A stretch of DNA of 19,751 nt from Xanthobacteraceae bacterium. Its GTDB lineage: Bacteria > Pseudomonadota > Alphaproteobacteria > Rhizobiales > Xanthobacteraceae. The notes under the pieces were generated by a model, which was not told where the DNA came from, did no database searches, and was given only the letters and a program-made list of their open reading frames with translations. The stretch covers positions 1-19,751 of the forward strand of contig JBKQQE010000313.1 of the NCBI GenBank assembly GCA_052326245.1. Direction: 5' to 3'. Shown piece after piece: positions 1 through 19,751 of this stretch. Both the position numbers and the translations under genes were made by a program. Numbering within the stretch: the first letter of the stretch is position 1; the number at the start of each line of letters is the position of its first letter.

Positions 1-163
1 GCCTCCAATTCGTCCGGCCGCGGACGGCGGCTCCGGGAAGGTCAACTTCGCATTTCATTTCGAAACCTTAATGCCGCGACCAGCGCGTCGTAATGTGCCG
101 GGCCGCATAGAGGGGGTCATGACGGCGGGCGAATCGCGCGCCAAGTCCCTGGAGAAATGTCCC

Positions 164-1723
164 ATGACCGACCATCTTTCAGACCCCGGCACTTCGCCAT
201 TTCATCGGCTGCTGCGACCGTCATTCTTGTCGGCGCGAAAAATGGCGCTGATGGCGTCCACCGCGATCGTTCTCGGCGCCGCCATCTACGGCTTCAGCCC
301 GTCGCCGGGCAATTTCAATATCGTCGCGAGCGCCGCACACGCCGAGACCGTCAACGGTGCCGCACAACCCGCGGGCTTCGCCGACATCGTCGAGCGGGTG
401 AAACCATCGGTGATCTCGGTGAAGGTCTCGATGAAGCAGAAGGCCGCCGACGTGGCAAACAGGGACGATGACGAGCAGTCCGGCTCGCCGATGGAACACT
501 TCTTTCGCAGATTCGGCGGCCCTGACGGCGTGCCTCAGGGAGGACACGGCCGCGGCGGCGCAATGGTGGGGCAGGGCTCCGGCTTTTTCATCTCGTCCGA
601 TGGCTATGCCGTGACCAACAATCACGTTGTCGACGGTGCCGACAAGGTTGAAGTAACGACCGACGCGGGGAAGGTTTACACAGCGAAAGTGATCGGCACC
701 GACCCGCGCACCGACCTTGCTCTGATCAAGGTCGAGGGCGGGTCCGACTTCCCGGCGGCGAAGCTGTCCGCCGGCAAGGCGCGCGTCGGCGATTGGGTGC
801 TCGCAGTAGGCAACCCGTTTGGCCTTGGCGGAACGGTTACCGCGGGCATCGTTTCGGCGAATGGTCGCGACATCGGCAACGGGCCCTATGACGACTTCAT
901 CCAGATCGACGCGCCGGTCAACAAGGGCAACTCGGGCGGTCCGACTTTCAACACGCAGGGCGAGGTCGTGGGCTTGAACACGGCCATCTATTCGCCGTCT
1001 GGCGGCAGCGTCGGTATCGCGTTCTCGATCCCGGCTCAAACGGTGAAGGAGGTGGTTGCCCAGCTCAAGGACAAGGGGGCCGTCAGCCGGGGCTGGATCG
1101 GCGTGCAAATTCAGCCGGTGACCAGGGATATTGCCGACAGCCTCGGTCTGAAGCAGGCAGAAGGCGCTTTGGTATCTGAACCCCAGGGCGATGGGCCGGC
1201 CGCAAAGGCCGGCGTCGAATCCGGTGATATCATCACCGCGGTAAATGGCCAGTCGATCAAGGATGCCCGGGAACTCGCCCGCATCGTCGGCGGCATGGCG
1301 CCCGGAAGTTCGGTGAAGCTCGACCTGTTGCACAAGGGAAAGGACAAGTCCGTCAGTCTGACGCTTGGTCATCTTCCCGACGCCCAGGAGACGAGAGCCG
1401 ACGCCGATGTGGATCGCAACGGTTTGAAACACGGTCTGGATGTGCCACGGCTTGGCCTGACGGTGGCGCCGGCAGACAAGGTTGCGGGCGCAGGAGAGAA
1501 AGGCGTCGTTGTCACCAACGTCGACCCGAACAGCGCAGCTGCGGAGCGCGGCTTCAAAGAGGGCGACGTGATTTTGGAAGTTGCCGGAAAGACTGTTGCA
1601 AATGCTGGTGAAGTTCGCGCGGCCATCGAAACCGCTCGCACCGACAACAAGACCACCGTCTTGATGCGTGTCCGCTCCGGCGACGCGTCTCACTACGTCG
1701 CCGTGCCGCTCGCAAACGGCTGA
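164..1723 (+). CDS. degP: Periplasmic serine endoprotease of the DegP/HtrA (Do) family, with a protease domain and two PDZ-like regions
   Basis: From ORF 71..1723. Trypsin-like triad motifs are TNNHVV (His), DLALIK (Asp) and GNSGGP (Ser). There is a hydrophobic N-terminal signal/anchor, MALMASTAIVLGAAIYGF. The two C-terminal segments look PDZ-like (GALVSEPQGDGPAAKAGVESGDIITAVNG and GVVVTNVDPNSAAAERGFKEGDVILEVAG). The start is placed at ATG 164 because GGAGAA (151-156) lies 7 nt upstream. ATG 71 remains possible. Confidence 0.9.
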   Translation: MTDHLSDPGTSPFHRLLRPSFLSARKMALMASTAIVLGAAIYGFSPSPGNFNIVASAAHAETVNGAAQPAGFADIVERVKPSVISVKVSMKQKAADVANRDDDEQSGSPMEHFFRRFGGPDGVPQGGHGRGGAMVGQGSGFFISSDGYAVTNNHVVDGADKVEVTTDAGKVYTAKVIGTDPRTDLALIKVEGGSDFPAAKLSAGKARVGDWVLAVGNPFGLGGTVTAGIVSANGRDIGNGPYDDFIQIDAPVNKGNSGGPTFNTQGEVVGLNTAIYSPSGGSVGIAFSIPAQTVKEVVAQLKDKGAVSRGWIGVQIQPVTRDIADSLGLKQAEGALVSEPQGDGPAAKAGVESGDIITAVNGQSIKDARELARIVGGMAPGSSVKLDLLHKGKDKSVSLTLGHLPDAQETRADADVDRNGLKHGLDVPRLGLTVAPADKVAGAGEKGVVVTNVDPNSAAAERGFKEGDVILEVAGKTVANAGEVRAAIETARTDNKTTVLMRVRSGDASHYVAVPLANG

Positions 1724-1741
1724 TGAAACGCAACGGATCGG

Positions 1742-1762
1742 CAGCGGTCGTCGTGACCGCTG
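1742..1762. terminator. GC-rich hairpin between convergent genes, a possible bidirectional terminator
   Basis: Perfect 8-bp stem cagcggtc (1742-1749) / gaccgctg (1755-1762) with a 5-nt loop. It lies 19 nt after the degP stop and 39 nt beyond the stop of the convergent gene ending at 1801. No clear U-tract on either strand. Confidence 0.3.
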
Positions 1763-1800
1763 TCGATCGATTGCGGCGTCTCCTTGACTTTTGGGGCGCG

Positions 1801-2739
1801 CTACGACAATCCGACCAGGCGGGCGAAGCGATTCCAGGCCGGCTGCTTTTCGACGGCCGTGGGCGCCATGGTGATCAGGATGAAGTGATTGATCAGCTCG
1901 ATGGTGACGGAGACGCGGCCACCGGCGGCGTCCTGGTACGCGATCATGGTGCCCTGGTCCTGCGGCACCGAACTGGTGGCGTTCCAGCGAAGGTCGGCGG
2001 CGATGTAGCGGATCATCTCGCCGACGGTATGAGGTTGTCCCTTGTCTTCGGGAAACTGCAGGATCTCGCGCGCCCGCATGTTCATGGTGAGAATGCGGGC
2101 GTCGTCGGTCTTGCTGCGCCCGTCCATGATCGGCACCGCGGCAACAATTCCCACCGGCGAGCGATCGTACAGGATGCGCAGCATGTCCACCTTTTCGTTC
2201 AAGGCGTTCATGTAGCACAGCGTATAGGTGGGCGCGCCCGTCCCGTCAGCGGTGAGGGGAAGGATCATCGTCTCCCAATAGGCGTCACGGTTCGACAGCG
2301 ACGAGATATAACGCGCGTAGATCGGCTGATTCAGCGCGATGCACTCGTCGAAGAGTTCCCTGAGGCTGTTGGCCGTGGCGAACTTGCGCTCGGATGACAG
2401 CGATCCGCGCAGATCGTGGCCGAGCTGCGCGATGTGGGCGTCGCTCTGCGCAACCACCAGATAATCGCCGCCCAGTTTCTGGCTGAGAAGCGTCTGATCG
2501 AAACTTTGCGGTTCCTGATACATGTCGCGAACGCGCGGGTTTCTGCTGGCCCTGTGGAACAGCCATTGTCGATAGGCGCGGTCGAGCGATTTCGAATGAA
2601 TGTGTTCCTCGATCGCCTTGCCCTTCCAGGCCTGGATCGCGGCGCGCCGGTCGGCGCCGTTGTCGGCCGATCTCTCCTGGGGCGGCGTAATGACCCTCGG
2701 CGCGGGCGCTGCGGCCGCTCCCCGTGTCATCCCGCTCAT
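1801..2739 (-). CDS. Hypothetical protein, possibly with tandem PAS-like folds and no recognisable output domain
   Basis: 312-aa ORF with a non-repetitive, coding-like composition. Segments such as ILTMNMRAREILQFPEDKGQPHTVGEMIRYI...VSVTIELINHFILITMAP resemble PAS-type sensor folds by eye only. The start could be Met1 (2739) or Met4 (2730). Confidence 0.55.
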   Translation of the reverse strand: MSGMTRGAAAAPAPRVITPPQERSADNGADRRAAIQAWKGKAIEEHIHSKSLDRAYRQWLFHRASRNPRVRDMYQEPQSFDQTLLSQKLGGDYLVVAQSDAHIAQLGHDLRGSLSSERKFATANSLRELFDECIALNQPIYARYISSLSNRDAYWETMILPLTADGTGAPTYTLCYMNALNEKVDMLRILYDRSPVGIVAAVPIMDGRSKTDDARILTMNMRAREILQFPEDKGQPHTVGEMIRYIAADLRWNATSSVPQDQGTMIAYQDAAGGRVSVTIELINHFILITMAPTAVEKQPAWNRFARLVGLS

Positions 2740-2919
2740 AACGCCACCCTCCCGTCATGGCGGGTATAACCCTGCCAGCGCACCCCGCATATTGTGCCGT
2801 CTGAAGCTTAAGATTGTAATACCGCGCGGCGGGTTCCCCCCCCGGGTGTGGCCGTCCGCAGCATCATGGGGGGCGTCTGGCCAGGAACTGCCTTCCATCA
2901 GGCGGTCGAAAGCGGCCGC

Positions 2920-3702
2920 CTATTCCGTCGGTCGTGTGCGACGCGGCCCGCGTTGCGGCGGCGCGTGCCGGAGCCTTGCATCGAGCAGCCTGAGCGCGAG
3001 GTCCGCGATCGACGGCTCGTCGACAGCGGTGAAGTCGTAGAGCGCGGGGTCGAAGTCCTCGTACAGGTATTGATGCCGGTAGATCGGCAATGCGCCACCC
3101 GCGATCGTTTCATAGTGTTGCAGCTTGCGCGCCCGTTGCTCCCTGCTGCGGACGATCCAGTCGAAATGATAGATGCAGCAGTCGTCGGGGGCGTGGTGGA
3201 CGTCGGTGCTCTCGCCGAGGATGCCGGGCGAGTGCAGCAGGGGGTTGAATCTCGCGGTCGCCACGACGAATCCCCGGTACTGGCGGTCTCCCGGATGGAG
3301 CTGGGGCATCGTGCCGGCGAACATGGGCGTTCCATCGCGGATCGCGACGGCGCGGCGCGGTACCGCGATCACGGTCCTGGACGTGGTGGCGGCGATCTCG
3401 GTCAGCCAGGGGATCAGTCTGGCCGACGGGAATTCGTCGTCGTCCAGCCGGAACAGCCATTTGGTTTCGACCATCCTGGCGATTTCGGGAAGGATGGCCT
3501 CGACGAAATCGGGCCTTTTCGCCACTTTCAGAATCGTAGCGGAGTCGATGCTGGCCAGCGCTTCTGTGCGGTATCGGCGCGTCGAGCGGCTGTCGATCAA
3601 GTAGAGCGGCCTGAGGCCGCGTTGCCGGTATTCATCGGCCAGGACGAACGCGTAGGGCGCCCCGTCGCGGGACGGCACGACCATTGAAAGCTGCTCAGGC
3701 AT
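2920..3702 (-). CDS. Putative GT-A-fold glycosyltransferase-like protein with a DxD-type motif
   Basis: 260-aa ORF. It has an N-terminal beta-strand-like MVVPSRDG and an acidic motif, WLFRLDDDEFP, typical of DxD glycosyltransferases. The family assignment is by eye and not verified. It is on the same strand as the CuMMO cluster and 120 bp downstream of it. Confidence 0.45.
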   Translation of the reverse strand: MPEQLSMVVPSRDGAPYAFVLADEYRQRGLRPLYLIDSRSTRRYRTEALASIDSATILKVAKRPDFVEAILPEIARMVETKWLFRLDDDEFPSARLIPWLTEIAATTSRTVIAVPRRAVAIRDGTPMFAGTMPQLHPGDRQYRGFVVATARFNPLLHSPGILGESTDVHHAPDDCCIYHFDWIVRSREQRARKLQHYETIAGGALPIYRHQYLYEDFDPALYDFTAVDEPSIADLALRLLDARLRHAPPQRGPRRTRPTE

Positions 3703-3822
3703 GCAGGACCGACCTTCACTCCGACGGCTATTCTTGATCGGAGCGACTTGCCGAGGTCAAGCTGCTCGGCGTCGGTGCCGCCGATACGCGAACGGCCGCA
3801 ACACCGTCGCCACCCGCGGGGG

Positions 3823-4404
3823 TCACGTCGCCGCCGCTGCCTTCGCGGCACGGCGCCCGCGCCACCGCCAAAAGCCGTAGATGACACCGAAGCCGACGGC
3901 GAGGAATGCGGCCAGAGATGAATACCGAAGATAGAATGGCACTCCGACCGAGAACGGAAACCGTCCGACCGCCTGTTGAACGCCGTCGCCGACGGTAATC
4001 AGTCCGACGTATCTGCCCGGCTGCTGGAACTGATAGTCGAACGAGAAGGTGCCCTTCGGGTAGATCTTCGGCGGAACTTGATAGACCGTTGCGCTGTCGG
4101 GATCGCTCCCGCCGCCATCGTCCAGGACGATCCTGACCGCGACCGGAAGATCGCGCAGCGCATCGTCGATGAAATCCAGGATGACGATGGTCTGCCCCGT
4201 CGCCGGGATGTCCTCGCAGAACTCCTTCCTGTAGCCGTCTCCGGGCTGGTAGCCGGTGAAGTGCATGACATACGGACCGACGCGGAGCTTGCAGTAGTCC
4301 TTTTCCATGGCAAGCCCGCCATGCGCGCTCGCCTCGCCGGCGGCGAACAGGGCGGCCAACAGCCACAGCAATCCAGCCGTGTAGCGCGTGACGTGAAGGT
4401 TCAT
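3823..4404 (-). CDS. Exported protein with a C-terminal membrane anchor, in the pmoD/amoD position; putative copper protein
   Basis: From ORF 3823..4416. The start is placed at ATG 4404 because GGAG ends 7 nt upstream (tatGGAGcgcgcgATG). Signal peptide: MNLHVTRYTAGLLWLLAALFAAGEASA, with predicted cleavage ASA|HGG, which makes His the first mature residue. It has a C-terminal TM helix (LAAFLAVGFGVIYGFW) followed by a basic tail, RWRGRRAAK. A Cys...Met-His cluster (DYCKLRVGPYVMH) sits near the mature N-terminus. The gene begins 28 nt after the PmoB-like stop. Confidence 0.7.
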   Translation of the reverse strand: MNLHVTRYTAGLLWLLAALFAAGEASAHGGLAMEKDYCKLRVGPYVMHFTGYQPGDGYRKEFCEDIPATGQTIVILDFIDDALRDLPVAVRIVLDDGGGSDPDSATVYQVPPKIYPKGTFSFDYQFQQPGRYVGLITVGDGVQQAVGRFPFSVGVPFYLRYSSLAAFLAVGFGVIYGFWRWRGRRAAKAAAAT

Positions 4405-4431
4405 CGCGCGCTCCATATCATTGCGCTGCCG

Positions 4432-5595
4432 TCAGCGAACGAAAGTCGGAACGATGGTTCCGTACACGTTGGCGAGATGCCGCCCGCCGTCGCTGTCGTA
4501 GAAAAACAACAGCCCGCCAAAGCTGCTGTCCGGATCGCGCATCAGGCTGGTCAGGCGCTCGGCCTCCCAGGCCACGTCCGCGGCGGCGAAGTTGATGGTC
4601 CGGGTCTCACCGGGCTGCAGCGGCGTATTGACGTCGACCTGCAGGCCGGTCTTCGGCAGCAGGTCCTTCGGATAGCCCGGGTCGACATTGGCGACGGCGG
4701 CGGGAACCGAATGCTCGATAAAGCGCAAACTGGCGCTGGTGAATTCCCCAAGCTGCAGCGACTTGTTGAATTTGTTGGTGACCTGGATGGTGATCCGCAT
4801 GGCCCGTCCCGGCACGTCGTAGTTGGCCTTGGTCACCTTGAGGTCGACCACCTGCGGCGGGGTCGGCAGCGGCTCGACCCGCACCCGTCCGCCCTGCAGC
4901 GGGATGGTGTTCGGATATCGGTTCTCGGCCCACAGGAAACCGCCGCTGACAAGCACGATGATGCCGGCCAGCCCTGCCGCGGCAACGATCTGGTCCTGGC
5001 GCGTGATCAGCCCGGCCTCGTTGCCCGCCTTCAGCGCCATGTAGCGCGGCAGCAGCAGCGGCCGCCTGATCCACCACAGCAACCACAGCACCGCGATGAC
5101 AAACCACAGCGCGTGCCAGCTGAACACCGTGCCGAGGCCCCAATCCTCAAGGTTGGCGATATAGGTCCCGTCGATCGTCGTCACCGGCTGCCGGAAATCG
5201 GCGAAATTTCCGGTCACGTCGATCCATTCGCCGGGACCCGGCAGCGGACCGGCCTGATGGATATTGAGCATCGGATGGATGTGCCAGTGGCCGGGAATGC
5301 GGCCCTTGACCACGATCTTGAACTCATAGTCGCGGCCGAGCTGCAGGCCGGTCGACTGGATCGCCGGCACGCCGTCGATATAAGACTCGATGCGGGTCAT
5401 CGCGCCGCCGGGCGAGGCAAGCCCCAGGAAAACCGTGTCGGGCTTGGGCAGGATCTCCGGCCAGTCCTCGAAGATGCGGAATTTGCCGGTGATGGTGATC
5501 TCGTCGTTCACCGCCGCCTTGGTGCCGGAAAACTTCACGTCGTACCAGTGCACGGTGCGCATGCGAAGGAACGGCTCCTGGTTGCGCTCGCCGTG
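4432..5595 (-). other. PmoB/AmoB-like mature region of the fusion ORF (residues 302-688)
   Basis: His302, His406 and His408 have exactly the spacing (+104, +106) of His33/His137/His139 in M. capsulatus PmoB as I recall it. His317 corresponds to His48. The position of His72 is Arg341. Confidence 0.85.
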
Positions 5596-6498
5596 GGCCT
5601 GCGTGGGCATGCTGTACAGAATGCTGGTCAGCAACACCGCCAGCCCGAGCACGACCGTTGCCGGTCGCACCACGGCGCCTTTCGCGGCTGGCGCCGATGC
5701 GCCAGCCGATGCGGGCTTGTCCGACAGCCCCATCCATTTGCCGAGCTTGCTCGGCAGGAACGTGGTGCCGGCCAGCAGCTTGCCGATATGCCACCAAAGA
5801 AAGTACATCAGGATGCACATGAACCCCGAGAAGAAGGCGGACACCACCGCGGAATGGCCGCCGAAGGTGCGCAGCGTGCCGCGCTCGATGATGCGCAGAT
5901 ATTCCGGCATGCTGCTGCGCGGATACACGTAGCCGATCATGTCGCCGACCGTGAGCAGCGACCCGATATGCTCGAGCGGCAACCGGTACGCGGCGATCAT
6001 CGGCCAGTTTCCAGGATAGAACAGCAACGCGAACAGCATGCCGCCGAAAATGCCCGCGAAGATGAAATTGCCGCCGAGCAGCAGCACCAGGTCGAGCGCG
6101 ATGGCGCCGGGCAGCATGGTCCCCGGAAAGATCAGCGTGAAGGGAAACCAGGCCCAGATATGGAAGCCGTGCACGCGAACGATCCATTCGCCCAGCAGCA
6201 GCCCGACGCAGCAGAGCGTGGCGCCGATCGGCAGGCGGAAATAGGTCCAGAGAACGTAGTGAACGGCCGCGGGAAAGGTGATCAGCAGCACCGGGGTGAA
6301 GGTCGGCCAGAATTCCCGGTCCTTCCAGTCGTTCCAGAAATCCCAGTCGCCGATCGTCAGTTCGACATGGATGTGGAACGCCGCCGTCAGCACGATGAAG
6401 ATCGCAGCGGCGACCAGAAAATCGAAGGTCCGCGATACCCGCGCGGCCTTGCCTGCCGGCCACACGCCACGCCACGCCGTCTCCGTGATATTTGCCAC
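4432..6498 (-). CDS. pmoA-pmoB: Copper membrane monooxygenase PmoA-like / PmoB-like fusion protein (single 688-aa ORF)
   Basis: GTG start at 6498, with GGGGGGAA ending 4 nt upstream. The N-terminal ~251 aa carry PmoA/AmoA hallmarks: HIHVELTIGDWDFWNDWKDREFW, LLGEW, MLPGAIALD, FYPGNWP, ERGTLRTFGGH. Residues 302-688 carry PmoB/AmoB hallmarks: HGERNQEPFLRMRTVHWYD, GHWHIHPML, two TM helices, and a C-terminal cupredoxin-like segment, VPGRAMRITIQVTN...LGEFTSASLRF. No stop codon separates the two parts. Confidence 0.9.
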   Translation of the reverse strand: MANITETAWRGVWPAGKAARVSRTFDFLVAAAIFIVLTAAFHIHVELTIGDWDFWNDWKDREFWPTFTPVLLITFPAAVHYVLWTYFRLPIGATLCCVGLLLGEWIVRVHGFHIWAWFPFTLIFPGTMLPGAIALDLVLLLGGNFIFAGIFGGMLFALLFYPGNWPMIAAYRLPLEHIGSLLTVGDMIGYVYPRSSMPEYLRIIERGTLRTFGGHSAVVSAFFSGFMCILMYFLWWHIGKLLAGTTFLPSKLGKWMGLSDKPASAGASAPAAKGAVVRPATVVLGLAVLLTSILYSMPTQAHGERNQEPFLRMRTVHWYDVKFSGTKAAVNDEITITGKFRIFEDWPEILPKPDTVFLGLASPGGAMTRIESYIDGVPAIQSTGLQLGRDYEFKIVVKGRIPGHWHIHPMLNIHQAGPLPGPGEWIDVTGNFADFRQPVTTIDGTYIANLEDWGLGTVFSWHALWFVIAVLWLLWWIRRPLLLPRYMALKAGNEAGLITRQDQIVAAAGLAGIIVLVSGGFLWAENRYPNTIPLQGGRVRVEPLPTPPQVVDLKVTKANYDVPGRAMRITIQVTNKFNKSLQLGEFTSASLRFIEHSVPAAVANVDPGYPKDLLPKTGLQVDVNTPLQPGETRTINFAAADVAWEAERLTSLMRDPDSSFGGLLFFYDSDGGRHLANVYGTIVPTFVR
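5596..5745 (-). other. Fusion junction: basic/Ala-rich linker plus the retained PmoB-type signal-peptide-like hydrophobic segment
   Basis: Residues 252-301 read LGKWMGLSDKPASAGASAPAAKGAVVRPATVVLGLAVLLTSILYSMPTQA and are followed immediately by His302. An in-frame ATG at 5731-5733 (Met256) lacks an obvious SD. The junction T-Q-A|H resembles a signal peptidase I site. Confidence 0.7.
5746..6498 (-). other. PmoA/AmoA-like domain of the fusion ORF (residues 1 to about 251)
   Basis: Aligns by eye along its whole length with my recollection of M. capsulatus PmoA. That includes the C-terminal region (HIGKLLAGTTFLPSK here versus FIGRWFSNERFLQST). Confidence 0.8.
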
Positions 6499-6662
6499 GT
6501 TGTTCCCCCCGGGTCAGCCGCGGTTATTGGTTGTTGCGGCGTCTTGTTATTGCAGCTTCTTGTTGCAGCTTCGCAGTTCCCTGCAGCCGATACCGACCGG
6601 GCCGGAGATTGACGGACGCAATTATGACGTCCGGAATACTCCGGCCGCGGTCGCAGCGGTTG

Positions 6663-7490
6663 TCAGATCGTATCGGCCAGGTGCTCGGTTTCTTCCGTGC
6701 CGTAGATCTTCTTCAACAGCTCGACGATGTTCGGCGATACCTGCATCAGCAGGCCGCCCAGCGCCAGCGCCGACCAGCCGAGCACGACAAAGCCCCAATG
6801 CAGCGGGGCGATGAACAGCTCTTCCATCAGCCAGAAGGCATGTCCCCACTCGTTGAAACCGAGATTCGGCAGAATCAGGAACGGTCCGGTCACGCCGATG
6901 ACGAACGGGACGGAGATCGCTCGGGCAAACTGCGGCAGCCGCGTCGAGGCGTACAGATACGAGCCGACCCCGAGGATGATGTAGAGCGGGATGGTCAGGT
7001 AGAACAGCACGATGTGGCTGGGCGTGAAGCTGGTGTCGCGCACCACCACCTGGTGCCAGGACGCGTCCTCTTCGCCGAAGAAGCTGGCGGTGAAGTAGAC
7101 GGCGAACACGTAGCAGAGGATCCATGCGACCAGGGTGAAGTAGCGCTTGAGTTCGGTCCTGGGCTCGATCAGGTCGAGGTGCCGGTCGCGGGTGAGCCAG
7201 AGATACGACCAGACCACGGCCGCGGCGACCGCGAGAACGGTCAGTTCGGTGTACAGCAGCGTCATCCAGTACTTGTCGAACAGTGGATTTGTGGAGTCCA
7301 TGCCCGCGGACCAGGCGAACGCCTGCTGATAGAGCCTGGCGGCCAAGTAGATCATCGCCAAGCCGCCCATCACCATGAGCGTGATGCCGAGGTTCAGATA
7401 CTTTTCCTTGGCCTTGTCCTTGGCCGCATCCCTGGTGGCGCGGTCGGTCGACACAACACCACTCGCTCCCACGTCCAACGCCTGTGTCAT
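6663..7490 (-). CDS. pmoC: Copper membrane monooxygenase subunit C (PmoC/AmoC-like)
   Basis: 275-aa ORF with ATG at 7490 and GGGAGGG 8 nt upstream. Hallmark motifs are EEDASWHQVVVRDTSFTPSHIVLFY (D142/H146/H159) and NEWGHAFWLMEELFIAPLHWGF (N213/H217/H231). There are multiple TM helices. Confidence 0.92.
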   Translation of the reverse strand: MTQALDVGASGVVSTDRATRDAAKDKAKEKYLNLGITLMVMGGLAMIYLAARLYQQAFAWSAGMDSTNPLFDKYWMTLLYTELTVLAVAAAVVWSYLWLTRDRHLDLIEPRTELKRYFTLVAWILCYVFAVYFTASFFGEEDASWHQVVVRDTSFTPSHIVLFYLTIPLYIILGVGSYLYASTRLPQFARAISVPFVIGVTGPFLILPNLGFNEWGHAFWLMEELFIAPLHWGFVVLGWSALALGGLLMQVSPNIVELLKKIYGTEETEHLADTI

Positions 7491-7521
7491 TCGTCATTCC
7501 CTCCCATCATTTTTATAATTC

Positions 7522-7567
7522 AGGATATGAGTCTGCGACGCTTTTGCACAAGGATAGGAGTCTGCGA
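7522..7567 (-). promoter_or_regulatory. Two copies of a 17-bp direct repeat in the pmoC leader/promoter region
   Basis: aggataTgagtctgcga (7522-7538) and aggataGgagtctgcga (7551-7567) match at 16 of 17 positions and are 29 bp apart start to start. The upstream copy overlaps the candidate -10. Confidence 0.5.
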
Positions 7568-7580
7568 ACCACGACGTCAA
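7551..7580 (-). promoter_or_regulatory. Candidate sigma70-type promoter for the pmoC-like gene
   Basis: On the minus strand: TTGACG (plus 7575-7580), an 18-nt spacer, then TATCCT (plus 7551-7556). It lies about 60-90 nt upstream of the pmoC ATG. The -10 is weak, and this rests on pattern match only. Confidence 0.25.
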
Positions 7581-7734
7581 ACGCTTTGTTGTCGGCGAGC
7601 GCAGAAACCGTCTGAACTGACTGTTTTCGTGCGCCAAGACTGCCATGACGTACGCAAAGACTGCCAGGGGATGCGAGTGACTCTTACTTACCGGAACTTC
7701 CCCGGGCCGCTCGTCGAAAAGCTTCCGCAGGAAA

Positions 7735-8223
7735 TTATTGCGGCGCATCACGCGCGACGGTGACGGTAACCTGTTGCACTGAGTCCGCCACCGTGCGGTG
7801 TTGCGCATCCGCCCAGAAGACTCGCAGCGTGTTCTTGCCGGGCTTGGCCGGCAGTTCGAACACGAACAGATAGCGGTCCTCACCGAGGCGAACGAGCTGG
7901 TCGCGGCTCGGCATCATCGAGACGTCCTGGGCTTCGATGTGAAGATGCGTGCCCGGCACTGGCGCGCCCATCGTCATCTTGCCGAGGTCGGCCGGCGTCT
8001 GGAATACGATCGCCAGGCGAGTGCCTACGGTGGCGCCGTTTTGCGGCATCAGTATTTTCAGGGGCGGCAACTGCGCCGGCGCCTCGCTGGCCATCGGCAT
8101 CGTGTCCCCGCCGGTATGCTGATGGTGCATGTGCTCCATATTGGATTGCGCGACGGCCGGCGACGCGGCGAGCACCGCCAGCACCGGGAGCATCTCGAAA
8201 AGGCAGGTCCGCTTGGCAGTCAT
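7735..8223 (-). CDS. Periplasmic His/Met-rich putative copper-binding protein, possibly DUF4399-like
   Basis: From ORF 7735..8322. The start is placed at ATG 8223 because GGGGAGG lies 6 nt upstream. The longer ORF start lies inside a repeat element. Signal peptide: MTAKRTCLFEMLPVLAVLAASPAVA. The mature N-terminus is QSNMEHMHHQHTGGDTMPM. The later motifs PQNGATV, GTHLHI, PGKNTL and ADAQH resemble the DUF4399 pattern as I recall it, but this is unverified. Confidence 0.75.
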   Translation of the reverse strand: MTAKRTCLFEMLPVLAVLAASPAVAQSNMEHMHHQHTGGDTMPMASEAPAQLPPLKILMPQNGATVGTRLAIVFQTPADLGKMTMGAPVPGTHLHIEAQDVSMMPSRDQLVRLGEDRYLFVFELPAKPGKNTLRVFWADAQHRTVADSVQQVTVTVARDAPQ

Positions 8224-8255
8224 CAACGCCTCCCCTTGTTTATTGTGATTCACGG

Positions 8256-8330
8256 CTAGTGGAGTGGATTTGACATTCGCTTTGAGAGCCCGCGGCGATG
8301 CTGAATCGAAAGTCAAATCCACTCCACTAG
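8256..8330. repeat. 75-bp CTAG-bounded palindromic intergenic element, copy 1 (REP/MITE-like)
   Basis: CTAGTGGAGTGGATTTGAC (8256-8274) is the exact reverse complement of GTCAAATCCACTCCACTAG (8312-8330). About 62 of 75 positions are identical to copy 2. Confidence 0.8.
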
Positions 8331-8372
8331 TGTTCCGCTTCTAACATTCGCATCACTTTGCGGCACAAGAGT

Positions 8373-8447
8373 CTAGTGTTTTGAATTTGACATTCGCTTG
8401 GAGAGTTCGCGGCAATACTGAAGCGAATGTCAAATCCACCACACTAG
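8373..8447. repeat. 75-bp CTAG-bounded palindromic intergenic element, copy 2 (REP/MITE-like)
   Basis: CTAGTGTTTTGAATTTGACATTCGCTT pairs with AAGCGAATGTCAAATCCACCACACTAG, with a few mismatches in the outer arm. It has the same length and the same core (ATTTGACATTCGCTT...GAGAG...CGCGGC...CTGAA...GTCAAATCCAC) as copy 1. Its right end overlaps the last codons and the TAG stop (8444-8446) of the copD-fusion gene. Confidence 0.8.
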
Positions 8448-10447
8448 TGGACGTGATTGTCCGGCGCCGGCAATATTTGCGGCTCCGCGTTGAGTTTGTC
8501 CACCTGCTGGAGGAGCCGGTCCGTCGGACTCCAGCCGTTGGGCTCATCGTCGGCAATCCAGCGACCGCGAATGTAGCCGAACCGATCGATCAGGAATTCC
8601 ATGTGGCTTCTCTTCATGCCCAGGCTGCGACCATCGCCACGGTTGACCAGCGTGCGCGACAACAGTCCGTAGCTCTCCCGGATCTCGTCGGCGGCGCCGC
8701 GAACGATCGTCGCGGAGCCGCTCACGCCGGCATCGAGGGCATTGGATATCACCAGGACCACCAGACCGCGGCTTCGCATCCGATCGAGGTCCCGGCTCAG
8801 TTCGCCCATGCGCGCGAGGCTGAGTTGCTGGCCAGGGTCCGGAAACACCAGCAGGACGTTGCTTCGCTCCCGAAAGTCCTTGAGCTCGCGGGCGTTGTCG
8901 TCGTCGCCGTCCAGGTAGAAGTCGGGCGCGCCCAGCCAGGGACGCTCGGAAACGACCGAGGGCGACAGCACGCGGGCCTGAAAGCCCTGGGAAAAAGCCC
9001 GCAGGAAATTGATGATGTCCCATCGGTCCTCATCGCCCAGCACATCCGCGAATCCGGGCATGCCGCTTGGCTGAATTCCGTGCCCCAGCCACCAGTACAT
9101 GTCGCCTGCCGTGTGCAGGGCGGTATGCGGTTCGCTGAGATTCGCCGGCTGCTTCGGCAGCCCCTTCGCCGCAGGCCCATCGCCAAGGCCGCCCGGGCCG
9201 TGGCACGCCGTGCATAGCTGTTCGAAATGCTTCTTTCCTTCGAAGATCGACACCGTCAGGTACGGCACCGTGGACTGGAGATACGTGTCGGGGAAGGCCG
9301 GGACCGTCAGCGACCACAACGCCACTCCCATTCCCGCCATACCTGCGGCAGCGAGCGCTGCCAGCTGTGGCGCCGCCATGCTTCGGCGGCTCCGCACCAC
9401 CCAGGCCGCGGATAGTGCCGCAACCATGGCTCCGCCGACGACCCACAGCGGCGTCGGCCATACGGGCCAGGTCGCGTCGATGGCGAAACGAAACGGCAGC
9501 CACCAATAGGGCTGTTCGTGAGCCGCGGGGTTGGTCTGGGACAATGTGGCGGCGAGGCCGAGGACGATTGTTGCCAGGCCCAGCTCCAGCGCTACCCAGC
9601 GCGCCGCGGCGGCGTATTGTTGCGGTGCGCGCGACACTGTCGTTACAGCCGGCAGGAAGACCCGGCGCATATGGTTGGCGACCAGCAGGATGCCGACCAG
9701 CACCGCGACCTTGCCACAAATCAGCAAGCCGTAGCGTGTCCCCAGCAGATCGCCCTGCGTGCTGATAAATCCGGCGCCGAGCGCCACGCCGGAGACGGCG
9801 ATCACGACCACGCAAACCGTCGCAAGCCGCGAAAAGCGATTGAGCGCCACGGCGGTGTAACAGCGGCGCGCGTCGTTGGCGAACGGGCCGACCGTCAACA
9901 CCAGCCCGATCCAGGCCGGCAAGCCGCCGATCCACGCGCTGACGGCCACCGCATGCATGACCTGGAACGGCATGAGCCAGGCTGCCAGGTCGTCGCCGGC
10001 GGCGTGGCCGGCCAGCGGTCCGGCCGCGGCGACAACGATCGCCAGGATCAGGACCAGCCCCGCGCCCGCGCGCTCCGACCGCGTCCGCTTCGCCTTGGCC
10101 AGAAGGAGCGCGGGCGCGAGCAGGATCAGCACGAGCGAGAGCTTGAGCAGCGCGACACGGCCGTACCGCGTCTGCAACGCAAAGCTCTTCAACCATTCCC
10201 CTTCATCGATCATCCGCGCCAAGGGCAGATCGACGGTCGCGGCGGTCTGAGCGATCAAGCCCGTGACGGTCGCCAGCAAGAAGACCGACACCGCCCAGGG
10301 GAAACTTCTGCTTGCGCGATCGCGCCACGCGCGCAGAACCGGATCCGCTGTCGGGCGACTCAACAGCAGGAACGCCGCGCCGCCGACCAGCCAGGCCAGC
10401 GACAGGTACCCCGCGAGGCGAGCGAGAACCGAGACCAGCTCGGTCAC
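8444..10447 (-). CDS. copD: CopD-family copper membrane protein fused to a c-type cytochrome domain and a Cys-less thioredoxin-fold (AhpC/redoxin-like) domain
   Basis: From ORF 8444..10681. The start is placed at GTG 10447, which overlaps the copC stop as GTGA. The N-terminal ~400 aa are polytopic membrane protein with CopD-like helices (LAGHAAGDD, MHAVAVSAWIGGL). A CxxCH haem motif, CTACH, lies at 9200-9214, with a downstream GMPGF as candidate Met ligand. The C-terminal ~170 aa follow the peroxiredoxin/redoxin pattern (APDFYL..D....L.DFR...VLLVF.P ... VVLVIS ... FLIDRFGYIRGRW), but they contain no cysteine where the active-site Cys would be. Confidence 0.8.
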   Translation of the reverse strand: MTELVSVLARLAGYLSLAWLVGGAAFLLLSRPTADPVLRAWRDRASRSFPWAVSVFLLATVTGLIAQTAATVDLPLARMIDEGEWLKSFALQTRYGRVALLKLSLVLILLAPALLLAKAKRTRSERAGAGLVLILAIVVAAAGPLAGHAAGDDLAAWLMPFQVMHAVAVSAWIGGLPAWIGLVLTVGPFANDARRCYTAVALNRFSRLATVCVVVIAVSGVALGAGFISTQGDLLGTRYGLLICGKVAVLVGILLVANHMRRVFLPAVTTVSRAPQQYAAAARWVALELGLATIVLGLAATLSQTNPAAHEQPYWWLPFRFAIDATWPVWPTPLWVVGGAMVAALSAAWVVRSRRSMAAPQLAALAAAGMAGMGVALWSLTVPAFPDTYLQSTVPYLTVSIFEGKKHFEQLCTACHGPGGLGDGPAAKGLPKQPANLSEPHTALHTAGDMYWWLGHGIQPSGMPGFADVLGDEDRWDIINFLRAFSQGFQARVLSPSVVSERPWLGAPDFYLDGDDDNARELKDFRERSNVLLVFPDPGQQLSLARMGELSRDLDRMRSRGLVVLVISNALDAGVSGSATIVRGAADEIRESYGLLSRTLVNRGDGRSLGMKRSHMEFLIDRFGYIRGRWIADDEPNGWSPTDRLLQQVDKLNAEPQILPAPDNHVH

Positions 10448-10815
10448 GGCGACTTGGCGTCGGTCTTGATGCTGAACTGGTAGCCGTACTCGACCACGTG
10501 TCCGTCCTGCGAGAGAACGCGGTAATGCACGGTAAAGACTCCCGAACCGATGGTCGCGATCGGCGCCTTGACGCATTTCGGGTCGCTGCCCGCCTGCAAC
10601 TTGCCCAGCACGACGGCGGTCCCGTTGGCATCTTCCAGGGTGACCGACGAAAACTTCGCCTCGACCGCCTCGTTGAAGCAAAGATCAAGCGACGGGGGAG
10701 GTTGCGTCAGTACCGCGCGACTCCCGGGCACGGACCTGACCAGCGCTGCATGCGCATGTGCCGAACCCGGCACTGCCAGCGCGATCAGGGCCATGATTGT
10801 CATTTCTCTCTGCAT
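10444..10815 (-). CDS. copC: Periplasmic copper chaperone CopC, with a Cu(II)-type site only
   Basis: From ORF 10444..10827. The start is placed at ATG 10815, and GGGAGGAG lies upstream. Signal peptide ...ALAVPGSAHA|HAALVRSVPG leaves an N-terminal His on the mature protein. The mature protein follows the CopC pattern (SLDLCFNEAV, SSVTLED, FTVHYRVLSQDGHVVEYGYQF), including the D-x-H (DGH) of the Cu(II) site. It contains no Met, so a Met-rich Cu(I) site is absent. Confidence 0.85.
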   Translation of the reverse strand: MQREMTIMALIALAVPGSAHAHAALVRSVPGSRAVLTQPPPSLDLCFNEAVEAKFSSVTLEDANGTAVVLGKLQAGSDPKCVKAPIATIGSGVFTVHYRVLSQDGHVVEYGYQFSIKTDAKSP

Positions 10816-10941
10816 GTCCTGACCCACTCCTCCCAGGTTTTTCGCCGCGTCACAGTTGGCCGCTTCGCGGCTCTTTGCGGTCTCTATTCCGAACTTGTCC
10901 GCCGGCCATTCCGCCGCTGCGGGCCATGACCGATGCCAAAC

Positions 10942-11784
10942 TCAGGGGGATCCGGCGGCTTCGAGAAACTGGATGATCCGGCTTCGCAAGGGGGGCCAGT
11001 CCTCGTGCGCCCCGGCTCCCTCGCAGTAGTCGGTCCGCCCACCGGGCGCGCACCCCGCGAACGTGACGCAGCCGTCGTCCTGTGGCAAGGGCGGCTTTGC
11101 GAGATCGCAGGCGTTGCAGCGCGCCCACCAGAGTGCGGCTTGCTTTCCCCAGCCCGGAAAATGCGTGTCCCGTTTGCCGTGCATGACCATCACCGGAATG
11201 GGCTGCGGGCATTGAAAGCCTTCGAGGTCCTTCCCGGAGAAGCCGGCGGCGCTCGGAGCGATCGCCGACACCGTCCCTTTGGTTTGCTTCAGAAGGACGA
11301 GCGCGGTCGACACTGTTCCGCCGTCGGAGTGTCCTGTCGCATAGACCCGGTCTGGATCGATGCACCACGAGCCGGCAACTTCCCCGGGTACCCGCGCAAG
11401 TCCCGTGATGGTTTGCGGCGAGAGGGGTCGGCTGCCGACATAGGCCACAATGAAGCCTCTGCGGGTCGCATCGGTGGTCAGGCGAGTCAGAGACTCGCTC
11501 TGTTCCGCGGAATGTCCCGCCGGTGCGTAGACCATGAGCAGGGGATGCGCATAGGTGGGATCGAGGTTTGCCGGTGCCCTCACATTATAGTGGAAGCCGT
11601 CGCGCGACGAGAGTCCGTTGGTGGCGCCTGCCGCGCCCGGCTTGTTGTCGCAAGAGCCTCGGCGAGCAGCTGCATACGCGAAGCTGGCGACCTGGGTCCC
11701 CTCCTGTGCTTCCGGCGATCCGGAGCATGATGCCGCCACAAGCGCGATGGCGGCGCACATCCCGATACCAACAGAGCGTGTCAC
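10942..11784 (-). CDS. Secreted lipoprotein esterase of the alpha/beta-hydrolase class (PHB-depolymerase/LpqC-like family)
   Basis: GTG start at 11784, with GAGGG 7 nt upstream. Lipobox-like ALVAAS|C. Nucleophile elbow GHSDGG. HGKRD and a C-terminal Cys-rich tail ending in HEDWP resemble COG3509-type esterases by eye. Confidence 0.7.
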   Translation of the reverse strand: MTRSVGIGMCAAIALVAASCSGSPEAQEGTQVASFAYAAARRGSCDNKPGAAGATNGLSSRDGFHYNVRAPANLDPTYAHPLLMVYAPAGHSAEQSESLTRLTTDATRRGFIVAYVGSRPLSPQTITGLARVPGEVAGSWCIDPDRVYATGHSDGGTVSTALVLLKQTKGTVSAIAPSAAGFSGKDLEGFQCPQPIPVMVMHGKRDTHFPGWGKQAALWWARCNACDLAKPPLPQDDGCVTFAGCAPGGRTDYCEGAGAHEDWPPLRSRIIQFLEAAGSP

Positions 11785-12129
11785 GATTTGCCCTCGCCAC
11801 CGGCTGGTTGTCGACGTATCGACGGTGGCAGCGTCACGGGTGGAGGCCCGGTGGTGGTTCGCGCCTCGATCCCGGCGCGGCGCAGTCTACAACAACCGCG
11901 ACTGGATACACCAGGTGAAGGCCAATGCCGAGCGGACTACACCGACGCAATTCGGCTCGATCTCCGCTACGCCGAAGCTCACCATGACGGCGGAAGCGCG
12001 AAAACGGCGAAGGGCGGTCTTGCGGGGGTATGCCGATCCCCCGCGCCCGGCAGCGTCAGCCGGGCATGGCGCAATCACCCCGTCTGCGGGCCCTCGCTGG
12101 GCAGGGCCGGCCGGGGCCGCCCCGCAGGA

Positions 12130-12405
12130 TTATTCCGGGAGTGGAATCGGGTCGCCGGAGTGCCACTGCGGATAGTCGAGCAGGTAGATCACCGGAATCC
12201 TCAGCTGCTCCGCAACGCGTTTGGCGCCTTCAAGGATCGCGGCCTGGCGATCGGTGCCGGTTTCATGTTCTTCTTCGTCGAGTTCGACAAGATCCGTCGA
12301 GCCCCTGTCGGCGTCGACGATCATGCCGCGATCTTCGTGAACGATCATCATGTAGTGACGATCAGGAGCGCGCTCAGTGGCTGGAATTACTCTCACGTCG
12401 ACCAT
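12130..12405 (-). CDS. Small hypothetical protein
   Basis: From ORF 12130..12540. The start is tentatively ATG 12405 (MVDVRVIPATE...), with a G-rich stretch upstream. The composition is acidic and no motif is recognisable. Confidence 0.4.
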   Translation of the reverse strand: MVDVRVIPATERAPDRHYMMIVHEDRGMIVDADRGSTDLVELDEEEHETGTDRQAAILEGAKRVAEQLRIPVIYLLDYPQWHSGDPIPLPE

Positions 12406-12567
12406 GGTGAACCCCCGCTGAATCGTGCTGCTGACAGGCGTTGCGTCTGCCTCAGGTTCGGAGCGGAATGCGGCGATTCGGCGTTCCAGGTTTGGCGCGG
12501 GGTTGCCTGGCTGTGCCAAGTCGATGGCAATTTTGTGCACGCGTCGGCGAGGAGCAGGCCAACCCGG

Positions 12568-13248
12568 TCAGCGTTCCGCCGCTTCCCGTTCCATGTCGCG
12601 GCCGGACAGGTCCTCGCCCTGCATGCTGGCGTAGTCGCGCGCCATCTCCCGCATCAGGAACTTGGCGGGAACGTCGTGGTACGACCCGTGGTCGTTGACA
12701 TATTCCATGTAGGTGCGGCCCGCGCCGTCGAACGGATGCAGCAGCGCGTCGCTGTGGCCGTCGAAATCGAGCGGCTGCACGCCGACCTTGGCTCAGAGCG
12801 TGGCGTTGAAGGTCGGGGTCGCCTTGCGCCAGGCGCCGTCGACGTGGACCTCCGTGTAGCCGTGCCAGGTGAAAACGTCGGTGCCCATGCTCTGGCGCAG
12901 CTTCTCCGTGGTGAGGTGGTTGCGCACGTCGGCGAACCCGACGCGGGCGGCAATGCCGTGGACGCGACATGCCGCGGCATAGAGCGCCGCCTTGCCCACG
13001 CAGTAGCCGTTGCCGGCCGCCAGCACGCTCGAGGCCCGGAACACCTCGGGCGTGCGCGTGTCGACGTAGGGGTTGTAGCGGATGCCGTCGCGCACCGCCT
13101 TGTAAAGCAGGCTGGCCTTGGCGCGGTCGCCGGCGTCCGCCGCGACGGCGGCATTGGCGAAGTCCCGGACCGCCGGATGGTCGCTGTCGATATACTCGCC
13201 GGGCTCGGTGTAGAGGCGGCGGATGGTGTCTGGAAGAGCGTCGGTCAT
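12568..13248 (-). pseudogene. Transglutaminase-like cysteine-protease-fold protein interrupted by an in-frame TGA
   Basis: ORFs 12793..13263 and 12568..12780 are in the same frame, separated only by TGA (12793-12795) plus four codons (AKVG). Read through, the sequence is ...KATPTFNATL*AKVGVQPLDFDGHSDALLHPFDGAGRTYMEY..., which looks like one continuous protein. The catalytic-type GYCVGKA...H...D motif is in the N-terminal part. The start is probably ATG 13248. Confidence 0.6.
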
Positions 13249-13470
13249 GCCGCAGCCTAGCAAGCGGCCCCGGCGACATGCAATTCGATAGTGGGTCCGC
13301 GAGCGCGGCCGGCACCGTCGCCCCGGTGGTCAATTCCAGGCGGGCGTGGCTTGATTTGGCTCAATGGAGGCATCGACCACGGCGCCCATGCTTAAAATTC
13401 AGCCATGGCGCGTGAAGGCCGCGCCATGGCTGGTGCAGGGGTTCGCGCATCTAGATAATAAGGAGTGCCG

Positions 13471-14091
13471 ATGTCTCGCATGCTGCGGTTGCTGGCCGCG
13501 GGCACAGCCGCCTGGGTGCTTGCAACGACGTCTGCGCCGGCGCAGGGCTACGATCCGAAGCGCTGCGGCAACCGCGTTGTCGTAGAACCGGAGGCGCCAT
13601 TGCGGCCGGGATGCCAGCGCTGGGATTGCCAGCTTTCCTTCCGGCCTGCCCAGGACGAGAAGGGTGTGTATTGCATTCGCGTGTTCACCTGCGCCGTCTA
13701 CTGCCCGAAGCCAAAGACGCCAGCTGCGAACGAGCCGCAAATCTTCAACAACTGGAATTCCGGGGCATGTGGTGTCACCGACGTCGCGACGCTGACGATC
13801 GATCGACCCGTTCGGCTGCAGCGGATCGAGATCTGGTACAACTGGCGCCCGGATGAAACGACGGCGCACTACACGGCGTCGCGCGGTGACAAGATCGTCG
13901 CCGAAGGCGAACTGGCCCGTGCGGAATGCGCCCCGAACCAGGGGGCCTGGTGCGTCGCCCGCGCCGAGTCCGGCACCGACATGGAGCCGGGCACCTACGC
14001 CTATCGCACCGAACGGCCGGCGATTTGCCAGAACAGCGGCAGCGCCGGCAAGGGCTTCATCCGCGCCTATTCTGCAAGCCCAAGCCAGTGA
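13471..14091 (+). CDS. Secreted Cys-rich hypothetical protein
   Basis: ATG 13471, with AGGAG (13461-13465) 5 nt upstream. Signal peptide: MSRMLRLLAAGTAAWVLATTSAPA|QG. The mature part has 10 Cys. No family is recognised. Confidence 0.7.
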   Translation: MSRMLRLLAAGTAAWVLATTSAPAQGYDPKRCGNRVVVEPEAPLRPGCQRWDCQLSFRPAQDEKGVYCIRVFTCAVYCPKPKTPAANEPQIFNNWNSGACGVTDVATLTIDRPVRLQRIEIWYNWRPDETTAHYTASRGDKIVAEGELARAECAPNQGAWCVARAESGTDMEPGTYAYRTERPAICQNSGSAGKGFIRAYSASPSQ

Positions 14092-14270
14092 GCGAGCGCC
14101 GTGCGATCTACGATGCCTTTGTTGCGTTTCAGACCGGCGGCAACGGCAGACTGGTGGCGCGGGTCGAAGCGCCGGCCGGCCTCGCGCGGATCGGCGTCAA
14201 CGGCAGCGAGCTGGCCGCCTGCAACCTGTACTTCGCGTTTCCGCCGTCGGTGCAGGTCTCGGCGCAGTAG
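14088..14270 (+). CDS. Candidate 60-aa ORF translationally coupled to the upstream gene
   Basis: GTG 14088 overlaps the upstream TGA (14089-14091) as GTGA. Third-codon positions are strongly G/C-biased across the whole ORF (VSERRAIYDAFVAFQTGGNGRLVARVEAPAGLARIGVNGSELAACNLYFAFPPSVQVSAQ), whereas the same frame upstream of 14088 looks like Arg-rich out-of-frame noise. A frameshifted C-terminus of the upstream gene is an alternative. Confidence 0.4.
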   Translation: MSERRAIYDAFVAFQTGGNGRLVARVEAPAGLARIGVNGSELAACNLYFAFPPSVQVSAQ

Positions 14271-14293
14271 ATCGGCGCTGTACAGCGGCTCGC

Positions 14294-14322
14294 AAAAAAA
14301 GTCCCCGCCAACGCGGGCGGGG
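14294..14322 (-). terminator. Rho-independent terminator of the ABC transporter operon
   Basis: The minus-strand transcript reads CCCCGCC-cgcgtt-GGCGGGG followed by ACTTTTTTT (plus-strand A-run at 14294-14300). It lies about 40 nt downstream of the permease stop at 14363. The same hairpin lies 30 nt after the plus-strand small ORF. Confidence 0.8.
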
Positions 14323-14362
14323 CTAGTTGGGAGGAAATGACCAAGATGGTAGGCTCACGGGC

Positions 14363-15355
14363 TCAGCTCTTCGCGCCAAGCGTGGAGGCGCCGTCCCAAC
14401 TGATCGGAAACAGCCGCCAACCGGTTCGCGCCTGCAGACTCCCCCAGAGTCCCCCGGGCGCCAGCAACATCACGATCATCGCCGTCGCTCCCTGGAAAAT
14501 CAGATACAGATCACCGGCGTCGCGGAACAACTCGCGCAGCGCAAAGTAGATCAAGGTGCCGATTACCGGCCCTTCGAGCGTGCCGACGCCGCCGACGATC
14601 ACGATGAACAGGATCTTGACCTGCCAATCGATATCGAAGCCACCCGAGGGATCCACATACAGCACCGACAGGTAGTAAAGGCCACCTGCCAGGCCGCAGA
14701 TCGCCGCGGAGAGTACGAAGGCGGCGAGTCTGTTGCGGGCGACCGCGATACCGACGCTGGCGGCGCCGTGTTCGTTGTCCCGGATCGCCATCAAGGTGAG
14801 CCCGACCCGGGTTCTGAGCAGCGCAAAGATGCCGATCTGGGTCGCTACGGCCAATGCCAGCGCGAGCCAGAACACGCTGTCGGAAAAGCTTGCGGGGTCG
14901 ATGGCCGAGGCGTTGAGCACGACGCCACGCGACGAGCCGGCCCATTCCCATTGCCCGAACAGCAACCTCAGGCTGTCCGCCAGCACCCAAATGCCGATGG
15001 AGAAATAGGCGTCGCGCAGGCGATGCAGCAGCAGCGCCATCACCAGCGCGGCCAGAATACAGACCAGCGCACCGGCGCCGAGGCTGAGATATGGCGATGC
15101 GCCGAGCGTGTTGACCGTCATGAACAGCGCATAGGCGCCGAGGCCGACAAAGGCGTGATGGCCGAACGACAGCAGCCCGGTATATCCGCACAGCAGATTC
15201 CAGCCCTGGGCCATGGCGAAGACCAGCAGCATTTCCTTGGCCAGTTGACGGTCCACCGGCAGAAACAGCGCGCCAGCGACAAGGCCCGCCATCATTGTCG
15301 CGGTCGGCAGAATGGTTCTGGCGTTCACGTTGATTTCCTTCAGAAGACCGTTCAC
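14363..15355 (-). CDS. Branched-chain amino acid/amide-type ABC transporter permease (LivM-like)
   Basis: This is the C-terminal part of ORF 14363..16240. Typical motifs are GYTGLLSFGHHAFVGLGAY, LMAIRDNEHGAASVGI and GGVGTLEGPVIG. The start is placed at GTG 15355, with GGAGG 5 nt upstream and a GTGA overlap with the upstream stop. ATG 15367 is an alternative. Confidence 0.8.
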   Translation of the reverse strand: MNGLLKEINVNARTILPTATMMAGLVAGALFLPVDRQLAKEMLLVFAMAQGWNLLCGYTGLLSFGHHAFVGLGAYALFMTVNTLGASPYLSLGAGALVCILAALVMALLLHRLRDAYFSIGIWVLADSLRLLFGQWEWAGSSRGVVLNASAIDPASFSDSVFWLALALAVATQIGIFALLRTRVGLTLMAIRDNEHGAASVGIAVARNRLAAFVLSAAICGLAGGLYYLSVLYVDPSGGFDIDWQVKILFIVIVGGVGTLEGPVIGTLIYFALRELFRDAGDLYLIFQGATAMIVMLLAPGGLWGSLQARTGWRLFPISWDGASTLGAKS

Positions 15356-16224
15356 CCGCGCCTCCATGCCAGCCGCACGGAAAGATCCATCTGCCTCGCC
15401 AGCAGGACGACGAAGAATGCGAGGTGACCGAACAGCGGCCCGGAATTGGGATTTATTCTCAACCCGACGACCTGCACGACGCCCAGGAACAATCCTCCGA
15501 GGAAGCAGCCCCGCAGCGAGCCCAGCCCGCCAATGATCACGACCTCGAAGGCGATCAAGAGCCGCTCGGCGCCGGAAAACGGCGAGAACGAGCTGCGCAT
15601 CGCCAGCAGCAGACCCGCGAGCGCCGACAACGTGACCGCCAGTCCCATGGCCGCGCTGTAGACCCTGCGCCGGTTGAAGCCGAGCGTTTCGAGAATTTCG
15701 AAATCGTCGGCGGCGGCGCGGAATGCGCGGCCGATGGTGGTGCGCGTCAGCAGAAAATTGGTCGCTACGAACAGTACGACGGCGGCAGCGAAGATCAGCA
15801 GCGGCAGAACGCCGATCGATACGCCGAAAATGTCCACCCCCGCATCCTGCAACGGCCCGACCTCGATCGAGCGAATGTTGGAGCCGTAGATCTTGACGAG
15901 CAGGTTGCGCAGCACGATCGACAGTCCGATGGTGACGACCATCCCTGGAACCGGGTTCGGTCCGAGCACTCTGTTCAGAAGCGCCGCCTGCAGCAGCCAG
16001 CCGAGTGCAAAGGCGGCGATGGCCACGCAGACGACCACTGCCACCAGCGGCAGCGGCGTCAGCGTCAGAAGCGAAACGCCGAGATAGGCCGCCAGCACGA
16101 TGAACTCGCCATGGGCGATGTTGACGACACGCATGATCCCGAAAGCCAGCGCCAGCCCCAGTCCGAACAAACCGTAAAGACCGCCGACCATCAGGCCGTT
16201 GATGAACGCCTCGACGAAGCTCAT
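15352..16224 (-). CDS. Branched-chain amino acid/amide-type ABC transporter permease (LivH-like)
   Basis: MSFVEAFINGLMVGGLYGLFGLGLALAFGIMRVVNIAHGEF is a typical LivH N-terminus, and IIGGLGSLRG is also present. ATG 16224 overlaps the restored livF-like stop as ATGA. Confidence 0.85.
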   Translation of the reverse strand: MSFVEAFINGLMVGGLYGLFGLGLALAFGIMRVVNIAHGEFIVLAAYLGVSLLTLTPLPLVAVVVCVAIAAFALGWLLQAALLNRVLGPNPVPGMVVTIGLSIVLRNLLVKIYGSNIRSIEVGPLQDAGVDIFGVSIGVLPLLIFAAAVVLFVATNFLLTRTTIGRAFRAAADDFEILETLGFNRRRVYSAAMGLAVTLSALAGLLLAMRSSFSPFSGAERLLIAFEVVIIGGLGSLRGCFLGGLFLGVVQVVGLRINPNSGPLFGHLAFFVVLLARQMDLSVRLAWRRG

Positions 16225-16929
16225 GAACCGCGATCTCCAAAATAGGCGTGCTTGATCTCCTCCAGCGTCACGGCCTGGGCGTTCCCGGCCAGCGTGACCC
16301 GCCCTTTCAGCAGGCAGTAGAGCCGGTGCGAGGAATTGCGCGCGCGTACGGTGTCCTGCTCGACGATCACGATCGATATGCCGCTGTCGCGAATGCCGGC
16401 GAAGCAGGAATATGATGTCGTTGATGACCTTGGGCGCCAGCCCGAGAGACAGCTCGTCGCACAACATCAGCCGCGGATTCGTCAGCAGCGCGCGCCCGAT
16501 CGCGACCATCTGCTGCTGGCCGCCGGAAATGTCCGAAGCCAGCTGACGCCGAAGCTCGCGCATGGCCGGAAACAGCGCATAGACCGACTGCAGCGTCCAT
16601 GGTCCGGGCCTGGCCCGCGCCATCCCCATCAGCAGGTTTTCCTCCACGGTGAGCGAGGAAAACAGCCGTCGGCCTTCCGGAACCAGCGCAACCCCGCGCC
16701 GCGCGATCAGGTCGCAGCGCTGGCGGGTGATGTCCTCTCCTGCAAGGATGATGTTGCCGCGCCGCGTCGGGGTCAGGCCGATGATCGCGCGCAGCAAGGT
16801 CGACTTGCCCGCGCCGTTGGCGCCGATGATGGCGATGGTCTCGCCTTCGTCGACATGGAGCGTCACGCCGAAGGTCGCCTGGAGATCGCCGTAGAAGACG
16901 TCAACGTCCTCAAGCGTGAGCAGGTTCAT
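16221..16929 (-). pseudogene. LivF-like ABC ATPase with an apparent 1-nt frameshift near 16391-16400
   Basis: The N-terminal part has Walker A (GANGAGKST), the signature SGGQQQ and Walker B (LMLCDELSLGL). After ...APKVINDIIFLLRR the frame turns into Arg-rich noise. Shifting by one base restores IRDSGISIVIVEQDTVRARNSSHRLYCLLKGRVTLAGNAQAVTLEEIKHAYFGDRGS*, a normal LivF C-terminus ending at 16221-16223. The span is 709 nt, which is 3n+1. Confidence 0.75.
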
Positions 16930-17647
16930 CGACCGAAATCCCCAGATAGACTTCCTGAACGGTGGGAGACGCCATCACCTCGGCGGGAATCCCCTCCATG
17001 AGCTTGGCGCCGAAGTGCAGCACCATGATGCGATCGGCCGCCGCTATCAGGGCGTGGGCGATGTGCTCGATCCAGATGACCGCGTGGTCGCGCTTGAGTG
17101 CCTTGACGATATCGACCAATTGGAAGACTTCGTGCTCGGTGAGGCCGCCGGCGATCTCGTCGAGCAGCAGCAGCTTCGTTCCGACACTCATCGCTTTTGC
17201 CAGCTCGAGGCGTTTGCGGTCGAGCAGCGGCAGGCCGCCGGCGATGAGATGCCGCTTGCCGGCGAGCCCGACGGTTTCCAGCACATCGAGCGCCTGCTGC
17301 CGCGGCGCGGTCCCGCCCTGGGCAGGGCGGTGTACCACGCCGGCCAGCACATTCTCGAAAACGGTCAGGCCGACGAACGGGCGCGGAATCTGAAACGCGC
17401 GGCCGATCCCTCGCCGGGCCCGGCGATACTGCGGCAGGCCGGTGATATCGACGCCCTCGAGCGCGACCTTGCCGGCGTTCGGCTGCACCGATCCGTCGAG
17501 CAGGTTGAAGAGGGTGGTCTTGCCGGCGCCGTTCGGTCCGATAATGCCAAGGCACTCGCCCGTTTCGACCGCAAAACTGACCTGATCGACCACCGTTTTC
17601 ACGCCATAGCGCTTTTCAAGACTCTCGACCGCGAGAATAGGCTTCAT
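16910..17647 (-). CDS. LivG-like ABC transporter ATP-binding protein
   Basis: Walker A GPNGAGKTT, Walker B LLLLDEIAGGL and H-loop WIEH. The start is placed at ATG 17647 (MKPILAVESL), with GAGGGGA upstream. The gene overlaps the livF-like start by 20 nt. Confidence 0.85.
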   Translation of the reverse strand: MKPILAVESLEKRYGVKTVVDQVSFAVETGECLGIIGPNGAGKTTLFNLLDGSVQPNAGKVALEGVDITGLPQYRRARRGIGRAFQIPRPFVGLTVFENVLAGVVHRPAQGGTAPRQQALDVLETVGLAGKRHLIAGGLPLLDRKRLELAKAMSVGTKLLLLDEIAGGLTEHEVFQLVDIVKALKRDHAVIWIEHIAHALIAAADRIMVLHFGAKLMEGIPAEVMASPTVQEVYLGISVDEPAHA

Positions 17648-17675
17648 TCCTGTCCCCTCGGACAAATAGATGAGA

Positions 17676-17700
17676 GGAGGCCGCCGTGTTGGCGGCCTCC
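17676..17700 (-). terminator. Intercistronic stem-loop after the binding-protein gene (attenuator or mRNA stabiliser)
   Basis: Perfect 10-bp stem GGAGGCCGCC (17676-17685) / GGCGGCCTCC (17691-17700) with a 5-nt loop. On the minus strand it is followed by the moderately T-rich tctcatctatttgtcc. It lies between the SBP stop (17723) and the livG-like start (17647). Confidence 0.5.
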
Positions 17701-17722
17701 CTTTCCGTACGCGTGGCGTGCG

Positions 17723-19060
17723 TCAGCTCAGCTCCGACAGTAGCTTCAGTTCGTCCTGCACCTCGAACCCAGTGGTGGCCCCCTTGTAGGTGACGCGCAG
17801 GTCGTATTTGTACTTGCCGGTCTTGGTCCTGCGCCACTGTCCCGCGACCAGGGCCGTCTTGGTTATCCCGGGTACGGGTCCGGTCGTGAAGTCGACCTTG
17901 CCAACCACCGTATCGAGGCTGGTCTTGGCGAAGGCGCTGCGCACCGCCTCCTTGTTCTTGGGATCGCCCGAGGCCTTGAGCGCATGCACCGCGACCTCCC
18001 ACAGCGCGTGCGTGTAGCCGAGCACGGGGGTCCATTGCGCACCCTGTTTGTCCTCCCATGCCGCCGCCAGCGCCTTTGCGCTCTCGCCGGTCAGGCTGGA
18101 GGCATATGGCAGTTGTGGCGACCACCAGATCTCGGTCGAAAGCCCGTCGCCGCGGTCGCCGAGCGCATCGATGCCGCCGGGAAACAGGAAGGCGCCGGCA
18201 ATGGTGACGATTTGGGGCTTGTAGCCGCTTTGTGCTGCACTCCGCCAGAAGGCGGCGAAATGGTTCGCGAACATGAAGCCCGTGAGCATCTGAGCGTCGG
18301 CGTTCTTGAACGTCGAAACCTGGTTGGAGAAATCGTCGGTCTCGAGCTTGAACATGCCGCCTTCGACCGTGGCGTATCCGCCGGACTTCAGCGCGGCCGG
18401 CAAACCGTGCTCCGGATCCGCGAAGCCGCGCGCCGCGGGCTGGTCGACATAGAACGTTCCGACCTTTTGGTTCGTGCGCTTTCTCACCGGCTCCCACATG
18501 CCGAGGTAGGCGGCGCCGATGTCGGCGGTCTCGAACAGAAAATGGAAGGTCCAGGGCGTACCGTTGTTGCTGTAGGCCTGTGGGCCGCCGCGCATCCCGA
18601 TCATCGCGTCGGATGGAAACAGCGTCGAGACCATCGGTGTCCGGTTGATCGTCGCCATCTGACCGCCGCCGACGGCGGCCAGGCCCTCGGGCGCCACGAT
18701 CAGATCGACCTTCTGCCGGGTGATCAGTTCGGTCACCGCCTGGGTTGCGACGTTGATCGAACTCTGGCTGTCGCGCAGCAGGACCTCCACGGCGTAGCGC
18801 TTGCCGCCGATTTCCAGTCCACCGGCGAAGATCTTGTCGAGCTGGGCTTTCACGAACGGCACGGCCTCGCCGAACAGCGCACCGGGCCCTGAAACAGCGG
18901 CGATCCAGCCGATGCGAATGGTCCCCGCTTCGGCAGCGTGCACCGCCGGAAAATACAGGCTGAGAGCTGAAGCGCCTGTCGTCAGCGCGGCGCCCTTAAT
19001 CAAACCGCGCCGCGACACGTTAATTCCGAGCGCGCGCGCGCTCTCCTTCACAATGCCCAT
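17723..19060 (-). CDS. ABC transporter periplasmic substrate-binding protein (LivK/amide-binding type) with a Tat-like signal
   Basis: 445-aa ORF with ATG 19060 and GAGGAGGAAA upstream. The N-terminus SRRGLIKGAALTTGASAL resembles a twin-arginine signal. The remainder looks like a type I periplasmic binding fold by eye. It is the first gene of the LIV-type operon. Confidence 0.8.
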   Translation of the reverse strand: MGIVKESARALGINVSRRGLIKGAALTTGASALSLYFPAVHAAEAGTIRIGWIAAVSGPGALFGEAVPFVKAQLDKIFAGGLEIGGKRYAVEVLLRDSQSSINVATQAVTELITRQKVDLIVAPEGLAAVGGGQMATINRTPMVSTLFPSDAMIGMRGGPQAYSNNGTPWTFHFLFETADIGAAYLGMWEPVRKRTNQKVGTFYVDQPAARGFADPEHGLPAALKSGGYATVEGGMFKLETDDFSNQVSTFKNADAQMLTGFMFANHFAAFWRSAAQSGYKPQIVTIAGAFLFPGGIDALGDRGDGLSTEIWWSPQLPYASSLTGESAKALAAAWEDKQGAQWTPVLGYTHALWEVAVHALKASGDPKNKEAVRSAFAKTSLDTVVGKVDFTTGPVPGITKTALVAGQWRRTKTGKYKYDLRVTYKGATTGFEVQDELKLLSELS

Positions 19061-19088
19061 GTCATTTCCTCCTCGGGTGCAGGACCTT

Positions 19089-19166
19089 TATGATCCAATC
19101 AATTTACCAAATCATATGATTGGTCTAGCGTTGAGTCAAACAAATGATTTGGTCAATCGACCAAAT
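19089..19166. promoter_or_regulatory. Cluster of palindromic operator-like sites in the divergent SBP/amidase intergenic region
   Basis: Imperfect palindrome ACCAAATCAT|ATGATTGGT (19106-19124). Perfect inverted repeat ATTTGGTC-aatc-GACCAAAT (19147-19166). The half-site TGATT(T)GG / CCAA(A)TCA recurs at 19095-19101, 19107-19114, 19117-19123, 19145-19152 and 19161-19166. The GT...AC-centred symmetry is reminiscent of GntR-family operators. Confidence 0.5.
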
Positions 19167-19223
19167 TCGCGCGCCGGGTGGTTGCCGCGATCCACGCGAC
19201 AGCCGACCGCCGGGAGGGAAACC

Positions 19224-19751
19224 ATGAAGAGCGAGATCTGGAGCTGGGACGCAGCGGCAACGGCGGCGGCGATCCGGGCGCGCAGGATTTCGAGCAGGGA
19301 AGCCGTTGAAGCAGCCCTCGAGCGTCTTCACCGCGTGAACCCCACCATCAATGCCGTGGTCGAGATCCTGGGCGACGAAGCGCTCGCAGCCGCGGACCAT
19401 GCGGACAGCAGATTGTCGCAAGGCGAAGCCTGCGGTCCGCTTCACGGCGTGCCGGTGACGACCAAGATCAACGTTGACGTCGCCGGCCATGCCACCACCA
19501 ACGGCCTGGTCGCGATGAAGGACGCCTTGGCGTCGGAGGACAGTGCGCCGGTTGCGGCGCTTCGCCGGGCCGGCACGATCATCATCGGGCGGACCAACGT
19601 TCCCGCGTTCTCCTACCGCTGGTTCACCGGCAATGACCTGCACGGGACTACGCGCAATCCGTGGGATCCAAAGCTCTCGCCGGGCGGCTCGAGCGGCGGC
19701 GCGGGCGCGGCAACCGCGGTGGGCATCGGCACCCTGGCCCATGGCAACGAC
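19224..19751 (+). CDS. Amidase-signature family enzyme (5' part; runs off the window end)
   Basis: ATG 19224 with GGGAGGGAA upstream. The frame is open for 176 codons to the window end. Motifs LHGVPVTTKINVDV, GRTNVPAF and the amidase signature GGSSGGAGAA are present. It is absent from the ORF track because there is no stop in the window. Confidence 0.85.
   Translation, partial: MKSEIWSWDAAATAAAIRARRISSREAVEAALERLHRVNPTINAVVEILGDEALAAADHADSRLSQGEACGPLHGVPVTTKINVDVAGHATTNGLVAMKDALASEDSAPVAALRRAGTIIIGRTNVPAFSYRWFTGNDLHGTTRNPWDPKLSPGGSSGGAGAATAVGIGTLAHGND

What the first reader, a model, noticed from the sequence alone, without database searches (positions are those of the whole stretch)
3823..10815. 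Complete CuMMO locus embedded in a same-strand copper-acquisition gene set, in a genome that does not look like a classical methanotroph or nitrifier
Seen: seven consecutive minus-strand units run copC, copD-cytochrome c-redoxin-like, two palindromic elements, a His/Met-rich periplasmic protein, pmoC-like, pmoA-pmoB-like, and an exported anchored protein. Established: copC, copD and pmoD-type genes are frequent neighbours of pmoCAB in methanotrophs, and CuMMOs oxidise methane, ammonia or short alkanes/alkenes depending on lineage. Inference: the flanking genes (degP, LIV transporter, amidase, esterase) and the high GC content resemble a heterotrophic Bradyrhizobiaceae-type chromosome. No methanol dehydrogenase or hydroxylamine-oxidation genes are visible in this window, though the window is small. 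The physiological substrate is therefore open, and this may be an uncharacterised CuMMO clade with a dedicated copper supply line.
Basis: partly seen in the sequence, partly recalled or inferred. Interest (0 to 1): 0.8.

Follow-up and report, generated by a model that had tools for sequence, protein, structure and literature searches.

The report
Copper monooxygenase operon with fused subunits
An uncultured soil bacterium related to Bradyrhizobium carries a complete methane/ammonia-type copper monooxygenase operon with its own copper-handling genes. Unusually, two of the three enzyme subunits are encoded as one continuous protein that still contains an internal export signal, and what the enzyme oxidises is unknown.

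Summary

Refinements:
- The anchored protein is a PmoD homologue.
- The palindromes are copies of a dispersed REP/MITE-like repeat, absent from orthologous loci.
- The conserved cassette is about 8 kb (3797-11771) and also includes an esterase gene.
- The contig comes from a Xanthobacteraceae MAG.

The main new point is that pmoA and pmoB form one 688-codon ORF. The fusion is real. The exact protein occurs on 14 contigs, and at least 10 diverged sequences keep the frame. Both domains and the retained PmoB signal segment are under purifying selection (dN/dS 0.06-0.3). Only the 14-18-residue linker drifts, with 6- and 12-nt indels.

Unfused sister lineages end PmoA at exactly the fusion point (KKWMGL-stop). 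All copper ligands are intact.

I infer a polyprotein cut by signal peptidase after PTQA, exposing the N-terminal His of PmoB. Cleavage is untested.

The clade shares at most 57% PmoA identity with any named organism, so the substrate remains open. PGAP's "ammonia monooxygenase" label is generic. I rate it a new variant of a known kind.

The parts
10942..11784 (-). Exported alpha/beta-hydrolase (PHB-depolymerase-family esterase, GHSDG nucleophile motif). It is the first gene of the conserved cassette.
   Evidence: NCBIfam NF050058 E=5e-10 and TIGR01840, both below cut-off. 88-90% aa identity in L001-L003. A 49-50% homologue sits between pmoD and copC in the unfused sister loci L016-L018.
10444..10815 (-). 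CopC, a periplasmic copper-binding protein. The mature N-terminus is His after ...SAHA, and a DGH motif is present with no Met-rich loop, which looks like a Cu(II)-only type.
   Evidence: PF04234 E=3e-18; NF033814 68 bits, below its 95-bit cut-off. Motifs were read from the translation. The alternative GTG start is at 10827.
8444..10447 (-). CopD membrane protein fused to a periplasmic cytochrome c domain (CTACH) and a C-terminal ~180-aa domain. That last domain is weakly AhpC/TSA (thioredoxin-fold)-like and lacks the Cys motif.
   Evidence: PF05425, PF00034 and PF13442; AhpC-TSA E=0.0037, sub-threshold. The GTG start overlaps the copC stop. The same 659-667-aa architecture occurs in L016, L019, L022 and L148.
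8373..8447 (.). REP/MITE-like palindromic element, copy 1 (CTAG...CTAG). Its first CTAG contains the copD stop codon.
   Evidence: Absent from L001-L003 at this position. The arm sequence is found in at least 120 metagenome contigs, with a ~78-nt palindromic consensus. No Rfam family.
8256..8330 (.). REP/MITE-like palindromic element, copy 2.
   Evidence: Same as copy 1.
7735..8223 (-). Periplasmic His/Met-rich protein (162 aa). It has a signal peptide, a disordered EHMHHQH...MPM tail and an Ig-like beta-sandwich with invariant H93-L-H95, M104-P105 and W137. It is a candidate copper-binding protein of an unnamed family.
   Evidence: 71 homologues, all annotated 'hypothetical', from Bradyrhizobium-like sources. 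Conservation from alignment A1. AF2 pLDDT is above 90 for residues 50-160. Foldseek finds only generic Ig-like folds, with CopC at rank 28. DUF4399 E=0.023, sub-threshold. It follows copC-copD/cytochrome c in CuMMO-free loci L019/L020.
7551..7580 (-). Sigma-70-like promoter candidate (TTGACG-18-TATCCT) in the 245-nt gap upstream of pmoC.
   Evidence: This is a consensus match only: 2 were found against 1.7 expected, so it is weak evidence.
6663..7490 (-). PmoC (275 aa) with intact CuC ligands (D-x3-H...H) and CuD ligands (N-x3-H...H).
   Evidence: PF04896 E=2e-99 and NF041641 371 bits. Ligands were read from the alignment to a solved pMMO PmoC chain, 9cl1. The SD GGGAGGG precedes the ATG.
5725..6498 (-). 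PmoA domain of the fused ORF (aa 1-258). It ends ...KWMGL, exactly where sister PmoA proteins stop.
   Evidence: PF02461 E=9e-96. Junction comparison. dN/dS 0.06-0.10. Model versus solved PmoA chains gives TM 0.9.
5671..5724 (-). Linker (aa 259-276, SDKPASAGASAPAAKGAV). It is Ala/Pro/Ser/Thr-rich and variable, and corresponds to the former stop codon plus spacer.
   Evidence: dN/dS about 0.6-0.9 (one pair 3.9), with only 6- and 12-nt indels. AF2 pLDDT is below 50 for 264-282. The cytoplasmic-type loop 235-275 has K+R=5 and D+E=1.
5596..5670 (-). Retained PmoB signal-peptide-like segment (aa 277-301, VRPATVVLGLAVLLTSILYSMPTQA) with small residues at -3/-1 (T-Q-A) before His302.
   Evidence: Hydropathy 2.07 over 276-294. 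Helix predicted at 280-293. dN/dS 0-0.30. The motif is conserved in all fused sequences.
4432..5595 (-). Mature PmoB domain (aa 302-688). It starts HGERNQEPF and carries the HWHIH motif (CuB His ligands), two TM helices and two cupredoxin-like domains.
   Evidence: PF04744 E=3e-143 and NF041640 541 bits. Model versus solved PmoB/AmoB chains gives TM 0.90-0.94, rmsd 2.1-2.8 A. dN/dS 0.06-0.19.
3823..4404 (-). PmoD homologue (193 aa) with a signal peptide, a cupredoxin-like domain and a C-terminal TM helix. Both family-wide Cys are present, and the motif is Cx8MH rather than Cx7MxH.
   Evidence: phmmer versus PDB 6CPD, E=3e-21. Motif definition from PMC6189053. A GGAG SD precedes the ATG at 4404. 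The gene is conserved after pmoB in L001-L005 and L016-L018.

Best explanation
This is a functional copper membrane monooxygenase (CuMMO) cassette of an uncultured soil Xanthobacteraceae/Bradyrhizobium-like bacterium.

Gene order on the minus strand is esterase, copC, copD-cytochrome c, His/Met-rich protein, pmoC, pmoA-pmoB, pmoD.

Shown:
- pmoA and pmoB are one open reading frame. It arose in a single lineage by loss of the pmoA stop codon, with the spacer brought into frame.
- The whole PmoB Sec signal peptide is retained internally.

Inferred mechanism:
- The chain is inserted co-translationally. PmoA ends in the cytoplasm, and a short flexible, positively charged linker follows.
- The former signal peptide crosses the membrane N-in/C-out.
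- Signal peptidase I cuts after ...PTQA. This releases mature PmoB with His302 as its N-terminal residue, which is the histidine-brace ligand of the CuB site. PmoA is left with an extra C-terminal helix.
- The fusion fixes 1:1 synthesis and co-localisation of the two subunits.

Inferred from homology and conserved linkage:
- CopC, CopD-cytochrome c, the His/Met-rich Ig-like protein and PmoD handle copper for the enzyme.

The oxidised substrate is not determined. I favour a small hydrocarbon or another small molecule used by a heterotroph, rather than obligate methanotrophy or nitrification.
For: The fusion is real:
- The ORF is 688 codons with no internal stop.
- The identical protein is on 14 contigs from several assemblies.
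- At least 10 diverged fused sequences (79-90% identity) come from Siberian, Danish and JGI samples.

It is under selection:
- dN/dS is 0.06-0.10 for PmoA, 0.06-0.19 for PmoB and 0-0.30 for the signal segment. The linker is about 0.6-0.9 and carries only 6- and 12-nt indels. dS reaches 0.9.

Origin:
- Unfused sisters end PmoA at KKWMGL-stop, followed by a 35-57-nt spacer with a strong SD.
- Fused genes read TCG (Ser) at that codon and lack a conserved SD before the internal GTG.
- All fused sequences form one clade in the NJ tree, sister to unfused P0169.

Topology:
- PmoA has both termini in the cytosol. PmoB has a cleaved N-terminal signal peptide, and its N-terminus ligates copper (PMC10504283).
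- Hydropathy and charge of residues 235-294 fit that topology.
- In the AF2 model (pTM 0.80) both halves match solved subunits (TM about 0.9). The linker is disordered and residues 280-293 are helical.

Catalytic residues:
- The PmoC CuC and CuD ligands and the PmoB H...HxH ligands are intact.

Copper module:
- Linkage is kept despite rearrangement.
- The copC-copD/cytochrome c-His/Met triad also exists without a CuMMO.
Against: - No expression, proteomic or activity data exist, and cleavage is untested.
- I could not run a trained signal-peptide predictor.
- The fused clade is shallow (at least 79% identity), so part of the motif conservation could reflect recency.
- Thr at position -3 is acceptable for signal peptidase I but is not the commonest residue.
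- CuB may not be the catalytic site, so an N-terminal His may not be essential.
- The roles of the His/Met-rich protein and the CopD C-terminal domain rest on sub-threshold or generic similarities.
- The substrate cannot be inferred. Identity to ethane/ethylene oxidisers (52-54%) is no higher than to methanotroph PmoA (50-53%).
Confidence: 0.6

Rival explanations
1. The fusion is translated but never cleaved. The former signal peptide then acts as a permanent transmembrane tether between PmoA and PmoB, and the CuB site lacks the N-terminal amine ligand or is dispensable.
For: - Cleavage at internal signal peptides of bacterial polytopic proteins is uncommon.
- AF2 models a helix at 280-293 within one chain.
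- From my own knowledge, verrucomicrobial PmoB lacks the CuB ligands, and current views place catalysis in PmoC. An N-terminal His may therefore not be required.
Against: - The A-x-A-type site (T-Q-A) and the immediately following HGE(R/K)NQEPF are invariant in all fused sequences.
- The segment is under purifying selection.
- All three CuB His residues are retained.
- From my own knowledge, the Bradyrhizobium FbcH cytochrome b-c1 polyprotein sets a precedent for such cleavage.
Confidence: 0.25
2. PmoB is also, or mainly, made separately by internal initiation at the conserved GTG (Val277/278). It would then enter the Sec pathway as a normal pre-protein, and the read-through fusion would be a minor by-product.
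For: - A GTG codon precedes RPATVV... in all fused genes.
- MVRPATVVLG... would be a plausible signal peptide.
- The window has a weak AAAGG 9-13 nt upstream.
Against: - There is no stop codon for PmoA, so every PmoA chain continues into PmoB.
- The strong SD seen in all unfused relatives (GGAGG/GAGG) is missing in L001 and L003.
- Frame-preserving indels in the linker show selection for read-through.
Confidence: 0.08
3. The enzyme is a bacterial ammonia monooxygenase, as the PGAP product names on the source MAG state, and the organism is an unrecognised nitrifier.
For: - NCBIfam AmoA_BACT, AmoB_BACT and AmoC_BACT 'equivalog' models score above their cut-offs.
- NCBI names the proteins AmoB and AmoC.
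- The model aligns to solved AMO chains as well as it does to pMMO chains.
Against: - The same PGAP names are applied to the pMMO of the methanotroph Methylomagnum ishizawai, so the label is generic.
- Identity to solved AmoA/AmoB is only 42-47%.
- No hao or cycAB-like genes lie in the window or in the flanks of L003.
- The nearest named relatives are heterotrophic Bradyrhizobium.
Confidence: 0.08
4. The single ORF is an assembly or sequencing artefact, or a decaying pseudogene.
For: - The sequence is metagenome-derived.
- Two other apparent A-B 'fusions' in the representative library are artefacts. P0393 has a garbled last PmoA helix, and P0372 lies on a contig with PmoB split into three pieces.
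Against: - 14 independent contigs carry the identical protein.
- At least 10 diverged sequences from different studies keep the frame.
- dN/dS is 0.06-0.19 across both domains.
- All metal ligands are intact.
Confidence: 0.03

Closest known systems
Extended pmoCAB-pmoD-copC-copD(-pCuAC) operons of alphaproteobacterial methanotrophs (Methylosinus trichosporium OB3b, Methylocystis sp. Rockwell), and amoCAB-amoE/D-copCD of betaproteobacterial ammonia oxidisers (Fisher et al. 2018, PMC6189053)
   Same: - CuMMO genes in C-A-B order are directly linked to pmoD, copC and copD on one strand.
- PmoD has a signal peptide, a cupredoxin-like domain, two conserved Cys and a C-terminal helix.
- All CuB, CuC and CuD ligands are present.
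   Different: - pmoA and pmoB are fused.
- The copper genes lie upstream of pmoC instead of downstream.
- CopD carries a cytochrome c domain and a thioredoxin-fold-like domain.
- There is an extra His/Met-rich Ig-like protein and an esterase.
- The PmoD motif is Cx8MH, not Cx7MxH.
- Sequence identity is 36-53% to solved pMMO/AMO subunits.
- The host is a Bradyrhizobium-like heterotroph lineage.
Unfused sister CuMMO clade in Xanthobacteraceae MAGs and soil metagenomes (loci L016, L017, L018; proteins P0169, P0003-P0008)
   Same: - The same gene set is present: pmoC, pmoA, pmoB, pmoD, esterase, copC, copD-cytochrome c.
- Identity is 81-82% for PmoA, 76-77% for PmoB and 72-82% for PmoC.
- PmoA ends with the same KKWMGL.
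   Different: - pmoA and pmoB are separate genes in different frames, with a stop codon, a 35-57-nt spacer and a strong SD.
- The order is pmoC-A-B-pmoD-esterase-copC-copD.
- There is no His/Met-rich gene.
Bradyrhizobium CuMMOs of unknown function (B. niftali-type locus L148; Bradyrhizobium sp. ERR11, mentioned in Khadka et al. 2018, PMC6215863)
   Same: - A CuMMO in a Bradyrhizobium genome with no assigned substrate.
- pmoCAB is followed by copC and a 663-aa CopD-cytochrome c protein.
   Different: - Only 55-57% identity.
- The subunits are unfused.
- The locus lies between relaxase, T4SS and IS66 genes, so it is on an ICE- or plasmid-like element. No mobility genes flank the window or L003.
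Ethane- and ethylene-oxidising gammaproteobacterial CuMMOs (Methylococcaceae ET-HIRO/ET-SHO, Haliea sp. ETY-M, Cycloclasticus symbionts)
   Same: These are proteobacterial CuMMOs outside the canonical pMMO/AMO clades, and they are the nearest relatives with an assigned substrate (52-54% PmoA identity).
   Different: - They fall in different clades of the NJ tree.
- They are no closer than methanotroph PmoA (50-53%).
- The subunits are unfused.
FbcH cytochrome b-c1 polyprotein of Bradyrhizobium japonicum (Thony-Meyer et al., from my own knowledge; not retrievable in the paper library)
   Same: What it works like: a polytopic membrane subunit is fused to the next subunit of the same complex. The second subunit's Sec-type signal peptide is kept internally and serves as the cleavage site. 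It occurs in the same bacterial family.
   Different: It is an unrelated protein family. Cleavage is experimentally shown for FbcH and only inferred here.

Membership tests
Copper membrane monooxygenase (CuMMO: pMMO/AMO/HMO superfamily) | Adjacent homologues of the C, A and B subunits in C-A-B order | tested here: met
   PF04896, PF02461 and PF04744 with E values of 1e-96 to 1e-143. The NCBIfam models score above their cut-offs.
Copper membrane monooxygenase (CuMMO: pMMO/AMO/HMO superfamily) | Metal ligands: PmoC CuC (Asp, His, His), PmoC CuD (Asn, His, His), PmoB CuB (His after the signal site plus HxH) | tested here: met
   DASWH...PSH and NEWGH...PLH in PmoC, aligned to solved chain 9cl1. 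A|HGERN and HWHIH in PmoB.
Copper membrane monooxygenase (CuMMO: pMMO/AMO/HMO superfamily) | Three separate polypeptides (alpha, beta, gamma) encoded by three genes | tested here: not met
   A and B are one 688-codon ORF in the window and in at least 10 relatives. Whether two polypeptides result after processing cannot be tested here.
Copper membrane monooxygenase (CuMMO: pMMO/AMO/HMO superfamily) | Canonical subunit folds | tested here: met
   AF2 pTM 0.80. Foldseek TM (target-normalised) is 0.90-0.94 to PmoB/AmoB chains and about 0.9 to PmoA chains.
Copper membrane monooxygenase (CuMMO: pMMO/AMO/HMO superfamily) | Copper-dependent oxidation of methane, ammonia or a short hydrocarbon | not testable with these tools
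   No culture, expression or activity data.
Particulate methane monooxygenase of methanotrophs (sensu stricto) | PmoA placed inside a methanotroph clade | tested here: not met
   The NJ tree separates it from the Methylocaldum, Methyloglobulus and Methylomonas-type PmoA sequences. Identity is 50-53%.
Particulate methane monooxygenase of methanotrophs (sensu stricto) | Methanol dehydrogenase (mxaF/xoxF) and C1 assimilation genes in the genome | not testable with these tools
   Only the 19.7-kb contig and +/-10 kb of L003 could be read. None is present there.
Bacterial ammonia monooxygenase | Membership of the AOB AmoA/B/C clades | tested here: inconclusive
   The NCBIfam Amo*_BACT 'equivalog' models are passed. 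The same names are given to Methylomagnum pMMO. Identity to solved AMO chains is 42-47%. No AOB sequences were available for my tree.
Bacterial ammonia monooxygenase | Hydroxylamine-oxidising machinery (hao, c554, cM552) in the genome | not testable with these tools
   Not seen in the window or in the flanks of L003.
PmoD/AmoD family | Sequence homology to the PmoD periplasmic domain; signal peptide; C-terminal TM helix; two invariant Cys | tested here: met
   6CPD E=3e-21 over residues 41-158. C42 and C68 align with Cys41 and Cys65. The N-terminal signal and the C-terminal segment LAAFLAVGFGVIYGFW are present.
PmoD/AmoD family | CuA-forming motif Cx7MxHxnC | tested here: not met
   The window has C-KLRVGPYV-M-H (Cx8MH). 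The His aligns but the Met is shifted by one. It belongs to another PmoD subgroup, whose copper site is unknown.
CopC / CopD copper-uptake pair | CopC domain with an N-terminal His and D-x-H Cu(II) ligands; CopD membrane domain encoded next to it | tested here: met
   PF04234 and PF05425 score above the Pfam cut-offs. The NCBIfam equivalog cut-offs are not reached: 68 of 95 bits for CopC and 95 of 195 bits for CopD. The HAAL... N-terminus and the SQDGH motif were read. The genes overlap by GTGA.
Polyproteins split at an internal Sec signal peptide (FbcH type) | The upstream polytopic domain ends in the cytoplasm. It is followed by a positively charged stretch, a hydrophobic helix and a small-x-small site before the mature downstream subunit. 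| tested here: met
   The PmoA C-terminus is cytosolic (PMC10504283). Loop 235-275 has K+R=5 and D+E=1, hydropathy is 2.07 over 276-294, and T-Q-A precedes His.
Polyproteins split at an internal Sec signal peptide (FbcH type) | Demonstrated proteolytic processing into two subunits | not testable with these tools
   Requires proteomics or immunoblotting.

The most novel reading that the evidence does not exclude
This would be the first natural copper membrane monooxygenase made as a polyprotein. PmoA and PmoB are translated as one chain and separated, or possibly left tethered, at an internal signal peptide. The trait defines a widespread, uncultured soil Xanthobacteraceae clade whose enzyme oxidises an as yet unknown substrate. 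I found no report of it in the searchable literature.
Probability: 0.5. Interest if true: 0.7.

Novelty: new variant of a known kind. Interest (0 to 1): 0.6.

Why it matters
- **Heterologous expression.** pMMO and AMO have resisted functional heterologous expression, and balanced co-insertion of the subunits is one suspected obstacle. Engineers have already tried synthetic self-cleaving CAB polypeptides (PMC10504283). A naturally selected PmoA-PmoB fusion with a built-in processing site is a ready-made design to copy.
- **The CuB site.** It is also a natural experiment on whether PmoB needs a free N-terminal histidine.
- **Ecology.** The clade occurs in permafrost, Danish and other soil metagenomes. 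Its protein cluster holds 103 member sequences. It sits in a heterotroph lineage and is far from every CuMMO with a known substrate, so it may be an unrecognised sink for a trace gas or small hydrocarbon.
- **Annotation.** Database labels such as "ammonia monooxygenase subunit B" for a 688-aa A+B fusion are misleading for nitrogen-cycle surveys.

Tried and rejected
- **Artefact or pseudogene for the single ORF.** Rejected. The identical protein is on 14 contigs, at least 10 diverged in-frame relatives exist, and dN/dS is low.
- **Independent A-B fusions elsewhere.** I searched 1.84 billion representative proteins. P0393 looks like a frameshift read-through. P0372 lies on a contig whose PmoB is split into three ORFs. 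Neither is credible, so the fusion appears confined to this clade.
- **A conserved internal SD for separate PmoB translation.** Not found.
- **Palindromes as an operon-specific regulator or known RNA.** There is no Rfam hit. They are absent from orthologous loci and belong to a dispersed repeat family.
- **Family assignment of the His/Met-rich protein.** Pfam gives only DUF4399 at E=0.023. Foldseek gives only generic Ig-like folds.
- **'Redoxin-like' C-terminal domain of CopD.** Only a sub-threshold AhpC/TSA match, and no Cys motif.
- **Mobility genes next to the cassette.** None in the window or in the flanks of L003. A B. niftali-type cassette does sit in a T4SS/relaxase/IS66 region.
- **Literature on a natural pmoA-pmoB fusion or on the FbcH precedent.** Nothing was retrieved. 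The library lacks most subscription papers, so this does not prove novelty.
- **Substrate inference from nearest characterised relatives.** Rejected as uninformative. Identity to ethane, ethylene and methane oxidisers alike is 50-54%.
- **Whole-genome inventory of the source MAG.** Not possible.

Full report
**1. Checking the observation**

- CopC lies at 10444-10815 (PF04234, E=3e-18).
- A 667-aa CopD-cytochrome c protein lies at 8444-10447 (PF05425, PF00034, heme motif CTACH). Its GTG start overlaps the copC stop.
- Two hairpin-forming palindromes follow.
- A 162-aa His/Met-rich exported protein lies at 7735-8223.
- PmoC lies at 6663-7490 (E=2e-99).
- A single 688-codon ORF at 4432-6498 holds a PmoA domain (aa 16-248, E=9e-96) and a PmoB domain (aa 303-686, E=3e-143).
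- A 193-aa exported, C-terminally anchored protein lies at 3823-4404.

G+C is 58-68% across the window.

**2. Source and relatives**

An exact-sequence look-up shows the window is essentially a whole 19.75-kb contig of a MAG labelled Xanthobacteraceae bacterium. PGAP calls the 688-aa protein 'bacterial ammonia monooxygenase, subunit AmoB'. A scan of species-representative genomes found three loci with 89-90% identical, full-length matches. Two are Chersky MAG contigs and one is a 230-kb contig of a Danish alphaproteobacterial MAG.

Nucleotide comparison shows a conserved block spanning window 3797-11771 at 84-88% identity. The sequence on either side is unrelated. The cassette is therefore about 8 kb.

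The closest unfused relatives are L016, L017 and L018, which include another Xanthobacteraceae MAG. They carry the same genes in a rotated order: pmoC-pmoA-pmoB-pmoD-esterase-copC-copD/cytochrome c. A B. niftali-type locus at 55-57% identity again has pmoCAB-x-copC-copD/cytochrome c. There it lies between relaxase, type IV secretion and IS66 genes.

Linkage of the copper genes with the monooxygenase is thus conserved through rearrangement and across clades. This is the best available evidence that they work together.

**3. The accessory proteins**

- **PmoD.** The last gene is a PmoD homologue (phmmer against PDB 6CPD, E=3e-21). It has the family's signal peptide, both invariant cysteines and a C-terminal helix. 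Its motif is Cx8MH rather than the Cx7MxH that forms the CuA site in Methylocystis PmoD (PMC6189053).
- **CopC.** After signal cleavage it has an N-terminal His and a DGH motif, with no Met-rich loop.
- **CopD C-terminal domain.** The 180-aa domain gives only a sub-threshold AhpC/TSA match (E=0.0037). 'Redoxin-like' is therefore a weak lead.
- **His/Met-rich protein.** It belongs to an unnamed family of 71 'hypothetical' proteins from Bradyrhizobium-like sources. The family has invariant H-L-H, M-P and W positions. AlphaFold2 gives a confident Ig-like beta-sandwich (pLDDT above 90 for residues 50-160) behind a disordered His/Met tail. Foldseek finds only generic Ig-like folds, with CopC at rank 28.

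In B. manausense-type contigs the triad copC-copD/cytochrome c-His/Met protein occurs without any CuMMO. It is therefore a pre-existing Bradyrhizobium copper module that sits in front of pmoC in this lineage. The His/Met gene is present in the fused clade only.

**4. The palindromes**

Each element is 75 nt and bounded by CTAG. The first CTAG contains the copD stop codon. In L001-L003 copD and the next gene are about 35 nt apart and the elements are missing. Those copies share a ~78-nt palindromic consensus. No Rfam family matches.

They are copies of a dispersed REP/MITE-like repeat and are not a dedicated part of the operon. They could still affect mRNA stability or polarity between copD and the downstream genes.

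**5. The fusion is real**

- The ORF has no internal stop in the window, L001/L002, L003 or L021.
- The identical 688-aa protein was assembled on 14 contigs from several projects.
- Its sequence cluster holds 103 members, among them full-length 683-697-aa proteins.

Every fused sequence reads ...KWMGL-S-(D/G/A/N)-(K/E)-T..., then 10-14 variable Ala/Pro/Ser/Thr-rich residues, then (V/A/L)VRPAT(V/A)(V/A)LG(L/F)AV(L/V)LTSxLYS(M/V)PTQA-HGE(R/K)NQEPFLRMR.

The unfused sisters end PmoA at exactly KKWMGL followed by TAG or TGA. Next comes a 35-57-nt spacer with a strong Shine-Dalgarno sequence, and then pmoB in another frame with an ordinary signal peptide ending A-x-A|HGE. In the fused genes the former stop position is TCG (Ser). 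The Shine-Dalgarno sequence is gone in L001 and L003.

Pairwise codon analysis of four fused genes gives:

| Region | dN/dS |
|---|---|
| PmoA | 0.06-0.10 |
| PmoB | 0.06-0.19 |
| Signal-like segment | 0-0.30 |
| Linker | about 0.6-0.9 (one pair 3.9) |

Synonymous divergence reaches 0.9, and the only indels in the linker are 6 and 12 nt. A near-neutral linker that never loses the frame is what selection for read-through predicts.

A neighbour-joining PmoA tree puts all fused sequences in one clade, sister to unfused P0169 and then P0171. That tree has no bootstrap support values. It is consistent with a single origin.

A full scan of 1.84 billion representative proteins found no other credible A-B fusion. 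P0393 has a garbled last PmoA helix, and P0372 lies on a contig with a fragmented PmoB.

**6. How it most likely works**

Published topology work and the solved structures place both PmoA termini in the cytoplasm. PmoB has both termini in the periplasm behind a cleaved signal peptide, and its new N-terminus ligates copper (PMC10504283). The fusion is therefore topologically seamless.

- The PmoA tail and linker (residues 235-275) carry five Lys/Arg and one acidic residue.
- Residues 276-294 form a hydrophobic segment with mean hydropathy 2.07.
- The motif T-Q-A precedes His302.

AlphaFold2 models the whole chain with pTM 0.80. It gives a disordered linker (pLDDT below 50 for 264-282), a helix at 280-293 and a disordered 294-307. 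The two halves superpose on solved PmoB/AmoB chains (TM 0.90-0.94) and PmoA/AmoA chains (TM about 0.9). PmoC keeps the CuC (D, H, H) and CuD (N, H, H) ligands. PmoB keeps H...HxH.

I therefore infer a polyprotein that signal peptidase I cuts after PTQA. Mature PmoB would have an N-terminal His, and PmoA would carry an extra C-terminal helix. The closest mechanistic precedent I know is the Bradyrhizobium japonicum FbcH cytochrome b-c1 polyprotein. That comparison rests on my own knowledge, because the paper library returned nothing on it. Cleavage itself is not shown. The uncleaved-tether alternative keeps about a quarter of the probability.

**7. What the enzyme oxidises**

This remains open.

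| Comparison | PmoA identity |
|---|---|
| Unfused sisters | 82-84% |
| P0171 | 67% |
| Any other sequence | at most 62% |
| B. niftali | 57% |
| Haliea ETY-M (ethylene) | 54% |
| ET-HIRO / ET-SHO (ethane) | 53 / 52% |
| Cycloclasticus | 52% |
| Methanotroph PmoA | 50-53% |
| Solved AmoA | 45-47% |
| Actinobacterial hydrocarbon monooxygenases (PmoA+PmoB) | 33-35% |

The NCBIfam 'AmoA/B/C_BACT' models are passed. PGAP gives the same names to the pMMO of the methanotroph Methylomagnum ishizawai, so the label says nothing about ammonia. No methanol, hydroxylamine or alcohol oxidation genes lie in the window or within 10 kb of the cassette in L003. The whole MAGs could not be examined.

**8. Comparison with what is known, and novelty**

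The locus works like the extended pmoCAB-pmoD-copCD operons of alphaproteobacterial methanotrophs and betaproteobacterial nitrifiers (PMC6189053). It belongs to the CuMMO superfamily by subunit homology, ligands and fold. It fails one textbook feature, three separately encoded subunits.

CuMMOs of unknown function in Bradyrhizobium have been noted before (PMC6215863). The host and context are therefore not new in kind. I found no report of a natural pmoA-pmoB fusion. The library is incomplete, so this is not proof of novelty.

I rate the locus a new variant of a known kind, with interest 0.6. The fusion is a clear, conserved and testable oddity. It bears on pMMO assembly, the CuB histidine brace and heterologous expression. 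The clade is a widespread soil CuMMO with no assigned substrate.

Noticed in passing
window 8256-8330 and 8373-8447; loci L028-L107 and others: The two palindromes belong to a dispersed ~78-nt CTAG-bounded repeat family. Its consensus is CTAGTGGAGyTTTGGATTTGACATTCGCTT-loop-AGCGAATGTCAAATCCrCTCCACTAG. It is present in at least 120 soil metagenome contigs and has no Rfam family. Here one copy is inserted exactly at the copD stop codon.
   Followed up: partly
L148 783-19323: The B. niftali-type pmoCAB-copC-copD/cytochrome c cassette lies between relaxase, T4SS coupling protein, IS66 transposase and TrbB/TrbC/VirB3/VirB4 genes. It is therefore on an ICE- or plasmid-like element, which suggests these cassettes move horizontally among Bradyrhizobium.
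   Followed up: partly
L019 and L020, 3585-6456: The triad copC-copD/cytochrome c-His/Met-rich protein occurs without any CuMMO in B. manausense-type contigs. It sits next to a PQQ-dependent dehydrogenase with a cytochrome c, and a molybdenum hydroxylase (Fer2 / Ald_Xan_dh / FAD_binding_5) set.
   Followed up: partly
L150 327-1871 (protein P0438): A 514-aa ORF fuses PmoC (aa 1-~265) to PmoA (aa ~270-514) and overlaps the next gene by 4 nt. It is in a high-G+C metagenome contig. Only one short contig carries it, so a sequencing error is not excluded.
   Followed up: partly
proteins P0431, P0457, P0466, P0389: PmoB-like C-terminal cupredoxin regions lacking the N-terminal His are attached to unrelated N-terminal parts in low-G+C organisms. 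One such part looks ankyrin-like and another caspase-like by eye. Separately, a 985-aa protein carries a C-terminal PmoA domain. Their function is unknown.
   Followed up: no
L004, L005, L015, L006 around 10700-10900: In several unfused CuMMO loci pmoA and pmoB lie in the same reading frame, separated by one or a few stop codons. In those lineages loss of the stop codon(s) alone would create a fusion.
   Followed up: partly
L001 versus L002; L013: Near-identical Chersky contigs are binned into a 'Candidatus Sulfotelmatobacter' MAG and a Bradyrhizobium MAG. A CuMMO contig is labelled 'Klebsiella pneumoniae' MAG. These look like binning or labelling errors in public records.
   Followed up: no
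window 10942-11784; L016 8103-8939; L018 3337-4197: An exported PHB-depolymerase-family esterase is conserved inside the CuMMO cassette in both the fused and the unfused sister clades (49-90% identity). Its role next to a monooxygenase is unexplained, and it might hint at the pathway.
   Followed up: partly
window 2920-3702 and 1801-2739 (minus strand): Two further same-strand ORFs downstream of pmoD (254-260 aa and 312 aa) match no Pfam or NCBIfam family. They are not conserved next to the cassette in L001-L003.
   Followed up: no
plasmid hit H1, NZ_AP019784.1 106424-108361: PGAP names the pMMO subunits of the methanotroph Methylomagnum ishizawai 'bacterial ammonia monooxygenase AmoA/AmoB'. 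The NCBIfam Amo*_BACT 'equivalog' names are therefore applied to methane monooxygenases as well.
   Followed up: no

What the first reader, a model, noticed from the sequence alone, without database searches (positions are those of the whole stretch)
4432..6498. PmoA-like and PmoB-like CuMMO subunits encoded as one continuous 688-aa ORF
Seen: there is no stop codon between a complete PmoA/AmoA-like region (residues 1 to about 251; GDWDFWNDWKDREFW, FYPGNWP, ERGTLRTFGGH) and a complete PmoB/AmoB-like region (302-688; HGERNQEPFLRMRTVHWYD, GHWHIHPML, two TM helices, C-terminal cupredoxin-like domain). The PmoA-like part ends where I recall M. capsulatus PmoA ending. Only LGKW then precedes an in-frame Met (5731-5733) that would be the ordinary pmoB start. 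That internal ATG has no Shine-Dalgarno-like run (aagctcggcaaatggATG), whereas GTG 6498 has GGGGGGAA upstream. Established: canonical pmoCAB/amoCAB operons encode three separate polypeptides. I am not aware of a described A-B fusion, so this would be a new architecture for the family, or a very recent loss of the pmoA stop.
Basis: partly seen in the sequence, partly recalled or inferred. Interest (0 to 1): 0.85.

Follow-up and report, generated by a model that had tools for sequence, protein, structure and literature searches.

The report
Natural fused pmoA–pmoB monooxygenase gene
A small clade of uncultured soil Xanthobacteraceae encodes the A and B subunits of a copper membrane monooxygenase as one conserved 688-residue reading frame, in which the old PmoB signal peptide survives as an internal segment that probably lets the cell cut the product back into two subunits.

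Summary
Window 6498..4432 (-) is one 688-codon ORF with a full-length AmoA/PmoA domain (aa 16-248) and a full-length PmoB domain (aa 303-686).

It is neither a sequencing error nor a recent accident. The same fused frame occurs in 13 further loci from other assemblies (12 distinct contigs). These differ at synonymous sites (dS 0.2-0.9), yet both halves are under strong purifying selection (omega 0.05-0.15). The fused sequences form one clade, sister to relatives with separate pmoA and pmoB.

Met256 is not the old pmoB start. In unfused relatives PmoA ends ...KWMGL-stop. In the fusion:
- the stop became Ser259;
- the old spacer and its decayed ribosome-binding site became a variable 14-21 aa Ser/Ala/Pro/Thr linker, always in frame;
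- the old PmoB signal peptide (Val277-Ala301, ...PTQA|HGE) is retained and unusually conserved.

Two members have no start codon between the WMGL motif and the hydrophobic core of the retained signal peptide, so PmoB must be made by read-through.

Best model (inferred): a polyprotein cut by signal peptidase before His302, which frees the N-terminal His that binds CuB. I found no published description. I rate it a new variant of a known kind; substrate unknown.

The parts
6663..7490 (-). pmoC-like gene (275 aa), first gene of the operon. It carries the CuC ligands D142/H146/H159 and the CuD ligands N213/H217/H231.
   Evidence: Pfam AmoC E 2.2e-99 and NCBIfam AmoC_BACT 371 bits. Ligand spacing is identical to the M. 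capsulatus numbering D156/H160/H173 and N227/H231/H245 (the reference numbering is from my own knowledge). Shine-Dalgarno pairing -10.7 kcal/mol.
4432..6498 (-). Fused pmoA-pmoB ORF: 688 aa, 76.3 kDa precursor, GTG start, TGA stop at 4434-4432.
5725..6498 (-). PmoA-homologous part, residues 1-258, ending KWMGL exactly where PmoA ends in unfused sister loci.
   Evidence: Pfam AMO aa 16-248. Unfused PmoA ends ...KKWMGL-TAG/TGA. The model matches solved PmoA chains with target-normalised TM-score (TMt) 0.88-0.94. omega 0.05-0.10.
5731..5733 (-). It is part of the conserved PmoA C-terminal motif WMGL.
   Evidence: pairing to the anti-Shine-Dalgarno sequence -0.9 to -3.1 kcal/mol in all fused loci.
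5671..5724 (-). Linker, residues Ser259-Val276 (SDKPASAGASAPAAKGAV). TCG 5724-5722 replaces the former pmoA stop. The rest is the former intergenic spacer with a decayed ribosome-binding site.
   Evidence: DNA alignment with unfused L003/L005/L007. Length is 14, 15, 16, 18 or 21 aa in different members, always in frame. omega is about 0.5-1.5. AlphaFold2 predicts no regular structure across the linker, with pLDDT below 50 over residues 264-279.
5596..5670 (-). Retained PmoB signal peptide, Val277-Ala301: n-region VRP, h-region ATVVLGLAVLLTSILY, c-region SMPTQA. The predicted signal-peptidase site is Ala301|His302.
   Evidence: It aligns with the signal peptides of unfused PmoB. The -3/-1 residues are T/S/A and A in every member. 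Identity among fused members is 77-100%, against 27-55% for the free signal peptides of the sister clade. Predicted helix at 280-293.
4435..5595 (-). Mature PmoB part, His302-Arg688 (43.0 kDa): N-terminal cupredoxin domain, two TM helices (455-477, 500-527), C-terminal cupredoxin domain. CuB ligands are H302, H406 and H408.
   Evidence: Pfam Monooxygenase_B 1-380/380. Mature PmoB/AmoB chains in the PDB start at query residue 302. Matches solved PmoB/AmoB chains with TMt 0.90-0.94. H302-to-H406 spacing is 104, as for H33 to H137.
3823..4416 (-). pmoD homolog (197 aa; signal peptide, periplasmic domain, C-terminal TM helix), last gene of the cluster.
   Evidence: phmmer hit to PDB 6cpd_A 'PmoD', E 3.1e-21. 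Conserved after pmoB in both fused and unfused relatives.

Best explanation
This is a genuine, selectively maintained fusion of the adjacent pmoA and pmoB genes of a copper membrane monooxygenase (operon pmoC-pmoAB-pmoD). It occurs in a genus-level clade of uncultured Xanthobacteraceae/Bradyrhizobium-like bacteria. It arose once. The pmoA stop after ...KWMGL was lost (TAG or TGA to TCG), and indels in the 35-56 nt spacer put pmoB in frame. The spacer, with its now decayed ribosome-binding site, became a flexible cytoplasmic Ser/Ala/Pro/Thr linker.

Proposed mechanism (inferred, not shown):
1. The ribosome makes one 76-kDa precursor.
2. The six membrane crossings of PmoA insert with both termini in the cytoplasm.
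3. The retained PmoB signal peptide (Val277-Ala301) then acts as an internal export signal (N-in, C-out) and carries the PmoB cupredoxin domain to the periplasm.
4. Signal peptidase I cuts at PTQA|HGE.

This would give mature PmoB (43 kDa), whose free N-terminal His302 amine completes the CuB site with H406 and H408. It would also give a 33-kDa PmoA that keeps the signal peptide as an extra C-terminal membrane helix. That retention would explain why the segment is now far more conserved than a disposable signal peptide. The outcome is obligatory 1:1 co-synthesis and co-localisation of A and B. The substrate is unknown; the nearest relatives are uncharacterised or short-chain hydrocarbon enzymes, not methanotroph or nitrifier enzymes.
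For: SHOWN:
- Single ORF with two full-length domains. Both halves match solved PmoA and PmoB chains with TMt 0.88-0.94.
- The fused frame is present in 13 further loci (12 distinct contigs): L001, L002 (=L030), L008, L009, L010 and L023-L029, from JGI metagenomes and from NCBI/ENA MAGs. There are further cluster members of 657-725 aa.
- Among the six loci analysed (window, L001, L002, L008-L010), dS is 0.2-0.9 with omega 0.05-0.10 for A and 0.06-0.19 for B.
- The fused sequences are monophyletic and sister to the unfused P0003-P0007/L003/L007 in a neighbour-joining tree.
- Junction homology: unfused PmoA ends KWMGL-stop, followed by a 35-56 nt spacer with a strong Shine-Dalgarno sequence (-6.4 to -12 kcal/mol). 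In the fusion the stop is TCG and the Shine-Dalgarno sequence has decayed to +0.1 to -6.2 kcal/mol.
- Five linker length classes (14, 15, 16, 18, 21 aa) are all in frame, implying at least four indels that are all multiples of 3 nt; chance is about (1/3)^4.
- L025 (GCG) and L027 (GTA) have no in-frame ATG/GTG/TTG anywhere in the linker or n-region, so PmoB there can only be made by read-through.
- The signal-peptide segment is 77-86% identical between fused pairs at 85-86% mature-B identity. It is 32-55% identical between unfused pairs at 85-87%.
- The -3/-1 rule and His at +1 hold in all variants: TQA, TLA, SQA, THA, AQA | HGE.
- Mature PDB PmoB/AmoB chains begin at the residue aligned to His302.
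- CuB uses the amino group of the N-terminal His (PMC11725843).
- All CuB, CuC and CuD ligands are conserved.
- A C-terminal 3xFLAG extension on AmoA is tolerated in active AMO (PMC13058606).

INFERRED: the cytoplasmic location of the PmoA C-terminus. This rests on six predicted crossings, the K-rich tail, and the fact that the fusion is viable at all.

PRECEDENT (my own knowledge, not retrieved here): the Bradyrhizobium japonicum fbcH gene product is a cytochrome b-c1 polyprotein cut at an internal signal peptide (Thony-Meyer et al. 1989 Cell; 1991 PNAS).
Against: There is no protein-level evidence. Cleavage is predicted only from the n/h/c layout and the -3/-1 rule, and no signal-peptide predictor was available. 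Thr at -3 is a less common choice than Ala. AlphaFold2 gives low confidence for residues 264-307, so nothing structural supports where the extra helix sits. The high conservation of the signal-peptide segment is equally compatible with an uncleaved membrane tether. I could not retrieve a paper that states the side of the membrane on which the PmoA C-terminus lies. Most members keep GTG at Val277, the former start, so minor internal initiation in those lineages is not excluded.
Confidence: 0.62

Rival explanations
1. Uncleaved single-chain A-B subunit. The former signal peptide serves as a permanent transmembrane tether (signal anchor). The enzyme works as a two-polypeptide complex (PmoC plus PmoAB), with a CuB site that lacks the free N-terminal amine.
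For: The signal-peptide-derived segment is much more conserved than free signal peptides in the sister clade, as expected for a structural helix. There is no direct evidence of cleavage. CuB is not regarded as the active site, and its ligands are absent in Verrucomicrobia (PMC11725843), so an altered CuB might be tolerated.
Against: The c-region keeps small residues at -3 and -1 and a Pro at -4 in all variants, with His invariably at +1. The hydrophobic core is only about 14-16 residues (helix 280-293), which is typical of cleavable signals rather than anchors. H302/H406/H408 are strictly conserved, which makes sense only if the three-His-plus-amine CuB site is kept.
Confidence: 0.25
2. The fused frame is incidental. 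PmoB is still made mainly as a separate protein by internal initiation, at Met256 as the reader proposed or at Val277 (GTG, the former start). The A-B read-through product would be a by-product.
For: GTG is kept at Val277 in 10 of 13 fused loci. Weak Shine-Dalgarno-like remnants exist in some: window -4.2, L001 -6.2, L023 -5.8 kcal/mol. Many alphaproteobacterial genes initiate without a strong Shine-Dalgarno sequence (my own knowledge).
Against: Met256 is part of PmoA in unfused relatives and has no Shine-Dalgarno pairing. L025 and L027 have no start codon in the linker or n-region, and L008-L010 have essentially no Shine-Dalgarno pairing (+0.1 to -1.0), yet their PmoB is under purifying selection. 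All the indels implied by the five linker length classes kept the frame, which separate translation would not require.
Confidence: 0.07
3. Artefact or decay: a base-call or assembly error, or a very recent stop-codon loss in a gene on its way to becoming a pseudogene.
For: Junction-spanning ORFs that do look like frameshift artefacts exist elsewhere in the family: P0253/L080 versus the unfused L041/L070, and P0274.
Against: Twelve other distinct contigs from different projects and assemblers share the fused frame while differing at many synonymous sites. Both halves have omega about 0.1. The identical protein occurs on 4 contigs under 2 NCBI accessions.
Confidence: 0.01

Closest known systems
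Canonical copper membrane monooxygenase operons (pmoCAB of methanotrophs, amoCAB of nitrifiers, hydrocarbon xmoCAB/emoCAB/bmoCAB), as reviewed in PMC6215863
   Same: Same three subunit families, in the same C-A-B gene order and followed by pmoD. All CuB, CuC and CuD ligands are present. Predicted folds superpose on solved PmoA and PmoB (TMt 0.88-0.94). PmoB has a Sec-type signal peptide ending just before the N-terminal His.
   Different: A and B share one reading frame with no stop, no spacer and no functional ribosome-binding site between them, so the PmoB signal peptide is internal. Best identity to solved pMMO/AMO chains is only 41-52%. The nearest unfused relatives (74-82% identity) are uncharacterised Xanthobacteraceae sequences, and the substrate is unknown.
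FbcH cytochrome b-c1 polyprotein of Bradyrhizobium japonicum (Thony-Meyer et al. 1989, 1991; my own knowledge, papers not retrievable here)
   Same: Two adjacent membrane-complex subunits are encoded as one ORF. The upstream partner is a polytopic membrane protein ending in the cytoplasm. The downstream partner is periplasmic and is preceded by an internal signal peptide. The host belongs to the same bacterial family.
   Different: An unrelated enzyme. Processing of FbcH was shown experimentally, whereas here it is only predicted.
Accessory single transmembrane helices bound to PmoC/AmoC in native pMMO and AMO structures (PMC11725843)
   Same: They show that CuMMO complexes accommodate an extra single-pass helix. 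The AMO helix is oriented N-in/C-out, as the retained signal peptide would be.
   Different: Those helices are separate small ORF products or unidentified peptides. There is no sequence relationship to residues 277-301 and no evidence that the same groove is used.

Membership tests
CuMMO subunit A (Pfam PF02461 AMO; NCBIfam NF041557 AmoA_BACT) | Full-length profile match above the curated cut-off | tested here: met
   PF02461 320.9 bits against cut-off 27.5, profile 5-237/238. NF041557 331.9 bits against 290.
CuMMO subunit A | PmoA fold | tested here: met
   AlphaFold2 model (pLDDT 85.4) matches PmoA chains 7s4h_B, 9cl1_Ca and 3rgb_B with TMt 0.91-0.94.
CuMMO subunit B (Pfam PF04744; NCBIfam NF041640 AmoB_BACT, TIGR03079) | Full-length profile match above the curated cut-off | tested here: met
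   PF04744 478.3 bits, profile 1-380/380. NF041640 541.3 bits against 336. TIGR03079 464.8 bits against 394.9.
CuMMO subunit B | CuB ligands: N-terminal His plus the HxH motif | tested here: met
   H302, H406 and H408 have the same spacing (104, 2) as H33/H137/H139 and are invariant in all fused members.
CuMMO subunit B | Free alpha-amino group on the N-terminal His, produced by signal-peptide removal | not testable with these tools
   The sequence has n/h/c regions and the site PTQA|H. Cleavage itself needs protein data.
CuMMO holoenzyme operon (xmoCAB) | PmoC partner with CuC and CuD ligands encoded alongside | tested here: met
   AmoC 332 bits, with D142/H146/H159 and N213/H217/H231.
CuMMO holoenzyme operon (xmoCAB) | Three separate structural genes and polypeptides | tested here: not met
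   A and B share one ORF here and in 13 related loci. This is the point of departure from the family norm.
pMMO or AMO in the strict sense (methane or ammonia as the physiological substrate) | Membership of the methanotroph or nitrifier clades, or demonstrated activity | tested here: inconclusive
   TIGR03080 (CH4/NH3 monooxygenase A) scores 279.9, below its cut-off of 318.15, while AmoA_BACT passes. The nearest named relatives are uncharacterised Bradyrhizobium and Xanthobacteraceae proteins and ethane/ethylene-oxidiser proteins at 49-57% identity. Activity is not testable here.
Polyproteins split at an internal signal peptide (FbcH type) | One ORF encoding two subunits that are separate genes in relatives | tested here: met
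Polyproteins split at an internal signal peptide (FbcH type) | Internal signal peptide immediately preceding the mature N-terminus of the downstream subunit | tested here: met
   Residues 277-301 are homologous to the free PmoB signal peptides and end at the residue where solved mature chains begin.
Polyproteins split at an internal signal peptide (FbcH type) | Demonstrated proteolytic processing into two polypeptides | not testable with these tools
   Needs immunoblot, mass spectrometry or N-terminal sequencing.

The most novel reading that the evidence does not exclude
This would be the first copper membrane monooxygenase made as an obligate 'one gene, two subunits' polyprotein. Signal peptidase releases PmoB, and the signal peptide, instead of being degraded, stays on PmoA as a new sequence-constrained transmembrane helix that has become a structural part of the complex. 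That helix could be a built-in counterpart of the loose accessory helices seen on PmoC/AmoC. If so, the clade offers a natural template for stoichiometric co-expression of CuMMO subunits, which has been a persistent obstacle to recombinant pMMO and AMO.
Probability: 0.35. Interest if true: 0.75.

Novelty: new variant of a known kind. Interest (0 to 1): 0.62.

Why it matters
CuMMOs (pMMO, AMO and hydrocarbon monooxygenases) are central to the methane and nitrogen cycles. They are described as three-gene, three-polypeptide enzymes, and reviews stress how hard they are to express and reconstitute (PMC13058606).

A fusion kept by selection shows four things:
- The PmoA C-terminus and the PmoB signal peptide are topologically compatible, which implies that the PmoA C-terminus is cytoplasmic.
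- PmoA tolerates, and perhaps uses, an extra C-terminal helix.
- Equimolar co-translational delivery of A and B is workable in nature.
- Public annotation hides the architecture, because PGAP and IMG name the 688-aa product simply 'AmoB' or 'subunit B'. pmoA/amoA gene surveys that rely on gene names or product length can therefore miscount this clade.

The clade also supplies a testable natural case for whether CuB needs the free N-terminal amine.

Tried and rejected
1. Met256 as the pmoB start. Rejected: it lies within the PmoA C-terminal motif KWMGL of unfused relatives.
2. Sequencing error or recent stop loss. Rejected on comparative grounds.
3. Other A-B fusions in the family. An exhaustive HMMER search of 1.84 billion cluster representatives listed no other intact A-B fusion among the 150 best hits. 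P0253/L080 and P0274 span the junction, but they carry garbled, frameshift-like stretches and have unfused near-identical relatives (L041, L070), so I treat them as artefacts or pseudogenes.
4. Published descriptions of an A-B fusion. Five searches found none. The library omits most subscription journals, so this is absence in the searchable set only.
5. An explicit statement of PmoA C-terminus topology. The papers I wanted (Koo 2022, Tucci 2024, Koo ACS Synth Biol 2022) are not held, and the ones I could read do not state it. The topology therefore remains inferred.
6. The FbcH papers. Not held or not found, so I cite them from memory only.
7. The A-only homolog search did not return the fused clusters, probably because of its word-based prefilter, so it adds nothing on how common the fusion is.
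8. dN/dS of the linker. At 14-18 codons it is too short to be more than indicative.
Full report

Yes. On the minus strand, GTG 6498 to TGA 4432 is a single 688-codon ORF.
- Pfam places a complete AMO (PmoA/AmoA) domain at residues 16-248 (profile 5-237 of 238, E 8.6e-96).
- Pfam places a complete Monooxygenase_B domain at residues 303-686 (profile 1-380 of 380, E 2.6e-143).
- NCBIfam AmoA_BACT and AmoB_BACT both exceed their curated cut-offs.
- An AlphaFold2 model (pLDDT 85.4, pTM 0.84) superposes on solved PmoB/AmoB chains (target-normalised TM-score, TMt, 0.90-0.94) and on PmoA chains (0.88-0.94). No PDB chain covers both halves.
- Upstream lies a pmoC-like gene (7490..6663; AmoC E 2.2e-99). 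Downstream lies a PmoD homolog (4416..3823; 6cpd_A E 3.1e-21).
- All copper ligands are present with canonical spacing: CuB H302/H406/H408; CuC D142/H146/H159 and CuD N213/H217/H231 in PmoC.

**2. Is it an error or a recent accident?**

No.
- The identical protein is on record under two NCBI accessions ('MAG: Xanthobacteraceae bacterium', named only 'AmoB') and on four contigs.
- The same fused frame is present in L001 and L002 (JGI metagenomes), in L008/L009 (Chersky MAGs), in L010 (an MFD MAG, on a 230-kb contig) and in seven further full-length metagenome loci, L023-L029. That is 13 further loci on 12 distinct contigs. Additional 657-725-aa members sit in the 90% identity clusters.
- These are not copies of one sequence. 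Among the six loci analysed (window, L001, L002, L008-L010), pairwise dS reaches 0.9, with dN/dS of 0.05-0.10 in the A part and 0.06-0.19 in the B part.
- In a neighbour-joining tree of mature PmoB, the fused sequences form one clade. It is sister to a clade with separate pmoA and pmoB: P0003-P0007, L003-L007, including another Xanthobacteraceae MAG.
- The fusion therefore happened once, before this clade diversified, and both halves have stayed functional since.

**3. What the junction really is**

The closest unfused loci end PmoA with ...NK[FI]KKWMGL followed by TAG or TGA. They then have a 35-56 nt spacer with a strong ribosome-binding site (pairing -6.4 to -12 kcal/mol), and then the pmoB start and a 28-35-aa signal peptide ending ...A-x-A|HGERNQ.

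In the window the same KWMGL (residues 254-258) is followed by TCG (Ser259) instead of the stop.

DNA alignment shows three correspondences:
- L003 'CTG TAG' aligns with fused 'CTG TCG'.
- The old Shine-Dalgarno sequence (AGGAGGGGTGGG) aligns with the middle of the linker.
- The old start 'ATG CGC AAG' aligns with 'GTG CGA CCG' (Val277-Arg-Pro).

The fusion thus has four parts:
- PmoA, residues 1-258.
- A linker derived from the spacer, residues 259-276.
- The old PmoB signal peptide, residues 277-301: n-region VRP, h-region ATVVLGLAVLLTSILY, c-region SMPTQA.
- Mature PmoB from His302.

Solved native PmoB/AmoB chains begin exactly at the residue aligned to His302.

**4. Is the fused frame itself under selection?**

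- The linker is the most variable stretch (omega about 0.5-1.5) and is rich in Ser, Ala, Pro and Thr. AlphaFold2 predicts no regular structure across it, with pLDDT below 50 over residues 264-279.
- The linker occurs in five length classes (14, 15, 16, 18 and 21 aa), and every one is in frame. That implies at least four indels that were all multiples of three. The chance of that is roughly 1 in 80 if the frame did not matter.
- The former ribosome-binding site has decayed to between +0.1 and -6.2 kcal/mol.
- In two members the former start codon is no longer a start (L025 GCG, L027 GTA). Those two have no in-frame ATG, GTG or TTG anywhere between WMGL and the hydrophobic core. Their PmoB, which is conserved like the others, can only be translated as part of the fusion.

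**5. How it most likely works (inferred)**

CuB is bound by three histidines plus the amino group of the N-terminal histidine of PmoB (PMC11725843). That amine exists only after the signal peptide is removed.

In every fused variant the residues before His302 obey the signal-peptidase -3/-1 rule: TQA, TLA, SQA, THA or AQA. A Pro sits at -4, and the hydrophobic core is only about 14-16 residues long. These features fit a cleavable signal rather than a permanent anchor.

For the internal signal to export PmoB, the PmoA C-terminus must be cytoplasmic. Three points support this:
- The model shows seven helices in PmoA but six membrane crossings. Helices 129-142, 145-158 and 160-172 are too short to cross individually. 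The hairpin at 174-183 lies on the side opposite the termini.
- The C-terminal tail and linker carry six Lys/Arg residues.
- The fusion is viable at all.

I could not retrieve a paper that states the topology outright, so it remains an inference.

The model is therefore a polyprotein. A 76-kDa precursor would be cut by signal peptidase I into a 33-kDa PmoA (residues 1-301) and a 43-kDa PmoB (residues 302-688).

A known precedent, in the same bacterial family, is the Bradyrhizobium japonicum FbcH cytochrome b-c1 polyprotein, which is cleaved at an internal signal peptide. I cite this from my own knowledge; the papers were not retrievable.

**6. An unexpected feature**

At matched divergence of the mature protein (85-87% identity), the signal-peptide segment is 77-86% identical among fused members. 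Among the free signal peptides of the unfused sister clade it is only 32-55% identical. After fusion this segment has become much more constrained.

There are two readings. One is that, after cleavage, the segment stays attached to PmoA and has become a structural seventh crossing. The other is that it is never cleaved and tethers A to B. I favour the first, because of the conserved cleavage motif and the CuB ligands, but the second keeps about a quarter of the probability. Native AMO and pMMO are known to bind extra single-pass helices on PmoC/AmoC, so an added helix is structurally plausible. Whether it uses that site is speculation.

**7. Comparison with what is known**

The three-separate-genes feature that reviews give for xmoCAB (PMC6215863) is not met here. 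Every other membership test I could run for the CuMMO A, B and C subunits and for PmoD was met.

I would not call the enzyme pMMO or AMO:
- TIGR03080 scores below its cut-off.
- The nearest named relatives are uncharacterised Bradyrhizobium/Xanthobacteraceae proteins and ethane or ethylene oxidiser enzymes at about 50-57% identity.
- The substrate is unknown.

An exhaustive profile search of 1.84 billion cluster representatives listed no other intact A-B fusion among its 150 best hits. Two junction-spanning hits look like frameshift artefacts, and one C-A fusion (P0319) was seen but not followed up. Five literature searches found no description of an A-B fusion. That library lacks most subscription journals.

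**8. Verdict**

The architecture is new for the family, but it is not recent, and the junction anatomy was misread.
- Novelty: a new variant of a known kind.
- Interest is moderate to high (0.62). The finding is a clean, evolutionarily validated natural fusion in an enzyme family of wide importance. It bears directly on subunit topology, on CuB maturation and on recombinant expression. Against that, fusion of adjacent subunit genes is a common kind of event, the hosts are uncultured, and the processing step is still unproven.

Noticed in passing
window 3823-4416 (-): The 197-aa ORF directly after the fusion is a PmoD homolog (PDB 6cpd_A, E 3.1e-21), although neither Pfam nor NCBIfam recognises it. 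It is conserved after pmoB in both fused and unfused relatives (46-82% identity).
   Followed up: partly
window 7735-8322 (-): An ORF just upstream of pmoC, probably starting at Met34, has a signal peptide and a Met/His-rich motif (MEHMHHQH...MPM). It is conserved only in the fused-clade loci (L001, L008-L010) and matches no family. It is a candidate periplasmic copper-binding protein.
   Followed up: partly
window 8444-10681 (-) and 10942-11784 (-): The CopD-cytochrome c gene (745 aa) and a 280-aa esterase-like gene lie upstream of pmoC here. Their homologs lie downstream of pmoB/pmoD in the unfused sister clade (L003, L005, L007). The accessory genes were therefore rearranged in the lineage that carries the fusion.
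   Followed up: partly
P0319, P0270, P0312, P0338, P0347 (representative library): Other unusual architectures exist in the family. P0319 is a 514-aa AmoC+AmoA single ORF (a C-A fusion). P0270 is a 985-aa protein with a large unrelated N-terminal region followed by an AmoA domain. P0312, P0338 and P0347 have PmoB-like cupredoxin pairs without TM helices or His ligands, placed behind unrelated N-terminal domains.
   Followed up: no
L002 (= L030) about 826-1359; P0002 versus P0404: P0002 lacks 42 residues of the N-terminal cupredoxin domain (between EILPK and LVVKGR) that are present in its 90% identity cluster mate P0404. This is either an assembly artefact or a deletion variant.
   Followed up: no
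L080 (P0253), P0274; compare L041 and L070: These junction-spanning A-B ORFs come from distant CuMMO lineages. They contain garbled, frameshift-like stretches and have near-identical unfused relatives. They are examples of artefactual or pseudogene 'fusions' and contrast with the clean conserved one studied here.
   Followed up: partly
L008 versus L009: A contig binned as 'Candidatus Sulfotelmatobacter' (Acidobacteriota) is nearly identical to one binned as Bradyrhizobium sp. from the same Chersky study: dS is 0-0.014 and the fused proteins differ at one residue. This is probably a binning error in the former.
   Followed up: partly
window 71-1723 (+) and 14363-19060 (-): The flanking genes are ordinary: a DegP/HtrA-type protease with two PDZ domains, and a branched-chain amino-acid ABC transporter set (binding protein, two ATPases, two permeases). 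One ATPase is fused to a permease in the 525-aa ORF at 15352-16929.
   Followed up: no

What the first reader, a model, noticed from the sequence alone, without database searches (positions are those of the whole stretch)
5596..5781. The fusion junction keeps a PmoB-type signal peptide internally, which bears on the N-terminal His copper site
Seen: the junction reads ...HIGKLLAGTTFLPSKLGKWMGLSDKPASAGASAPAAKGAVVRPATVVLGLAVLLTSILYSMPTQA|HGE. It is a Lys/Arg-containing linker, then a 20-residue hydrophobic segment, then a T-Q-A motif directly before His302. Established: in pMMO the CuB site uses the free amino terminus and side chain of the first mature PmoB residue (His33 in M. capsulatus), which is created by signal peptide cleavage. 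Inference, case one: if the segment stays as an eighth TM helix, His302 is internal and cannot form the amino-terminal part of that site. Inference, case two: if signal peptidase still cuts after TQA, the fusion is a self-resolving precursor that guarantees 1:1 A:B stoichiometry. The positive linker fits a cytoplasmic location, which is topologically consistent only if the PmoA C-terminus is cytoplasmic.
Basis: partly seen in the sequence, partly recalled or inferred. Interest (0 to 1): 0.65.

Follow-up and report, generated by a model that had tools for sequence, protein, structure and literature searches.

The report
Internal signal peptide joins fused PmoA–PmoB
In a small clade of uncultured soil bacteria, two subunits of a copper methane/ammonia-type monooxygenase are made as one chain joined by the second subunit's own export signal, which is probably cut afterwards to free the N-terminal histidine that binds copper, and I found no paper describing such a fusion.

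Summary
ORF 4432..6498 (-) encodes complete PmoA and PmoB in one 688-aa frame. Residues 259-301 are an 18-aa Ser/Pro/Ala linker, then R278, an 18-residue apolar core and P-T-Q-A directly before His302. His302 aligns with mature residue 1 of solved PmoB chains.

The fusion is real. Ten distinct sequences from independent assemblies carry it, and they form one clade (100/99 support) sister to unfused relatives whose PmoA ends ...KWMGL-stop. All linker indels are in frame. dN/dS is 0.07-0.09 in the domains, 0.64 in the linker and 0.23 in the signal segment.

The segment is the ancestral PmoB signal peptide, with dimensions inside the range of 113 ordinary PmoB signal peptides. Ala is invariant at -1, and -3 is T, S or A. 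Published topology puts the PmoA C-terminus in the cytoplasm, so export works.

My best reading (about 0.65) is an FbcH-like polyprotein cut by signal peptidase I. The same genome encodes a fused cytochrome b-c1. Cleavage would leave the helix on PmoA, which fits its unusually slow evolution. An uncleaved chain (about 0.28) is not excluded.

The scan has noted internal-signal polyproteins for other protein pairs, but no other PmoA-PmoB fusion.

The parts
6663..7490 (-). pmoC-like gene (275 aa), immediately upstream of the fused gene on the same strand
   Evidence: Pfam AmoC, E 2e-99
4432..6498 (-). Fused pmoA-pmoB ORF, 688 aa plus stop, GTG start
   Evidence: It is the only Monooxygenase_B match in the 5.56-Mb MAG.
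5725..6498 (-). PmoA part, residues 1-258. It ends ...KWMGL, exactly where unfused sister PmoA proteins end.
   Evidence: Pfam AMO 16-248. Sister PmoA C-termini end ...KWMGL*. dN/dS 0.066.
5722..5724 (-). Ser259 codon TCG at the position of the pmoA stop codon of unfused relatives (TAG or TGA)
   Evidence: DNA alignment. Fused sequences have TCG in 9 of 10 and GCC in L029.
5671..5724 (-). Linker, residues 259-276 (SDKPASAGASAPAAKGAV). It derives from the former intergenic region plus the start of the signal peptide, and is predicted cytoplasmic and disordered.
   Evidence: Length is 14-21 aa across the clade and all indels are multiples of 3. Pairwise identity 0.44, dN/dS 0.64. AF2 pLDDT below 50 for residues 257-278.
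5596..5670 (-). Internal signal-peptide-like segment, residues 277-301: n-region R278 (5665..5667), apolar core A280-M297 (5608..5661), c-region P298-T299-Q300-A301 (5596..5607)
   Evidence: Homologous to the sister-clade signal peptide. Its features lie within the family range. Identity 0.835, dN/dS 0.23. AF2 predicts a helix at 280-295.
5593..5595 (-). His302, the predicted first residue of mature PmoB and a CuB ligand (equivalent to M. capsulatus His33)
   Evidence: Aligns with residue 1 of mature PDB chains. Invariant in all fused sequences and in the 113 unfused homologues whose N-terminal motif was found.
4435..5595 (-). Mature PmoB part, residues 302-688: N-terminal cupredoxin domain, two TM helices (about 455-477 and 500-527), C-terminal cupredoxin domain. 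The other CuB ligands are H406 (5281..5283) and H408 (5275..5277).
   Evidence: Pfam Monooxygenase_B 303-686, PDB alignments, AF2, dN/dS 0.094

Best explanation
The junction is the ancestral Sec-type signal peptide of PmoB. It became internal when the pmoA stop codon was lost (TAG/TGA to TCG) and the short intergenic region came into frame.

Proposed mechanism. PmoA inserts into the membrane with its C-terminus in the cytoplasm. The K/R-bearing, disordered linker stays cytoplasmic. The conserved R278 plus the 18-residue apolar core then inserts N-in/C-out, like a signal peptide, and starts Sec translocation of the PmoB N-terminal cupredoxin domain into the periplasm. Signal peptidase I most likely cuts after P-T-Q-A301.

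That cut yields (i) mature PmoB beginning with His302, whose free amino group and imidazole can form the histidine-brace-like CuB site with H406 and H408, and (ii) PmoA carrying a C-terminal linker and one extra membrane helix. This would be a self-resolving polyprotein of the Bradyrhizobium FbcH (cytochrome b-c1) type.

Shown: the fusion, its single origin, purifying selection, homology of the segment to a signal peptide, preservation of the -3/-1 site, and topological compatibility. Inferred: the cleavage itself, the persistence of the helix on PmoA, and any stoichiometric benefit.
For: 1. The fusion is real and selected. There are 10 distinct fused sequences from independent assemblies (JGI soil/peat metagenomes, Chersky MAGs, a Microflora Danica MAG with a 230-kb contig). 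They are monophyletic at 100/99 and sister to unfused P0006-P0010. Linker indels are always in frame. dN/dS is 0.066 for PmoA and 0.094 for PmoB.

2. Origin. Sister pmoA genes end ...KWMGL-TAG/TGA, then 13-56 nt, then pmoB with a normal signal peptide ending P-A-x-A|HGERNQ.

3. The segment still has the dimensions of a cleavable signal peptide. The distance from the last K/R to the site is 23 residues, against a family median of 21 (10th-90th percentile 17-26). The apolar run is 18 against a median of 15 (90th percentile 19). The c-region is 4 against a median of 5 (n=113). At -1, Ala is invariant in 10 of 10 fused sequences (family: A 111, G 2). At -3 the fused clade has only T, S or A. At -2 it has Q or H. 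Pro is invariant at -4, and the n-region charge is kept, including one R-to-K change. The adjacent linker drifts almost neutrally, so the site had time to decay and did not.

4. Topology. The PmoA C-terminus is cytosolic according to roGFP data, most crystal structures and cryo-EM (PMC10504283). In this protein there are 5 K/R in residues 235-275 and 5 K/R in the PmoB inter-helix loop.

5. All three CuB ligands are conserved (H302, H406, H408). The N-terminus of PmoB is a copper ligand in solved pMMO.

6. Precedent in the same cell. The MAG encodes a 687-aa cytochrome b + c1 single ORF with an internal signal-like segment. In B. japonicum this FbcH precursor is processed into two proteins (Thony-Meyer et al. 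1991, PMID 1647023; content from my own knowledge, because the paper is not held). Three S26 signal peptidase I homologues are present.

7. There is no conserved internal start codon or Shine-Dalgarno sequence, so PmoB must be made as part of the fusion.
Against: Cleavage is not demonstrated by anything here.

Thr or Ser at -3 is rare in this family (T in 1 of 113; A or V in 110 of 113). By my own knowledge of SPase I specificity it is acceptable.

The apolar core (18 residues) is at the long end of the family range and the c-region (4 residues) is short. Both shift slightly towards a signal-anchor.

The segment evolves more slowly than ordinary signal peptides of the family. Identity is 0.84 against 0.52 at similar mature-domain divergence (5 disjoint fused pairs against 30 disjoint unfused pairs, one-sided Mann-Whitney p about 1e-5, although the fused pairs share one clade). 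This fits a permanent structural helix. It is compatible with cleavage only because the helix stays on PmoA.

CuB is not universally required: verrucomicrobial PmoB lacks it, and CuB mutants of a mycobacterial HMO keep activity (PMC13058606). Loss of the amino-terminal ligand could therefore be tolerated.
Confidence: 0.65

Rival explanations
1. The segment is no longer cleaved. It acts as a permanent membrane helix that tethers PmoB to PmoA in a roughly 75-kDa single chain. His302 is then internal, so CuB would be held by three imidazoles without the amino-terminal nitrogen, or would be altered or empty. Catalysis would rest on the PmoC copper sites.
For: The helix is more conserved than ordinary signal peptides of the family (0.84 against 0.52), with dN/dS 0.23 against 0.64 in the linker. 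The apolar core is at the long end of the range, the c-region is short, and the fused clade shifted from the family-typical A/V at -3 to T/S. About six non-helical residues (296-301) lie between the helix end and His302 in the AF2 model, which could plausibly bridge to a site near the membrane surface (inference). CuB is dispensable in some CuMMOs.
Against: The -1 Ala, the small -3 residue, the -4 Pro and the n-region charge are all preserved beside a nearly neutral linker, and only SPase-compatible substitutions are seen. The dimensions still lie inside the range of cleaved family signal peptides. All three CuB histidines are invariant. The same genome relies on an FbcH-type fusion that is processed in Bradyrhizobium. 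The slower evolution is equally explained if the helix persists on PmoA after cleavage.
Confidence: 0.28
2. PmoB is, also or instead, translated separately from an internal GTG start in the linker (for example V276/V277 in this window). That would give an ordinary precursor M-(V)-R-P-A-T... with a normal N-terminal signal peptide, so the fusion protein would be a minor or irrelevant product.
For: In-frame GTG codons lie just before R278 in the window and in most fused sequences.
Against: L027 and L031 have no in-frame ATG, GTG or TTG between the PmoA end and the K/R of the n-region. No Shine-Dalgarno-like motif is conserved upstream, whereas the sister loci have GGAGG/GAGGG before pmoB. Strict in-frame conservation of a freely varying linker is hard to explain if the read-through product did not matter.
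Confidence: 0.05
3. The fusion is an assembly or sequencing artefact (a lost stop codon or a frameshift), or a decaying pseudogene.
For: The window comes from a fragmented MAG of 738 contigs. Two other apparent A-B read-throughs in the 50% representative library (P0136, P0157) look like frameshift artefacts.
Against: Ten distinct sequences from different projects and sequencing platforms share the junction. Their linkers differ by whole codons, the clade is monophyletic, and purifying selection is strong on both halves.
Confidence: 0.02

Closest known systems
Canonical pmoCAB/amoCAB copper membrane monooxygenases (e.g. Methylococcus capsulatus Bath pMMO, PDB 3RGB/7S4H; Nitrosomonas europaea AMO, PDB 9CL6)
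   Same: Same three subunit families and the same C-A-B gene order. The PmoB part scores 399 bits to M. capsulatus PmoB and the PmoA part 282 bits to its PmoA. The CuB ligands His302/H406/H408 align with His33/137/139. The PmoB signal peptide ends small-x-Ala directly before His.
   Different: In those enzymes A and B are separate genes and polypeptides, and the PmoB signal peptide is N-terminal and discarded. Here they form one ORF and the signal peptide is internal, tethered to PmoA. The substrate of this clade is unknown.
Unfused sister clade of the same CuMMO lineage (P0006-P0010; e.g. the Xanthobacteraceae MAG contig DASPWA010000670, locus L021, and JGI locus L019)
   Same: 72-77% identical in PmoB and 78-81% in PmoA. 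PmoA has the same ...KWMGL C-terminus. The operon context is the same, with copC and copD-cytochrome c genes.
   Different: There is a stop codon after KWMGL, a 34-56 nt spacer with a Shine-Dalgarno sequence, and a separate pmoB not in frame with pmoA. The signal peptide c-region is QPRPAxA rather than SMPTQA.
Bradyrhizobium japonicum FbcH, the cytochrome b-c1 polyprotein (Thony-Meyer, James and Hennecke 1991, PNAS 88:5001, PMID 1647023)
   Same: A polytopic membrane protein with a cytoplasmic C-terminus is fused through an internal signal peptide to a periplasm-facing partner of the same complex. The same MAG encodes such a 687-aa FbcH-type ORF, whose junction dimensions are similar (25 against 23 residues from the last K/R to the putative site).
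   Different: The protein families are unrelated. Processing of FbcH is experimentally established (my knowledge of the paper, which is not held here), whereas processing of PmoAB is not. For PmoB the new N-terminus is itself a metal ligand, which is not the case for cytochrome c1.
Engineered pMMO polyprotein with 2A self-cleaving peptides expressed in plants (PMC10504283)
   Same: The aim is co-expression of pMMO subunits from one chain with later separation, and the paper explicitly wants to preserve the native PmoB N-terminus as a copper ligand.
   Different: That construct is synthetic, uses ribosomal skipping, and replaces the PmoB signal peptide. The fusion here is natural and uses PmoB's own signal peptide.
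Histidine brace of lytic polysaccharide monooxygenases
   Same: An N-terminal His created by signal-peptide removal binds Cu through its amino group and imidazole.
   Different: LPMOs are soluble secreted enzymes with N-terminal signal peptides. CuB in CuMMOs has a third His, and its catalytic role is disputed.

Membership tests
CuMMO subunit A (PmoA/AmoA, Pfam PF02461) | Full-length match to the family model above its curated cut-off | tested here: met
   PF02461 scores 320.9 bits against a cut-off of 27.5, covering residues 16-248 and model positions 5-237 of 238. NF041557 AmoA_BACT scores 331.9 against 290.
CuMMO subunit B (PmoB/AmoB, Pfam PF04744) | Full-length match to the family model above its curated cut-off | tested here: met
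   PF04744 scores 478.3 bits against a cut-off of 22.7, covering residues 303-686 and model positions 1-380 of 380. NF041640 scores 541.3 against 336.
CuMMO subunit B (PmoB/AmoB, Pfam PF04744) | CuB ligand set: the first mature His plus the HxH pair | tested here: met
   H302, H406 and H408 align with the N-terminal His and the WHVH motif of M. capsulatus PmoB. They are invariant in the fused clade.
CuMMO operon | pmoC-pmoA-pmoB on one strand as separate genes | tested here: not met
   The order C-A-B is kept (6663..7490, then 4432..6498), but A and B are one ORF without a stop codon. This is the variant feature.
Sec-type signal peptide cleaved by signal peptidase I | Positively charged n-region, hydrophobic h-region, and a c-region with small uncharged residues at -3 and -1 | tested here: met
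   R278 (K or R in 10 of 10 sequences). 18-residue apolar core. P-T-Q-A with -3 T/S/A and -1 A in 10 of 10. All dimensions lie within the range of 113 family signal peptides.
Sec-type signal peptide cleaved by signal peptidase I | Located at the N-terminus of the precursor | tested here: not met
   The segment is at residues 277-301 of 688, after the complete PmoA.
Sec-type signal peptide cleaved by signal peptidase I | Actual endoproteolytic removal | not testable with these tools
   This needs protein chemistry. AF2 confidence is uninformative: the helix scores pLDDT 77 then 65 in the fusion, against 90 then 70 for the genuine signal peptide of unfused P0008.
FbcH-type membrane polyprotein resolved at an internal signal peptide | The upstream polytopic partner ends in the cytoplasm, so the signal segment can insert N-in/C-out | tested here: met
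   Literature: the PmoA C-terminus is cytosolic (PMC10504283). Positive-inside count: 5 K/R in residues 235-275.
FbcH-type membrane polyprotein resolved at an internal signal peptide | Two mature proteins are produced from one gene | not testable with these tools

The most novel reading that the evidence does not exclude
The chain is not cleaved. A CuMMO under strong purifying selection would then operate with His302 internal, without the amino-terminal nitrogen of the CuB histidine brace, and with PmoB permanently tethered to PmoA by a seventh helix. That would be a natural experiment showing that the free N-terminus at CuB is dispensable for a working enzyme. It would also provide a ready-made single-chain A-B scaffold.
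Probability: 0.28. Interest if true: 0.8.

Novelty: new variant of a known kind. Interest (0 to 1): 0.6.

Why it matters
The role of the PmoB CuB site, and of its N-terminal histidine, is one of the long-running arguments about how pMMO and AMO work. Recombinant expression of these enzymes has been a persistent obstacle.

A naturally fused PmoA-PmoB gives a direct test either way. If it is cut, it shows that a CuMMO can be assembled from a self-resolving precursor that delivers A and B together to the same translocon, which is a design that engineers could copy. If it is not cut, it shows that an active-looking, strongly conserved CuMMO lives without the amino-terminal copper ligand.

Both outcomes can be read from a single blot or a single N-terminal sequence.

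The case also adds a metalloenzyme to the short list of bacterial membrane polyproteins resolved at internal signal peptides. Here the cut would create a metal ligand.

Tried and rejected
1. AlphaFold2 as a discriminator. The fused protein folds well (mean pLDDT 82.6). The linker 257-278 scores below 50 and the helix 280-295 scores about 77 falling to 65. The control, unfused P0008, gives its genuine cleaved signal peptide an equal or higher pLDDT (90 then 70). The model therefore says nothing about cleavage.

2. Internal re-initiation. I scanned the linker DNA of all fused loci. No start codon or Shine-Dalgarno sequence is conserved, so I rejected this as the main route.

3. Independent A-B fusions elsewhere. 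phmmer against 1.84 billion representatives gave only two fragments that span the junction, P0136 and P0157. Both contain segments that lose homology in a way typical of frameshifts, so I did not count them. L040, which looked like a 75%-identical full-length match, is an unfused relative with frameshifts.

4. Literature. Searches for pmoA/pmoB/fused, amoA/amoB/fusion, 'copper membrane monooxygenase' with 'gene fusion', and Bradyrhizobium with CuMMO found no description of a natural A-B fusion. The 1991 FbcH paper and a 2005 follow-up are not held. Two fbcH keyword searches were unproductive.

6. Same-family genomes. None of 400 sampled genomes of the MAG's family had a homologue, so no in-family comparison was possible.

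7. Lipoprotein or Tat signal. There is no Cys at +1 and no twin-arginine motif, so I rejected both by inspection.
Full report
**What is in the sequence**

The window is one whole 19.75-kb contig (C313) of a 5.56-Mb metagenome-assembled genome with 738 contigs. On the minus strand, ORF 4432..6498 translates into a 688-residue protein.

- Pfam finds a full-length AMO/PmoA domain at residues 16-248 and a full-length Monooxygenase_B/PmoB domain at 303-686 in the same frame. NCBIfam's AmoA_BACT and AmoB_BACT models both pass their cut-offs.
- A pmoC gene lies directly upstream at 6663..7490.
- It is the only PmoB match in the genome.

PmoA ends ...KWMGL258. Then come S259 to V276 (SDKPASAGASAPAAKGAV), V277-R278-P279, an 18-residue apolar core A280-M297, and P298-T299-Q300-A301, followed by His302-GERNQ.

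phmmer against PDB sequences aligns His302 with residue 1 of the mature PmoB/AmoB chains. It aligns residues 286-301 with the signal-peptide portion of the precursor-numbered chains. H406 and H408 fall on the conserved HxH of the CuB site.

**The fusion is real, arose once and is under selection**

- The protein search found two fused clusters, P0004 and P0005. All other close relatives are PmoB-only proteins of 410-445 aa.
- Scans of genome and metagenome contigs added further fused loci: L004/L005 (two MAGs of the 'Chersky' set, one labelled Bradyrhizobium sp.), L006 (a Microflora Danica MAG on a 230-kb contig) and L026-L032 (JGI metagenomes). Every other locus has separate pmoA and pmoB.
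- This gives ten distinct fused sequences, 84-92% identical to the window.
- In a maximum-likelihood tree of mature PmoB they form one clade (100/99 support), sister to the unfused group P0006-P0010.

In four unfused relatives (three from that sister group plus the next outgroup, P0011), PmoA ends ...KWMGL followed by TAG or TGA. A 13-56 nt spacer with a Shine-Dalgarno sequence follows, then pmoB with an ordinary signal peptide ending P-A-x-A|HGERNQ.

The DNA alignment puts the fused clade's TCG (Ser259; GCC in L029) on that stop codon. In none of the four loci is pmoB in frame with pmoA: the distance from the first base of the stop codon to the pmoB start is 59, 38, 37 or 16 nt. Stop loss was therefore accompanied by at least one frame-restoring indel. 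That last step is inference.

Within the fused clade the linker varies from 14 to 21 residues, always by whole codons, and is barely conserved (pairwise identity 0.44, dN/dS 0.64). PmoA (dN/dS 0.066) and mature PmoB (0.094) are under strong purifying selection. An assembly artefact or pseudogene is therefore excluded for practical purposes.

**What the junction segment is**

It is the old PmoB signal peptide. I took 113 unfused homologues whose signal peptide can be delimited by the conserved N-terminal HGE motif.

| Feature | Unfused family (n=113) | Fused clade |
|---|---|---|
| Residue at -1 | Ala 111, Gly 2 | Ala in 10 of 10 |
| Residue at -3 | A 86, V 24, L 2, T 1 | T 8, S 1, A 1 |
| Residue at -2 | varied | Q or H |
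| Residue at -4 | Pro is the commonest | Pro in 10 of 10 |
| Last K/R to the site | median 21 (10th-90th percentile 17-26) | 23 |
| Longest apolar run | median 15 (90th percentile 19) | 18 |
| c-region length | median 5 | 4 |

The fused clade also keeps one basic residue before the core in all ten sequences, R in nine and K in one.

The segment therefore still has the anatomy of a cleavable Sec signal peptide, and every substitution seen at the site is compatible with signal peptidase I. It sits at the long-core, short-c-region end of the range, and the -3 residue has moved from the family's usual A or V to T or S.

**Topology**

PMC10504283 reports that PmoA has both termini on the cytosolic side. 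Its evidence is redox-GFP fusions, the crystal structures of M. capsulatus, Methylocystis sp. M and M. alcaliphilum pMMO, and the cryo-EM structures. Only the older 3CHX model differs, and the authors attribute that to a mis-modelled loop.

In this protein the positive-inside rule agrees:

- 4 K/R before helix 1;
- 5 K/R in residues 235-275, which cover the PmoA tail and the linker;
- 5 K/R in the loop between the two PmoB helices.

So the order cytoplasmic tail, cytoplasmic linker, N-in/C-out helix, periplasmic cupredoxin domain is self-consistent. The helix would be the seventh of the PmoA part, not the eighth.

**Cleaved or not**

Nothing available here measures cleavage, so this is a weighing of evidence.

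For cleavage:

- The site is preserved next to a linker that drifts almost neutrally.
- The three CuB histidines are invariant, and the free amino terminus of the first one is a copper ligand in solved enzymes.
- The dimensions lie inside the cleaved range.
- There is a direct precedent in the same organism. Contig C177 encodes a 687-aa single ORF with cytochrome b and cytochrome c1 domains, joined by ...KSGKVRAVASVAAVLGLAGLLLVGGATSSRA-EEDTPP. This is the FbcH arrangement, which in Bradyrhizobium japonicum is processed into two proteins at its internal signal peptide. The reference is Thony-Meyer et al. 1991, confirmed in a reference list. Its content is from my own knowledge, because the paper is not held.
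- Three S26 signal peptidase homologues are present.

Against cleavage:

- The -3 residue has shifted to T or S.
- The geometry is slightly anchor-like.
- CuB is dispensable in some CuMMOs.

One further observation matters. At similar mature-domain divergence, the last 25 residues before His are 84% identical in five disjoint fused pairs but only 52% identical in 30 disjoint unfused pairs (the all-pairs version is). The helix is thus more constrained than a throw-away signal peptide.

If the chain is cut after A301, the 'signal peptide' is not released. It remains covalently attached to PmoA as a C-terminal extra helix, and so is part of a mature subunit in either scenario.

I put cleavage at about 0.65 and a permanently uncleaved chain at about 0.28.

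**Other rivals**

Separate translation of PmoB from an internal GTG is unlikely. Two fused sequences (L027, L031) have no in-frame start codon before the n-region charge, and no Shine-Dalgarno sequence is conserved.

AlphaFold2 was uninformative. In the fusion the linker is disordered (pLDDT below 50) and the helix has pLDDT 77 falling to 65. The genuine signal peptide of the unfused sister P0008 scores as high or higher.

**Comparison with what is known**

The enzyme is a member of the CuMMO family by every sequence criterion. It departs from the family's defining gene organisation in having A and B in one polypeptide.

I found no description of a natural PmoA-PmoB or AmoA-AmoB fusion.

- Full-text searches gave nothing relevant.
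- The main evolutionary survey of CuMMOs does not contain the words 'fused', 'fusion' or 'signal peptide'.
- A phmmer scan of 1.84 billion representative proteins produced only two junction-spanning fragments outside this clade, both with the look of frameshift artefacts.

As far as these searches reach, the robust fusion is confined to this one shallow clade.

Mechanistically the closest analogue is FbcH. The scan's own earlier notes (unchecked AI notes) list internal-signal polyproteins for other protein pairs in other phyla. The principle is therefore not unique, but no other PmoA-PmoB fusion was on record in the scan. What sets this case apart is that the predicted cut would create a metal ligand.

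**Limits**

- The substrate of this CuMMO lineage is unknown.
- None of 400 sampled genomes of the MAG's own family has a homologue, which suggests patchy, probably horizontal, distribution.

Noticed in passing
G000 contig C177, locus L068:166-2229 (+): The same MAG encodes a 687-aa FbcH-type fusion of cytochrome b (Pfam Cytochrome_B, Cytochrom_B_C) and cytochrome c1 (Cytochrom_C1). It has an internal signal-peptide-like segment...KVRAVASVAAVLGLAGLLLVGGATSSRA|EEDTPP.
   Followed up: partly
window 8444..10681 (-): A 745-aa ORF combines a CopD membrane domain with a c-type cytochrome domain. The unfused sister loci carry the same CopD + cytochrome c protein after copC (L019, 659 aa), so this second fusion is older and more widespread than the PmoAB one.
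   Followed up: partly
window 15352..16929 (-) and 14363..16240 (-): These are branched-chain amino-acid ABC transporter genes in which an ABC_tran ATPase domain and a BPD_transp_2 permease domain lie in one 525-aa ORF. A second, 625-aa ORF has the permease domain only in its C-terminal half.
   Followed up: no
proteins P0195, P0221, P0230: These proteins have both PmoB cupredoxin domains but lack the two TM helices, the N-terminal His and the HxH motif. They are fused behind unrelated N-terminal regions, which look ankyrin-like or caspase-like by eye. They appear to be soluble, PmoB-derived domains recruited elsewhere.
   Followed up: no
proteins P0202 and P0153: P0202 (514 aa) reads as a PmoC-PmoA single chain. 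P0153 (985 aa) is a PmoA domain behind a 670-aa unrelated N-terminal region, followed by one extra C-terminal hydrophobic helix. I did not check either for frameshift artefacts.
   Followed up: no
loci L004 and L005: Two nearly identical 8.65-kb contigs carrying the fused operon are deposited in two MAGs of the same study. One is labelled Candidatus Sulfotelmatobacter (Acidobacteriota) and the other Bradyrhizobium sp. At least one binning assignment is probably wrong.
   Followed up: no
window 4432..7490 compared with the MAG's own family: None of 400 sampled genomes of the same family, including 8 of the same genus, has a PmoAB homologue at E<=1e-30. This fits horizontal acquisition of the CuMMO cluster.
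   Followed up: no
window 2..1723 (+): A DegP/HtrA-type periplasmic serine protease (Trypsin_2 plus two PDZ domains) lies at the contig start.
   Followed up: no

Follow-up and report, generated by a model that had tools for sequence, protein, structure and literature searches.

Both the passage of copper through the inner membrane of bacteria and the oxidation state of the metal that is moved are still unsettled, even in the case of E. coli YebZ (PMC11923076), a CopD protein of 290 amino acids that carries no soluble domains. Mutation of YebZ His135 or His154 reduces or abolishes copper uptake (PMC11923076). The protein is encoded in the AZY operon, where a CopC-type Cu(II) partner, YobA, is encoded directly upstream and YebY (DUF2511) is the third partner. 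In YcnJ of B. subtilis, a CopC-CopD-YtkA-like fusion, a CopD permease is joined to periplasmic or extracellular copper-handling domains; here CopC is added at the N-terminus and DUF1775 at the C-terminus, and the protein carries no haem.

A long form of CopD has been described as CopD followed by a 'cytochrome cbb3' type haem domain and then by a Sco1- or thioredoxin-like domain; some 50,000 CopDs of proteobacteria include about 4% of this form, among them the CopD of the extended pmo operon of M. trichosporium OB3b (PMC11923076). Like the gene described below, this form is associated with copC and with CuMMO operons. From a copCD mutant of OB3b it was concluded that copCD is not critical for copper uptake or for the copper switch (review PMC7558416). 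In our search for functional work on the architecture, a one-sentence remark in PMC11923076 was all that we found, and in it nothing is said of the missing cysteines, the terminal His-x-His, the extra helices or the 162-residue neighbour described below. The gene analysed here is a further member of this already printed, functionally uncharacterised type; the OB3b protein is likened to the clade of our window (the whole stretch of 19,751 nucleotides that was analysed) by its published description only.

A three-part CopD in one reading frame

The gene occupies positions 8444–10447 on the minus strand and consists of 667 codons and a TAG stop; its translation gives 667 residues with no internal stop. 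Translation begins at a GTG; this start is supported by the alignment of 99 homologues, whose N-termini coincide with residue 1, and the C-termini of these homologues match just as exactly. This GTG overlaps the TGA stop of the upstream copC as GTGA, so that the coupling to copC noted in a preliminary description of the locus is indeed seen. The same description had read the gene as a fusion of CopD, a c-type cytochrome and a thioredoxin fold. This reading holds: the three domains lie on a single chain in the order of the long-form CopDs, in one intact open reading frame, and are recognised by Pfam, by the structural model and by profile comparison.

Since the window comes from a MAG that is broken into 738 contigs, the fusion might be thought to arise from misassembly or from a frameshift that merged separate genes, but an identical unbroken architecture of equal length is found in hundreds of proteins, cultured isolates among them, and together with the exact alignment of both termini this effectively refutes such an origin. 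The three-part layout recurs across many genera, in isolates as well as in MAGs, and is therefore neither a chance event nor an assembly artefact. The cultured carriers include Solimonas aquatica DSM 25927 and a Bradyrhizobium strain with xmoCAB.

The membrane part

Residues 1–304 (9536–10447, minus strand) form the CopD core, for which eight transmembrane helices are predicted. The assignment is based on the Pfam (PF05425; 59.7 bits, cut-off 32.1) and NCBIfam CopD profiles, the model and the alignment with YebZ, and the CopD profile is matched by all 28 homologues tested. The core is homologous to that of YebZ, with an identity of only 23%, yet both functional histidines are kept: His148 (10004–10006) aligns with YebZ His135 and His165 (9953–9955) with YebZ His154, and they are invariant among the 99 homologues. 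The eight helices of the core are seen in the AlphaFold model.

In the alignment, residues 305–390 (9278–9535, minus strand) fall past the C-terminal end of YebZ. This family-specific segment consists of a conserved loop, predicted to be periplasmic, which contains the invariant His310 (9518–9520) and a WWLPFR motif, and of two extra transmembrane helices, which according to the predicted topology would bring the chain back to the periplasm. As the model has ten helices in all and the would-be cytoplasmic loops are those rich in Arg and Lys, residues 385–667 are predicted to lie outside the membrane; helix count and the distribution of basic loops both suggest a periplasmic location for the soluble domains.

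The haem domain

Residues 391–495 (8963–9277, minus strand) correspond to a class I cytochrome c, as judged from the Pfam Cytochrom_C match (53.1 bits, cut-off 21.3, E 8.7e-14), the invariant residues and the alignment to cytochrome c552. The haem-binding motif CTACH, already recognised in the preliminary description, is encoded exactly at 9200–9214. Its residues C412, C415 and H416 are invariant among the 99 homologues, as is M463, the axial methionine (9059–9061, assigned from sequence), and a CxxCH close to where the domain begins, followed some 40–50 residues further on by a Met as sixth ligand, is the arrangement of class I cytochromes c. Two more histidines, His441 (9125–9127) and His445 (9113–9115), are also invariant among the homologues. 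We expect a single haem to be bound covalently to the predicted periplasmic cytochrome domain.

The nearest solved relative is cytochrome c552 of Thioalkalivibrio paradoxus (PDB 7o9u, 9vr0), with 36% identity over the Foldseek alignment. It has the same His/Met ligation, and histidines of c552 align with His441 and His445. With a midpoint near +250 mV and an exposed haem, c552 serves as electron partner of a copper enzyme, TcDH; unlike the domain described here, it belongs to no transporter but exists by itself as a soluble protein, whose ends are disordered and rich in His.

A redoxin fold without cysteines

The remaining part of the protein comprises a cysteine-free domain of the thioredoxin/peroxiredoxin fold (residues 496–654; 8486–8962, minus strand), delimited by Foldseek, profile and homologue alignment, and a Pro-rich C-terminal tail (residues 655–667; 8447–8485, minus strand) that ends in PDNHVH and was defined from homologue alignments. 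The Pfam signal of the single sequence is weak: AhpC-TSA scores 14.2 bits, under the cut-off of 26 (E 0.043), and the same family is matched by 7 of 28 homologues, at best with 9e-7. The fold is nonetheless confirmed by profile and model comparison. A profile of the domain alone, run against the PDB, matches Bcp1, AhpE and ResA with E values of 7e-8 to 2e-6, the Bcp1/AhpE matches reaching about 7e-8, and the best Foldseek matches to the AlphaFold2 model (pLDDT 90.7, pTM 0.83) are Bcp4, DsbE, ResA, AhpE and TlpA, at target TM scores of 0.65–0.77. The AhpC/redoxin-type domain proposed in the preliminary description is thereby borne out. It occurs almost exclusively as the C-terminal part of proteins that are about 620–700 amino acids long.

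The domain shares its fold and a detectable sequence-profile homology with the BCP/AhpE peroxiredoxins and the TlpA/ResA/DsbE oxidoreductases, but both the peroxidatic Cys and the CxxC of these proteins are missing. Residues 496–667 contain no cysteine at all, 92 of the 99 homologues lack cysteine in the domain, and no alignment column has a conserved Cys. Neither in the window domain nor in these 92 homologues is there a peroxidatic Cys in a PxxxTxxC context, and no CxxC was found at the start of helix 1 of the window domain, where the corresponding loop reads PDPGQQLSL, as had been pointed out before. This active-site loop varies in both length and sequence across the family. With no peroxidatic Cys, no CxxC and a variable loop, the domain is therefore neither a peroxidase nor a disulfide reductase, and we rejected the assignment as an active peroxiredoxin or TlpA-type enzyme; from its sequence, the domain is predicted to be catalytically dead. 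A Sco1/SenC copper chaperone, in which CxxxC and a conserved His serve as copper ligands, was rejected as well: the redoxin part has neither a CxxxC nor any other cysteine, and of its histidines only 665 and 667 are invariant. Entries described as Sco do not occur among the top 50 Foldseek matches.

What is conserved instead are six invariant arginines (526, 546, 598, 622, 627 and 629) and the very end of the chain, where the last residues include His665 and His667, both invariant in the alignment of 99 homologues; among the cluster representatives of full length, 68 of 70 have the HxH ending. This terminal His-x-His, the most striking conserved feature of the family, had been missed in the preliminary description.

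Genomic context

Directly upstream lies copC (10444–10815, minus strand), which is predicted to encode a periplasmic Cu(II)-binding protein on the basis of a Pfam CopC match (3e-18) and the alignment with YobA. Its start is probably the ATG at 10815 or that at 10803 and not the GTG at 10827, in view of an in-frame stop upstream in a related locus (L002). The mature chain begins with a His and, in the alignment with YobA, keeps the ligands Asp and His; it has no Met, and the YobA-type Cu(II) site is the only one it carries.

Downstream, a gene at 7735–8223 (minus strand) encodes an exported protein of 162 residues with a His/Met-rich N-terminal end and an Ig-like sandwich, in which an HxH as well as Met and His residues are invariant. 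It is the third member of a conserved copC-copD-x module, a place held by YebY in E. coli. It was considered as PmoD or PCuAC and rejected as either, having no family match and no C-terminal anchor; its fold matches are generic Ig/FnIII domains only. Two palindromic elements of 77 nt, each bounded by CTAG, lie at 8256–8332 and 8373–8449 (strand not applicable), and the copD stop codon falls inside the second.

Further downstream are CuMMO genes (4432–7490, minus strand), namely xmoC at 6663–7490 and a single open reading frame at 4432–6498 with xmoA and xmoB domains. Across 60 related loci, copC lies directly upstream of the long copD in 54, and xmoCAB is present within the fetched stretch in 41; where the full upstream flank is available, the figure is 39 of 46. 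The preliminary description did not extend to the finding that most fetched members lie beside CuMMO genes, nor to the family being already in print. In Bradyrhizobium, a 188-aa ORF lies between xmoB and copC, and no counterpart of it was found in the window. A tblastn search of plasmids returned only two weak matches, both to the cytochrome part.

The association with CuMMO is not obligatory. The long CopD was not found in three AmoC-positive, i.e. CuMMO-bearing, alphaproteobacterial genomes, and AmoC was not found in two genomes that carry a distant, 30%-identical member. With mismatched genomes in both directions, there must be CuMMOs that do without the protein.

Functional implications

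The reading that we favour, and to which we give an even chance, is that the protein would be a copper permease that carries its own electron-transfer module, paired with a Cu(II)-only CopC and acting as a CuMMO accessory. An inner-membrane permease of the YebZ/CopD type would have its C-terminus carried to the periplasm by the two extra helices. The translationally coupled, Cu(II)-specific CopC would deliver Cu(II) to the periplasmic face, where one electron from the tethered haem, supplied in turn by the periplasmic cytochrome pool, would give Cu(I), and copper would then pass through the permease by way of the His148/His165 site. Both this direction of transport and this electron flow are what we infer, as is the binding of copper by the tail: the Cys-less redoxin fold, the HxH tail and the Arg-rich surface may together form a copper-holding or docking module instead of a thiol enzyme. 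As an accessory of the CuMMO gene cluster, here and in most of the fetched relatives, the module would presumably secure the copper supply. Eukaryotes offer an analogy, though no more than that: the Fre and Steap metalloreductases act before Ctr1, so that there, too, Cu(II) is reduced ahead of membrane transport, but the proteins are unrelated, and reductase and transporter are separate. Redox-coupled copper handling and a repurposed redoxin fold, as the preliminary description had proposed, are consistent with our findings because CopC is Cu(II)-only, CopD keeps the uptake histidines and the haem relative partners a copper enzyme.

Points against a permease are that copCD of OB3b was reported not to be critical for copper uptake (PMC7558416) and that the three CuMMO genomes without the protein and the two carriers without CuMMO break the association. 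The unimpaired bulk copper uptake of the OB3b mutant speaks for a different role, that of a copper insertase, or of a factor in the maturation of CuMMO, and not of an importer. Copper received either from CopC or out of the cytoplasm would then have its oxidation state set by the haem (e.g. Cu(I) to Cu(II)) and be handed by the HxH arm to histidine sites of XmoB or XmoC. Docking on a partner, a cupredoxin or an Ig-like protein, would be the task of the Cys-less TlpA-like domain. The gene does adjoin xmoCAB tightly in most loci, a conserved exported HxH protein always follows it, and the structurally related TlpA has its docking site on CoxB, in the cupredoxin domain (4txv among the Foldseek matches). 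We nevertheless consider an insertase rather unlikely, as the residues tied to uptake in YebZ are kept in the CopD core and members occur in genomes without any AmoC.

It strikes us as improbable that the haem domain, as a membrane-tethered cytochrome, conducts electrons to CuMMO itself, drawn either from an alcohol dehydrogenase or from respiration, and that CopD serves mainly as an anchor. The linkage of the gene to xmoCAB would fit, as would the place of the haem domain among the large cytochromes of the cL/c552-like group, partners of dehydrogenases and copper enzymes, and the physiological reductant of CuMMOs is itself unsettled; however, the strict conservation of the transport histidines and the coupled copC argue for copper handling, and the genomes with CuMMO or the protein alone count against a conduit. 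We are just as doubtful that the soluble domains are only structural or regulatory, as a plug, a periplasmic redox sensor or a stabiliser. Every catalytic residue of the redoxin domain is gone and no family member has a demonstrated function, but even sequences with only about 30% identity keep the haem ligands, His441/His445 and the terminal HxH unchanged, which implies selection on cofactor and metal ligands. There is, finally, a small chance that the tethered haem and the His-x-His arm would make the protein the partner for redox and copper that has been missing for CuMMOs and is dedicated to them, a built-in periplasmic cupric reductase that might also re-reduce or reload the histidine sites of XmoB or XmoC; if so, copper delivery and electron supply to CuMMO would be joined in one protein.

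The value of this single instance is limited, the architecture being already in print and the functional role being read from sequence. The cytochrome-bearing CopD is all the same the clearest genomic hint of a redox step in the passage of copper into bacteria, and because most fetched members adjoin copper monooxygenase genes, it is a candidate for the metallation, possibly the reduction, of methane-, ammonia- and short-alkane-oxidising enzymes. The details most useful for experiments are the family-wide loss of cysteines, the terminal HxH, His310, the Cu(II)-only CopC and the 162-residue HxH neighbour.

A three-domain CopD with a cysteine-free redoxin fold

The long copD gene of the window (8444-10447, minus strand) gives a stop-free translation of 667 residues ending in APDNHVH, with the codons of the haem-binding motif CTACH at 9200-9214; the coordinates and motifs of the preliminary description hold. 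The longest open reading frame around the gene extends to 10681, the extra stretch overlapping copC in a different frame; since the N-termini of 99 homologues line up with residue 1, the start is placed at the GTG at 10447. This GTG and the TGA of copC share the tetranucleotide GTGA, which confirms the coupling of the two genes that had been proposed.

Pfam assigns a CopD domain (59.7 bits, cut-off 32.1) and a Cytochrom_C domain (53.1 bits, cut-off 21.3), as does NCBIfam, while AhpC-TSA stays below threshold in this protein (E 0.043). AhpC-TSA is matched independently by 7 of 28 homologues (best 9e-7); a full-length family profile matches AhpE and ResA at positions 506-593, and a profile of the domain alone matches Bcp1 over almost its entire length (E 6.9e-8), as well as AhpE (8e-8), ResA (2e-6) and TlpA (2e-3). 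The AlphaFold2 model, made with the 99 sequences, is confident (pLDDT 90.7, pTM 0.83), and its top PDB matches in Foldseek are Bcp4, DsbE, ResA, AhpE and TlpA, with target TM scores of 0.65-0.77. Because the homologue matches, both profile searches and the predicted structure agree, we take the thioredoxin/peroxiredoxin fold to be real, and the three domains originally recognized by eye (CopD, c-type cytochrome, thioredoxin fold) are all borne out.

The absence of cysteine from the redoxin domain also holds: there is none in residues 496-667, and the domain is Cys-free in 92 of 99 homologues, the other seven having a single cysteine each, spread over five non-conserved positions. The loop behind the VLLVF strand, where a PxxxTxxC or CxxC site would be expected, varies in length and sequence across homologues. 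Without cysteine, a peroxidase, a thiol-disulfide oxidoreductase and a Sco-type thiolate copper site are excluded for this domain. Invariant in all 99 sequences are the haem ligands Cys412, Cys415, His416 and Met463, the histidines His310, His441 and His445, six arginines of the redoxin domain, and the terminal His665-x-His667, which follows a Pro-rich stretch.

Topology and the haem domain

Of the ten long helices in the model, eight form the CopD core (residues 1-304), and two are additional, at 332-353 and 359-380. Basic residues concentrate in the loops following helices 1, 3, 7 and 9; on this basis the periplasmic side would hold the N-terminus, the chain beyond residue 381 and the conserved loop at 305-331. 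A c-type cytochrome requires a periplasmic location. His310 lies in this family-specific, putatively periplasmic loop, past the end of YebZ, the CopD-type permease of E. coli. In the alignment with YebZ, His148 and His165 fall in exactly the columns of His135 and His154, and copper uptake by YebZ is lowered by H135A and abolished by H154A (PMC11923076).

Among solved structures, the haem domain comes closest to a Kuenenia di-haem cytochrome and to cytochrome c552 of T. paradoxus. In the Foldseek alignment c552 shares 36% identity with the domain, and histidines of c552 align with His441 and His445. Cytochrome c552 has His/Met ligation, an unusually exposed haem, a potential of ~+250 mV and His-rich ends, and it accepts electrons from a tri-copper thiocyanate dehydrogenase, a path via a surface histidine having been proposed (PMC9456337).

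Family, partners and gene neighbourhood

Approximately 4% of roughly 50,000 proteobacterial CopDs have a cytochrome cbb3 domain joined to a Sco1- or thioredoxin-like domain at the C-terminus, and the CopD of M. trichosporium OB3b is named among the cytochrome cbb3-bearing ones (PMC11923076); extended pmo/amo operons that include copC and copD have been well documented (PMC6189053). We found no paper analysing the extra domains, the cysteine loss or the HxH end; the long CopD is a member of a known, uncharacterised type. A word-indexed search returned 336 clusters (90% identity) of the same length and domains, some IMG entries being labelled 'copper export protein / cytochrome c family protein / peroxiredoxin'. 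Using only the C-terminal domain as query, an exhaustive HMMER search through 1.84 billion representatives gave 284 clusters. The Cys-less domain invariably sits at the extreme C-terminus of these matches; among the listed representatives that reach 600 aa, 69 of 70 carry CxxCH and 68 of 70 the HxH end, and the shorter matches sampled are fragment-like, beginning at internal methionines. The domain is therefore essentially confined to the fusion.

With each species represented by one genome, a scan yielded 60 long copD loci, in Bradyrhizobium and other Alphaproteobacteria, in Nevskiales (Solimonas, Nevskia, Panacagrimonas, Polycyclovorans and others), in Burkholderiales (Rhodoferax, Aquabacterium, Methylibium, Hydrogenophaga), and in Cycloclasticus and Methylococcaceae. 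Immediately upstream lies copC in 54 of them. The CopC of the window retains the Asp and His of the Cu(II) site of YobA, the CopC-type partner of YebZ, and its mature chain begins with His, after AHA; as this chain has no methionine, nothing in its sequence points to a Cu(I) site. The listed copC frame begins with GTG at 10827, where the orthologue at the related locus L002 has an in-frame stop, so that the true start is probably an internal ATG, at 10815 or 10803.

A gene for an exported 162-aa protein (7735-8223, minus strand) is found in 43 of the 60 loci, usually directly after long copD. The protein combines a disordered His/Met-rich N-terminal end with an Ig-like sandwich predicted at pLDDT above 90, for which only generic fold matches were found; H93-x-H95, M104, W137 and H142 do not vary among 29 homologues. 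The protein, which has no solved relative, is probably a partner that binds copper.

Relation to the copper monooxygenase and possible function

Genes of a copper membrane monooxygenase (xmo) occur in 41 of the 60 loci; of the 46 loci whose upstream flank is complete, 39 have them. The commonest arrangement (33 loci) is xmoCAB, copC, long copD, 162-aa protein gene. A divergent arrangement is seen in five loci, and in the window's clade of three related loci the copper genes precede the xmo genes. Of ten genomes whose fetched flank lacks xmo genes, six have AmoC elsewhere; AmoC is otherwise rare, being absent from all 14 control genomes. Across 401 sampled genomes of the class, four exceed the Pfam cut-off for AmoC, including the window's own; the three others are without long CopD, even by the family profile. 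Two further genomes of this sample have the redoxin domain and no AmoC found; their long CopDs are 30% identical, end in EHAH and have copC upstream. The distant member at locus L071 (6961-9430, minus strand; 689 aa, 30% identical, ending in EHAH) has a Cys-less redoxin domain and copC upstream, and no AmoC was found in its genome, so the family is not confined to monooxygenase clusters. Since both AmoC-less carriers and AmoC-positive non-carriers exist, the link is not obligatory.

Given this distribution, we consider it unlikely that long CopD, frequent as it is beside xmo genes, inserts copper into the monooxygenase. Donation of electrons from its haem to that enzyme seems improbable, the transport histidines and the coupled copC being conserved and the family having members in genomes where no AmoC was found. 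A purely structural role of the soluble domains would suit a redoxin fold devoid of cysteine, and we regard it as hardly probable next to the invariant haem ligands, His441/His445 and terminal histidines.

The best-supported reading, to which we give a roughly even chance, makes long CopD a permease of the CopD type that has an electron-transfer module built in. Cu(II) would arrive carried by CopC, the tethered haem would provide the electron, and copper would then cross at His148/His165; with its HxH arm and Arg-rich surface, the dead redoxin fold might hold copper or dock a partner. Work on a copCD mutant of M. trichosporium OB3b reportedly showed these genes not to be critical either for copper uptake or for the copper switch (PMC7558416), which calls for caution against a simple bulk-import role. 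The domains, cysteine loss and copC coupling of the preliminary description stand, and its interpretation, redox-coupled copper import with a repurposed redoxin fold, is partly supported.

Arrangement of the window

On the minus strand the order is esterase-like gene, copC, long copD, two palindromic elements, 162-aa protein gene, xmoC and an xmoA-xmoB frame. The first (10942-11784, directly upstream of copC) encodes a 280-aa lipoprotein-like esterase/alpha-beta-hydrolase with weak Pfam matches only, and roughly a dozen further loci have a homologue close to the copper module. Between xmoB and copC, Bradyrhizobium loci have a 188-aa open reading frame (L006:4853-5419, plus strand) that overlaps the stop of xmoB, with neither a Pfam match nor a counterpart in the window.

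The palindromic elements (8256-8332 and 8373-8449) are two CTAG-bounded 77-nt copies, 83% alike, the second containing the TAG stop of long copD; they may form a transcript-end or stabiliser structure dividing the copper genes from xmoC. A sigma-70-like match upstream of xmoC (7551-7580, minus strand; TTGACG, 18 nt, TATCCT) suggests that xmoC and the xmoA-xmoB frame may have a promoter separate from that of copC-copD. This frame (4432-6498, minus strand) joins PmoA-like and PmoB-like subunits in 688 continuous codons; three related MAG contigs, independent of one another (L002-L004), show the same continuity, and the two genes are separate in all other loci.
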